Source: Thermoanaerobaculia bacterium | Lineage (GTDB): Bacteria; Acidobacteriota; Thermoanaerobaculia; Multivoradales; JAHEKO01 | Direction: 5' to 3' | Length of the DNA: 46,819 nt | Assembly (NCBI GenBank): GCA_033720955.1 | Contig: JAWWBN010000002.1 | Span: 1-46,819, forward strand | In this document: one piece after another, positions 1 to 46,819 of the stretch | Numbering within the stretch: the stretch's first letter is position 1 | Layout: every line of letters starts with the position of its first letter | Translations under genes and position numbers: made by a program | The notes under the pieces: model-generated | Database searches by the model: none | What the model saw: the letters and a program-made list of their open reading frames with translations, nothing else | What the model was told of the DNA's origin: nothing

Positions 1-2
1 CC

Positions 3-3000
3 GCCCAGGGCATCGACAGCGCCTCCTGGTGGCCGATGCAGCGGCTGGTCTACCGCAACTTCGGCACCCACGAGACCCTGGTGGGCACCTGGACGGTGGA
101 TGTCCTCGCTGCCGGCGACCGCGCCGCGCCGCGCTGGTTCGAGCTGCGCGACAGCGGCGGCTGGACCCTCTACCAGGAGGGCACCCACTCGCCGGATGCC
201 ATCCACCGCTGGATGCCGTCGATCGCCATGGACAACTCCGGCAACATCGCCATCGGCTACAGCCGCGGGGACGGCTCGAACTTCCCCTCGATCTACTACG
301 CCACCCGCGAGACCGGCGACGCCCTCGGCACCCTGCAGGCCGAGGCGCAGATGTACCCCGGCAGCGGCTCGCAGACCCACAGCGCCGCCCGCTGGGGCGA
401 CTACTCCTCCATGGAGCTCGATCCGGCCGACGACTGCACCTTCTGGTACACCAACGAGTACCTGGCGACGACCGGCAGCGCCCCCTGGCGCACCCGGGTC
501 GGCGTCTTCAGCATCCCGGGCTGCGGGGGACCGCCGGTGCCCACCTTCAACGTCTCCTGCTCGCCGTCGGCCTTCACCATCCAGGACGGAGCGAGCGACA
601 GCTCGACCTGCACGGTGGCCGAGGTCAACGGCTACGTCGGCACGGTGAGCCTCTCCTGTCCGGGCGCGCCCGCCGGCATCGGCTGCACCTTCGTCCCGAC
701 CTCGGGGTCGCCGACCTTCAACAGCGCGCTGACCATCGACGTGGCCGGCGGCACCGCGGCCGGCAGCTACAACTTCGACGTCGAGGCCACCGACGGCGCG
801 ATCACCAAGACCTGGGGCCTGGCGGTGGACGTCATCCCGGCGGGCAGCAACGGTCCGCAGGACGCGGTCTACGATCCCGGTCTGGGCGCCCCCAAGTGCG
901 CCGTCGCCGGCAGCGAGTGCGACTCGACGAGCCTGGTCAACAGCCGTGACAGCCTGAGCCCGGCCGAGCCGAATCAGCCCAACACGCTGGACGGCTGCGC
1001 CGACGGGACCTCCGGCACCTATCACAACGACGAGTCCAACGACCGCATCGTCGTGAAGACGCTGGACGGCGGCAACTTCACCGAGGGCGACCTCGTCCAG
1101 ATCGACGCCACCGTGTGGGCCTGGTCGACGGGCTCCTCGGACGCTCTCGACCTCTACTACGCCGCCGACGCCAACAGCCCGAGCTGGCAGTTCATCACCA
1201 CCATCGTGCCGGCGAGTGGCGGCGCGCAGACGCTGTCGGCGCAGTACACCCTCCCCGTCGGCAGCCTGCAGGCGGTGCGGGCCCAGTTCCGCTACCTCGG
1301 CTCGGCCAGCTCCTGCACCACCGGCAGCTACAACGACCACGACGACCTGGTCTTCGCGGTCGAGGCGCCGGGCGGCGGGTGCACGGTGGACGCCGACTGC
1401 GACGACGGCCTCTTCTGCAACGGCGCCGAGGTCTGCAACGCCGGCGCCTGCGAGGCCGGAACGCCTCCGGCCTGCGACGACGGTCTCTTCTGCAACGGCG
1501 CCGAGAGCTGCAACGAGACGACCGACACCTGCGACCCCGGCACTCCGCCGGCCTGCGACGACGGTGAGTTCTGCAACGGCGTCGAGAGCTGCAACGAGTC
1601 CACCGACTCGTGCGACCCCGGCACCCCGCCGGCGTGCGACGACGGTGAGTTCTGCAACGGCGTCGAGAGCTGCAACGAGACGACCGACTCGTGCGACCCC
1701 GGCACCCCGCCGGACGCGGACGACGGCGTCGCCTGCACCGACGACAGTTGCGACGAGGTCAACGACGTCATCGTCAACACGCCCAACGACGCCAACTGCG
1801 ACGACGGCCAGTTCTGCAACGGCTCGGAGACCTGCGACCCGATCCTCGACTGCCAGGCCGGCGCCGATCCATGTCCCGGCCAGAGCTGTGACGAGGTCAA
1901 CGACCAGTGCGTGGCCTGCGGGGTCGACGCCGACTGCGACGACGGCGCCTTCTGCAACGGCGCCGAGGTGTGCAATGCCGGCACCTGCGAGCCGGGCACC
2001 CCGCCGGGCGCGGACGACGGCGTCGCCTGCACCGACGACAGTTGCGACGAGGTCAACGACGTGATCGTCAACGCGCCCAACAACGCCAACTGCGACAACG
2101 GCCAGTTCTGCGACGGCGCGGAGACCTGCGATCCGGTCCTCGACTGCCAGGCGGGCACGCCGCCCAGCGTGGACGACGGCGTGGGCTGCACCGACGACAG
2201 TTGCGACGAGGTCAACGACGTGATCGTCAACGCGCCCAACGACGCCAACTGCGACGACGGGCAGTTCTGCAACGGCTCGGAGACCTGCGATCCGGTCCTC
2301 GACTGCCAGGCGGGCACCGACCCGTGCGGCGGCGGCGCCTGCGACGAGGTCGACGACATCTGTCTGCCGAGCGGCGACCCCGTCTACTGGCTCTCCTTCC
2401 GCAACAACACCTCCGTGCCGGGAGTCGGCACAGTGACCGAGGACGACCTGGTCTCCTACGACGCCGGCACGGGTCTCTGGGCCCTCGAGTTCGACGGCAG
2501 CGACGTCGGCCTCTCGGGCTTCGAGATCGACGGCTTCGCGCGGCTGCCGGGCGGCGATCTGCTGCTGAGCTTCACCGGCGCCGGGACGATTGCCGGCCTC
2601 TCGGTGGACGACTCCGACGTCGTGCGGTTCACGCCGACCTCCCTCGGGAGCACGACCTCGGGGAGCTTCACCCTCTACTTCGACGGCAGCGACGTCGGTC
2701 TCTCCTCCAACGGCGAAGACGTCGACGCGATCGGGCTCGATGCCAGCGGCAACCTGATCGTCTCGACGATCGGCAACTTCAGCGGCAACGGCGCCTCCGG
2801 CGCCGACGAGGACCTCTTCGTCTTCAACGCCACCTCGCTCGGCGCCAACACCGCCGGCTCCTTCACCCGCCTCTTCGACGGCAGCGACGTGGGGCTGGGC
2901 GGCAGCGGCGCCGCGGACATCGACGCGGCGGAGCTGACCTCCGCCGGCACTCTGCTGTTCTCGACCGTCGGCTCCTTCTCCGCCGGCGGAGCGAGTGGCG

Positions 3001-3134
3001 CCGACGAGGACGTCGCGGAGTTCACCGGCACGCTCGGCGACGCCACTTCGGGGACCATCGTCCTGCTCCTGGACCTCACCTCGCTGGGGATCTCCTCGAG
3101 TGAGGACGTGGGCTCGCTGGAGGTCTTCGACTAG
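3..3134 (+). CDS. Large secreted Cys-rich repeat protein, 5' end off-window (propeller-like N part, DDGxFCNGxExC repeats, FDGSDVGL repeats)
   Basis: The frame stays open from nt 3 through the first ATG at 36 to TAG 3132-3134. Nearly every third codon position is G/C. The translation has an RWGDYSS motif, eight xFC(N/D)GxExC units and three CTDDSCDEVNDVIVN units. I recognise no family beyond the repeat architecture. Confidence 0.85.
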   Translation, partial: AQGIDSASWWPMQRLVYRNFGTHETLVGTWTVDVLAAGDRAAPRWFELRDSGGWTLYQEGTHSPDAIHRWMPSIAMDNSGNIAIGYSRGDGSNFPSIYYATRETGDALGTLQAEAQMYPGSGSQTHSAARWGDYSSMELDPADDCTFWYTNEYLATTGSAPWRTRVGVFSIPGCGGPPVPTFNVSCSPSAFTIQDGASDSSTCTVAEVNGYVGTVSLSCPGAPAGIGCTFVPTSGSPTFNSALTIDVAGGTAAGSYNFDVEATDGAITKTWGLAVDVIPAGSNGPQDAVYDPGLGAPKCAVAGSECDSTSLVNSRDSLSPAEPNQPNTLDGCADGTSGTYHNDESNDRIVVKTLDGGNFTEGDLVQIDATVWAWSTGSSDALDLYYAADANSPSWQFITTIVPASGGAQTLSAQYTLPVGSLQAVRAQFRYLGSASSCTTGSYNDHDDLVFAVEAPGGGCTVDADCDDGLFCNGAEVCNAGACEAGTPPACDDGLFCNGAESCNETTDTCDPGTPPACDDGEFCNGVESCNESTDSCDPGTPPACDDGEFCNGVESCNETTDSCDPGTPPDADDGVACTDDSCDEVNDVIVNTPNDANCDDGQFCNGSETCDPILDCQAGADPCPGQSCDEVNDQCVACGVDADCDDGAFCNGAEVCNAGTCEPGTPPGADDGVACTDDSCDEVNDVIVNAPNNANCDNGQFCDGAETCDPVLDCQAGTPPSVDDGVGCTDDSCDEVNDVIVNAPNDANCDDGQFCNGSETCDPVLDCQAGTDPCGGGACDEVDDICLPSGDPVYWLSFRNNTSVPGVGTVTEDDLVSYDAGTGLWALEFDGSDVGLSGFEIDGFARLPGGDLLLSFTGAGTIAGLSVDDSDVVRFTPTSLGSTTSGSFTLYFDGSDVGLSSNGEDVDAIGLDASGNLIVSTIGNFSGNGASGADEDLFVFNATSLGANTAGSFTRLFDGSDVGLGGSGAADIDAAELTSAGTLLFSTVGSFSAGGASGADEDVAEFTGTLGDATSGTIVLLLDLTSLGISSSEDVGSLEVFD
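1380..2363 (+). repeat. In-frame coding repeats for Cys-rich modules, including three near-identical 144-bp copies (1719-1862, 2013-2156, 2172-2315)
   Basis: Direct reading: the string gacgacggcgtcgcctgcaccgacgacagttgcgacgaggtcaacgacgt recurs with only a few substitutions. Shorter 78-81 bp units encode CDDGxFCNGxESCNExTDxCDPGTPPA. Confidence 0.85.
2437..3131 (+). repeat. Degenerate coding repeats of about 65 aa, each ending in FDGSDVGL (C-terminal domain of the same protein)
   Basis: FDGSDVGL occurs three times (LEFDGSDVGLSGFE, LYFDGSDVGLSSNG, RLFDGSDVGLGGSG). Each is preceded by a (D/E)-rich, TSLG, (T/S)(A/S)GSF segment. Confidence 0.5.
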
Positions 3135-3157
3135 AGGTCACGGCTTCGGCGGCGAGA

Positions 3158-3183
3158 CCGGGCCGGGGGCGACCCCGGCCCGG
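3158..3183. terminator. GC-rich hairpin between convergent genes (possible bidirectional terminator)
   Basis: ccgggccgggg (3158-3168), gcga loop, then ccccggcccgg (3173-3183) form a perfect 11-bp stem. It lies 24 nt after the stop at 3134 and 26 nt after the convergent stop at 3209. There is no U-tract, so intrinsic termination is unproven. Confidence 0.45.
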
Positions 3184-3208
3184 CAGCTCCCTCCGCGGGC
3201 GACCGAGC

Positions 3209-3916
3209 TCAGCAGGACGGCCCGACGCCGCGTTCCCGGCGCTGCGCCGCCGTACGGGCGCGGCGGGCCACCCGGCGCGCGTGTCTCAGGGGATTCGGGG
3301 TGCGCACCCTGCCCCGCGAGGCCGCCAGCACCACGGCGATCGCGATCTCGACGTCGGTGCGCCAGGCGGCGTGGACCGCGAGAGGGCGCACGCCCGAGCG
3401 GGTGCGCAGCCAGGCGCCCACCGGCTCGCCTCCGAGGAGAAGGGGGGCCGCGTCTCCCCGGGCGCCGGGAGGCCAGACGCCCTGCGCCAGGAGAGGTCGG
3501 TGGGTGACCCCGACGGTGGGCAGTCCGAGGACGGCGCCGAGGTGCAGCGCCAGCCCGGCCCGCCGAGGGTGGTCGCGGCCGGTGGCGTTGACCAGCAGCA
3601 CGTCCGGCCAGCGGCGCAGCCCGCGCACCGCCCGCTCCAGCAGTGGCCCCTCGCGCAGCGCGAGCATCCCGGCGCGGTAGGGCGCGCGGGAGAAGCCGGA
3701 GGCGCTGGCCAGGAGAACGCGGTGGCCCGCGGTCACCACGGCGGCGCCCGCCCAGCACGGCTCGCCCTCCGGTCCGGCGGCGGGCATGCCGCGGGGGAAG
3801 CAGATGAAACAGGCGCCGACCGAGATCCGGGCCGGCGCCGCCCAGCACGGCGGCTCCTCGGTGGCCAGCCGGAGCTGCTCCTCGGTCAGCTCCGGCTCGG
3901 AAGCGGGCCAGGTCAC
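3209..3916 (-). CDS. nfi: Endonuclease V
   Basis: APYRAGMLALREGP matches the YvPGlLaFREgP motif. NATGRDHPRRAGLALHLGAVLGLPTVGV matches the DGqGxxHPRrxGxAsHlGvxxxxPtIGvaK motif of the Nfi family. The size, 235 aa, is appropriate. Confidence 0.85.
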   Translation of the reverse strand: MTWPASEPELTEEQLRLATEEPPCWAAPARISVGACFICFPRGMPAAGPEGEPCWAGAAVVTAGHRVLLASASGFSRAPYRAGMLALREGPLLERAVRGLRRWPDVLLVNATGRDHPRRAGLALHLGAVLGLPTVGVTHRPLLAQGVWPPGARGDAAPLLLGGEPVGAWLRTRSGVRPLAVHAAWRTDVEIAIAVVLAASRGRVRTPNPLRHARRVARRARTAAQRRERGVGPSC

Positions 3917-4271
3917 GACCGCCAGGATAGCTCCTGCCGGACCCCTGTCGCGCCGGCGCGGGGACCGTGGGGCCAGCCGCCTACGGGCAGGCGTCGGCCG
4001 GGAACGGCTCCCCGGGGTCGGTGACCGGGCGCATTCCGGGTCGGCGTCCTCACGCCGGGACGATACTCGCCGGGACCGCGACCGCCGGGGGTATCCTCTC
4101 TTCGTGGAACGCGCCGTCTCGAGGCTGTCCGCGGAAGCGCTCGCGGTCCACGACGAGAGCGCCGCCGCCCGGGGAGACCGCCGGCGCTTCCCCGCTTCTC
4201 ACTTCTTCTCTCGGGGCGGCCGGAGCCGGGTCGGGCGCCGGTCGCGGGTCTGACGGGCGAGGGGACCGCGA

Positions 4272-7238
4272 ATGGACGGACGGCTCGGCGACGCCCTGGC
4301 GCAGATCGACCATCGAACCGGGGGCGGGCTGCGTACCGACCGGCTCTCCCGGGTCCTCTACTCGACCGACGCCTCGATCTATCAGGTCGAGCCCGTGGCG
4401 GTGCTGCTGCCGAGAAGCGTCGAGGAGGTGCACGCGGCGGTGGAGGTCGCCCTGGAGAACGACCTGCCGGTTCTCGTGCGCGGCGCCGGCTCGAGCCTGG
4501 CGGGCCAGGCGGTGAACCGCGCCCTGGTGCTCGACACCACGCGTCATCTCGATCGGATCCTGGAGCTCGATCGGGACCGCCGAACGGTCAGGGTGGAGCC
4601 CGGGATCGTCCTCGACGAGCTCAACCGCCGCCTGGCGCCCAGCGGGCTGCAGTTCGGGCCCGACCCGGCCTCCTCCGACCGGGCGGCGCTCGGCGGCGTG
4701 GTGTCCAACAACTCGACCGGAGCGCACTCGATCCTCTACGGCATGACCGCCGACCACGTCCTCGAGATGGGGGTGATCCTCTCCGACGGCTCGGCGGCGC
4801 GGCTCGCCCCGCTCGACGCCCGAGCCCTGGCCACGAAGCGGGCCGGCACCGGCCTCGAGGCCAGGATCACCGACCGGCTCGCCGCGCTCGTCGAGGATCC
4901 CGCGGGCCGGGAGGTCGTTCTCGCGGCCACGCCGCGCCACTGGCGTCGCTGCGGCGGCTACAACCTGGACCGGCTGGTCGCCCCCGACGACACGGAGCGC
5001 CCCTCCTTCCGCTGGCCGCGGTCCGGCGAGCCCGACCGCCGCTTCAACCTGGCGCGGCTGGTTTGTGGCGGGGAAGGGGGCCTGGCGGTGATCACCGACG
5101 TGACCCTGGGGCTGGTGCCGCGGCCCGCCGCGACCGCTCTCGCCCTGGTGAGCTTCGACCGTCTCGGCGACGCGATGGCGGCGGTGCCCGCCCTGCTGGA
5201 GTGCGAGCCGGCGGCGGTGGAGCTGCTCGACCGCATGGCGATCCGTCTCTGCCGCGGGGTGCCGCGGTACGCGCGGCTGCTCGCCGGCTTCCTGGAGGGC
5301 GATCCCGACTGCGTGCTGATCGTCGAGATGGCGGGCGAGCGCCCGGCCGAGCTCGCCGGACGGATCGACCGTCTGGCGATGCATGCGGGGCGCGCCACGG
5401 CGGCGGCGGGAGTCACGCCGGTGCTCGATCCGGCACGGCAGGCGGACGTCTGGACGGTGCGCAAGGTGGGGCTGGGGCTGCTGATGAGTCGCAAGGGCGA
5501 CAAGAAGCCCATCCCCTTCATCGAGGACGCGGCCGTCCCCGTGGAGCACCTGGCCGCCTACGTGGCCGAGATCGACCGCTTTTGTGGCGAGCGCGGCACC
5601 GAGGTGGCCTACTACGGCCACGCCAGCGCCGGCTGCGTCCACGTGCGGCCGCTGGTGGACACGAAGCGGGCGGAGGAGCTGGCGAAGCTGCAGGAGATCA
5701 CCGCCTTCTCGGTGGAGCTGCTGCGCGGCCACGGCGGCTCGCTGTCGAGCGAGCACGGCGACGGCCGGGTTCGGAGCTGGATCAACGAGCGCTTCTTCGG
5801 GCCCGACCTCTACCGGCTCTACCGCCGGGTCAAGGAGATCTTCGATCCGCGCAACCTGTTCAATCCCGGGACGGTGGTGAACGGTCCCCCCGTGGACGAG
5901 GGGCTGCGCTTCGGCGCCGGCTACCGCTCGCTGCCTGTTGCCACGCGCTCCGACTGGAGCGACGAGCTGGGCTTCGACCGCGCCGTCGAGATGTGCAACG
6001 GCGCCGGCGTCTGCCGCAAGACCACGGGCACGATGTGCCCCAGCTTCATGGTGACCCGGGAGGAGGAGCACTCCACCCGCGGACGGGCCAACGCCCTGCG
6101 GGCGGTCCTGTCGGGGCGCCTGCCGGCGTCCGAGCTGACGGGCCGGAGGCTCTACGACGCCATGGACCTCTGCATCTCCTGCAAGGGGTGCAAGGCGGAG
6201 TGTCCCTCCTCGGTGGACATGGCGCGGATCAAGACGGAGTTTCTGGCCGGTTACCACGCCGCCCGGGGAGTGCCCGTCCGTGACCGGCTCTTCGGCGGCA
6301 TCGGGACGGCGGCGCGCGCCCTGGCCGGGCCGATGGCCCCGGCGGTCAACGCGCTGCTCGGCGCGGGACCGTCGCGATGGCTGGTCGAGCGCGCCCTGGG
6401 CGTCTCCTCGCGACGGCCGCCGCCCCGCTTCGCGCGGCGTCCGTGGGAGGCGTGGTGGCGGCGGCGAGGCGGCTCCCACGTCTCCACCGAGGATTCGCGG
6501 GGACGGGTGGTCCTGCTGGTCGACACGTTCGCGAACTATCTTCACCCCGAGGTGGGGATCGCCGCCACGGAGCTGATCGAGGCGGCGGGCTTCGAGGTGA
6601 TCCCTTCGCGGCACGGCTGCTGCGGCCGGCCGATGCTGTCGAAGGGGCTGGTGGAGGAGGCCCGGGTCGCGGTGCGCGCCACCCTCCGGGCGCTGGCCCC
6701 GGCCGCCGAGTCGGGTCTGCCCATCGTCGGCCTCGAGCCCTCCTGTCTGCTGACCCTGCGCGACGAGGCGCGCTGGCTGCTGCCCGGAGACCCGCGGGTG
6801 GCGCCGGTGGCGGCGCGGGCCCAGCTCTTCGAGGAGTGGATCGCCGCCCACGCCGGGCCGGACCGCCGCCCCCTCCCCTTCGCCGGCCCTCCCCGCCGGC
6901 TCCTGCTCCACGGCCACTGCCATCAGAAGGCGCTCGCCGGCACCGGCGCGGCCCGCCACGCCCTGACCCTGCCGCCGGGCTGGCAGGTGGAGGAGGTGGA
7001 TTCCGGCTGCTGCGGAATGGCCGGCTCCTTCGGGTACGAGCGCGAGCACTACGAGCTGTCGATCGCGATGGCCGAGCGGCGGCTGGCCCCCGCGGTGCGC
7101 GACGCGGACCGCGACACGCTGGTGGTGGCCGGCGGCACTTCGTGCCGGGAGCAGATCGTGCACACCACCGGCCGTCGGCCTCTGCACCCCGCCCAGGCGC
7201 TGCGGCTGGCGCTGCCAGCGAAGGCGGAGCTGCTATAG
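4272..7238 (+). CDS. FAD-binding oxidase fused to Fe-S/CCG domains (YdiJ-like, GlcD-GlcF type oxidoreductase)
   Basis: 988 aa. It has an N-terminal FAD_binding_4-like segment (LPVLVRGAGSSLAGQAV). Ferredoxin-type motifs CNGAGVCRK..MCPS and CISCKGCKAECPS follow, then two CCG motifs (HGCCGRP, SGCCGMAGSFGY). An in-frame TGA lies 21 nt upstream of the ATG, and gagggga sits 7 nt upstream as an RBS. Confidence 0.9.
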   Translation: MDGRLGDALAQIDHRTGGGLRTDRLSRVLYSTDASIYQVEPVAVLLPRSVEEVHAAVEVALENDLPVLVRGAGSSLAGQAVNRALVLDTTRHLDRILELDRDRRTVRVEPGIVLDELNRRLAPSGLQFGPDPASSDRAALGGVVSNNSTGAHSILYGMTADHVLEMGVILSDGSAARLAPLDARALATKRAGTGLEARITDRLAALVEDPAGREVVLAATPRHWRRCGGYNLDRLVAPDDTERPSFRWPRSGEPDRRFNLARLVCGGEGGLAVITDVTLGLVPRPAATALALVSFDRLGDAMAAVPALLECEPAAVELLDRMAIRLCRGVPRYARLLAGFLEGDPDCVLIVEMAGERPAELAGRIDRLAMHAGRATAAAGVTPVLDPARQADVWTVRKVGLGLLMSRKGDKKPIPFIEDAAVPVEHLAAYVAEIDRFCGERGTEVAYYGHASAGCVHVRPLVDTKRAEELAKLQEITAFSVELLRGHGGSLSSEHGDGRVRSWINERFFGPDLYRLYRRVKEIFDPRNLFNPGTVVNGPPVDEGLRFGAGYRSLPVATRSDWSDELGFDRAVEMCNGAGVCRKTTGTMCPSFMVTREEEHSTRGRANALRAVLSGRLPASELTGRRLYDAMDLCISCKGCKAECPSSVDMARIKTEFLAGYHAARGVPVRDRLFGGIGTAARALAGPMAPAVNALLGAGPSRWLVERALGVSSRRPPPRFARRPWEAWWRRRGGSHVSTEDSRGRVVLLVDTFANYLHPEVGIAATELIEAAGFEVIPSRHGCCGRPMLSKGLVEEARVAVRATLRALAPAAESGLPIVGLEPSCLLTLRDEARWLLPGDPRVAPVAARAQLFEEWIAAHAGPDRRPLPFAGPPRRLLLHGHCHQKALAGTGAARHALTLPPGWQVEEVDSGCCGMAGSFGYEREHYELSIAMAERRLAPAVRDADRDTLVVAGGTSCREQIVHTTGRRPLHPAQALRLALPAKAELL

Positions 7239-7324
7239 TTTCGAAAGATTCCGAAGACAGGACGCTGCCGTCGGTCGACGGCCGCCGATGGTTCTCGTCC
7301 TTTTTTGTCGGAGAAGGAGGGGAG

Positions 7325-8242
7325 ATGAAGAGAGTCGTGGGCGTAGCGATTCTGGTCGCGCTGTCGTTCGGTGGCGGTGTGCACGCGGAGCGGCTGGACA
7401 ACGCGGCCATCGTTCAGCTTCATCAGCTCGGCTTTTCGGTCGAGGTGATCCTGGCGAAGATCCGCACGGAGCCCTGCGAGTTCGATACCTCGACCGAGGC
7501 GCTCGGAGAGCTCCTCGAGGCAGGGGTGCCGCAGGAGGTCATCGCGGAGATGATCAATCCCGGTCGGGCGGCGGCGGCGCCGGCGGTACCCCCGACCGCC
7601 GCGCCGGGGAGCATCCATGTGGTCACTCAGCGGCAGGCAGGCGTCGCTTCACGGGTGGCCGCGAACTTCGCGGGCACGCCATGCAATGGTCTGCGGCCGG
7701 GCATCTACTACGAGGGGCTCGACGAGCCGATGCGAATCCGGGGTCGCAAGGCGTCCAGCGAAGGCGGGAGCAGCAATGCGGTGACCCACCTGACCAAGGG
7801 CATCATCGGCCAGAAGAGGTACGCCTACCTGAACGGTGTCACGGCCACTCAGCAGATCCAGGGCCGCAATCCCGTCTTCCTCTTCTGTTTCGAAGAGGCC
7901 GAGGCCGGTCTGGCACACGAGACCGAGGGATCGTCTACTCCGGAAGACTTCATCCTGGCGCAGTTGGAGATTCGATCGAAAAAGGGCCTGCGGCGGATGC
8001 AGACGGGGAAGCACAACTTCTGGACCGGAAGCCGGTCGGGGACCAAGCTCAAGTGGCTGGTGCAGTTCGCCGTCGAAGAGCTGGCAGCCGGCGTCTACCG
8101 GGTAGAGCCCATCGGAGCGATGAGTCCGGGCGAGTACGCCTTCTACGTATCGCCGGAGACGACCAAGGGAAGCGTCTACTTCTTCGGCGTCTCGATCTCC
8201 GACACCCCCGGGAGGTTCTACGACTTCGGTTACGTCGGCTGA
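7325..8242 (+). CDS. Hypothetical secreted protein
   Basis: ATG is preceded by ggagaaggagggg. Signal-peptide-like N-terminus MKRVVGVAILVALSFGGGVHA. A duplicated helical motif is present (AAIVQLHQLGFSVEVILAKI and ALGELLEAGVPQEVIAEMI). The upstream part of the 621-aa ORF (6377-7324) overlaps the preceding gene and is Arg/Gly/Pro junk. Confidence 0.75.
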   Translation: MKRVVGVAILVALSFGGGVHAERLDNAAIVQLHQLGFSVEVILAKIRTEPCEFDTSTEALGELLEAGVPQEVIAEMINPGRAAAAPAVPPTAAPGSIHVVTQRQAGVASRVAANFAGTPCNGLRPGIYYEGLDEPMRIRGRKASSEGGSSNAVTHLTKGIIGQKRYAYLNGVTATQQIQGRNPVFLFCFEEAEAGLAHETEGSSTPEDFILAQLEIRSKKGLRRMQTGKHNFWTGSRSGTKLKWLVQFAVEELAAGVYRVEPIGAMSPGEYAFYVSPETTKGSVYFFGVSISDTPGRFYDFGYVG

Positions 8243-8244
8243 CC

Positions 8245-9645
<1,401 letters not shown>

Positions 9646-9825
9646 CGTCGCCTCCTTTCGGCTGGCGTCACCCTACGCCCGCCAGCGGGCGGCCGTCTTG
9701 GAAAAAAAGTCACCGGCCGGTTGGAGCTCCTCGAGCACGAGGGGGACGGCTTCCGGGCGGTGGGAGGATAACCCGGCCCGGGGGCCGCGTCCGGCGCCGT
9801 TCGGGTCCCGAGCGAGTGGGCCGGG

Positions 9826-11124
9826 CTAGCCGCCCGCCGCCGCCGCACGGACGCACTCGCCGTGGGTCGCGACGCGGTCGAGGGCGGCGCAGGCGTCGAT
9901 GAGAGGCGGAGCGGGAGGGTTGCCCGGGCGCCGCCGGGAGGTGTCGAGAAGCACCCGCCGCAGCGGCTCGGAGCCGAGCTTGGGAGCCTTCTCGAGCAGC
10001 AGGGCGAGCACCCCGCTGGCGTGGGCCGCCGCGAAGGAGCTGCCGGAGAAGAACTCGAAGCCGTCGCCCGGCACGGTGGTCAGGATGTCGTCCCCCGGGG
10101 CGGCCAGCTCGGCCCCCGGCCCGAGGTCCCCTGCCGCCTCCTCCGAGGAGACCGCCAGCACCCCGGGAACCGAGGCCGGGAACGCCACGGCTCCGCCGCG
10201 GGTCCAGTAGGCGCTGACGACGGTGATCCCCTCGCCGATGGCGGCGGCGATGAGCCGCTCGAGCAGCGGGTCGGAGGGTCCGGCCAGGCTCAGGTTGAGG
10301 ATGTCGGGCCGGCGCTCCACGGCAAAGGCCAGGGCCTTCGCCAGGGTGAAGCTGCTGCAGGCGCCGGCCGGCTCTCCGCTGACCGGCTGCCAGCAGGCGC
10401 GCAGCGCGAGGACGCGGGCCCCGGGCGCCACCCCCACCGTACCGAAGCCGTTGTTGGCGCGCGAGGCGATGACCCCCGCCACGGCGGTGCCGTGCAGCTC
10501 GGCCGCCCCGCCTCGGGGAGGACGGCTGGTGACGAAGTCCCGGGTCAGCGCCACGTTCGCGGCGAGGTCCGGGTGCCGGCGGTCCACCCCGGTGTCGATC
10601 AGCGCCACGGTGACGCCGCGGCCCGCGGTCCAGGCGTGGGCGGGCCAGACGCGCATCGCGCCAAGACCGTGCTGCAAGTCGGCGTAGGGGTCGTCGTACC
10701 GCCCCTTCACCTCGAACCGGTGCATCGGCTGCGCCGACTCGACCCGCGGATCGGCCGCCAGGAGCTCGACCAGGTCGGCGATGGACCGGCCCGGAGCGGC
10801 CTCGTAGACGACGCAGTAGATCCCGAGCGGCCGGACCGGCCAGCCCTCCCGCCGCTCGAGGCCGTAGTCCCGGGCGATCGCGGCGATGGCCCGACGGGTG
10901 CGGGGCGAGAGGGAGTAGCCGGAGGTGCCCGCATAGGCGCGGGAGGAGGTTCCGGCGCCGCGAAGCGGCGCGAGCGAGCCGCGCTCGAGGGTCACCAGGA
11001 TCTGCCGGTCGAGCGCCTCCTCTCCCATGCCGGGGTCGGTCGCTGCGGCCGGGGCGACGGGGGTGGTGGCGCAGCCGAGGCTGGCCGCGAGCAGGGTTCC
11101 CGTCAGGATCGCGAGCCTCATCAT
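9826..11124 (-). CDS. S8 family (subtilisin-like) serine peptidase
   Basis: The catalytic triad motifs are all present: VALIDTGVD (Asp), HGTAVAGVIAS (His), SGSSFAAAHASGVLALL (Ser). Signal/lipobox-like N-terminus LAILTGTLLAASLGC. Confidence 0.9.
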   Translation of the reverse strand: MMRLAILTGTLLAASLGCATTPVAPAAATDPGMGEEALDRQILVTLERGSLAPLRGAGTSSRAYAGTSGYSLSPRTRRAIAAIARDYGLERREGWPVRPLGIYCVVYEAAPGRSIADLVELLAADPRVESAQPMHRFEVKGRYDDPYADLQHGLGAMRVWPAHAWTAGRGVTVALIDTGVDRRHPDLAANVALTRDFVTSRPPRGGAAELHGTAVAGVIASRANNGFGTVGVAPGARVLALRACWQPVSGEPAGACSSFTLAKALAFAVERRPDILNLSLAGPSDPLLERLIAAAIGEGITVVSAYWTRGGAVAFPASVPGVLAVSSEEAAGDLGPGAELAAPGDDILTTVPGDGFEFFSGSSFAAAHASGVLALLLEKAPKLGSEPLRRVLLDTSRRRPGNPPAPPLIDACAALDRVATHGECVRAAAAGG

Positions 11125-11164
11125 GCGGTGGGTGCCCCGGGCGGGGTTCCGGGATCAAATCGTC

Positions 11165-11875
11165 TCATGGCAGCCGCGCGGAGAGGCTGGCCACCCAGCG
11201 GCCGTCGATCACCTCGCCCCACCTGGGGACAGCCCGGGAGTCGCTGACGTAGAAGCCCACCGCCAGCTCGAGGCGTCGGGTGGACCAGGCGGCGCCGGCG
11301 TGGCCGTAGAGGTATCTCGGCTCGAACCGGTTGTCGAGCTCGGCGATCCCGGCGCCCGCGTTGAGCTCCAGCCGTCGGGGCAGCGGGTAGCGCCCGCTCA
11401 TCTCGACGAAGAGAGCCGAGCGGTCGCTCCCCAGGAAGCCAGGGGTCCAGGCCGCCGTGAGCTGCACGAGCTGCCTCCACTCCAGCGCCACCTGGGCCTC
11501 GCTGTAGGAGAGGTCGAGCGCCGGATCGGCGCCGGTGTATTCGTAGCGGATCGCCGTGCCGCTCCACGACCACTCCTCTCCCCACGCCCCCGCGTAGCCC
11601 GCGAAGGCGTGCACCTCGGCGTCGGGCCCGTCGCCCCGGCCGGCCTCCGGCGGGAACTCCACCGTCGAGGCCCAGAGACCGCCGAAGAGGCCGCTGCGGT
11701 GGCGGTAGCGGACGCCGGCCTGGACGACGGGCTCGGTGTCGGAGTGGGAGAAGCCGCGGAAGACGAAGTCCGAGGCGGCGGTGACCTCCGCGCTGAGACC
11801 CGAGGCGTGGCCGGCGCCCGGCGCGGCCAGCACGACGACCGCCAGCAGAGGGAGGACCGAGCGCACGCCGGGCAC
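11165..11875 (-). CDS. TorF-family putative outer-membrane porin
   Basis: ASDFVFRGFSHSDTEPVVQAGVRYRHRSGLFGGLWASTVEF matches the characteristic N-terminal pattern of TorF-type beta-barrels. A signal peptide (LPLLAVVVLAAPGAGHA) is present. I chose the GTG start at 11875 (11866 is an alternative). The rest of the 548-aa ORF runs antisense through the sigma-factor gene and is rejected. Confidence 0.7.
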   Translation of the reverse strand: MPGVRSVLPLLAVVVLAAPGAGHASGLSAEVTAASDFVFRGFSHSDTEPVVQAGVRYRHRSGLFGGLWASTVEFPPEAGRGDGPDAEVHAFAGYAGAWGEEWSWSGTAIRYEYTGADPALDLSYSEAQVALEWRQLVQLTAAWTPGFLGSDRSALFVEMSGRYPLPRRLELNAGAGIAELDNRFEPRYLYGHAGAAWSTRRLELAVGFYVSDSRAVPRWGEVIDGRWVASLSARLP

Positions 11876-11968
11876 TCTAGCACCGCGCTCGGGGTGCTTC
11901 GCCAGGCCGCGATCCGGTTGAACCGGGGCGGTTCTCCGGGTCACACATGAGGGACGTGGCTCCGTGCG

Positions 11969-12592
11969 ATGATCGTGAAACCCGCTATCGACCGATCGCA
12001 GCCGGGGCTCATGGAAGAGGAACGCTCTCTGCTGGACCGCGTATCGCGTGGCGACGACGAGGCGTTCGCCGAGCTCTTCTACCGCTACCAGCCGCGTGTC
12101 GCCCGCTTCGCCGCCCGGATGACCCGCCGGCCGGACCTGGTCGACGAGATCGTCAACGACACCATGGTGGTGGTCTGGCGTCGGGCGGCCGCCTTCCGGG
12201 GCGACTCGCGGGTCTCCACCTGGATCCTGGGCATCGCCTACCGAACGGCGCTGAAGCGGCTGCGCCGGGCTGCCCGCCACCTGAGCGAAGCGCTCCCCGA
12301 GGATCTTCCCCAGCCGGCGGACGACGACCCCGAGGCGCACGCCCGCCGGGTCCAGAGCCGTGCGCTCGTCCGACGCGCCCTCGCCCGCCTGAGCCCACCG
12401 CACCGCGCGGTGGTCGAGCTGGCCTTCTTCGAGGAGCTCAGCTACACGGAGATCGCCCGCATCGTGGGCTGCCCGCCCAACACCGTCAAGACCCGGATGT
12501 ACCACGCCCGTCGCAACCTGAGGCGGATCCTGCGCATTCTGGATGCCAAGCCCGCCGTCCAGAGGAGCCGAGCCGATGACCCCTCCTCGTGA
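11969..12592 (+). CDS. ECF-type RNA polymerase sigma-70 family factor
   Basis: Region 2 (FAELFYRYQPRVARFAARM, DLVDEIVNDTMVVVW) and the region 4 HTH (LSYTEIARIVGCPPNTVKTRMYHARRNL) are both present. The true start could be the internal ATG at 12011. Confidence 0.9.
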   Translation: MIVKPAIDRSQPGLMEEERSLLDRVSRGDDEAFAELFYRYQPRVARFAARMTRRPDLVDEIVNDTMVVVWRRAAAFRGDSRVSTWILGIAYRTALKRLRRAARHLSEALPEDLPQPADDDPEAHARRVQSRALVRRALARLSPPHRAVVELAFFEELSYTEIARIVGCPPNTVKTRMYHARRNLRRILRILDAKPAVQRSRADDPSS

Positions 12593-13202
12593 CCCGAGTC
12601 CACGCCCGAACCACGACGCCTGCCACGAGCTTCTGCCCTGGCTGGTGAACGACACCCTCGACGACGCGGAGCGCGCTGGCGTGGAGGCGCATCTGGAGGT
12701 CTGCGAGAGGTGCGCTCGGGAGCGCGCCGAGCTCGAGAGCGTCGCCGCCATCGTCCGGGAGGACGCCAGGAACGAGACCGCCGGAGATCTCGAGACGGTC
12801 CGCGCGCGCACCTCGCGGGAGCGGCCGCTGCCTCACGCGGCGGCCCGGTCTCTGCGGTGGGCGGTGGCGGCCCAGGCCGCGGTCATCGTGGCCCTGCTGG
12901 CGGCTTTTCTCTGGCCGGCGGCGCAGGCGGAGCTCCCGGCCTTCCGAACCCTCTCCGACCCTGCCGCCGTCGCGCCCGTCGCTCCGGCGCTGAGGGTGGT
13001 CTTCGACCCCGACGCCAGCGTCGGCGAGGTGACCGAGTTGCTCGCCGCCGCCGGAGCCGAGATCGTGAGCGGCCCGAACCGGGCCGGCGCCTTCGCCGTG
13101 CGGCCGAGCGATCCCGGCGCCAGGCTGTCGGAGCTGGCCGAGCGTCTTGGCGCGGAGCCGCGGGTCCGGCTGGTGGAGCGGGCGGTCGGCCCCACCCGCT
13201 GA
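12576..13202 (+). CDS. Anti-sigma factor (zf-HC2 type, single-pass membrane)
   Basis: The ATG overlaps the 3' end of the sigma gene by 17 nt. It has the H-x3-C-x2-C motif (AHLEVCERCARE) and one hydrophobic segment (WAVAAQAAVIVALLAAFLW). Confidence 0.75.
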   Translation: MTPPRDPSPRPNHDACHELLPWLVNDTLDDAERAGVEAHLEVCERCARERAELESVAAIVREDARNETAGDLETVRARTSRERPLPHAAARSLRWAVAAQAAVIVALLAAFLWPAAQAELPAFRTLSDPAAVAPVAPALRVVFDPDASVGEVTELLAAAGAEIVSGPNRAGAFAVRPSDPGARLSELAERLGAEPRVRLVERAVGPTR

Positions 13203-13309
13203 GCGATCGACGCCGGTCCGCGGCGGGTTCGGAAGCTCCGGCCGGGGAGCGCGTGGGCGAGACCGGGCCGAGCGCATAGGATCAGCCCTTCGCGGGTTGG
13301 TTTCACCGT

Positions 13310-14446
13310 GTGCTCCAGGGATCGCCAGCAGTGACCACGACCTCTGCGCCTCGTGCGGTGCCGCTCCTGCTGCTGCTGGGCGCCCTCTGCGCGCCCCCGG
13401 CGGTGGCCTGGGACGCAGCCCTGATCCAGCCCGGGCCGCTGCGGGTCCGGGATCAGTTCCTCCTGGGGATGGGCTTTCTCGCCTTCGACCCCGCCGTGGC
13501 GGAGGTGCTCCCCGAAGGCGAATGGCAGGCCGATCTCATCGTCACCGCCACCAACCACTTCGCCCGCTCCGACGGGGTGGCGGAGCTGATCGAGGGACGC
13601 AGCCAGCGGGCCGAGGTCACCCTGGAGGAGCTCCGCGCGGCTCAGCCGGCGAATGGCGAGCGCGGCACCTTCTTCGTGGACGGCGAGGTCTACCGCGCCA
13701 AGGTCGCCGTGCGGCGGGGGGTCGGCCGTGGCATCCAGGTGGAGGCCACGCTGCCGGTGGTCAGCTTCCAGGGCGGCATCGTGGACTCTCTGGCCGAGCG
13801 CTTCCACACCGCCTTCTCCTTCGACCAGGAGGGCCGTCTGGGGGTGTTGCGCGACACCTTCACCGTCTACGCCCGCAACCAGGACCGCGAGCTGTTCCTA
13901 CCCGAGGCGCCCGATCTCACCCTGGGCGACGCGGTGGTGGGAGCTCGCTTCCGGCTGCGGCCGGCTGCGCCCGCCCCGAGCCTGCGGATGGCCGTCGAGG
14001 CCCTGCTCAAGCTGCCCACCGGAGACACCGAGCCGATCGCCTCCTCCGGCTCGGTGGACTTCGGGGTGAACTTCGTCATGACCCGCTACTCTCGCCGCCA
14101 CTACGTCCACGGCTCCCTGGGTCTGCTGTCGCTGGGCCGATCCAAGCGGCTGGGCCTCTCGTCGCAGTTCCTGCTCTCCGGCATGCTCGGCTACGAGGGC
14201 GCCCTCAACCCGGCCACGAGCTGGCTGATCCAGATGACCGTGGCCCAGACCCCCTTCCGGGAGCTGGGCCTCAGCGCCCTCGAGGAGCCCTCCATCCAGG
14301 CCACGGTGGGGGTGAAGCGCGCGCTGGGCAAGAGCGTGGTGGAGTTGGGGGTCACCGAGAACTTCGGCTCCTTCAACAACGCCCCGGACGTCGGCTTTCA
14401 CGTCGGCTGGACGCGAAACTTCGGCCGGCCGGCCCCCGCCGACTAG
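13310..14446 (+). CDS. Hypothetical secreted protein, possibly an outer-membrane beta-barrel (DUF3187-like, unverified)
   Basis: Signal peptide AVPLLLLLGALCAPPAVAW, alternating beta-strand-like composition, and an aromatic residue close to the C-terminus. The start is uncertain (GTG 13310 or the internal GTG about 20 nt downstream). Confidence 0.7.
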   Translation: MLQGSPAVTTTSAPRAVPLLLLLGALCAPPAVAWDAALIQPGPLRVRDQFLLGMGFLAFDPAVAEVLPEGEWQADLIVTATNHFARSDGVAELIEGRSQRAEVTLEELRAAQPANGERGTFFVDGEVYRAKVAVRRGVGRGIQVEATLPVVSFQGGIVDSLAERFHTAFSFDQEGRLGVLRDTFTVYARNQDRELFLPEAPDLTLGDAVVGARFRLRPAAPAPSLRMAVEALLKLPTGDTEPIASSGSVDFGVNFVMTRYSRRHYVHGSLGLLSLGRSKRLGLSSQFLLSGMLGYEGALNPATSWLIQMTVAQTPFRELGLSALEEPSIQATVGVKRALGKSVVELGVTENFGSFNNAPDVGFHVGWTRNFGRPAPAD

Positions 14447-14467
14447 AGGGCCCGGCGGCGGGCCGGC

Positions 14468-14959
14468 CTACTCGTCGGCCGACTCGTCCTCGCCTTCCGG
14501 CTCGCCCGAGGCGCTGCGGATGGCCTTGCCGAGCTCCTTCTGGGCCTGCGAGAAGCCGCTGCGCAGATCGTCCCAGGCGTCCGACGAGCTGGCGAGCGCC
14601 GCCTCGAGCTTGGCGTCCAGCTCCTTGCGCTGGCTCTCGAGAGCGGCGAGGCTCTGGCTCAGCTCCTTGCGGGCGTCGCCGGTCGCCTGAGCGGCCTCCT
14701 CCCGCAGCTTCTCCAGCCGCAGGTCGAGCTTGGCCAGCCGCTTCCTGCCCCACGCCTCGAACTCCTCCTTCTGGTTGAAGGTGTAGCTCTTGACGGCGCG
14801 GGCCGCCTCCTTGACCTGGGTCTTGACCTCGGCGGCCGTGACCTCGGCCGTCTCGCCGTCCGAGGATTCGCCGCCGGAGCAGCCGGGGAAGAGGAGAAGG
14901 GCGACGGCCGCCGCGGCGGGCAGCCGGCGAAGAGTCGAGAGAGGGAAGGCGTGGCTCAT
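14468..14959 (-). CDS. Coiled-coil lipoprotein, function unknown
   Basis: RBS aaggag lies 8 nt before the ATG. Lipobox LLFPGC. The protein is Glu/Lys/Ala-rich and helical with an acidic tail. Confidence 0.75.
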   Translation of the reverse strand: MSHAFPLSTLRRLPAAAAVALLLFPGCSGGESSDGETAEVTAAEVKTQVKEAARAVKSYTFNQKEEFEAWGRKRLAKLDLRLEKLREEAAQATGDARKELSQSLAALESQRKELDAKLEAALASSSDAWDDLRSGFSQAQKELGKAIRSASGEPEGEDESADE

Positions 14960-14992
14960 GGGAATGGCTCCTTTCGTGAGACGAGGGGAATC

Positions 14993-16039
14993 CTATCCAC
15001 TCTCCGGGTCGGGAGCACGATCCGCCTCGACCGCGTGCTCGGCCAGCCAGCCGGCGAGGATCTCCCTGAGCCGTGGATGGAGCCCGTGGGTGTCCGGATC
15101 TCGCAGGCCGTGGCCGGCGCCCTCGATGGCCACGATCTCGGCCCTTTCGTTGCGCGAGGCGGCGAACGCGAACTCGAGCCGGCGGACGCTCTCCGCAACG
15201 GGGACGTTGTCGCTCTCGTCCAGGGTGCCGTAGACCACCAGCACCGGCTGCCGGAGAAGGATCCAGTAGGGCATCGGGTCGAAGTCCCAGACCCGACGCA
15301 GGAAGGTCCAGATCGGGGCGTCGCGACGCCCGGGGAAGCCCGCGGCTACCCCTTCGAGGCCGCCGTCGATCGCCTTCTGCCGCGCCTCGGCGTAGGCCTC
15401 CCAGGCGCCGGCCGACATCAGGGCATGGCCTGCCCGCCGGTTGATCTCCAGCACCCGGTCCACACCCGCCTCGTCGTAGCCGGCCTGGCGGGCCGTCGCC
15501 GTCATCTCGTGGAAGCTCTGCTCGGCGAAGCTCACCGCGGCCCCCGACAGGTTGACCACGAAGGCGACCTCCTCCGGGAACGCGGCGGCGGCGATGGGCG
15601 CCACCCAACCGCCCTGGGAGAGCCCCACGAGGCCGACCCGCGAGCCGTCCACGTCGTCCCGCGCGGCGAGGTGGCGGACCCCGGCCAGGGCGTCCGCGGC
15701 CAGCTCGCCGAAGCCGCACGTGCGCCAGTCGCCCTGGGAGGCGCCGCTGCCGCGCTTGTCCGTCAGCAGGACCGCCAGACCGTTGCGGACGAGCTCCTCG
15801 GCGATGGACCGCGCCCAGGAGTTCGTGCGGTCGCTGGAGCCCGAGCCCTGGATGATCACCGCCCCGGGGACCGGTCCCCCCGAGACGTCGGGCAGAAGGA
15901 GCTCGGCTGCGAGCTGGACGTCGGCGTTCGCGTACTCCACCGCCTCCGACCTCGGGCCGGGCTCCTGGGCGACGGCGGAGGCGGCCCAGATGGCGACGAG
16001 GGCGGCTGCGAGCGGGCGGCGGAGGACGCTGGGCTTCAT
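14993..16039 (-). CDS. Secreted alpha/beta hydrolase
   Basis: RBS gaggag, a signal peptide, the nucleophile elbow GLSQGG, and C-terminal GAGHGL (the His region). Confidence 0.85.
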   Translation of the reverse strand: MKPSVLRRPLAAALVAIWAASAVAQEPGPRSEAVEYANADVQLAAELLLPDVSGGPVPGAVIIQGSGSSDRTNSWARSIAEELVRNGLAVLLTDKRGSGASQGDWRTCGFGELAADALAGVRHLAARDDVDGSRVGLVGLSQGGWVAPIAAAAFPEEVAFVVNLSGAAVSFAEQSFHEMTATARQAGYDEAGVDRVLEINRRAGHALMSAGAWEAYAEARQKAIDGGLEGVAAGFPGRRDAPIWTFLRRVWDFDPMPYWILLRQPVLVVYGTLDESDNVPVAESVRRLEFAFAASRNERAEIVAIEGAGHGLRDPDTHGLHPRLREILAGWLAEHAVEADRAPDPESG

Positions 16040-16145
16040 GGGTCTCCTCTTCTCGGGTGTCGGTTCCGCCAGGGATCCTAGGCGGGGCGGCGGCGGTCGT
16101 CCAGACGGGCGGTCGCGCTCCGCCTTCGCGGCGGGCGGCCCCGTC

Positions 16146-17807
16146 TCAGTCGACGTAGCCCAGGGTGCGCAGATGCTGCTGGCGCGCCGCCAGCTCCTCC
16201 GGGGTGAGCGGCTGCAGGGAGTCGGGCTGTTCGCTCTCGACCGCGGCTCCTCCGGGCTGGATGTAGGGGACCTCCCAGAAGGCGAAGCTCCCGGCGTCGC
16301 CGCCCGGCGAGGGCGACAGGATCTCCGTCGCCACGCACAGCTCCACCCACCGGAGGGAGTGCTCTGCGAGATCGAGGTTCCAGCCGCGCCAGGTGCCCCC
16401 GGTCAGGTCCACGGTGTCCGCGAAGAGCTCGATCGGCCGATCGGAGCCCTCCGGCTGCAGTCGGAGGGCGAACCGCACCACGAGGTCGGCGTGGCCGGCG
16501 CGCAGCGCGTTGCGCTTGGCCAGCCCATAGCGGACGGTGGCGACGGCGTCGGCGGGCAGCAGCAGCCGGCGGCAGTCGTCGTTGGCGGCCAGGAAGGTGC
16601 GCCGCCGGCCGTCGATCACGACCTCCCTCAGGCCGCCGCGGGGCGTGAACTGGTAGACGCGCTTGTCCACGTAGCGGTAGCCGCGCGGCGGCGTCACGGG
16701 AACCGGCCGCGGCGGCGTTCGGGCGGCGAGCTGCGGGCAGTGGTCCCACGGATAGCGGTGGGGCCGCACCGGGTCGAACGGCGGCGTCCACTGCCAGACG
16801 ATCTCCCCCTTCCGGTCCACCTCGAAGACGCGACCGCCGCGGGTGGAGCCGATCAGGACGTTGCCGTTGGGCAGAGCCTGCTGGACGCCGCCGGTGGGCG
16901 AGAAGAAGTCGTCCGAGCGGTAGGCCCAGACGACTTCGCCGGTGGCCGGCTCGATCTCCAGGATCTCGCTCCGGCGGTAGGTGTACCGGTTGCCGTAGCC
17001 GTTGTCGAAGAGCTGGATCCGCCCCGCCCCGGGCCAGCCCGAAGGGGTCATCAACGCCTCGTGCTGCTTGTCGAGCTCGTGGTCGAAGAACCAGACGGGC
17101 TCCCCCGTCTCCCGGTCGATCACGAAGACGGCGTGCAGATTGCGGGCGCTGATCAGCAGGTTGCCCGGCCGGAAGCGCCGGTCGCCGGCGTCGTGGTGCC
17201 GGTTCTCGGGAAGCACCTGGACCGAGTTGACGTGGGTCGCGTCGCCCACCAGCTCGACGCCACGCTCCTCCAGCCACTCGGCCAGGTGCTCGCCGGCGCG
17301 CCACTCCCAGACGATCCGGCCGGCGGGGTCGATCTCGACCAGACGATCGGCGGGGTCGCCGTCGGCGGCTGTGATCACGAGAGTGTTGCCGTTGTCGAGC
17401 CGCCGCAGGTCGTGGTGGGGGAGGAGGTCCTCCCGCATCCAGCTCCAGACCGGCTGGCCCTCCCAGTCGTACTCGACGACGTCGCGGCCCAGGCCGATCC
17501 CCAGAAGATGGCCGTCGGGCAGCAGCCTCACCCGCGACTTGACCCGCGCCTCGGGCCAGGCGTGGACGACCCGGCCGTTGGCGTCGAACAGAATCGGCAC
17601 CCGTCGCCAGGAGAGCCCCAGGTTGACTCCGTACCAGGCCCGCTCCGGGTCGTGGATCGCGACCCAGTCGGGGGAGCCGAATCGCTCCCACGCCGCCGGC
17701 GTCTCGGGTCCGGGCCCCCCGGCTCCGCCGCCGCACGCGAGCGAGCAGGCCAGGGTCAGGGCGACGGGAAGAGACCGGATGGGTCCGGCGGAACGAGCTC
17801 TCCGCAC
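16146..17807 (-). CDS. Arylsulfotransferase (ASST)-like beta-propeller lipoprotein
   Basis: Lipobox LTLACSLAC. ASST-like segments are present: HHDLRRLDNGNTLV, THVNSVQ, LLISARNLHAVFVIDRETGEPVW, IQLFDNGYGN. The start is GTG with no clear RBS, so the start is uncertain. Confidence 0.7.
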   Translation of the reverse strand: MRRARSAGPIRSLPVALTLACSLACGGGAGGPGPETPAAWERFGSPDWVAIHDPERAWYGVNLGLSWRRVPILFDANGRVVHAWPEARVKSRVRLLPDGHLLGIGLGRDVVEYDWEGQPVWSWMREDLLPHHDLRRLDNGNTLVITAADGDPADRLVEIDPAGRIVWEWRAGEHLAEWLEERGVELVGDATHVNSVQVLPENRHHDAGDRRFRPGNLLISARNLHAVFVIDRETGEPVWFFDHELDKQHEALMTPSGWPGAGRIQLFDNGYGNRYTYRRSEILEIEPATGEVVWAYRSDDFFSPTGGVQQALPNGNVLIGSTRGGRVFEVDRKGEIVWQWTPPFDPVRPHRYPWDHCPQLAARTPPRPVPVTPPRGYRYVDKRVYQFTPRGGLREVVIDGRRRTFLAANDDCRRLLLPADAVATVRYGLAKRNALRAGHADLVVRFALRLQPEGSDRPIELFADTVDLTGGTWRGWNLDLAEHSLRWVELCVATEILSPSPGGDAGSFAFWEVPYIQPGGAAVESEQPDSLQPLTPEELAARQQHLRTLGYVD

Positions 17808-17909
17808 CGGGTGGAGCGTACCCGAAGAGGAGGCGCACGGCGCCGCGGGAAGACCCGGGGCGGGGCGGCCGGCGATAGGCTAGCCGGCGAACGAGCCGCC
17901 CCGAAGAGG

Positions 17910-18545
17910 ATGTCGGAGCCGACCCACGTCACGATCGTCAGCGAGCGGGGCGAGATCGCGGGTCGTTTCCACGCCGGCGCCCCGGCGATCGTGCCGCGCG
18001 GCGCCGTGCTGGCGGTGGGCGGATACACCGGGGGCTTCGAGGGGCCGTCCGGAGCCTACGGGGTTCTCGGCGACACCCTTCCGCAACGGGGCATCCAGCT
18101 CCTACGTCTCGACTACAGGATCAAGCGCGCGCCCGGGCCGGTCGAGGAGGGCACCTGCGATGTCGCCGCCGGCATCGACTGGCTGGCGGGCAGAGGGGTG
18201 GAGAAGATCGTGGCGGTCGGCTTCTCGTACGGTGGAGCCCTGGTGGTGCGCGCGGCCCTCGACTCCGCGAGCGTCGTCGGCGTGGCGGCGCTGGCCACCC
18301 AGACCGCCGGGATCGGCGACGTCCGGCGTCTGGCGCCTCGTCCGCTGCTCCTGGTTCACGGCACCGCCGACCGAACCCTCCCGGCCCGTCTCTCGCGCCA
18401 GGTCTACGAGCGCGCGGGAGAGCCGCGGGAGCTGCACCTGCTCGACGGGGCCGGCCACTCGATGGCGGAGCGACGCGACGAGCTGCTGGAGATCCTCACC
18501 GGTTGGATCGACGGCGTTCTGCCGGCGCGCGAGCGGCGGCTCTGA
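17910..18545 (+). CDS. Alpha/beta hydrolase (dienelactone-hydrolase-like)
   Basis: This is the only coding-looking part of the 997-aa ORF. It has the nucleophile elbow GFSYGG and LLLVHGTADRT followed by GAGHS. Confidence 0.8.
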   Translation: MSEPTHVTIVSERGEIAGRFHAGAPAIVPRGAVLAVGGYTGGFEGPSGAYGVLGDTLPQRGIQLLRLDYRIKRAPGPVEEGTCDVAAGIDWLAGRGVEKIVAVGFSYGGALVVRAALDSASVVGVAALATQTAGIGDVRRLAPRPLLLVHGTADRTLPARLSRQVYERAGEPRELHLLDGAGHSMAERRDELLEILTGWIDGVLPARERRL

Positions 18546-18578
18546 CGGCGGCGGCTCCCGCAGCGGCCGGGGTGCGGC

Positions 18579-19910
18579 TCACCAGCGCGCGACCGCCTGG
18601 TCCACGAACCAGCGGAGCCGGGCCAGGACCTCGTCGCCGTCCACCTCGCCGAGGCGGAACCGCCGGGCCAGGCTGAAGGCGGTGACCTCGAGCTGGGAGC
18701 CGTTGGGGAACGGCAGGCAGGTGCCGTCCCGGATCTCCGGCCACGACTTCTTGCGGGCGGTGAAGGGGGCCGGCACCCGCAGCCGGTCGTCGGGTCGAAC
18801 GAAGTCGGGATCCTCGGGCCAGATGGCCCCGCCCCACTTCATCGTCTGACCGCGCACCAGGCTCAGCAACGGATTCTCGAAGCGCTCGTGGAACTTGTAG
18901 TGCCCGAAATCGACGAGCTGCGCCCGCGCCGGGTCGTCGTCCGACTGGCGGGCGATCTGGATGTTGACGCCGTCGAACTGCCGTGGCCCTCCGCTCGTCC
19001 GACCCACCCGGCGCAGCTCCTCGATCTGCTCGTCCCGCAGCTTCTTCTTGACCGTTCCCGCGTAGCGCACCTCGAGCTTGCCGTCGCTCTCCTTCAGGGC
19101 GAGCGTGGTGCCGGGCGTCGAGGAGGTGATGCCGTAGTTGCGGAGAAGCAGCTCGATCTCCAGGTAGAGAGCCTGCAGCTCCGACCCGAGAGTCGGCAGC
19201 TCGATCGCCTTGACCGCCCGCCGGTGGGCGCGCCGCACCTGTATCGCCGCCGGTGAAGACTGGCTCGGGTCGGGCCGCCATTTCATGTCGAATCCGGTGT
19301 CGAGGACGGCGTAGGTCGGCACCGAGGCCAGGTCGGGCAGGGCGCGGTGAAAGATCTCGTCGATCACCCACTGCGCGACCATGTCCAGGAACGCGCACCC
19401 CAGGTAGTGGAGCCCGTTGGTGTGGGCGCCGGCGAGCGACGGCCGCGCGTTGGGCCCGACGCCCGTTCCCTTCAGGTCGAGCAGCCCGCCGGCGCCACGG
19501 CCTCCGGCGCCCGGCACCGATCGAACGAGGGCCCGCCCGTAGCGGGTAGGGCGATAGGCGAGCGCGGGCCCGCCCGTCTCGATCGGAGTGTTGACCCTGG
19601 TCTGGCCCGCCTGGCTGCGGGAGATCACCGCCGCGTGTCGGAGCAGCCAGATGTCGAGGAGCTTGCGGATCTCCCCGCGGCGGGCCGCGATGTCGAGCCG
19701 CCGCAGGCGGGGGTGGCCTTCGAGGAGCCTCCGGTCTCGAAGGTGTGGAAAATCGTGCTGAAGGAGACCGTAGTCCGCGAAGACCACTCTCGCTCCCTCG
19801 AGCCGCAACACTTTCTCTTTTCGAAGCCCTCCATCTTCCAGATGGTCGGGAGCTCGCAGCAGCGGTCCGGCGGAGACCCGCTGCGGGATGGTCGAGTCGA
19901 CGCCTCGCAT
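18579..19910 (-). CDS. Hypothetical protein with SelO/protein-kinase-like motif string
   Basis: The ATG at 19910 is the first start after the AT-rich intergenic stretch. Motifs LLDLKGTGVGPNARP..HTNGLHYLGCAFLDMVAQWVIDEIF, FDGVNIQI and LVDFGHYKF follow the order LKGAG / HGVMN / DYG seen in SelO-type pseudokinases. No SD is visible and the resemblance is weak. Confidence 0.7.
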   Translation of the reverse strand: MRGVDSTIPQRVSAGPLLRAPDHLEDGGLRKEKVLRLEGARVVFADYGLLQHDFPHLRDRRLLEGHPRLRRLDIAARRGEIRKLLDIWLLRHAAVISRSQAGQTRVNTPIETGGPALAYRPTRYGRALVRSVPGAGGRGAGGLLDLKGTGVGPNARPSLAGAHTNGLHYLGCAFLDMVAQWVIDEIFHRALPDLASVPTYAVLDTGFDMKWRPDPSQSSPAAIQVRRAHRRAVKAIELPTLGSELQALYLEIELLLRNYGITSSTPGTTLALKESDGKLEVRYAGTVKKKLRDEQIEELRRVGRTSGGPRQFDGVNIQIARQSDDDPARAQLVDFGHYKFHERFENPLLSLVRGQTMKWGGAIWPEDPDFVRPDDRLRVPAPFTARKKSWPEIRDGTCLPFPNGSQLEVTAFSLARRFRLGEVDGDEVLARLRWFVDQAVARW

Positions 19911-20009
19911 TTTGTTTGACGAATGTTTCGTACTGCTGATATCATGAAACGCAACAATCCTGTAAAAGGCTCCTGAGCTCAGGAGCAAAACGAAGAGAGA
20001 GGCGGTTCC
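19911..20009. promoter_or_regulatory. AT-rich divergent control region: sigma70-like promoter for the + gene plus an 18-bp perfect palindrome
   Basis: TTGACG (19916-19921), an 18-nt spacer, then TATCAT (19940-19945). The perfect palindrome GCTCCTGAGCTCAGGAGC (19969-19986) is flanked by A-runs. RBS agagagagg precedes the ATG at 20010. The palindrome tgatatca overlaps the -10 element. Confidence 0.45.
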
Positions 20010-20471
20010 ATGCGCAACCGAGAAGTAGAGCCCTCTTCGACCTCCCCGGAGGTCCACCTGCCCACCGTGCTGGAGCTCGCGCTCCAGGATGCCCATCAGG
20101 AGGCGGCGTCGCGCGCCCGAGTCGCGGCGCGGGCCCTCGGCCTGTTCGCCGCCGGAGGCAGTGCCGAGGAGAGCGCCGAGGAGAGCGCCGAGACAGGGGC
20201 CGAGGAGAGTGCGGAGGAGAGCGCCGAGAAGGGCGCGGAGGAGAGCGCCGAGGAGAGTGCCGAGGCGAGCGCGGAGAAGGGCGCCGAGGAGAGCGCCGAG
20301 TACAGCGCCGAGAAGGGCGCGGAGGAGAGCGCGGAGGAGAGCGCGGAGTACAGCGCCGAGTACAGCGCCGAGAAAGGCGCCGAGGAGGGCGCGGAGGAGA
20401 GCGCCGAGAAGGGCGCCGAGGAGGGTGCCGAGGAGAGCGCGGAGTACAGCGCCGAGAAGAGCGCCGAATAG
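20010..20471 (+). CDS. Acidic tandem-tetrapeptide repeat protein, (A-E-x-S/G) x25.5, after a 51-aa unique N-terminus ending AAGGS
   Basis: ATG with an RBS and a candidate promoter. In this frame all repeat codons are GCS GAG NNS RGY, which is the genome-typical GC3 pattern. The +1 frame gives (PRRA)n using AGG/AGA Arg codons, which is atypical here. Confidence 0.7.
   Translation: MRNREVEPSSTSPEVHLPTVLELALQDAHQEAASRARVAARALGLFAAGGSAEESAEESAETGAEESAEESAEKGAEESAEESAEASAEKGAEESAEYSAEKGAEESAEESAEYSAEYSAEKGAEEGAEESAEKGAEEGAEESAEYSAEKSAE
20163..20468 (+). repeat. 12-bp tandem repeat, 25.5 copies (GCS GAG NNN RGY)
   Basis: Counted directly. The units are AEES x11, AEKG x5, AEYS x4, AEEG x2, and one each of AETG, AEAS and AEKS, plus a terminal AE. 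Synonymous variation (gcc/gcg, agc/agt, ggc/ggg/ggt) is scattered among the copies. Confidence 0.95.
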
Positions 20472-20492
20472 CGTGGATCCCGACCAGGTGCG

Positions 20493-20915
20493 CTAGGTGC
20501 GCGATGCTGGCGCGTCGGGGTCGGGTGACCAGAGCTCCAGCAGGTTGCCGTCCGGGTCGTAGAAGTAGTACGAGAGGGCCCGCATCCACTCGAGCGGTGT
20601 GGGCCCGAATACGTCCACCCCGGCGGATCGCACTCTCGCGAGGGCCACGTCGAGCCGCGAGCGCTCGACCTCCAGGGCGAAGTGGACGGGACCCCATCGC
20701 GGCGCCGGTCCCAGCGGCGAGTGCTCTTCGAAAAGAAGGCTTCCGGTGTGGAGCGCCAACCGCTGCTTCCGCTTGCCGTCGCGGACCAGAAACCAGGCCC
20801 ACGAGTCGTCGGGCTCGGACTCCGGCCGCAGGCCGACGACGTCTCGGTAGAAGGCGGCGGCGGAGGGCACGTCGGAGACGATCAGAACGATCTCGGAGAT
20901 GCCCGAGACGGTCAT
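20493..20915 (-). CDS. VOC family protein (glyoxalase/bleomycin-resistance/dioxygenase fold)
   Basis: 140 aa. ISEIVLIVSDVPSAAAFYRDVVGL, HFALEV and YYFYDPDGNLLEL are the typical paired beta-alpha-beta-beta-beta motifs. Its ATG overlaps the upstream stop as ATGA. Confidence 0.85.
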   Translation of the reverse strand: MTVSGISEIVLIVSDVPSAAAFYRDVVGLRPESEPDDSWAWFLVRDGKRKQRLALHTGSLLFEEHSPLGPAPRWGPVHFALEVERSRLDVALARVRSAGVDVFGPTPLEWMRALSYYFYDPDGNLLELWSPDPDAPASRT

Positions 20916-22141
20916 CCGCAGGTACGGCTCTCACCCTCGACCGCAGGGGGGTCGGGGATGTTGCGAGTCAGGAACTGCCAGAACTTGCAATGCTCCAGGC
21001 CGGGGACGGGGTAGAGCTCCCCGCGCTCGCGATCCCACGACAGGAGCGATGCCTCCTCCCCGTGCGGCTCGGTGACGCCGACGATCGAGATGCGCCTCCG
21101 TACCGACTCGAGCTGCTCCCGCACTGCCTCCCGGGTGGCGCCCTGGAGCACCACCCGATGGGGAATGGCGCGCATCGCATCGCCCACGATCCGGCCGTTC
21201 TCGTAGCGGTCGCCCGCCAGGAGCTGCATCGCCTTGCCCACGTTGAGTAGCAGCGGCCCCGGCTCCACGCGGTGCCAGCGGCCCTGCCGGTCGCGGGCTT
21301 GGAGCCCGGTCATGTTGTTGACCACCGAGGCCACGAAGTCGTAGTCCGAGTGCTCGTGGAGCAGGGTGGCGGCAAAGCCGCGGTTCCCCTCGAGATCCTC
21401 GACCGGGCGGATCTCGGTGCGCTCCAGGTCGGAGTCGGCTCCGTCGTACAGATAGAAGTTGAGCGACGACCAGTACCAGCCCCCGCAGCCGGCTTGCCAG
21501 ACGGCGCTGAGGTCGGCGACCTCGCGCTCCAGGCCGTCGTCGCCGTCGGTCCGGCCCGCCCGCTCCAGCAGCCGATCCAGAAGCTCCCGCCGCTCTTCGG
21601 CAACGCCGAGCCAGGCGCCGTCGACCGCGCTCCCGGTCGCCTCCGACCACCGGCCGGGCGGGATCTGCAGAAGCTCGAGCAGTCGGCAGAGCGCCTGGGC
21701 CCGGACGAACTGCTTGGCCAGGAAGCCCAGCACCAGCACCGGGTCGCGATAGACGTCCCAGAGCCGCTCCAGACGTACGAAGATGCCGCGCTGGGGCTGA
21801 TACTCGTCGGGGTCGTCCGAGCGCGTCCGGTCGGCGGGCCATACGGGGCCGTGGGGTGGCTGCCGTCCATCGTTGAAGCGGGTCAGCTCGTCGTGAAAGC
21901 CGCCCTCCCGCTTCAGGTAGCGACGGGCGACGCCATGGGCGCGGGGGATCATCTGCTGGATTACTCCGTCCCAGGCAGCCGGCAGCTCGACGGTGAAGGC
22001 GCCGTCGAGCCGAGCCGCCTCGGCGAAGGCGGCGCGCCGTTGTGCGGGAAGGTCCGGCAGCGGGACGCCGAGCTCGCGGAGGCGGAAGCTCTGGAGCCTG
22101 ATCGTGGGGAGGGAGAGATAGTCGACATAGCCCTGGTTCAA
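20912..22141 (-). CDS. 2OG-Fe(II) oxygenase-like protein (IPNS/flavonol-synthase-type C-terminal domain) with a long N-terminal region
   Basis: LLHEHSDYDF (H-x-D), TGLQARDRQGRWHRVEPGPLLLNVGKAMQLL and IPHRVV match the 2OG-FeII_Oxy pattern. I chose the TTG start at 22141, preceded by ggaaggggg and 6 nt. The longer 574-aa ORF would run through the divergent PhyH start. Confidence 0.65.
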   Translation of the reverse strand: MNQGYVDYLSLPTIRLQSFRLRELGVPLPDLPAQRRAAFAEAARLDGAFTVELPAAWDGVIQQMIPRAHGVARRYLKREGGFHDELTRFNDGRQPPHGPVWPADRTRSDDPDEYQPQRGIFVRLERLWDVYRDPVLVLGFLAKQFVRAQALCRLLELLQIPPGRWSEATGSAVDGAWLGVAEERRELLDRLLERAGRTDGDDGLEREVADLSAVWQAGCGGWYWSSLNFYLYDGADSDLERTEIRPVEDLEGNRGFAATLLHEHSDYDFVASVVNNMTGLQARDRQGRWHRVEPGPLLLNVGKAMQLLAGDRYENGRIVGDAMRAIPHRVVLQGATREAVREQLESVRRRISIVGVTEPHGEEASLLSWDRERGELYPVPGLEHCKFWQFLTRNIPDPPAVEGESRTCG

Positions 22142-22334
22142 GCCGAGCCCCCTTCCGGTCGCACCTCGCCGCGGCCGCTGCCGGGCCGCGCCGTCTCTGG
22201 ATGGATGTTGTGAAGCGAGCTTAGACCAGGTGCCGGGACCGCGCAAGAAGGCATGTGCGAAGCGTCGCCCGCTCTCGGAGGAGCCGATGTAAGATGACTG
22301 CATCTTCCATTCGAAACCTGGAGGTCGGCCCGCC

Positions 22335-23117
22335 ATGAGCTTCCTTCGAGCCTTCGAAGAGGACGGCATCGCCTTTCCGATTCCGGTTCTGGATGCCGAC
22401 GAGGTCCGCAAGTACCGCTCGGCTTTCGAACATCTCGAGCTCCTGCTGGGCGGCAAGAAGCAGAACCTCTCGACCGTCCACCTGCACTTCGACTGGGCGC
22501 GCGAGCTCGTCGCGCATCCCGCCGTGCTCGACGCCGTGGAGCCGCTGCTGGGACCGGACCTTCTGGTGCTCTCCACCCTGATTCTGAACAAGCACCCGCA
22601 CGACCCCGCCTTCGTCGGCTGGCACCAGGACGGCACCTACTGGAATCTGCACAGCGCCCCCACGGCGTCGGCCTGGATCGCCCTGACCGACAGCACCCGG
22701 GCCAACGGCTGCATGCGCGTGATCCCCGGGTCGCACCGGGAGACCATGCTCCCCCACGAGTGCACCTACGCCGAGAACAGCCTGCTCGGCCGCGGGGAGC
22801 AGGTCGCAGCGGAGGTGGACGAGAGCCGCGCGATCGACGTCGAGCTCAGGGCGGGGCAGATGTCCATCCACCAGAACGCCATCCTCCACTCGTCGCCGCC
22901 GAACGGGTCCGACCACCGTCGGATCGGCTTCATCATCCGCTTCGTCACCCCGGAGTTCGCGCACGCGACGGCGCCGGTGCTCCTGGCTCGAGGGCGCGCC
23001 GAGGGGGACCGCATGGAGCTCTGGGAGGCTCCGCCGCCGACGGACGTGAAGCGGGCGATCGCCGAGCGCGAGGCCTACGTGGAGGCGATGGCGGCGAAGC
23101 CGGCCGAGAGCCGGTAG
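22335..23117 (+). CDS. Phytanoyl-CoA dioxygenase (PhyH) family Fe(II)/2OG oxygenase
   Basis: GWHQDGTYW (H-x-D), the CMRVIPGSH region, and the distal His in IHQNAILHSS. 260 aa. RBS ggagg. Confidence 0.88.
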   Translation: MSFLRAFEEDGIAFPIPVLDADEVRKYRSAFEHLELLLGGKKQNLSTVHLHFDWARELVAHPAVLDAVEPLLGPDLLVLSTLILNKHPHDPAFVGWHQDGTYWNLHSAPTASAWIALTDSTRANGCMRVIPGSHRETMLPHECTYAENSLLGRGEQVAAEVDESRAIDVELRAGQMSIHQNAILHSSPPNGSDHRRIGFIIRFVTPEFAHATAPVLLARGRAEGDRMELWEAPPPTDVKRAIAEREAYVEAMAAKPAESR

Positions 23118-23132
23118 GGGCGGCGGAGCCGG

Positions 23133-25139
23133 TCAGCAGGCGCCGGGGTCGGTAGCCGGGGCGCCGTGCGCCGGCGCTGACGATCCGATGGTCACGAGGT
23201 CGACGTCGGGCGCGAACCCGAGCTCGAGGTCGAGGTCGTGGAGGATGTCCTCGCGGCACATCATGATCGCTCCCAGCCGCACCGCCCTGGGATCGGGCTC
23301 CGCGGCCTCGAACTGCTCGGGGGGCACGCCGTTGATCTCGGCGCAGACCTTGTCGGAGAGCTCGTTGAGGAACTCCAGGTGGTACTCCTCCGGCTTGTCG
23401 AACTCCGCGCCCCAGCGCACCAGGAAGTCCACGAAGACCCGGGTGATGGCGGGGTGGAGCTGATCGGGGTCGTCCAGGTTGCGGTGCAGCCGGCGGTAGA
23501 CCGGCGGCAGCAGAGACCGGAGCTCGCGTCGGAAGGCCAGTGGCACCGGCGCCTTGAATGACAGCGCCGTGGGCTCGTAGGAGCCCGAGCTCTCGAGCTC
23601 GATCTGGTGGGCCAGCGACGGCACCATCTGGTGGCTGAGCAGACGCCGGATGTGGGCCTGCATCGTGAGGAGGATGGTCAGTCGGTGCCAGAGCGACGGC
23701 GCCACCTCCCGGCAGACGTCGGTGAGCTCGTCGATGGCGTGGCGTGCGCGGTCGTTGAGCAGTGAGCGCCGCTCCAGATTGTCGATCAAGTCCCGGCGGC
23801 TGCGGTCGGAGAACTGCGGCTCCGGGATCTGCGGCGGCCGCTCGAGCAGCTTCATCCAGCCGGTGTTGCGCTTTTTTATGTTCTTCCAGCGGAAGAGATC
23901 TACGTATAGATCGCGATAGCCCTCCATCAGCTCCACCCGGGTCATCAGACGCGGAATGGTGTTGAAGTAGTAGCCGTCGAGGTTGTCGGTGAAGCGCCCG
24001 CGCTCGAAGGCACCGGCCTCGGTGACCACCTGACCGCGCTCGACCATCTTGCGCCAGAGGGGAGTGCCGTGCGGGGCCTGCAGGATGGTCAGCGCCGGAA
24101 CGGGGATCGAGGCGGTCTGGTGGAACTCGAAGAGGCGCCCGAAGGTGCTCGAGTCGTCCTCGTCGAAGCCGATGATGGTGTTACCGCGCAGGGCGATGCC
24201 GTAGGACATCATGCGGTGCGCCTCGGCCACCAGGTCCTTGTTGAGGTTCTGCTTCTTGTTGATGTTCTTGAGCGTCTCGGGGTTGATCGACTCGATGCCG
24301 ATGAACAGGACGGTCATACCCCCGTCGGCGGCCAGCTCCAGAAGCTCGGGATCCTTCGACGCGTTGGTGGTGGCCTGGGTGGAGAACGAGATGGTGTGCT
24401 CGAGCTCGCGGTTCAGGTCGCGCATGCCTCGCAGCAGCTCCTTGGTGTACCGCCGGTCGCCGACGAACTCGTCATCGGTGATGAACGCCGTTCGGAACCC
24501 GCGGCGGGCCAGCTCTCGGATCTCGTCGAGAACCCGCTCCACCGGCTTGTGCCGCATCTTGCGCCCGAAGAGATAGATCACGTCGCAGAAGTCGCAGTCG
24601 AAGGGGCAGCCCCGGGTGGTCTGGACCGTGCCCATCGCGTAGGCACTGCAGTCGATGCCGTCCCAGTCGGGCGCCGGGCTGTCCTCCAGCGACGGCTTGG
24701 TGATCTGGCGGTACTCGTCGCGGTGCTCGCCCGCTGCGAGATCGCTCAGAAACTCCGGCCAGGTCTCTTCGGACTCGCCGATGAAGAGCACGTCGAAATG
24801 CTCGCGGTACGAGCGCGGGTGGACCGAGACGCCGGGGCCGCCCACGCCGGTCAGGACGCCTCGCTTGCGAAAGACGGAGGCGATGCGGATGGCGTGGTCG
24901 ATGTGGCCGGAGTAGCCGGTGACGCCCACGAAGTCGTAGTCGCGGTCGAAAACCGTCTCGTCCGTGATGCGACCCTTCACCGGCTCGTCCCAGAGGTCCA
25001 CGTGCACGTGGCCGGGAGTCAGCGCCTTCAGGGTGGACAGGGTCAGCGGCGCCAGGTCGGCGACGACCTCGTGTCGAGCGTCCATGGTGGTCCAGCCGCA
25101 GGGTATCCGGTACTCGGGACCGACGATGAGGACGTTCAT
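23133..25139 (-). CDS. B12-binding domain radical SAM protein with a long C-terminal (DUF4070-like) extension
   Basis: RBS ggagg lies 4 nt before the ATG. It has an N-terminal Rossmann-like B12-binding region (DFVGVTGYSGHIDHAIRIA), the radical SAM cluster motif CPFDCDFC, and a helical tail of about 250 aa. Confidence 0.92.
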   Translation of the reverse strand: MNVLIVGPEYRIPCGWTTMDARHEVVADLAPLTLSTLKALTPGHVHVDLWDEPVKGRITDETVFDRDYDFVGVTGYSGHIDHAIRIASVFRKRGVLTGVGGPGVSVHPRSYREHFDVLFIGESEETWPEFLSDLAAGEHRDEYRQITKPSLEDSPAPDWDGIDCSAYAMGTVQTTRGCPFDCDFCDVIYLFGRKMRHKPVERVLDEIRELARRGFRTAFITDDEFVGDRRYTKELLRGMRDLNRELEHTISFSTQATTNASKDPELLELAADGGMTVLFIGIESINPETLKNINKKQNLNKDLVAEAHRMMSYGIALRGNTIIGFDEDDSSTFGRLFEFHQTASIPVPALTILQAPHGTPLWRKMVERGQVVTEAGAFERGRFTDNLDGYYFNTIPRLMTRVELMEGYRDLYVDLFRWKNIKKRNTGWMKLLERPPQIPEPQFSDRSRRDLIDNLERRSLLNDRARHAIDELTDVCREVAPSLWHRLTILLTMQAHIRRLLSHQMVPSLAHQIELESSGSYEPTALSFKAPVPLAFRRELRSLLPPVYRRLHRNLDDPDQLHPAITRVFVDFLVRWGAEFDKPEEYHLEFLNELSDKVCAEINGVPPEQFEAAEPDPRAVRLGAIMMCREDILHDLDLELGFAPDVDLVTIGSSAPAHGAPATDPGAC

Positions 25140-25261
25140 GAGGCCTCCGCTGGCGCTGCGGTCGTTGCGGGCGTCAGCGGCGCGCGGGTCGCCCGCTCCG
25201 CCCGATCAACCTCTTCTTGTGAAGCTGAGTGCCGGTCGAGCTTAGCACAGGCCCGTTGTGA

Positions 25262-26353
25262 TCAGTTGCGAATCTTCAACAGATAGCCGCGGGGATTCCA
25301 GGTAACCAGAAACTTCTCCCGCTCCGGATCCATCCGGAAGCGCGGGTCCTCGGCGAGGAAGTCGTCGATCGCCTCCATCGGGCCCGGCCCGAAGTCCGGC
25401 TTGGTGGGATGGCCGTTGAGGTTCGAGTCTTCTACGATCAGGTAGCTGCCCGGGGTCACCAGGTCGGCGTAGGCCTTGAGCTCCGCGTAGACGTGATCGC
25501 GACGGTGATCGGAGTCGAGCACGACGAGCACCGTGGCGCCCTGCGGAATCTCGGCGCGCACCCGGCGCAGCGTCTCCTCGGCGGTGGAGGGTCCCAGCAG
25601 GAAGGTGATCTTCTCGTGCTCCGGCAGCGGGTCGCTGTAGGGCTGCAGGTCGATGCTCACCACCCGGCCCCTGCCGACCAGCTCGCAGATATGGGCGAAG
25701 TAGAGGGCGCTGCCCCCCGCGCAGGTCCCGGTCTCGACGATGAGATCGGGCCGCAGCTCGGTGATCATCTCCTGGTAGACCCACATGTCGAGCGGGCACT
25801 TGAAGGTCGGAAATCCCATCCAGTAGGTCTCGCTCCAGGTCTTGCCCAGCAGGTAGGCGTCGAAGTACAGCTTCTGAAAGTCGCGGATCAGACGCCGGAT
25901 GCGGTCCGAGTCGAGCTCGGGGCTGGTGCGATGGTTCGGAATGAAGGTCTCGATGTGGCGATCGGGGAGGGTGAGAAAACGGGCCTCCGTCACCGCGCCG
26001 TCGCACAGCGCGAGCCGCAGCGTGAAGTCGCTGGCGAGCGGCCCGCCGTTCTCGCCGCTCCAGGTCATGCGACCCAGGAGCACCACCTCGCCGTCGCCAA
26101 TGACGGAGCGGGTCAGCTCCACGGACTCGGGGGTGCGCCGCCGGTGGACACGGTCGAAGAAGCCGCGCACGGCTTCGCGACCTTCGTGCCGCGTTCGGCC
26201 GAACAGCTCGGAGTGCTCGAAGACGCCGTCGCCCTTCCAGTCGGTGAGCCAGCGCACCCCGGGGTCGAGCAGCTCCAGGAGGGGCGTGACGCCGGCCTCG
26301 GGCAGGCTCTCGAGAGCCTGGGCGGCGCGGTGGGCCAGGTCGTGGACGTCCAT
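25262..26353 (-). CDS. SnoaL/NTF2-like domain fused to a CmcI (cephalosporin hydroxylase family) class I methyltransferase
   Basis: The ATG at 26353 is preceded by gagaggag. The C-terminal half (WMGFPTFKCPLDMWVYQEMI, IVETGTCAGGSALYFA, VVLDSDH, YLIVEDSNLNGHP) matches the CmcI family. The N-terminal 125 aa or so has an NTF2-like pattern. The rest of the 551-aa ORF overlaps the sulfotransferase gene and is rejected. Confidence 0.85.
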   Translation of the reverse strand: MDVHDLAHRAAQALESLPEAGVTPLLELLDPGVRWLTDWKGDGVFEHSELFGRTRHEGREAVRGFFDRVHRRRTPESVELTRSVIGDGEVVLLGRMTWSGENGGPLASDFTLRLALCDGAVTEARFLTLPDRHIETFIPNHRTSPELDSDRIRRLIRDFQKLYFDAYLLGKTWSETYWMGFPTFKCPLDMWVYQEMITELRPDLIVETGTCAGGSALYFAHICELVGRGRVVSIDLQPYSDPLPEHEKITFLLGPSTAEETLRRVRAEIPQGATVLVVLDSDHRRDHVYAELKAYADLVTPGSYLIVEDSNLNGHPTKPDFGPGPMEAIDDFLAEDPRFRMDPEREKFLVTWNPRGYLLKIRN

Positions 26354-26388
26354 CGGGTCTCCTCTCGTCGCCGCCTCCAGCGCGGCGG

Positions 26389-27138
26389 TCAGTCGTCCAG
26401 CGAGGTCATCTCGCCCTCGAACTCGGTGCCGGCCAGCGCACGGGCGAGCTCGTCGTAGTTGGCGATCAGGTCGCGCAGGTCGCGCGAGTTCTGCTTGACG
26501 CTCCGCGGCTCGAGCGGCTCCGCCACCGGCGTCTGGCCCAGGAAGCGCAGCAGCCGGTTCTGCACCGAGAGCTCGCCCAGCTCCTCGTAGCTCGCCTCCG
26601 CCCAGCTCTGCCCGTCGGCCTCGAGGGACGAGCGGATCTCCCGGTAGTAGGCGCGGTCGAAGTCGACGTGGTCGCGGAAGCGGGCGGGGTCGACGGCGAC
26701 CCGGGGCCGCTCGGCGGCGAGCTCCTTCTCGCTGTACGCCTCCCACTGTCCGAGGCGCTCGGAGATCAGCGACGAGACGAAGGTCTTGAGGCGGTTGCGC
26801 CGCCGCAGCACGATCTTCTTGAGCCCCGCGTCTCTCAGCAGACGGGGGAAGACCGCCTCGTTCTGACGGTGGGTGAACTTGAAGCCGACGCAGGGCCGGC
26901 CGAAGGGGTGCTCCCACAGCCTGTCGAGAAAGGCCAGGGGATCGGCTTCCCTTTCTTCGACGCTTCCCAGCCGGAAGCCGCTCTGCCGCAGGTCGAGCGC
27001 CACCCAGACCCCCTTGGGGTTGAAGATCTCGTGGTGGCAGAGGATGGCCGGATGGGAGTCCAGCATGGTGCAGAGCATGTTGCTGCCGGAGCGGGGCGCG
27101 GCCAGGATGACGAAGCGCTCGAGCTCCGCGCTCACCAT
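26389..27138 (-). CDS. PAPS-dependent sulfotransferase family protein (Stf0-like)
   Basis: It has the 5'-PSB loop AAPRSGSNML and a 3'-PB-like RRRNRLKTFVS. Its ATG (27136-27138) overlaps the upstream stop (27132-27134) within ATGGTGA. Confidence 0.8.
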   Translation of the reverse strand: MVSAELERFVILAAPRSGSNMLCTMLDSHPAILCHHEIFNPKGVWVALDLRQSGFRLGSVEEREADPLAFLDRLWEHPFGRPCVGFKFTHRQNEAVFPRLLRDAGLKKIVLRRRNRLKTFVSSLISERLGQWEAYSEKELAAERPRVAVDPARFRDHVDFDRAYYREIRSSLEADGQSWAEASYEELGELSVQNRLLRFLGQTPVAEPLEPRSVKQNSRDLRDLIANYDELARALAGTEFEGEMTSLDD

Positions 27139-28181
27139 TGGAGGACGACTCCCAGAGTCCCGGCTGGGTCGTCGCTCAGGCCGCGGTAGCCGCACGCGGC
27201 GTCGGCCGCGCGGAGACGGTGGGTGATCAGCTCGCGGGTGGTGAGCTCACCCTGGGCGAGCATCTCCAGGAACAGCTCGCCGTGGCGGCGGGAGGTCCAC
27301 CGGTCGTCGAGCGAGCCCTCGGCCGGATGGGAGAAGCCGTGCGCTCCGAGGATGGTCAGGCTGGGTCGGTTGCAGAGGTCGTGGAAGTCGAAGTGGCTGG
27401 GACCGCGGGGGCTGCTCAGGAGGAGAAACCGCCCCTGCCGCCGCACCAGGCGGGGCGCGGCGGCGAGCACCGTGGGCTCTCCCGTGGCCTCGATCATCAC
27501 GTCGACGCCGGAGGCGCCGTGGCGGTCGCGGAACCGCCGGCGCACCTCGCGGTCGCGAAGGTCGCCCGGGAAGCCGATCAGCCGTTGTGACGGGGGCAGT
27601 CGGGCCATGCGGGCGGGCGTCACCTCGAACGCGTAGATCCGGCGCACGCCGATCCGCAGGCAGAGGCGGCAGACGAGCTGGCCGAGGACCCCCAGGCCGA
27701 CCACCCCCACGGTCTCGCCCCAGGTCACCGCAGCGCGGCGCAGGCCGTTCATCGCCACCTTCCCCAGGGTCGCGAAGACCGCCTCCTCCGGCGAGACGCC
27801 CTCCGGCAGGGCGGCCACGCGGTCCTCCGGCGAGAGCGCGAAGCGCTGGTGGCCGCCGTGATTGTGGACCGTGCGGCCGATCCAGCCCGGGTCCACTCCC
27901 TCGCCGACCGCCTCGACCCTGCCGACGTTCGAGTAGCCGGCCAGCTTGGGGTAGTGGGTCAGATCGCCCCAGCGCTCGCCGGTGGCCGAGGCGTGGAGAA
28001 GGGTCAGCTCGGTGCCGGCGCTGATCAGCGAGCGGACGGTTCGCACCAGGACCTGCCCGGGCTCGGGGGAGGGAACGTCGAGTGCGAGCGTCTCCACGAC
28101 GCCGGGCGCCGTGAAGGCCACGGCCAGGTTGCCGCGGCCCGATGGCGCGTCGCGAGAGACATCGTCTCGAGGCGAAGACAT
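27132..28181 (-). CDS. MDR-superfamily (zinc-type alcohol dehydrogenase-like) oxidoreductase
   Basis: GroES-like N domain (PGQVLVRTVRSLISAGTE..GYSNVGRVEAVGEGV) and a Rossmann motif (VGVVGLGVLGQL). No SD precedes the ATG at 28181, so the start is uncertain. Confidence 0.8.
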   Translation of the reverse strand: MSSPRDDVSRDAPSGRGNLAVAFTAPGVVETLALDVPSPEPGQVLVRTVRSLISAGTELTLLHASATGERWGDLTHYPKLAGYSNVGRVEAVGEGVDPGWIGRTVHNHGGHQRFALSPEDRVAALPEGVSPEEAVFATLGKVAMNGLRRAAVTWGETVGVVGLGVLGQLVCRLCLRIGVRRIYAFEVTPARMARLPPSQRLIGFPGDLRDREVRRRFRDRHGASGVDVMIEATGEPTVLAAAPRLVRRQGRFLLLSSPRGPSHFDFHDLCNRPSLTILGAHGFSHPAEGSLDDRWTSRRHGELFLEMLAQGELTTRELITHRLRAADAACGYRGLSDDPAGTLGVVLQW

Positions 28182-28327
28182 GCCGTTTAGAAAGTGCAGA
28201 TCCCGCGTCTAAAGGGGGTAGAGACTTAGTGTATGATAGATCCACAGTTTCGCTCACAAGTCGAGTTCGGTGCCGAATCGCCGCGGTGAGGCCGTCGCTG
28301 GCCTGCGCCGCGAGGAGGTGGAGCCAG
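28182..28327. promoter_or_regulatory. Divergent intergenic region with locally AT-rich tracts (probable promoters for both operons)
   Basis: tttagaaagtgcagatc and tagagacttagtgtatgatagatccacagttt stand out in otherwise GC-rich DNA. TATGAT is a possible -10 element, but I found no convincing -35. Confidence 0.3.
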
Positions 28328-36094: not shown

Positions 36095-37090
36095 ATGGAG
36101 CCGTTTGATCTGTGGGGCGCGGCCAACCAGCCGTGGGCGTTCCTGCTGACCGCCTCGGCGGTGGTGGCGGGACTCAGCGTGATCCATTTCCTGCTGGAGC
36201 GCCGACGGAGCCGCCGGCGGGGGGTGGGCAATTTCGGCAACCAGCTCGTCATGCTGGGGCTCACCCTGCTGGGGCTGATCTTGGTGATCATGGCCCTGCC
36301 GGTGAGCACCGGCCTGCGCAGCCAGGTGCTGCAGTTGATGGGCATCGTGCTCTCCGCCGGAGTCGCCATCTCTTCGACCACCTTTCTGGGCAACGCCATG
36401 GGTGGAATCCTGCTGCGCGCGGTGCGCAGCTTCCGAACCGGCGACTTCGTCTCCGTGGGCAACAGCTTCGGACGGGTCTCGGAGCGCGGCCTCTTCCACA
36501 CGGAGATCCAGACCGAGGACCGGGACCTGACCACCCTGCCCAACCTCTATCTGGTCGCCAACCCGGTCAAGGTCGTTCGGGCGTCGGGCACGGTCGTGTC
36601 GGCGACGGTGTCGCTGGGCTACGACGTGGGGCATGCGCGGATCGAGAGGCTCCTGCTGCGCGCCGCCGCCAAGGCGGGTCTCGAGGATCCGTTCGTGCAG
36701 ATCTGCGAGCTGGGCGACTTCTCCGTCACCTACCGGGCGGCGGGCCTTCTGACCGACGTCAAGCAGCTCCTCACCACCCGCTCGAACCTGCGGGCCGCGA
36801 TGCTCGACGAGCTCCACGGCGACGGCGTCGAGATCGTCTCGCCCAACTTCATGAACACCCGCGCCCTCTCCCCGGACAGCCCGGTGATGCCTCGGCGGCC
36901 GGCGATGGCCCGCCAGAAGCTCGAGCGGGCGCCCGAGGAGGTCGTCTTCGACAAGGCGGAGGAGGCCGAGGAGCGCGAGCGGCGCGAGGGCCTGCTGGAG
37001 CCTGCGAAGGAGGAGGAGGCCCACCAGGTACGGGACGGCTCAGAGGGCGAGCGGTCGCCGGAGCCCGACCCCGACCCTGCGGCCGGCTAG
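36095..37090 (+). CDS. Mechanosensitive ion channel (MscS family)
   Basis: RBS gggagga. Three N-terminal TM helices, then GNAMGGILLRAVRSFRTGDFVSVGNSFGRVSERGLFHTEIQTEDRDLTTLPN, which is the typical MscS beta-domain. Confidence 0.88.
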   Translation: MEPFDLWGAANQPWAFLLTASAVVAGLSVIHFLLERRRSRRRGVGNFGNQLVMLGLTLLGLILVIMALPVSTGLRSQVLQLMGIVLSAGVAISSTTFLGNAMGGILLRAVRSFRTGDFVSVGNSFGRVSERGLFHTEIQTEDRDLTTLPNLYLVANPVKVVRASGTVVSATVSLGYDVGHARIERLLLRAAAKAGLEDPFVQICELGDFSVTYRAAGLLTDVKQLLTTRSNLRAAMLDELHGDGVEIVSPNFMNTRALSPDSPVMPRRPAMARQKLERAPEEVVFDKAEEAEERERREGLLEPAKEEEAHQVRDGSEGERSPEPDPDPAAG

Positions 37091-37127
37091 CCGGCTGCTC
37101 TTCCTGCGAGACGCGCCGCGCCCGCCG

Positions 37128-37493
37128 TCACCAGGCGATGAGGGCGAAGAAGAAGGCCGCCGCCAGGCCGAAGAGCAGCGAGCCGAGGAAGCTGAGCAGG
37201 AAGCGGTTCCCCCAGGTCATGCGCGGCGACCGGTAGTGGATCAGGAAGTTGATCGCGACGTGCGCCACCGGCCAGGCCATGCTGATCAGGATGGCCGCGC
37301 CCCACAGGCTGGATCCGAGCCGTTTCTCCACCGCGAATCCGAGGGGCTTGCCGATCACGTCGGCGAGCGCGAGAAAGCCGAAGCCGGGCAGCCCCGCCAG
37401 GAGGATCCCCCCCAGACCTGCCAGAAGGGTCGCGACGAGGGCGCTCACCCCCAGGTTGGGCGGTGACGGCTGGTTCCAGGGCGGAATCTCCAT
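37128..37493 (-). CDS. Small integral membrane protein, unknown function
   Basis: RBS ggaggag lies 7 nt before the ATG, which is 15 nt after the upstream propeller stop. Three or four hydrophobic segments. Confidence 0.65.
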   Translation of the reverse strand: MEIPPWNQPSPPNLGVSALVATLLAGLGGILLAGLPGFGFLALADVIGKPLGFAVEKRLGSSLWGAAILISMAWPVAHVAINFLIHYRSPRMTWGNRFLLSFLGSLLFGLAAAFFFALIAW

Positions 37494-37508
37494 CGCGATC
37501 TCCTCCGA

Positions 37509-38786
37509 CTAGGGTCCCGCCGCCGGGTCGGCCGGAGCCGACGGGAGCCGCCAGGCGGAGAGGCCTCCGGCGTCGCGCAGAAGCAGAACTCCCCCGGCCA
37601 CCGCCGGATGGGCCCACACGGCCGAGTCGGCGAGCTCGTAGCTAGCGCGCAGCATGGGCTCCTCTGCGGCGGTGTCGTAGACCAGCATCTCGCCGGCCGT
37701 GGTGGTGACCAGCAGTGTGGAGCCGGCGAGGAGCAGCGAGGCGTTGTCCCCCAGCCGGCCCTCGCCCCGCCAGGTGACCTCGCCCGAGGCCGGGTCGAGC
37801 CGGAAGAGGTGCCCCTTGAGCTTCTTGGCCATGCCGAACACCCGGCCGCCGATCTCCACGGGCGAGCTCAGGTACATGGCCGGGTCCTCCCGCCGCCACA
37901 CGGTCTCGACCGCGAAGCCCTCCGCGGTCGGCCGCGGCCGCACCAGGAACGTGCCGGCGCGCACACCCGAGTAGAGGAGGGTGTCGCCCAGGACCAGGGG
38001 GGTGACCACGTTCTCGTTCCATTCGTCGGGGAAGTCGATCCGCCACAGGAGGCCTCCGTCCTGCGGGTCGAGGGAGATCACCGAGCGGTCGGTCAGGGTG
38101 ACGATCTGCGCCGTGCCGTCGAGCTCGGCCAGCACCGGCGAGGCGTAGCCGGGCCCGTCGCCCCGCCACCGCCAGCGCACCTCGCCCGTGTCCGTCCCCA
38201 CCGCCAGGACCTCGCCGCCGCGGTCGTCACCCACGTGCGTCACCAGCAGATCGCCCACCAGGATCGGCGACCCGGCGGTGCCGCAGAAGAGCTTGGAGGA
38301 GTCCACCGCGCCGCCGGTGGGGTCGAGCCGCCAGACGAGCTCGCCCGTGGCGGCGTTCCAGGCGGAGAGGGTGGCGTTGACGCCCAGGGTGAACAGTCGC
38401 CCGTCGACGACCAGCGGCGTGGCGTAGGGGCCCTTGCCGTGGCCGCCGGCATACCGGTTGGCGTCGAAGGGCGCGGGGTAGCGGTCCGACCAGAGCCGCT
38501 CTCCGTTTGCGAGAGAGAGGGCGGTGACGACCTCGTGGTCGCCCTCGCGCGAGTGCACGAACACCCTCCCCTCCGCCACGACCGGCGAGGAGTGCCCGGC
38601 TCCCACCTCGACCCGCCAGAGCCGCGGCAGCTCGGCCGGCCACTCGGCCTCCGCGAGCTCCGGAGAAGACAGCGAGCCGTCGCGCTCCGGGCCTCGCCAC
38701 TGCGGCCAGTCGTCGCCGGCATCGGCGCCGGCCGCGAGGACGGCGAGAAGGGCGATGGCCGGGATGCTGCCGCGGCGATGACTCAT
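37509..38786 (-). CDS. PQQ-like (BamB-type) beta-propeller repeat protein, secreted
   Basis: ATG at 38786 with signal peptide IPAIALLAVLAAGADA. DWPQWRGPERDG, GHSSPVVAEGRVFV and repeated G-x-l-vW blades are present. The upstream 364 codons of the 789-aa ORF run antisense to the RnfD-like gene and are rejected. Confidence 0.85.
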   Translation of the reverse strand: MSHRRGSIPAIALLAVLAAGADAGDDWPQWRGPERDGSLSSPELAEAEWPAELPRLWRVEVGAGHSSPVVAEGRVFVHSREGDHEVVTALSLANGERLWSDRYPAPFDANRYAGGHGKGPYATPLVVDGRLFTLGVNATLSAWNAATGELVWRLDPTGGAVDSSKLFCGTAGSPILVGDLLVTHVGDDRGGEVLAVGTDTGEVRWRWRGDGPGYASPVLAELDGTAQIVTLTDRSVISLDPQDGGLLWRIDFPDEWNENVVTPLVLGDTLLYSGVRAGTFLVRPRPTAEGFAVETVWRREDPAMYLSSPVEIGGRVFGMAKKLKGHLFRLDPASGEVTWRGEGRLGDNASLLLAGSTLLVTTTAGEMLVYDTAAEEPMLRASYELADSAVWAHPAVAGGVLLLRDAGGLSAWRLPSAPADPAAGP

Positions 38787-38921
38787 GGGCGTCGGGGCCG
38801 CTCCCCACCCTCGACACCTCGGGGCGGAGCCGCACTCTCCGCCCGACTCTATCCCGCGAGCCTCTCGGCGCACCGCGCCGGTTTCCGCCCGCGGCGGCGC
38901 CGTGTCGAAGGGGTGAGACCG

Positions 38922-39821
38922 ATGAGCCCGTTCGCCCCACGCCCGAGCCGCCACCTGCTCGCCGCCCTCTGCCGGGACCCCCGGCACTTCCAGATCGGCG
39001 TGCTGGGATCTCTGCTCGTCTACGGCATGGTCGCCCTGGGCTTTCCGGTGAGCCTCTGGGAGGTGGCGCTGCTCGTCGGAACGGCGCTCGCCACCCAGGC
39101 CGCGGCCGGCCGGCTGGTGGGGGTGCGCTTCGACGCGCGGAGCCCGTTGATCTCGGCGCTCTCCCTTTCCCTTCTGGCCCGCGCCGCCTCGCCCGGCTGG
39201 CTGGCGGCTACGGCGGTAGCGGCCATCGGCAGCAAGTTCCTGATCCGGCGTCGCGGCAAGCACGTGTTCAACCCGACCAACTTCGGTCTGGTGGCGGTGG
39301 CCCTTGCCAGCGGGCAGGTCTGGGTCTCGCCCGGCCAGTGGGGCAGCGGCCCGAATCTCGCCCTCCTGCTGGTCTGCGCCGGCGGGCTGGTGGTCTACCG
39401 CGCGGCGCGCGGCGACGTCACCTGGGGCTTCCTCCTGGCCTACGGCGCGGTGCTCTTCGGGCGCGCCGCCTGGCTGGGAGACCCGTGGCCGATTCCCCTG
39501 CACGCCCTCGACAACGGCGCGCTTCTCATCTTCGCCTTCTTCATGATCTCCGACCCCAAGACGACCCCGGACTCGCGCGCCGGCCGCCTGGTCTACGCGG
39601 CCGTGGTCGCCCTGGCCGCCGGCGGGGTGCACTTCGTTCTCTTCCGCCCCAACGGCTTCATCTGGGCGCTGGCGGCGTGCGCGCCGCTGGTGCCGCTGAC
39701 GGACCATCTCCTCCCGGGCGCGCGGTACCGGTGGCCGGGCGGCTCCATCGCCCGCTCGAAGGCCGCGCCCGCCCGACCTCTTCCCAAGGAGGAACCCGAT
39801 CATGCGCTCTCGCCGATCTAG
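38922..39821 (+). CDS. RnfD/NqrB-like polytopic membrane protein (orphan, no other Rnf/Nqr subunits nearby)
   Basis: ATG at 38922. It has multiple TM helices and the motifs KHVFNPTNFG and FFMISDPKTTP, typical of the NQR2/RnfD/RnfE superfamily. The 3' end overlaps the next gene by 20 nt. Confidence 0.75.
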   Translation: MSPFAPRPSRHLLAALCRDPRHFQIGVLGSLLVYGMVALGFPVSLWEVALLVGTALATQAAAGRLVGVRFDARSPLISALSLSLLARAASPGWLAATAVAAIGSKFLIRRRGKHVFNPTNFGLVAVALASGQVWVSPGQWGSGPNLALLLVCAGGLVVYRAARGDVTWGFLLAYGAVLFGRAAWLGDPWPIPLHALDNGALLIFAFFMISDPKTTPDSRAGRLVYAAVVALAAGGVHFVLFRPNGFIWALAACAPLVPLTDHLLPGARYRWPGGSIARSKAAPARPLPKEEPDHALSPI

Positions 39822-41159
39822 ATCCGCCACCTTCCGCCGGCTGCGGGCGGCGGCGCTGGCCGTCGCGCTGGCCACCACGGCCGCGGGTCCGGCGCTGGCC
39901 TTCTGCGGCTTCTACGTCGCCAAGGCCGACACCAGGCTCTTCAACCGCGCCTCCCAGGTGGTCATCGTCCGCCACGACGACAGGACCGTGCTCACCATGG
40001 CCAACGACTTTCAGGGCGATCCGGACGAGTTCGCCGTGGTGGTGCCGGTGCCCACATTTCTGGAGCGCGACCAGATCCACGTGGCGGACCAGGCCCTGAT
40101 CGACCACCTGGACGCCTACACGGCGCCGCGCCTGGTGGAGTACTTCGACCCCGATCCCTGCGCGCTCCCCAAGCGCTCCCTTCTCGAGCGCCTGGGCGCG
40201 GCGCAGGAGAGCCCCAACAGCGACGCCCGGGGGGCCGCCAGCCTCGGAGTCACCGTCGAGGCCAAGTACACGGTCGGCGAGTACGACATCCTGATCCTCT
40301 CCGCGGAGGAGAGCCGCGGTCTCGAGACCTGGCTGCGCCGCAACGGCTACCGCATCCCCCCGGCGCGGACCGCGTGCTCGGCAGCTACCTGCGCCAGGGC
40401 ATGCGCTTCTTCGTCGCGCGGGTGAACCTCGAAGAGCGCGACCGCCTAGGCTTCGCGAACCTGCGCCCGCTCCAGGTGGCGTACGAGAGCCCCAAGTTCA
40501 TGCTGCCCATCCGGCTGGGGACCGTAAACGCGGACGGGCCCCAGGAGCTCTTCGTCTACACCCTCACCCGCAAGGGCCGGGTGGAGACCACCAACTACCG
40601 CACGGTGCGGCTGCCCACGGGCATGGACCTGCCCGGTTTCGTGAAGTCCGACTTCGGCGACTTCTACCGCGACCTCTTCACCACCCAGGTGGAGAAGGAG
40701 GGCATGCGGGCGGTGTTCCTCGAGTATGCCTGGGACATGAGCTGGTGCGACCCCTGCGCGGCCGACCCCCTCTCCGCCGCCCAGCTTCGCGAGCTCGGGG
40801 TCTTCTGGCTCGGCGACGCCTCCGAGCGGGGTCCGGCGCGCGACGTCTTCGTCACCCGTCTCCACCTGCGCTACGACGCCGAGCGCTTCCCCGACGACCT
40901 GCGCTTCCACGAGACCGCCGACCGCACGAACTTCCAGGGCAGGTACGTCCTGCGTCATCCTTGGGAGGGCGTCTCGGAGTGCCCCCGCTCGGCGGAGTAC
41001 CGCCGCGAGCTCGGCCGTCGCTTCGAGCGCGAGGCGCAGATGCTGGCCAGCCTGACCGGCTGGGAGATCGGCGAGATCCGCCGCAGGATGCGGCTCGCGG
41101 GCCGGCTCCCGGCGGAGGAGGGGGACCCGTGGTGGAAGCGGATCTGGGGCGGGCGCTAG
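39802..41159 (+). pseudogene. DUF2330-family secreted protein, reading frame broken at a C6 run (two ORFs: 39802-40425 and 40374-41159)
   Basis: Strong RBS aaggagg and a signal peptide (AAALAVALATTAAGPALA). The N half ends ...ETWLRRNGYRIPP and then becomes junk. The second frame resumes GADRVLGSYLRQGMRFFVARVNLEE..., which continues the same family. The join is at cccccc, 40356-40361. Confidence 0.75.
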
Positions 41160-41232
41160 AGGGAGTGCCGCGCGCCCTCTCGAAGGGCCGCCATGGCGAG
41201 GACTCCCAGGCCCCTGAGACCCGAGGCCGCCG

Positions 41233-42648
41233 TCAGCCCTCTTCCTCGATCCTCCAGAGCGTCAGGAAGCGCTCGTCCTTCACCAGCACCGAGCTGCCCA
41301 CCAGCGCCGGGTAGGCCCAGGTGGGCGAGTCGGCGACGGCGTAGCTGGCGACGGTCTCGAGCGCCGCGCCGCGCTTCGCGAGGACGACCAGCGAGCCGTC
41401 GTCCTTGAGGGCCAGGAGGTGGTCGCCGGCCAGGACCACGGCGGCGGACTCGCCCTGGCGGCCCTCGCCGGCCCAGAGGGTCTCGCCGGTGGCGGCGTCC
41501 AGGGTGGCGAACTGACCCTTCTTCGACAGAAAGAAGCCGTAGAGGCGGTCGCCGTCGAGCACGGGGGTGGTGAGCCACTGGGTGAGCTCGGCGTTCTCCC
41601 AAGCCGGCTCGGCGGACCAGGAGTCGCCCTGCCGGGAGATCCGGAGCGCGAAGGTCGGGCCGCGATAGCGGGAGAGGATCACCAGGTCGTCCTTGAGGAC
41701 GGGAGTCGCCTGGTGTGCGTCGTTCTCGATCTCGAAGCTCCACAGCAGCCGACCCGTGGCCAGCTCCAGCCCCACCACCGCGGTGCGGGTCATGGTGACG
41801 ACCTGGGGCTCGCCGTGAAGCGTCGCCGCCACCGGGGAGGAGTAGGCGACGGTCGGACCGCTCCATCGCCACCGCTCCTCGCCGGTGCTGTGGTCGAAGG
41901 CGATCACCAGGCCCTCGGTGAGGTTCCCCACGTGCACGACGCCGAGGTCGCCGCTCACCAGGGGCGAGGCGGCGGCGCCGTAGTAGTTGCCGCCGCCGCC
42001 CCGGGCGGAGGTCTCGAGACCCTCGGGGTTGAGACCCATGCCGCACGAGGGGCAGTTGCCCGGCTCGTCGAAGGCGTGGCCGTCGTGGTCGCACCCGCAG
42101 GGGCGGCAGTAGTACTTGACCTCGGCGGGCAGCTCGACGGGAAGGTAGTGGCGCCGCCAGAGCGGCCGCCCGTCCGCGGCCGCGAAGGCGGAGAGCACCC
42201 GGTCCACCCCCAGGGTGAGGAGCCGGTCGCCGTGGACCACGGGGGTGGCGAAGGGACCCTTGCCCTGCGACACCGGGTAGAGACGCGGCCGGATGGCGCC
42301 GCCGTTGGCGAAGAAGCGCGAGAGGTAGCTCCGACGCCAGACCAGGGAGCCGTCCTCCAGGTCGAAGCCGCGGACCAGCTCCTCGTCCCCGGCGCGGGTC
42401 AGAAGAAAGACGCGTCCGCCGGCGACCACGGGCGAGGACAGGCCTGCCCCCACCTCGACCCGCCAGACCCGGGTCAGCTCGGCGGGCCAGGCTGCCGGGG
42501 CGTCGAGGCCGGCGTGCCGGGCGGCGCGGCGGGGTCCCCGCCACTCGGGCCACCCGTCGGAGCGGGCCGCCGGCGCGGCGGCGAAGAGCGTCGCCGCCAG
42601 CATCGACAGAACGATGACCACGACGCGCCGCTCTCCGTGACCGGGCAT
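41233..42648 (-). CDS. PQQ-like beta-propeller paralog carrying an inserted Cys/His heavy-metal-binding-type motif
   Basis: RBS ggatggag and a signal peptide. DGWPEWRGP and GLSSPVVAGGRVFL parallel the propeller at 37509-38786. An extra segment, KYYCRPCGCDHDGHAFDEPGNCPSCGMGL, is absent from the paralog. Confidence 0.85.
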   Translation of the reverse strand: MPGHGERRVVVIVLSMLAATLFAAAPAARSDGWPEWRGPRRAARHAGLDAPAAWPAELTRVWRVEVGAGLSSPVVAGGRVFLLTRAGDEELVRGFDLEDGSLVWRRSYLSRFFANGGAIRPRLYPVSQGKGPFATPVVHGDRLLTLGVDRVLSAFAAADGRPLWRRHYLPVELPAEVKYYCRPCGCDHDGHAFDEPGNCPSCGMGLNPEGLETSARGGGGNYYGAAASPLVSGDLGVVHVGNLTEGLVIAFDHSTGEERWRWSGPTVAYSSPVAATLHGEPQVVTMTRTAVVGLELATGRLLWSFEIENDAHQATPVLKDDLVILSRYRGPTFALRISRQGDSWSAEPAWENAELTQWLTTPVLDGDRLYGFFLSKKGQFATLDAATGETLWAGEGRQGESAAVVLAGDHLLALKDDGSLVVLAKRGAALETVASYAVADSPTWAYPALVGSSVLVKDERFLTLWRIEEEG

Positions 42649-42761
42649 GGCGCTCCATCCTACTGTGAGCGACGGTCCCCGGCCGGACCCGCGGGCGGGA
42701 CGCGCAGGGTGGCGAGCCTCGGCTTCGACAGCGCAGAATCGCCCCGACCAAGGAGGGATGC

Positions 42762-43169
42762 ATGAGCCCCGCCCGCCGCACCGCCCTGCCCGCCATCGCG
42801 CTGCTCCTGCTGATCGGGATGCCGCCGAGTGCTCCGGCCCGCCCCGGCCCCGAGGCTTCGGCGTCGCCCTGCGCTGCGGAGCCCGCCCGCCGGGTCGTGC
42901 TGGAGGACGACTCGTGGCGGATGGTGGAGATCACCTATCCGCCCGGCAGCGAGAGCGGCGTCCACGAGCACCCCTGGCCGCGGACGGTCTACGTGCTCGA
43001 GGGCGGGACGCTGGAGCTGATCGGCGAGGATGGAGCGGTTCGCACCGTGGCGGTGAGCGCGGGCGACGCCCAGGCGCGAGGGCCGGAGAGGCACCGGGTC
43101 CGTAACCCGGGGGAGACGGCGGTACGGGTGCTGGAGACGGAGTGGAAGCGGGGTGGCCCCGCGGGGTAG
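42762..43169 (+). CDS. Secreted cupin domain protein
   Basis: RBS aaggaggg and a signal peptide. Cupin motifs GVHEHPWPRTVYVLEGG and HRVRNPGE are present. Confidence 0.8.
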   Translation: MSPARRTALPAIALLLLIGMPPSAPARPGPEASASPCAAEPARRVVLEDDSWRMVEITYPPGSESGVHEHPWPRTVYVLEGGTLELIGEDGAVRTVAVSAGDAQARGPERHRVRNPGETAVRVLETEWKRGGPAG

Positions 43170-43281
43170 GGGCGCGTTGGGACCGGTGGCGCCCGAGACC
43201 GCCGCGGCGGCGGTTCGGTCTAGACTGTGATCGCGGCGTCGGCGGCCAGCCGGTCCGTGAGAACGACGAGGGAGGACGAGC

Positions 43282-43554
43282 ATGCCCAAGTACGTGATCG
43301 AGAGAGAGATCGGGGGAGCCGGGAGCCTGTCCCCGGAGGAGCTGCAGGCGATCTCGCAGAAGTCCTGCGGCGTGCTTCGCGGGATGGGGCCCCAGATCCA
43401 GTGGGTCCACAGCTACGTCACCGACGACAAGATCTACTGCGTCTACGTGGCGCCCGACGAGGCGTCCGTGCGCGAGCACGCCCGGCAGGGCGGCTTCCCG
43501 GCCGACGCGGTGTCGAGGGTGCGCTCGGTGATCGATCCGACCACGGCCGAGTAG
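43282..43554 (+). CDS. DUF4242 domain protein
   Basis: RBS gagggagga. MPKYVIEREI..IQWVHSYVTDDKIYCVYVAPDEASVREHARQGGFPAD..VIDP matches the DUF4242 consensus as I remember it. Confidence 0.8.
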   Translation: MPKYVIEREIGGAGSLSPEELQAISQKSCGVLRGMGPQIQWVHSYVTDDKIYCVYVAPDEASVREHARQGGFPADAVSRVRSVIDPTTAE

Positions 43555-43634
43555 AGCCCCCGGCCGCTTCGGTTGGATCGGCGGCTGCCCGGGCGGGCGG
43601 TCCCCGAGGCGGATGCGCCCGCTCCTCACGCGCT

Positions 43635-45272
43635 TCAGCGCGTCTCGCCGCCGTCGCTTCCCGCTGCCTCCAGCCCCACCGCCTCCGGGCGGGCGAGCGG
43701 CTCGCTGGGGCGGGGTGCGAGCCGGCCGGCCAATCCGCGGCGGCGCTCCGCGTCCGCCTCCAGCTCCTCCTCGGCCAGTGGATCGGCCCCCAGGTCGAAC
43801 ACCTCGAGGCGGGAGATCGTCGGGCCGCGGACCTTGAAGGAGAGACAGCGGGCGTCCGGGTCCTCCGGGACCTCGCAGTCGGCGGCAGCGAGGGTGATGC
43901 GGCGGCGTCCAGGTCCGGTGGCCGGCGGGAGGGGGGCGCGGATCCACCGGGCCGGGACCTCGTACCGGCCGGCCGGGGCACCGGCCACCGCGACCTCCAC
44001 CGTCCGCGGGGTGCGGTACGAGACGATCTGGATCTCCGTGTCGTGCTCGTCCACGTCGAAGACGGCGACGCGACGGATCCAGGTGCCGTCGGCCTCGGGG
44101 ACCCAGCTCGTCTCGACCGCCATCGTCGGGCCGTTCTCGCCGCCCACCACGACGCCGCGCTGGATCCGCATCTCGTCGCCCGCCTCGACACGGGCCCAGC
44201 CGCCTCCCGCCCCCCCGGCGTCGGGCGCCCCGGTCCGGCCGCGGGCGGTCCCGGCCTCCCCTCCCAGCAGAGGGGTGAGGTCCACTCCCGAGGTCGGGGC
44301 GGCGGGGCGGAGAGCGGCGATCCGCGCCAGGGTCGCGGCGACATCCGTCGTCTGTACGACTCTCTCGATCCGCTGCCCGGGCTCGACCGCCGGGTGGAGG
44401 ACGATCAGCGGCACCCGGCTCGTCTCCGGGTAGAGCTGGCCGTGGCCGAGCCGGCCGTGCTCACCCAGCTCGTAGCCGTGGGCGGCGGTCAGCACCACCG
44501 TGGTCTCGGCCAAGAGCCCCTGGGCCTCGAGGTGCTCGAAGAGCGCGCCCACCAGCTCGGCCACCCGCCGGAGTCGCTCGTCGTACCACCGGTGGGCTGT
44601 CTCCGGGTCCGCCGGCTCGCCCTCGCCGCCCGCCATCTGGAGCTGCAGGTAGGCGAAGAACGGGCCGTTCGCGGCCGGGCCGGCCAGGAAGCCCAGGAGG
44701 CCGTCGATCGCCTCCTCGGCCTGCGTCTCCGGAGAGACGCTTCCGTCCCCCGGCTCGGCCAGGCCGCCGTACCGGCCGAAGCCGCGGTCGCCGCCCCACC
44801 TGGGCGAGAGCCAGGTCGAGGTGGTGAAGGCGGCCGTCAGGTGGCCGTTGGCGGCGAAGCGCTCGGGCAGGGTGGGCAGGTGGCGGGAGAGACGCAGGCC
44901 CGGCGGGTAGACCCCGTGCTCGGCCGGACTCAGGCCGCTCAGGAGCGTGGTGGCGGCGGTCAGGGTCTCCGGGTGCGGGGTGAAGGCGTTCAGGAAGACC
45001 GCGCCCCTCTCGGCCAGACGGTCGAGCTCGGGGGCCGCGTCCGAGGCCGGACGGGCGGAGACGCTTCCCTCGGGGGACGGCGCCCGCCAGGCCGCCAGCC
45101 GGTCGGCGCGCAGCCCGTCGATGGACAGGAGGAGGTAGCCGCGGGTGGGAGCCAGGCCGTCGCGCGGGACGTCGCCCGGCGCGCAGCCGACGAAGATGGC
45201 GAGAAGCGCCGACACGACGAGGGTCGCCGCGCGGCAGCGACCGCGCCACGCCGACGGTCCGAGGGGACTCAT
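43635..45272 (-). CDS. Sulfatase/alkaline-phosphatase superfamily lipoprotein lacking the C/S-x-P-x-R motif, with a long C-terminal extension
   Basis: ATG at 45272 and lipobox IFVGC. YLLLSIDGLRAD (metal ligand), TPHPETLTAATTLLSGLSPAEHG in place of PxCxPSRASLLTGxxPxxHG, and LTAAHGYELGEHG are present. The upstream 220 codons of the 765-aa ORF are rejected. Confidence 0.8.
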   Translation of the reverse strand: MSPLGPSAWRGRCRAATLVVSALLAIFVGCAPGDVPRDGLAPTRGYLLLSIDGLRADRLAAWRAPSPEGSVSARPASDAAPELDRLAERGAVFLNAFTPHPETLTAATTLLSGLSPAEHGVYPPGLRLSRHLPTLPERFAANGHLTAAFTTSTWLSPRWGGDRGFGRYGGLAEPGDGSVSPETQAEEAIDGLLGFLAGPAANGPFFAYLQLQMAGGEGEPADPETAHRWYDERLRRVAELVGALFEHLEAQGLLAETTVVLTAAHGYELGEHGRLGHGQLYPETSRVPLIVLHPAVEPGQRIERVVQTTDVAATLARIAALRPAAPTSGVDLTPLLGGEAGTARGRTGAPDAGGAGGGWARVEAGDEMRIQRGVVVGGENGPTMAVETSWVPEADGTWIRRVAVFDVDEHDTEIQIVSYRTPRTVEVAVAGAPAGRYEVPARWIRAPLPPATGPGRRRITLAAADCEVPEDPDARCLSFKVRGPTISRLEVFDLGADPLAEEELEADAERRRGLAGRLAPRPSEPLARPEAVGLEAAGSDGGETR

Positions 45273-45394
45273 CGGGCGCCCCCGACCTCCCCCGTCAGCG
45301 ACCCGTCTCGCGGCCCGGGGCTCGGCCGGCGCCGCCGGGCCGCAGCGGCCGTCGGCCCACCATCGCCATCGCCCTGGACCCATCCCGGCCACCG

Positions 45395-46819
45395 TCAGTA
45401 GAGCGCCGGGAGCACGTCGATCGGGATCTCCCGGGTCTCCCCACCCCGCTGCGACAGCCAGCCGATCTGGTCGCGCCAGGCGTCCAGAACCAGGACGTAG
45501 CTGCCGGGCTGCTCCGGCGCCGCCAGGGACACCCTCGCCCGCGCCGACGCCCCCGGCGGCAGGTCGCGGCCCAGCGAGCTGCGCAGACCCTCGGCCTGCA
45601 TGGTGACGCCGTTGGCCGCCCGCCACCGGTACGACACCCGCACCGGCAGCTTTCTGCGGAAGTGCCACTCCCTCGCGCCCCGATTCTCGATCTCGGCCAG
45701 GAACTGGAGCTCGTCGCCCGCCCGCACCTGGTGCGGGAAGCGCACCCGCCCCCCGCCCACCCGGGACCCGGGCCGCGCCCTCACCTCGCCGTCGAAGCCC
45801 AGGAAGACGATCTGCGCGCCCAGATAGAACTGCGGCTGGACCACCTCGCCGCCCGGATGCCGGGGGTTGCGCCCCGTGGCCGTGGTGACGTCGAGCAGGT
45901 AGGTGGCGTAGCGCACGTCGTAGCGCGACCACCGCTTGGCCGGCCGCGCCGGCAGCTCCACTACCCGTCGGCGGTCCTCCTCGGTGGGCCCGTCGAGGAC
46001 CAGGCGCTCCGTCGCTCCCCCCAGATCCAGCTCCACCACGTTGTCGGGGGCGAAGCTCGACACCTCCAGGGTGAGGCTCTCGAACGGCGCCTGGGTGGTG
46101 ATCCAGATCCTGGTGGTCGCGGCCCCCCGCACCCAGACCGCCCGCTCGGCGGCGTCGGCCACGCGGAAGAGGTCCCTGCGGCCGCTGATCGACGCCCCCA
46201 GGGTGCCGAAGCCGTCGTAGCCGGGGATCGACTCGACCAGGGTCAGCTCGCGCGGGAAGAGGTCGAAGACGGCGCCCCGCACGTGCGACTGCAGCGTGGG
46301 CTCGGGCACCGGAGCGCCGTACGGGGTGAAGAGCAGCGGGCCCAGGAAGAGGCCGGCCAGCACCGAGCCGGGCACCACGATCCAGTCCGGCCTGACCACC
46401 GTCACCAGGAAGAGCAGCGCCGGATAGGCGTTCACGAAGTACCGGTTGCCCACGAAGCCGGAGCCGCCGTGCCAGTTGTAGTGAATCCAGATGACGAAGA
46501 AGAGGGCCACGATGGCCAGGGACGCGAGGGTCAGCCAGCGGTCCGGCGAGCCGCGCCCGTGGAGGAGGAAGAGCAGCGCCGCGGCCACGCCGAAGGGCAT
46601 GTAGAGGAGGAGCCCGGTGTGCTTGCCGAAGAAGAAGTAGACGAGGTTCTCCTTGAGCATGGGCGGGAAGAGCTCGGGCACCCGGGCCAGCCAGTCGTAG
46701 CTGGCGAACTCCTGGCCCTTCTGGGCCACCGTGCGCCGGTTGAGCTCCGCCATGAGCTCGAAGGTCTCCTCGACCCCTGCCGGGTCGTCTACCTTGATTC
46801 CGGCGCGAGCCGCTCCCAG
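45395..46819 (-). CDS. Integral membrane protein with a large C-terminal soluble domain, N-terminus off-window
   Basis: The frame is open from 46819 through the ATG at 46751-46753 with no stop in between, so the gene probably starts beyond the window. Hydrophobic helices are present (LLLYMPFGVAAALLFLL, LASLAIVALFFVIWI, AYPALLFLVTVV, VLAGLFLGPLLF). Family not recognised; a GT39/83-like membrane topology is possible. Confidence 0.75.
   Translation of the reverse strand: MGAARAGIKVDDPAGVEETFELMAELNRRTVAQKGQEFASYDWLARVPELFPPMLKENLVYFFFGKHTGLLLYMPFGVAAALLFLLHGRGSPDRWLTLASLAIVALFFVIWIHYNWHGGSGFVGNRYFVNAYPALLFLVTVVRPDWIVVPGSVLAGLFLGPLLFTPYGAPVPEPTLQSHVRGAVFDLFPRELTLVESIPGYDGFGTLGASISGRRDLFRVADAAERAVWVRGAATTRIWITTQAPFESLTLEVSSFAPDNVVELDLGGATERLVLDGPTEEDRRRVVELPARPAKRWSRYDVRYATYLLDVTTATGRNPRHPGGEVVQPQFYLGAQIVFLGFDGEVRARPGSRVGGGRVRFPHQVRAGDELQFLAEIENRGAREWHFRRKLPVRVSYRWRAANGVTMQAEGLRSSLGRDLPPGASARARVSLAAPEQPGSYVLVLDAWRDQIGWLSQRGGETREIPIDVLPALY

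Follow-up and report, generated by a model that had tools for sequence, protein, structure and literature searches.

To our knowledge, all descriptions of SelO-type enzymes concern stand-alone protein AMPylases or UMPylases that act on many substrates, and the SelO/YdiU acceptors that we know of are all Ser, Thr, Tyr or His. In eukaryotic SelO the C-terminal tail carries Sec. Fam20C is a secretory S-x-E kinase, and the acceptor Ser is conserved in its substrates, while RiPP ligases that activate Glu are found in the graspetides/microviridins, which use ATP-grasp enzymes, and in pantocin A, which uses PaaA. A kinase-like enzyme, SidJ, acts on Glu of SdeA. The kinase-like active site of SidJ from Legionella is described as adenylating the side-chain carboxylate of Glu, followed by the formation of an isopeptide bond (PMC6858067).

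The stretch of DNA analyzed here (46,819 nt, hereafter the window) contains a gene for a kinase-like enzyme that is divergently paired with a gene for an Ala-Glu repeat peptide. An initial annotation had pointed to this pair and proposed that the enzyme, likened to SelO, phosphorylates or AMPylates the Ser of S-x-E motifs in the repeats. The genes and elements of the locus are the following:

17910..18545 (+): alpha/beta hydrolase, 211 aa, DLH/S9/S33-like; convergent with the enzyme gene and kept in the orthologous cluster
18579..19910 (-): kinase-like enzyme, 443 aa, cytoplasmic; uncharacterised family, nearest solved structures SelO/YdiU
19911..20009 (no strand): divergent control region, 99 nt, 45% GC
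19916-19945 (+): predicted sigma70-like promoter, TTGACG-18-TATCAT, facing the repeat gene
19969-19986: perfect palindrome of 18 nt within the spacer
20010..20159 (+): leader-like N-terminus of the repeat peptide, 50 aa, ending in ...LGLFAAGG
20160..20471 (+): repeat array of 26 A-E units, with 25 full A-E-x-(S/G) tetrads, then the stop codon
20493..20915 (-): glyoxalase/VOC-fold protein, 140 aa
20912..22246 (-): protein of ~444 aa, function unassigned, start codon uncertain
22335..23117 (+): PhyH-family Fe(II)/2OG dioxygenase with an H-x-D motif
23133..25139 (-): B12-binding radical SAM enzyme, 668 aa, 81% identical to its orthologue in locus L001
25262..26353 (-): SnoaL-like plus CmcI-type methyltransferase, 363 aa

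The enzyme family, its predicted fold and its active site

The mechanical open reading frame of the enzyme spans 18579-20096 (minus strand, 505 aa), whose 62 extra codons would extend into the low-GC spacer and the repeat gene. The 443-aa minus-strand protein of the initial annotation starts at the ATG at 19910, a start that fits the homologue alignments, as these span 96–100% of this form. No sequence match to the 443-aa enzyme was found in Pfam, NCBIfam or the PDB, and all 117 homologues retrieved are annotated as hypothetical, none of them with a Pfam domain. The family comprises 987 clusters at 50% identity (E ≤ 1e-3), and natural fusions within it join the enzyme to a GT4 glycosyltransferase and to an NRPS condensation domain; inspection of the C-terminal extensions of longer members revealed no fused repeat tails. 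The window protein has no hydrophobic signal sequence at its N-terminus and ends in ...FVDQAVARW. This SelO-like, kinase-fold enzyme family is previously undescribed. The window sequence itself derives from a tidal-flat metagenome, and no RNA-seq runs containing it were found.

In the AlphaFold2 model of the enzyme (pLDDT 92, pTM 0.92), the secondary-structure elements follow the order b1-b2-b3(K147)-aC(E/D176)-b4-b5-helices-catalytic loop-D334. When the full-length model was searched with Foldseek against the PDB, the best 8 matches were all SelO/YdiU (E 1.5e-3 to 1.8e-2, probability up to 0.99), followed by Rio2, PKR, ULK1 and CK1, which makes SelO/YdiU the closest structural neighbour of the model, although the scores are weak (E 1.5e-3 to 0.5 for kinase-type matches, TM-scores of ~0.25–0.33). 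With a core-only model, approximately 40 of 50 matches were protein kinases, and YdiU was also recovered at a probability of 0.98. The model displays the features of the protein kinase-like superfamily, i.e., a bilobal shape, a five-stranded N-lobe, helix C, and catalytic and DFG-like loops, together with the corresponding residues K147 (72/72), E/D176 (65/72) and D334 (72/72), counted like all conservation values below in a 72-sequence family alignment. The enzyme is thus predicted from its model to have a protein-kinase-like fold of the SelO type, which bears out what the initial annotation had read from motifs by eye, and the structure comparison that it had proposed as a check gave the same outcome with weak E-values.

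At the sequence level the relationship was not recovered. Pfam PF02696 gave no match to the enzyme at E ≤ 0.1, phmmer with the enzyme and a family-profile search against PDB sequences returned nothing significant, and hhalign of the enzyme family against E. coli SelO and against a SelO alignment gave probabilities < 1%, the latter alignment being too shallow for a fair test because the search had returned only sequences ≥ 79% identical. The best local hhalign match to SelO (LKGTGVGP with LKGAGLTP, E 0.087) was not significant. Judged by such profiles, the enzyme would fall outside the SelO family, and on this point the profile check suggested in the initial annotation turned out negative. Five collinear motif blocks are nevertheless common to the enzyme and E. 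coli SelO, and one regular expression matches the window protein, 118 of the 120 SelO sequences and 23 of the 72 family members, and among ~6600 background ORFs family members only; both the motif alignment and the expression were constructed after viewing the two families. The motifs of the enzyme are located as follows:

19527..19541 (-): Y124-G-R126-A-L, beta1-beta2 loop; Y124, G125 and R126 invariant
19452..19484 (-): LLDLKGTGVGP, aa 143-153, including P153; beta3 Lys K147 and G150 invariant
19218..19238 (-): VRRAHRR, end of beta5/hinge; R226, A228 and R231 invariant, H229 in 71/72
18954..18977 (-): FDGVNIQI, aa 312-319, catalytic-loop equivalent; E/D313 in 70/72, N316 in 63/72, Q318 in 71/72
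18891..18917 (-): LVDFGHYKF, aa 332-340, DFG-like; D334 invariant

The three motifs named in the initial annotation (the second, fourth and fifth above) are therefore all present and collinear, and the Lys and Asp chosen there by eye are the invariant K147 and D334. By eye, with the regular expression as control, Y124-G-R126-A-L lines up with SelO G-D-G-R-G-I-L, at 21 aa from the beta3 Lys as compared with 20 aa in E. coli SelO. In the same manner, the Lys of LKG(T/A)G is aligned with E. coli K107, and R226-x-A-H-x-R231 with SelO R170-x-A-P-S-H-x-R177, a motif in which the two Arg reportedly hold the gamma-phosphate of a flipped ATP. The catalytic loop of the family reads (E/D)313-G-x-N316-x-Q318 and lacks the Asp-Asn pair of SelO (D246-N247 in E. 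coli), so that, if the gapped alignment is right, the near-invariant Gln Q318 would sit at the position of the catalytic Asp. Overall, the enzyme carries the full set of conserved catalytic-type residues (K147, E/D176, E/D313, N316, Q318, D334), with the Arg pair R226/R231 and the Y124-G-R126 loop as further conserved elements. Since K147 and D334 are invariant and Q318 and N316 nearly so, the motifs are selected features and not chance strings.

The repeat-peptide gene and its pairing with the enzyme

The start codons of the enzyme and repeat genes are exactly 99 nt apart, and the spacer (19911-20009) has 45% GC vs. 72% for the window and contains the window's lowest-GC 99-nt stretch, in agreement with the gap and the shared AT-rich region described initially. 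A ribosome-binding site precedes the repeat gene, which, with the promoter facing it, is predicted to be strongly promoted; neither a 5'-UTR hairpin analysis nor an Rfam search of the spacer yielded anything significant. Within the array, Tandem Repeats Finder detected a period of 12 with 25.4 copies (20163-20467). Ala and Glu are invariant across all 25 full units, the fourth position is Ser in 17 and Gly in 8 of them, and Tyr occurs in 4 units. Of the (AExS)n unit initially proposed, the A-E part is thus confirmed and the Ser is not, and S-x-E is therefore not an invariant feature. Nucleotide variation is found at the synonymous third positions of the Ala and Ser/Gly codons, whereas the whole third codon of the unit varies (E/K/Y/T/A), a pattern that supports translation in the A-E frame. 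Translation in the RRAP frame (20089-20496) or from the minus strand was rejected, as the variation fits the A-E frame only. A possible E(V/L)HL(P/E) leader motif (weak alignment) is common to the window peptide and the peptides of two loci of myxobacterial type, Minicystis rosea (L031) and a Deltaproteobacteria MAG (L011). A database search with the repeat peptide returned a single unrelated low-complexity match (P0363), adjoining an RPE65 gene.

The closest orthologous cluster (L001/L002, with L001 from GCA_044867135) is syntenic with that of the window, its enzyme, radical SAM and ~444-aa proteins being 60%, 81% and 69% identical to their counterparts, and keeps a divergent repeat gene, the product of which, M(GAE[RK])21, has no leader and begins directly with the repeats. 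A Glu-repeat peptide gene adjoins the enzyme gene in 15 of 33 homologous loci from at least 4 phyla, which answers positively the question of co-occurrence raised by the initial annotation and, together with the layout kept in L001/L002, upholds its view of a functional gene pair. Paired loci belong to Acidobacteriota, Myxococcota, Bacteroidota, Rhodothermales and Entotheonella, include low-GC Saprospiraceae as well as high-GC taxa, and are scattered across the enzyme family tree; from phylum to phylum the two genes stay close together, mostly in divergent orientation, while their other neighbours change. The repeat units measure 3–12 aa, with up to ~55 AE units per peptide. All 8 strict AE-rich ORFs in the 652 kb searched lie within 1.6 kb of an enzyme gene (p ~3.5e-6 under uniform placement). 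The enzyme-peptide pairing is not due to chance. In the reverse test, the DNA pattern (GCNGARN6)x6 was found in 80 loci of metagenome contigs, none of which encodes the enzyme; in many of these loci the match falls on an (AEGR)n stretch within a protein of ~300–340 aa, and in others on a low-complexity array of unrelated kind. An AE period by itself therefore has no diagnostic value, and the association holds only when starting from the enzyme, not from the peptide.

As expected of a RiPP cluster, the small putative precursor gene of the window is flanked by genes for the kinase-like enzyme, the VOC protein, PhyH, the B12-radical SAM enzyme and the methyltransferase. PhyH, which by its H-x-D motif is of the hydroxylase type, belongs to the most frequently co-occurring family (8 loci, including the window, L001, L014, L030, L032 and L038). 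For the ~444-aa protein, Pfam gave a 2OG-Fe(II) oxygenase match below threshold and nothing above it, and no PDB sequence matched. Within the cluster of the window itself, the alpha/beta hydrolase is the only candidate protease, no exporter gene was seen, and no amine-forming or ligation partner was obvious; an ATP-grasp Pfam domain is also missing, which places the cluster outside the graspetide class. At other loci, a rSAM-SPASM gene lies directly 3' of the peptide gene (Minicystis), LanM adjoins in an Eremiobacterota locus (no LanA-like gene was identified in the Eremiobacterota LanM loci), and APH plus HopA1 are present in L042. Glycosyltransferases and deacetylases recur among the enzyme loci. 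A conserved enzyme-peptide module within a RiPP-like biosynthetic cluster, taken jointly with the modification of Glu discussed below, is the reading that we put forward, tentatively and at slightly less than an even chance.

The proposed modified residue and competing explanations

The orthologous peptide of L001 consists only of G, A, E, K and R besides the initiating Met and thus contains no Ser, Thr, Tyr or His. Across 17 peptides, 262 of 399 Glu follow an Ala, and no constraint is seen on the residue after Glu. What the paired peptides have in common is solely a Glu that follows a small residue, in most cases Ala. Judging from these sequences, the modification would most likely act on glutamate rather than on serine, although Glu could instead be a recognition element. 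The initial proposal of a Ser acceptor is contradicted by the Ser-, Thr- and Tyr-free orthologue and by the alternation of Ser with Gly in the window array.

We propose that the enzyme would bind the acidic repeat directly, given that the orthologous peptide is leaderless, would bind ATP in the SelO orientation and would modify the invariant Glu of each repeat unit. The most likely chemistry would convert the gamma-carboxylate to an activated acyl-adenylate or acyl-phosphate, with capture by a neighbouring Ser/Thr/Lys side chain or, alternatively, by an external amine, e.g., a de-N-acetylated amino sugar. The B12-radical SAM enzyme, PhyH, the methyltransferase, the VOC protein and the 444-aa protein may then tailor the same Ala-Glu units, and trimming or release of the products may fall to the alpha/beta hydrolase. 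We hold this ATP-dependent modification of repeat glutamates within a RiPP-like module to be a possible chemistry that falls a little short of an even bet. The recurring glycosyltransferases and deacetylases, as well as the GT4 and condensation-domain fusions, lend some support to the idea of amine ligation. In its strongest form, a new RiPP class in at least 4 phyla in which the SelO-like enzyme would adenylate or phosphorylate every Ala-Glu carboxylate, the proposal is rather unlikely. The product may in some lineages be a glycosylated polyanionic peptide or metallophore-like.

Several other explanations were weighed against glutamate modification. O-phosphorylation or O-AMPylation of the Ser of S-x-E (or of Tyr), in the manner of Fam20C or SelO, would agree with the known acceptors of SelO/YdiU, with the Ser and Tyr of the window array and with the presence of some Ser or Thr in most other peptides; we nevertheless regard it as improbable, because the closest orthologous peptide has no hydroxyl-bearing residue or His even though the enzymes of the two clusters are 60–81% identical, the position of Ser relative to Glu is not fixed across loci, Gly takes its place in 8/25 window units, Q318 would replace the catalytic Asp if the gapped alignment is right, and no Fam20 structure is among the best 50 Foldseek matches, which also sets the enzyme apart from the Fam20C type. 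O-linked chemistry of the SelO type could be rescued for a peptide without Ser/Thr/Tyr if PhyH hydroxylated the repeat (beta-hydroxy-Glu, hydroxy-Lys/Arg) and the enzyme then phosphorylated or AMPylated the hydroxyl thus formed, or a sugar linked to that hydroxyl. The frequency of PhyH, the recurrence of glycosyltransferases and the one natural GT4-enzyme fusion speak for such a two-step route, yet neither PhyH nor a glycosyltransferase was found flanking several annotated peptide-bearing loci, no glycosyltransferase was found in the window/L001 cluster, and the order of the steps is pure inference, so that this route appears quite unlikely.

A substrate other than a peptide (a sugar, a nucleotide-like metabolite or a carrier-bound intermediate), with the peptide as scaffold, carrier or separate product, is unlikely to a lesser degree. 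About half of the homologous loci, among them several of Flavobacteriaceae, have no detectable repeat peptide, and the family may therefore have non-peptide substrates. The Sorangium homologue lies in such a locus, an NRPS-like/nucleotide cluster, with PCP, C, A and GT2 genes on one side and genes for GTP cyclohydrolase II, thymidylate kinase and OMP decarboxylase on the other; in L044 an adjacent gene codes for a PRTase and upstream there is a TonB/SusD/ABC importer, and the fusions with GT4 and with the condensation domain point in the same direction. Against this stand the divergent adjacency that persists across phyla despite changing neighbours and, as a non-specific point, the richness of the family in conserved Arg, which would suit a polyanionic peptide. 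The absence of any functional link, i.e., a non-coding or spurious tandem repeat beside an unrelated orphan gene, is hardly credible: high-GC DNA does yield many spurious ORFs, two further frames are open across the array, and AE-period-4 arrays are common in unrelated contexts, as the 80 enzyme-free metagenome loci illustrate, but the codon-position variation supports translation, a ribosome-binding site and a promoter are present, the layout is kept in low-GC Saprospiraceae and in high-GC taxa, and the AE-rich ORFs are strongly enriched near the enzyme.

Comparison with known systems

A search of the literature for a class combining a kinase-fold enzyme with an Ala-Glu repeat peptide found none, and the pairing points to a new peptide-modification system. 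A family of ~1000 clusters without domain annotation is tied here to a genetically encoded repeat peptide amid natural-product tailoring enzymes, and the two genes, 99 nt apart, offer, for an atypical kinase fold, an enzyme and a putative substrate that can be tested together. They can also be used to mine the genomes of little-explored producers (Acidobacteriota, Myxococcota, Saprospiraceae, Entotheonella and Eremiobacterota) for a RiPP-like class that may be new. Were the new-class reading true, a new role would be added to the pseudokinase/AMPylase fold, and a new chemistry to bacterial protein modification.

The resemblance to SelO/YdiU lies in the kinase-like fold, with the best Foldseek matches of the model, and in collinear motifs, namely GR(A/G)(I/L)(L/V) ~20 aa before LKG(A/T)GxxP, RxA..HxR at the end of beta5, G(V/I)xN and D(Y/F)G. 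No HMM-level similarity was found, the N-terminal ~95 aa and the C-terminal helical region differ from those of SelO, and the enzyme has no C-terminal redox tail (E. coli SelO ends in ...LEVSCSS); unlike that of SelO, its gene lies in biosynthetic clusters, next to one for a dedicated repeat peptide. The likeness to Fam20C is superficial and limited to the S-x-E spacing in 17/25 window units, as a signal peptide is missing from the enzyme and the orthologous peptides do not conserve Ser. With graspetides and pantocin the locus shares a small precursor gene beside an ATP-using enzyme (predicted here), repeated core units, a reactive Glu (proposed here) with Ser/Thr/Lys nearby as possible partners, and radical SAM enzymes, hydroxylases and methyltransferases as tailoring enzymes, whereas the enzyme is kinase-like and not ATP-grasp or E1-like, the repeats are short (3–12 aa) and very numerous, and the orthologous peptide is leaderless. 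The likeness to SidJ concerns only the possible working mode of the enzyme: no SidJ structure was among the best 50 Foldseek matches, calmodulin dependence is not expected, and the substrate would be a dedicated tandem repeat with many candidate acceptor Glu. If Glu is indeed the acceptor, the enzyme would represent a second independent case of kinase-fold carboxylate activation, after SidJ.

The divergent gene pair

The window has a GC content of 72% and comes from a tidal-flat metagenome. The following features define the gene pair (residue numbers throughout are those of the kinase-like protein, hereafter the enzyme):

18579-19910, minus strand: enzyme, 443 aa
Enzyme aa 143-153: LLDLKGTGVGP
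Enzyme aa 312-319: FDGVNIQI
Enzyme aa 332-340: LVDFGHYKF
20010-20471, plus strand: repeat gene, 153 aa, with 26 A-E units after a non-repetitive N-terminus of 50 aa

All three kinase-like motifs named in the initial annotation were located at these positions. The minus-strand ORF spans 18579-20096, and the ATG at 19910 gives a 443-aa product, a length covered to 96-100% by 117 database homologues. The two starts are 99 nt apart and share an AT-rich region, as had been described: the spacer has 45% GC, compared with 72% for the window, and includes the lowest-GC 99-nt stretch of the 46.8 kb. It carries a 10/12 sigma70-like promoter with an extended -10, oriented toward the repeat gene. Between the predicted -10 and the RBS of this gene lies a perfect 18-nt palindrome, GCTCCTGAGCTCAGGAGC (19969-19986), which forms a 7-bp hairpin and could act as an operator; the overall UTR fold is not significant (z = -0.98).

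At the DNA level the array has a period of 12 and 25.4 copies (20163-20467). Ala and Glu are invariant throughout; the Ala and Ser/Gly codons vary at their third position only, and the third codon of the unit (E/K/Y/T/A) varies as a whole, a pattern that argues for translation in the A-E frame. Two other open frames over the array (RRAP on the plus strand and a minus-strand ORF) were rejected, as they lack this pattern. Full A-E-x-(S/G) tetrads make up 25 of the 26 units. The earlier reading of an S-x-E repeat thus holds for a translated A-E array, but not for a constant Ser, since the fourth position is Ser in 17 of the 25 tetrads and Gly in 8.

Fold and family of the enzyme

No sequence match to the enzyme was found in Pfam, NCBIfam or PDB sequences, and its named homologues are all called hypothetical. 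An exhaustive profile search gave 987 clusters at 50% identity (E ≤ 1e-3), 501 of them at E ≤ 1e-30, and the family is therefore large, uncharacterised and without annotation. In a 72-sequence alignment, Q100, R120, P121, Y124, G125, R126, K147, G150, G166, Y200, R226, A228, R231, E253, R257, G260, D334, F344, and P373 are invariant, and E/D176, H229, E/D313, N316, and Q318 nearly so.

The AlphaFold2 model built from that alignment (pLDDT 92, pTM 0.92) runs through beta1, beta2, beta3 (K147), a long helix (E/D176), beta4, beta5, helices, the loop E/D313-N316-Q318, and D334, which in the model is the element order of the protein-kinase fold, with an intact nucleotide- and metal-binding set. The best eight Foldseek matches in the PDB were all SelO/YdiU (E 1.5e-3 to 1.8e-2, probability up to 0.99), followed by Rio2, PKR, ULK1, and CK1; with a core-only model (aa 95-375, pLDDT 91) nearly all matches were protein kinases, together with YdiU at probability 0.98. 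The SelO-type kinase-like fold proposed initially was thus recovered, though the weak E-values and TM-scores of about 0.25-0.33 make the relationship remote.

Five motif blocks are collinear in the enzyme family and SelO. The block (Y/D)GR(A/G)(L/I)(V/L) precedes the next by 20 aa in SelO and 21 aa in the enzyme; (L/V)KG(A/T)GxxP is common to both, with the beta3 Lys at K147 in the enzyme and K107 in E. coli SelO; and R226-x-A-H-x-R231, G-(V/I)-N, and D334-F-G-x-Y-x-F correspond to R170-x-A-P-S-H-x-R177, G-V-M-N, and D256-Y-G-x-F-x-F of SelO. A regular expression of the five blocks matched the window protein, 118 of 120 SelO sequences and 23 of 72 enzyme-family members, and among about 6600 background ORFs it matched family members alone; having been designed with both families already in view, it counts as support rather than proof. 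R170 and R177 are reportedly the Arg pair that holds the gamma-phosphate of the flipped ATP in SelO and directs AMP transfer, and the apparent conservation of R226/R231 would favour nucleotidyl over phosphoryl transfer.

In contrast, the catalytic Asp-Asn pair of SelO is not conserved in the enzyme family, where Q318 may occupy the Asp position, and the C-terminal redox tail of SelO is absent. The enzyme did not match PF02696 in a Pfam scan, and hhalign of its family against E. coli SelO or a SelO alignment was not significant, the latter alignment being shallow because the SelO search returned close relatives only. In the same comparison, AYRPxRYGRALV (aa 118-132, window 19515-19559) resembled the extreme SelO C-terminus YVSRPPDWGKRLEVSCSS at a non-significant probability of 0.4%, probably by chance. 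Our verdict is that the enzyme belongs to a separate family within the kinase-like superfamily, SelO being the closest of its known relatives.

Repeat peptides and gene neighbourhoods

The closest enzyme homologue (60% identity) occurs in two Thermoanaerobaculia MAGs within a fully syntenic cluster. At L001 (L numbers denote loci fetched for comparison) the order is Zn-ADH, a 249-aa protein, SnoaL/CmcI methyltransferase, B12-radical SAM (81% identical), PhyH, a 431-aa unknown protein (69% identical), VOC, a divergent 86-aa repeat gene, the enzyme, and an alpha/beta hydrolase. A strong RBS and a promoter-like TTGACC/TAATAT pair precede the repeat gene, whose product is M(GAE[RK])21 and whose codons show extensive synonymous variation. 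Tandem repeats of 41 nt (about 10 + 6 copies; L001 11970-12680) lie downstream of this cluster, overlapping a called 298-aa gene (11997-12893) without a Pfam domain.

When one genome per GTDB species was scanned, 33 loci were obtained, and a tandem-repeat peptide gene adjoined the enzyme in 15, mostly divergently and within 300 bp:

L011 (Deltaproteobacteria MAG), L016 (Thermoanaerobaculia MAG): (TAE/AAE)n
L008: AE/SEEQAF-rich peptide
L013 (Candidatus Entotheonella): AE-rich peptide
L031 (Minicystis rosea): (SAE[RI]x)n, 55 AE
L014, L032 (two Acidobacteriota): (GGAE[ED]xPxG)n
L015: (GTTEIRC)n
L022 (Rhodothermales MAG): (ERExA)n
L030: (GGASAEVGGAQR)n
L009, L010, L028, L038 (four Saprospiraceae loci): (SFHAAEx)n or (S/G)AE-type repeats

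Under a strict criterion (≥7 [A/S/T]-E per 40 aa, six frames), 652 kb held eight AE-rich ORFs, all eight within 1.6 kb of an enzyme gene (p about 3.5e-6 under uniform placement). The pairing proposed from the window alone is meaningful, and as peptide-bearing loci are scattered over the enzyme tree, the association is old. Chance adjacency would accommodate the converse test, in which the enzyme was found in 0 of 80 loci with metagenome AE-period-4 arrays (mostly unrelated proteins), yet the clustering of AE-rich ORFs around the enzyme makes it highly improbable. Separately, (AEGR)n arrays recur within ~300-340-aa proteins of gut and other metagenomes (L052, L064, L077, L083, L097, L106, L109, and others), which we take to be, perhaps, Rpn/YhgA-like nucleases; no link to the kinase-like enzyme was found at these loci.

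The neighbours vary by lineage but are of the kinds commonly seen in the tailoring of peptides or natural products, and a dedicated Ala-Glu repeat peptide is accompanied by RiPP-type partners; the list also includes further genes from the surroundings:

Window and L001: B12-rSAM, PhyH, methyltransferase, VOC
Window 30209-31384, plus strand: RibBA-type GTP cyclohydrolase II, about 10 kb from the enzyme
Window 31425-32486, plus strand: second PhyH gene, about 10 kb from the enzyme
Window 26389-27195, minus strand: sulfotransferase-like ORF (Sulfotransfer_3, below curated cutoff), flanking the cluster
Window 16146-17807, minus strand: arylsulfotransferase-like beta-propeller, flanking the cluster
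L031 (Minicystis): rSAM-SPASM directly 3' of the peptide gene; APH kinase, deacetylase, GT28
L042: APH + HopA1, GT4, methyltransferase, phosphonate genes, NRPS
L041 and L014: two PhyH genes, several glycosyltransferases, Capsule_synth protein
Eremiobacterota, L017 6537-9527 and L027 6543-9530, minus strand: LanM (DUF4135 + LANC_like), divergent from the enzyme
Saprospiraceae and Rhodothermales: TonB receptor/SusD/Peripla_BP_2/FecCD/ABC importer
Saprospiraceae, L009 9620-12390 and L010/L044 7450-10283: two tandem enzyme paralogues

The APH + HopA1 pair is known from class V lanthipeptide clusters, and no LanA-like gene was found at the Eremiobacterota LanM loci. The Saprospiraceae paralogues lie downstream of the importer genes and adjoin a PRTase_3 gene, a setting suggestive of a product resembling a metallophore or a nucleoside. 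Naturally occurring fusion proteins combine the enzyme with either a GT4 glycosyltransferase or an NRPS condensation domain.

Several further features were observed. In Sorangium (L003) and L008, too, a GTP cyclohydrolase II gene lies no more than 10 kb from that of the enzyme. Tyr in the window array stands in an acidic context (SAEYSAE), the usual setting of Tyr O-sulfation. A small paralogue pair (~140 aa each, C-terminus ...FKDGSGR..YF.REFF, no Pfam domain; L041 920-1802, L167 7135-7958) recurs by clustering near the enzyme in four loci (L011, L026/L167, L028, L032/L041), and in L005 the enzyme is preceded upstream by two ~155-aa proteins of a different build, whose N-termini look signal-like. 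In Minicystis rosea (L031) a 3225-aa ORF without a Pfam domain follows the enzyme gene. At the window edge, a 1032-aa ORF (36-3134, plus strand) contains 81/159/162-nt tandem repeats (1397-2318) encoding Cys-rich units (C-D-D-G-x-F-C-N-G-x-E-x-C...), and resembles Cys-rich repeat proteins of myxobacteria.

Candidate chemistry and comparison with known systems

Across 17 peptides Ala precedes 262 of 399 Glu, the remainder mostly following Ser, Thr, Gly or Pro, Glu-Glu pairs aside; the residue after Glu is unconstrained, and the repeat period ranges from 3 to 12 aa. Past its initiating Met the L001 peptide consists of Gly, Ala, Glu, Lys, and Arg only. As the cluster enzymes are 60-81% identical, L001 and the window very likely perform the same chemistry, in which case the common substrate feature can only be (G/S)-A-E, which leaves Glu as the one functional group shared by all. 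Because no leader precedes the L001 repeats, it is probably the repeat itself that the enzyme recognises. The 50-aa N-terminus in the window aligns weakly with the myxobacterial-type leaders of L011 and L031 via E(V/L)HL(P/E) ... LG(L/V/I). Weak sub-threshold matches of the 5-aa (SAE[RI]x)n array of L031 (8850-9959, minus strand) to pentapeptide-repeat families suggest that it might fold as a beta-helix of that type.

We consider direct action of the enzyme on the repeat peptide fairly probable, and put forward Glu-carboxylate chemistry specifically as the leading, though tentative, mechanism. The enzyme would use ATP, probably in the SelO orientation, to convert the Glu carboxylate of every unit into an acyl-adenylate or acyl-phosphate; capture of this activated Glu would follow, either by a nearby Ser, Thr or Lys side chain or by an external amine, possibly an amino sugar supplied by the recurrent glycosyltransferase and deacetylase pairs.

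Direct modification of Ser or Tyr in the array, the model of the initial annotation, draws on the Ser of most window tetrads; without Ser, Thr or Tyr in the L001 peptide, both the S-x-E idea and conserved direct Ser/Thr/Tyr AMPylation lose their basis, and we regard this model as improbable. A two-step route, in which PhyH hydroxylates the repeat before O-phosphorylation or O-AMPylation takes place, would give a role to the commonest partner family (8 loci), and we hold it unlikely, if less so. A non-peptide substrate, the repeat peptide being a scaffold or separate product, has a somewhat better standing: the peptide was not seen in roughly half of the enzyme loci (e.g., Sorangium, with an NRPS-like/nucleotide cluster), which may mean that the family also acts on other substrates; against it stands the recurrent adjacency of peptide and enzyme genes, and we deem it a minority possibility.

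We rate the system as RiPP-like peptide modification around a new kinase-fold family. Full-text literature searches found neither SelO-like enzymes described from RiPP clusters nor any account of these repeat peptides; there is no curated Pfam or NCBIfam model for the enzyme or the window peptide, nor an NCBIfam model for nine peptides of other loci. If the Glu chemistry were confirmed, the system would come closer to being categorically new. The parallel for the proposed reaction is SidJ, which likewise uses a kinase fold to activate a Glu of SdeA (PMC6858067).

What the first reader, a model, noticed from the sequence alone, without database searches (positions are those of the whole stretch)
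20010..20471. Protein made of 25.5 tandem A-E-x-(S/G) tetrapeptides encoded by a 12-bp repeat
Direct reading:
- After a unique 51-aa N-terminus (..RVAARALGLFAAGGS), the ORF consists only of 12-bp units GCS GAG NNN RGY. These give AEES x11, AEKG x5, AEYS x4, AEEG x2, and single AETG, AEAS and AEKS units, then AE and a stop.
- The variable third residue is restricted to E/K/Y/T/A.
- Synonymous differences are scattered among the units. This argues for a maintained coding repeat rather than recent slippage.
- The gene has its own candidate promoter and RBS.
- The unique part ends in a Gly-Gly just before the repeats, which resembles a double-glycine leader junction.

Every Ser sits in an S-x-E context and every Tyr in an acidic context. 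Both are classic features of phospho- and sulfo-acceptor sites, and a kinase-like gene and a sulfotransferase are in the same island.

Possible roles are a multi-core modified peptide precursor, a polyanionic metal- or mineral-binding protein, or a hydrophilin. I know of no described family with this repeat.
Basis: partly seen in the sequence, partly recalled or inferred. Interest (0 to 1): 0.7.

Follow-up and report, generated by a model that had tools for sequence, protein, structure and literature searches.

The report
Glu-repeat peptide paired with kinase-like enzyme
The 12-bp repeat is a real gene for a small protein made of about 25 Ser/Gly-Ala-Glu-x units, and it belongs to an undescribed family always encoded back-to-back with an uncharacterized kinase-fold enzyme, which most likely makes it a multi-site ribosomal substrate of a new peptide-modification system.

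Summary

It is coding. Codon statistics fit, and only wobble positions vary in the Ala, Glu and Ser/Gly codons. The ORF has its own sigma-70-like promoter and RBS.

Direct homology searches find nothing. Anchoring on the divergent neighbour (18579-19910, a 443-aa Pfam-less enzyme with a protein-kinase-like fold nearest SelO/YdiU) reveals a family. About 18 loci in Acidobacteriota, Myxococcota (including cultured Minicystis rosea) and others carry, at the same position, a small gene for Glu-containing 4-8-residue tandem repeats, usually (S/G/T)-A-E-x(1-2).

Most share an N-terminal motif, HxEAAxxARxAA, with the window protein. Partner type tracks the enzyme phylogeny. Sister clades have Nif11-like leader peptides, one beside a LanM.

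Close relatives differ by in-frame unit indels with third-position substitutions.

The best reading is a leader-plus-multi-core ribosomal substrate of the kinase-like enzyme. The chemistry is unknown, and Glu is the only universal residue.

The radical SAM/PhyH gene set next door is a separable module.

The parts
19916..19945 (+). sigma-70-like promoter of the repeat gene (TTGACG, 18 nt, TATCAT, with TG before the -10 box)
   Evidence: the only promoter-like site in 19700-20700, 10/12 matches, against 0.1 expected from shuffles. The orthologous locus L001 has TTGACC-17-TAATAT in the same position and orientation.
19969..19986 (.). 18-bp perfect palindrome GCTCCTGAGCTCAGGAGC between the -10 box and the RBS. 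It could be an operator or a 5'-UTR hairpin; its significance is unproven.
   Evidence: sequence. The RNA fold is not better than shuffles (z = -1.05). It is not conserved in L001.
19997..20002 (+). ribosome-binding site GAGAGG, 7 nt upstream of the ATG
   Evidence: L001 has GGAGGG 5 nt before its ATG.
20010..20471 (+). repeat-protein gene: 153 aa plus TAG
20088..20150 (+). conserved leader-like motif, residues 27-47, DAHQEAASRARVAARALGLFA (family consensus H-x-E-A-A-x-x-A-R-x-A-A-x-x-V/L)
   Evidence: 17.3 bits against a profile built only from six other loci. 2000 shuffles gave mean 0.28, sd 2.07, maximum 11.3. AF2 places it in helix 17-47.
20163..20468 (+). 25 tandem 12-bp units encoding A-E-x-(S/G), then A-E. 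Read from the preceding Ser this is 26 (S/G)-A-E tripeptide cores.
18579..19910 (-). divergently transcribed partner: a 443-aa protein-kinase-like-fold enzyme with no Pfam or NCBIfam family. It is the conserved neighbour of the repeat gene.
   Evidence: a family of more than 117 proteins. AF2 pLDDT 92, pTM 0.93; best Foldseek hits are YdiU/SelO (prob 0.96, TM 0.27); no sequence-level link to the PDB or to E. coli SelO; invariant K147, D334 (DFG) and near-invariant N316; partner type follows this protein's phylogeny.
17910..18515 (+). alpha/beta-hydrolase (S9/S33-like), convergent with the kinase-like gene. It is conserved next to it in the closest relative only. It is a candidate processing enzyme, but the link is unproven.
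   Evidence: 63% identity to L001/L002 at the same position; Pfam.
20493..31384 (.). Adjacent 'module B', which is context rather than a demonstrated part of the system. It contains VOC/glyoxalase (20493-20915 -), a 2OG-oxygenase-like gene (20912-~22303 -), PhyH (22335-23117 +), B12-binding radical SAM (23133-25139 -), SnoaL+CmcI methyltransferase (25265-26353 -), a sulfotransferase-like gene (26392-27138 -), Zn-ADH (27138-28121 -), WD40 (28667-30184 +) and RibBA GTP cyclohydrolase II (30209-31384 +).
   Evidence: domains; 65-81% identity and same order in L002. Searches show that this module occurs without the repeat gene and the kinase-like gene in L126-L129, L132 and L133.

Best explanation
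The ORF is a genuine gene for a small ribosomal protein. It has an N-terminal helical recognition (leader-like) motif followed by about 25 directly abutting (S/G)-A-E-x units. It belongs to an undescribed family of Glu-containing short-period repeat proteins whose one constant genetic partner is the divergently transcribed kinase-fold enzyme.

Most likely mechanism (inferred, not shown):
1. The enzyme docks on the N-terminal motif.
2. It uses a nucleotide triphosphate to modify every repeat unit.
3. The target is most plausibly the invariant Glu, activated as an acyl-adenylate or acyl-phosphate as SidJ does. Where a hydroxyl residue is present, it could be nucleotidylated or phosphorylated instead, as SelO/YdiU and lanthipeptide kinases do.
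4. Lineage-specific tailoring genes then act on the product. Candidates are a SAM methyltransferase in one clade, a radical SAM/SPASM enzyme in Minicystis rosea, and perhaps the radical SAM/PhyH/methyltransferase set here.

The product would be either a poly-modified protein or many copies of a short modified peptide.

Shown: coding status, family membership, the conserved pairing, and clade-specific co-inheritance (confidence about 0.9). Inferred: substrate status, the target residue, and the chemistry. The stated confidence of 0.5 refers to the substrate reading as a whole.
For: Coding:
- Codon-position GC is 0.72/0.52/0.95.
- Variation occurs only at wobble positions in the Ala, Glu and Ser/Gly codons, both here and in L001, where Gly uses all four codons with no replacement.
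- Both loci have a promoter and RBS.
- L135 versus L140: indels of 33, 9, 3 and 54 nt, and substitutions by codon position of 17/18/56.
- L149 versus L184 differ by one in-frame 19-aa unit insertion.

Positional orthologue: the syntenic Thermoanaerobaculia locus has M(GAER/GAEK)x21 at exactly this site.

Family: divergent Glu-repeat genes lie next to kinase-like genes in L130, L131, L134, L135, L138, L140, L141, L142, L149, L166, L181, L184, L187, L189, L204 (M. rosea), L205 and possibly L195.

Shared leader motif: 17.3 bits against a shuffle maximum of 11.3.

Co-inheritance: in an NJ tree of 68 enzymes, whole clades share one partner type, at 5/5, 4/4, 5/5 and 3/3.

RiPP context of the enzyme family:
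- Sister clades have Nif11-like-leader, Cys-rich peptides at the same position, next to a LanM in L158.
- A radical SAM/SPASM gene directly follows the repeat gene in M. rosea.

Enzyme: a confident kinase-like model with an invariant Lys and DFG Asp and a near-invariant Asn; SelO/YdiU are the best structural matches.

Separability: the pair occurs without module B and module B occurs without the pair.
Against: - No modification has been observed, so substrate status rests on gene-neighbourhood logic.
- The closest orthologue (L001) lacks the leader motif altogether.
- No RRE/PqqD-like domain, leader peptidase or exporter is present in the window.
- The SelO/YdiU similarity is weak (TM 0.27, E about 3e-3) and absent at sequence-profile level. 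The kinase-like fold also includes small-molecule kinases.
- Many family members of the enzyme (about three quarters of roughly 85 sampled loci) have no repeat gene nearby and sit among glycosyltransferase, capsule or NRPS-like genes.
- Nif11 model hits are below the curated cutoff.
- Only one effectively independent close relative of this exact locus exists; L001, L002 and L215 are identical DNA.
Confidence: 0.5

Rival explanations
1. The repeat protein is a non-substrate partner of the kinase-like enzyme. It would be an acidic, largely helical regulator, inhibitor, activator or scaffold that binds the enzyme through the N-terminal motif (compare calmodulin activating SidJ, or antitoxin-like inhibitors). 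The repeats would act as a spacer or an electrostatic element.
For: - The conserved divergent gene pair and shared motif fit any physical partnership, not only an enzyme-substrate one.
- AF2 predicts one long helix across the repeats.
- No protease or exporter is present.
- Repeat sequence and period vary widely (4, 5, 6, 7, 8 residues), as expected for a low-specificity spacer.
Against: - In sister clades the same position is occupied by Nif11-like-leader, Cys-rich peptides beside a LanM; these are substrates, not regulators.
- A radical SAM/SPASM gene is co-oriented with the repeat gene in M. rosea.
- The (S/G/T)-A-E core is kept with purely synonymous variation. That is stricter than a spacer needs.
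- The AF2 model is single-sequence with pTM 0.38.
Confidence: 0.22
2. The repeat protein is the precursor for the adjacent radical SAM/PhyH/2OG-like/methyltransferase/sulfotransferase-like genes (module B) rather than for the kinase-like enzyme. This would be a proteusin-like logic of C-methylation and hydroxylation.
For: - The gene is embedded at the end of module B in both the window and L001/L002.
- B12 radical SAM enzymes and Fe/2OG oxygenases do tailor RiPPs, and weak NCBIfam hits include RiPP C-methyltransferases.
Against: - Module B occurs in six other loci (radical SAM 52-67% identical) with no repeat gene.
- The repeat gene occurs in more than 12 loci with no module B.
- All radical SAM subfamily hits are far below curated cutoffs.
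- Module B carries WD40 and GTP cyclohydrolase II, which points to small-molecule chemistry.
Confidence: 0.12
3. It is a stand-alone polyanionic, intrinsically disordered protein (a hydrophilin, or a metal- or mineral-binding protein) with no enzymatic partner.
For: - Net charge is -34 here, and most family members are strongly acidic, from -16 to -52.
- There are no Cys residues and no predicted globular domain.
Against: - The closest orthologue has net charge +1.
- There is no signal peptide.
- This reading does not explain the conserved N-terminal motif or the clade-specific pairing with the enzyme.
Confidence: 0.07
4. It is a non-coding 12-bp minisatellite that happens to be open in one frame.
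For: - It is a simple repeat in GC-rich DNA, where long spurious ORFs are common.
- The exact protein is absent from the 15-billion-protein collection.
- Similar short AE-x-G runs occur by chance in many genomes.
Against: - There is no indel in 25 units.
- Only synonymous variation occurs in three of the four codons.
- Promoter, RBS and ATG are conserved in the orthologue.
- The N-terminal motif is conserved at protein level.
- Indels between relatives are multiples of three, with a third-position excess of substitutions.
- No Rfam family matches.
Confidence: 0.03

Closest known systems
Multi-core RiPP precursors (fungal Kex2-processed ustiloxin/phomopsin-type repeat precursors, cyanobactins, multi-core graspetides such as plesiocin)
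   Same: A ribosomal precursor in which a short core is repeated many times behind a recognition region. It is encoded next to its modifying enzyme, and repeat number varies between relatives.
   Different: - Units here are only 4-5 residues and abut directly, with no spacer or protease recognition sites.
- There are up to about 55 copies.
- No ATP-grasp enzyme, Kex2-type site, PatA/G protease or other class-defining enzyme is present.
- The constant partner is a Pfam-less kinase-fold enzyme.
- Release of units is not shown.
Nif11-leader / prochlorosin-type lanthipeptide precursors
   Same: A helical N-terminal leader with a hypervariable C-terminal part. Members of the same kinase-like enzyme family sit divergently next to Nif11-like-leader peptides and a LanM (L158).
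   Different: - The window protein does not hit the Nif11 or NHLP models.
- It has no Cys residues.
- Its GG is not conserved in relatives.
- There is no LanM and no C39 exporter in the window.
SelO/YdiU protein AMPylases/UMPylases and the SidJ kinase-fold glutamylase
   Same: The partner enzyme has a protein-kinase-like fold with an invariant Lys and DFG Asp and a near-invariant Asn. SelO/YdiU are its best structural matches. SidJ shows that kinase folds can activate a Glu carboxylate, and Glu is the only universal residue of the repeats.
   Different: - There is no sequence or profile similarity to SelO (hhalign prob 0.3), and TM is only 0.27.
- The canonical HRD Asp is not evident; an acidic residue sits at N-3 instead.
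- Activity and substrate are untested.
Kinase domains of class III/IV/V lanthipeptide pathways (LanKC, LanL, LxmK)
   Same: A kinase-fold enzyme that acts repeatedly on a leader-bearing ribosomal peptide.
   Different: Those enzymes phosphorylate Ser/Thr for elimination and come with lyase or cyclase partners. The closest orthologue here has no Ser or Thr, and no lyase or cyclase is present.

Membership tests
RiPP precursor peptide (general definition) | A small ribosomal ORF encoded next to, and co-inherited with, a candidate modifying enzyme | tested here: met
   It is divergent from the kinase-like gene in about 18 loci, and partner type is clade-specific on the enzyme tree.
RiPP precursor peptide (general definition) | A conserved recognition (leader) region plus a variable core | tested here: met
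   The N-terminal motif scores 17.3 bits against a shuffle maximum of 11.3, and the repeats are hypervariable. Exception: L001 has no leader.
RiPP precursor peptide (general definition) | A known class-defining maturase or an RRE (PqqD-like) domain in the cluster | tested here: not met
   No such Pfam or NCBIfam hit occurs in the window. The B12 radical SAM enzyme is far below all subfamily cutoffs. A radical SAM/SPASM gene is present only in the M. rosea locus.
RiPP precursor peptide (general definition) | A leader peptidase and/or dedicated exporter | tested here: not met
   There is no C39, ABC or S8 gene in the conserved block. Only an alpha/beta-hydrolase lies at 17910-18515.
RiPP precursor peptide (general definition) | Post-translational modification of the core actually occurs | not testable with these tools
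   This needs mass spectrometry of the co-expressed proteins.
Double-glycine (Nif11/NHLP/class II bacteriocin) leader | A conserved GG/GA cleavage motif with a matching leader profile and a C39-peptidase exporter | tested here: not met
   GG is present at residues 49-50 but is not conserved in relatives. The Nif11 and NHLP models do not hit. No C39 peptidase is in the window.
SelO/YdiU family (for the partner enzyme) | Sequence membership (SelO/UPF0061 profile) | tested here: not met
   There is no Pfam or NCBIfam hit, no PDB sequence hit with the family profile, and hhalign against E. coli SelO gives prob 0.3.
SelO/YdiU family (for the partner enzyme) | A protein-kinase-like fold most similar to SelO | tested here: inconclusive
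   The top nine Foldseek hits are YdiU/SelO (prob 0.75-0.96), but TM is 0.20-0.28 and E is about 3e-3.
Non-coding tandem repeat (VNTR) | Indels and substitutions that are indifferent to the reading frame | tested here: not met
   All indels are multiples of 3. Substitutions show a third-position excess (17/18/56). Within-array variation in the A, E and S/G codons is synonymous only.
Graspetide multi-core precursors | An ATP-grasp ligase adjacent to the precursor | tested here: not met
   No ATP-grasp domain occurs in any neighbour.
Hydrophilin / LEA-like proteins | Conserved high hydrophilicity and charge character, with no enzymatic partner | tested here: inconclusive
   Most members are strongly acidic, but the closest orthologue has net charge +1. 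The conserved enzyme pairing argues against this reading. Expression under stress is not testable here.

The most novel reading that the evidence does not exclude
The kinase-fold enzymes are a new class-defining RiPP/PTM enzyme family. They would iteratively nucleotidylate or acyl-activate the Glu of every (S/G/T)-A-E unit, turning one small protein into dozens of identical modified tetra- or pentapeptides or into a poly-modified polymer. The units might be conjugated to a GTP-derived heterocycle made by the recurrently co-located GTP cyclohydrolase II, PTPS, RibD_C or QueE-like genes.
Probability: 0.15. Interest if true: 0.9.

Novelty: new variant of a known kind. Interest (0 to 1): 0.74.

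Why it matters
If the pairing is an enzyme-substrate pair, it defines a new family of ribosomal precursors. These have an extreme architecture: 20-55 spacer-less 4-5-residue cores behind a short helical leader. It would also define a new kinase-fold tailoring enzyme, found in Acidobacteriota, Myxococcota and other under-explored phyla.

Such genes are invisible to current genome-mining tools. The precursors are low-complexity, are often not called as genes, break assemblies, and cannot be found by homology search. The enzyme has no Pfam model.

The occurrence in cultured, fully sequenced Minicystis rosea DSM 24000 makes the hypothesis directly testable.

Even under the rival reading, the finding assigns a first functional context to a family of more than 100 'hypothetical' kinase-like proteins.

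Tried and rejected
1. Direct protein search with the 153-aa protein (word-indexed) found one low-complexity hit, P0001. The exhaustive phmmer search of 1.84 billion representatives gave 140 hits. The 40 short hits I fetched and read, including those aligning over the N-terminal region, are low-complexity look-alikes, for example anti-sigma-like proteins with SAAEKSAQ repeats.
2. A DNA pattern scan of GTDB genomes for 4.5 AE-x-(G/S/R) units gave more than 119 hits. These were Rpn/YhgA-type AEGR runs and non-coding simple repeats. None carried the cluster enzymes.
3. The antisense reading frames were rejected. One has no start codon and a GC3 of 0.72; the SALS frame is not an ORF.
4. The arylsulfotransferase at 16146-17807 as a partner was rejected because it lies outside the conserved synteny block.
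5. The radical SAM/PhyH module as the conserved partner was rejected as the primary partner because the two are separable.
6. The 1904-aa Pfam-less protein beside the kinase-like gene in L003 is not a repeat protein.
7. The exact-sequence cluster look-up and the look-up of the window's own kinase-like protein found nothing on record.
8. Three assemblies of the closest relative are identical, so they say nothing about repeat stability.
9. An Rfam scan gave only a chance sub-threshold hit. The 5'-UTR hairpin is not significant.
10. Four literature searches found no description of the enzyme family or of such precursors.
11. A profile comparison with E. coli SelO was negative.
Full report
**1.

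Window 20010-20471 (+) is an ATG-to-TAG ORF of 153 aa. Tandem Repeats Finder finds a single 12-bp array at 20163-20467, with 25.4 copies and score 342. Cut in register, it is 25 uninterrupted 12-nt units: AEES x11, AEKG x5, AEYS x4, AEEG x2, AETG, AEAS, AEKS, then A-E-stop.

**2. It is coding**

The genome is about 72% GC, so open frames alone mean little.
- The A-E-x-S frame has GC1/2/3 = 0.72/0.52/0.95, like the window's confident genes. The N-terminal 51 codons give 0.80/0.55/0.82.
- Across the 25 units, nucleotides 1, 2, 4, 5, 6 and 11 are invariant. Variation is limited to the Ala and Ser/Gly wobble positions, the variable codon, and the A/G that toggles Ser and Gly.
- The antisense frame that is continuous with the neighbouring gene has no ATG/GTG/TTG before 20096 and a GC3 of 0.72.
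- The only sigma-70-like site in the surrounding 1 kb (TTGACG-18-TATCAT, 10/12; 0.1 expected) points into the ORF. GAGAGG lies 7 nt before the ATG.
- No Rfam family matches the region.

**3. Direct homology fails**

- Pfam and NCBIfam give nothing for the protein.
- The word-indexed protein search returned one low-complexity hit.
- The exhaustive phmmer search of 1.84 billion representatives returned 140 hits. The 40 short ones I fetched and read are low-complexity look-alikes without the N-terminal motif.
- A permissive DNA pattern scan of GTDB genomes returned only unrelated AE-x-G runs, none with the cluster enzymes.

**4. The neighbour is the key**

The divergently transcribed gene at 18579-19910 (-) encodes a 443-aa protein with no Pfam or NCBIfam family. 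It has more than 117 relatives across Acidobacteriota, Myxococcota, Bacteroidota and others.

Its closest relative (60% identity) is in a Thermoanaerobaculia MAG. That locus is syntenic over window ~17910-30184, with 60-81% protein identity. At exactly the position of our ORF it has an 86-aa gene encoding M(GAER/GAEK)x21. This gene has its own TTGACC-17-TAATAT promoter and a GGAGGG RBS. There, Gly uses all four codons, Ala two and Glu two, with no replacement in A, E or G. One irregular unit is 15 nt, so it stays in frame. The three assemblies that carry this locus are identical DNA, so they count as one relative.

**5. A family emerges**

The next-closest relatives of the enzyme (L130, L131) also have a small divergent gene. 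In each it turns into an Ala/Glu-rich repeat exactly where the contig ends.

I sampled the enzyme family with its alignment in metagenomes (46 loci) and in GTDB genomes (33 loci). I then scanned all frames. This gave divergent Glu-containing short-period repeat genes in the following loci:

| Loci | Repeat type |
|---|---|
| L134, L166 | SAEF/SAEP/SAEL/GAEF tetrapeptides, the same architecture as the window |
| L135, L140, L181, L189 | EExAF, AEHAY and TAEA units |
| L138, L141, L149, L184, L204 | SAExx or TAEAT pentapeptides and ATAE/TAEx tetrapeptide-type units |
| L142, L187, L205 | GGGGEExP octapeptides |
| L195 (possible) | heptads |

L204 is from Minicystis rosea DSM 24000, a cultured myxobacterium with a complete genome. 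Its protein has about 52 (S/G)-A-E cores.

The common repeat core is a small residue (S/G/T), then Ala, then Glu, then one or two variable residues. Only Glu is present in every repeat type.

**6. The unique N-terminus is a conserved motif, not a double-glycine leader**

A profile was built only from six other loci (consensus stHaeAAenARqAAesv). It matches window residues 27-47, DAHQEAASRARVAARALGLFA, at 17.3 bits. In 2000 shuffles the mean was 0.28, the sd 2.07 and the maximum 11.3. A second N-terminal module (YYELHLxxGxxxRVG) occurs in L131, L138, L141, L149, L184 and L204.

The GG at residues 49-50 is not conserved, the Nif11 and NHLP models do not hit, and the window holds no C39 peptidase or exporter. 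The single-sequence AF2 model puts the motif in helix 17-47, breaks at GGS, and models the repeats as one long helix. Its pLDDT is 84 but its pTM is 0.38, so it is weak evidence.

**7. Evolutionary behaviour**

L135 and L140 are close relatives whose enzyme genes are 88% identical at nucleotide level. Their repeat genes are 82% identical. They differ by indels of 33, 9, 3 and 54 nt, and by substitutions distributed 17/18/56 over codon positions. L149 and L184 differ by one in-frame 19-aa insertion. Repeat number therefore changes, but always in frame.

In a neighbour-joining tree of 68 enzymes, partner type is clade-specific:
- two clades with motif-type repeat partners (5/5 and 4/4; the second includes the window)
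- a YYELHL-type clade (5/5)
- a GGGGEExP clade (3/3)
- a clade of seven in which four members (L147, L152, L158, L200) have small divergent genes encoding Nif11-like-leader peptides with Cys-rich C-termini

For three of those peptides (L147, L152, L158) the Nif11 model is the only NCBIfam hit, at E = 2e-5 to 3e-3, below the curated cutoff; L200 is the same peptide sequence as L158. In L158 the peptide sits next to a LanM (DUF4135 + LANC_like). In M. rosea a radical SAM/SPASM gene directly follows the repeat gene on the same strand.

**8. What the enzyme is**

AF2 with a 42-sequence alignment gives pLDDT 92 and pTM 0.93. The top nine Foldseek hits against the PDB are YdiU/SelO (prob 0.75-0.96), followed by Rio, MAP and other kinases. 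However, TM is only 0.20-0.28 and E is about 3e-3. The family profile hits no PDB sequence, and hhalign against E. coli SelO gives prob 0.3.

K147 (LLDxKGxG) and D334 of a DFG motif are invariant, N316 is nearly invariant, and there is a basic VRRAHRR segment. It is therefore a probably active enzyme with a protein-kinase-like fold. It resembles SelO/YdiU in fold only and is not a member of that family by sequence.

**9. What the neighbouring 'island' is**

Module B comprises VOC, a 2OG-like 431-463-aa protein, PhyH, a B12 radical SAM enzyme, a SnoaL+CmcI methyltransferase, a sulfotransferase-like 249-aa protein, Zn-ADH, WD40 and RibBA. It recurs with shuffled order in L126-L129, L132 and L133, without the kinase-like gene and without any repeat gene.

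Conversely, the pair occurs in more than 12 loci without module B. The arylsulfotransferase at 16146-17807 lies outside the syntenic block. The only constant partner of the repeat gene is the kinase-like enzyme. In one clade a class-I SAM methyltransferase always follows it.

**10. Interpretation**

Shown:
- It is a real gene.
- It is a member of an undescribed family: a leader-like motif plus (S/G/T)-A-E-x(1-2) or other Glu-containing repeats.
- It is co-inherited with a kinase-fold enzyme family that elsewhere neighbours recognisable RiPP precursors and maturases.

Inferred (confidence about 0.5): the protein is the multi-site substrate of that enzyme. Because Ser, Thr and Tyr are absent from the closest orthologue while Glu is universal, Glu is the most plausible target. 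A SidJ-like acyl-adenylate chemistry is possible (established knowledge of SidJ, PMC6858067, surfaced). Hydroxyl nucleotidylation or phosphorylation remains possible in members that have Ser, Thr or Tyr.

The main rival is a non-substrate partner (regulator or scaffold). The stand-alone polyanion and non-coding readings are poorly supported.

**11. Novelty**

No Pfam, NCBIfam or Rfam model covers the repeat protein or the enzyme, and no paper in four literature searches describes either. In logic it is a variant of the leader-plus-multi-core RiPP theme. In architecture (spacer-less 4-5-residue units, up to about 55 copies) and in partner enzyme it is new.

Noticed in passing
window 20493-31384 (and L126-L129, L132, L133): A conserved gene set recurs in Acidobacteriota-type contigs independently of the repeat gene. 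It comprises a B12 radical SAM enzyme with DUF4070, PhyH, a 2OG-like ~431-aa protein, a SnoaL+CmcI methyltransferase, a sulfotransferase-like protein, Zn-ADH, WD40 and RibBA GTP cyclohydrolase II. The WD40 plus GTP cyclohydrolase II pairing recalls toxoflavin ToxC/ToxB (from memory, untested). It is probably a small-molecule pathway of unknown product.
   Followed up: partly
L131 1962-2978; L140 8900-10696; L181 8726-9139; L004 13601-14209; window 30209-31384: Genes for GTP-derived metabolite chemistry lie near kinase-like genes of several different clades. They include a small radical SAM gene (tentatively QueE-like; weak Pfam hit) next to PTPS, PTPS with RibD_C, and GTP cyclohydrolase II. 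No explanation yet.
   Followed up: partly
L158 1540-6227 (also L200, L147, L152): Members of the same kinase-like family sit divergently next to Nif11-like-leader, Cys-rich peptides. In L158 they also sit next to a class II lanthipeptide synthetase (LanM). This suggests an uncharacterized tailoring step in some lanthipeptide clusters.
   Followed up: partly
window 36-3134 (repeats 1397-2318): A 1032-aa ORF with 81-bp and 159-162-bp tandem repeats encodes Cys-rich 27-aa units (CDDGxFCNGxExCN...). It has no Pfam hit.
   Followed up: no
window 19969-19986: An 18-bp perfect palindrome, GCTCCTGAGCTCAGGAGC, lies between the -10 box and the RBS of the repeat gene. It could be an operator. The RNA hairpin is not better than shuffles (z = -1.05), and it is not conserved in L001.
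   Followed up: partly
window 20912-22636 (-): The 574-aa ORF is over-extended. Its first ~110-140 codons are the antisense of the PhyH gene. Comparison with L001/L002 indicates a ~431-463-aa protein, probably starting at ATG 22303.
   Followed up: yes
L198 ~4456-5616 (+): In a Thermoanaerobaculia MAG, ERFSEHP heptad repeats lie on the same strand at or after the 3' end of the kinase-like gene. This could be a fused or downstream variant of the partner.
   Followed up: no
L144 275-652, L173 3763-3942, L194 3643-3912 (+): Small same-strand ORFs immediately upstream of kinase-like genes carry an HAAAAxRAR-type motif but no repeats. They may be a third partner type.
   Followed up: no
L135 1756-3507, L140 1897-3717, L181 1433-3346 (-): A secreted ~640-aa Pfam-less protein is encoded directly downstream of the repeat gene, with a PIG-L-like protein next to it. 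The arrangement is conserved in one clade (61-64% identity).
   Followed up: partly
P0275, P0263, P0278: Anti-sigma-factor-like proteins with a TM segment carry long SAAEKSAQ or SAKDSAQ repeats. They are unrelated look-alikes of the repeat.
   Followed up: no
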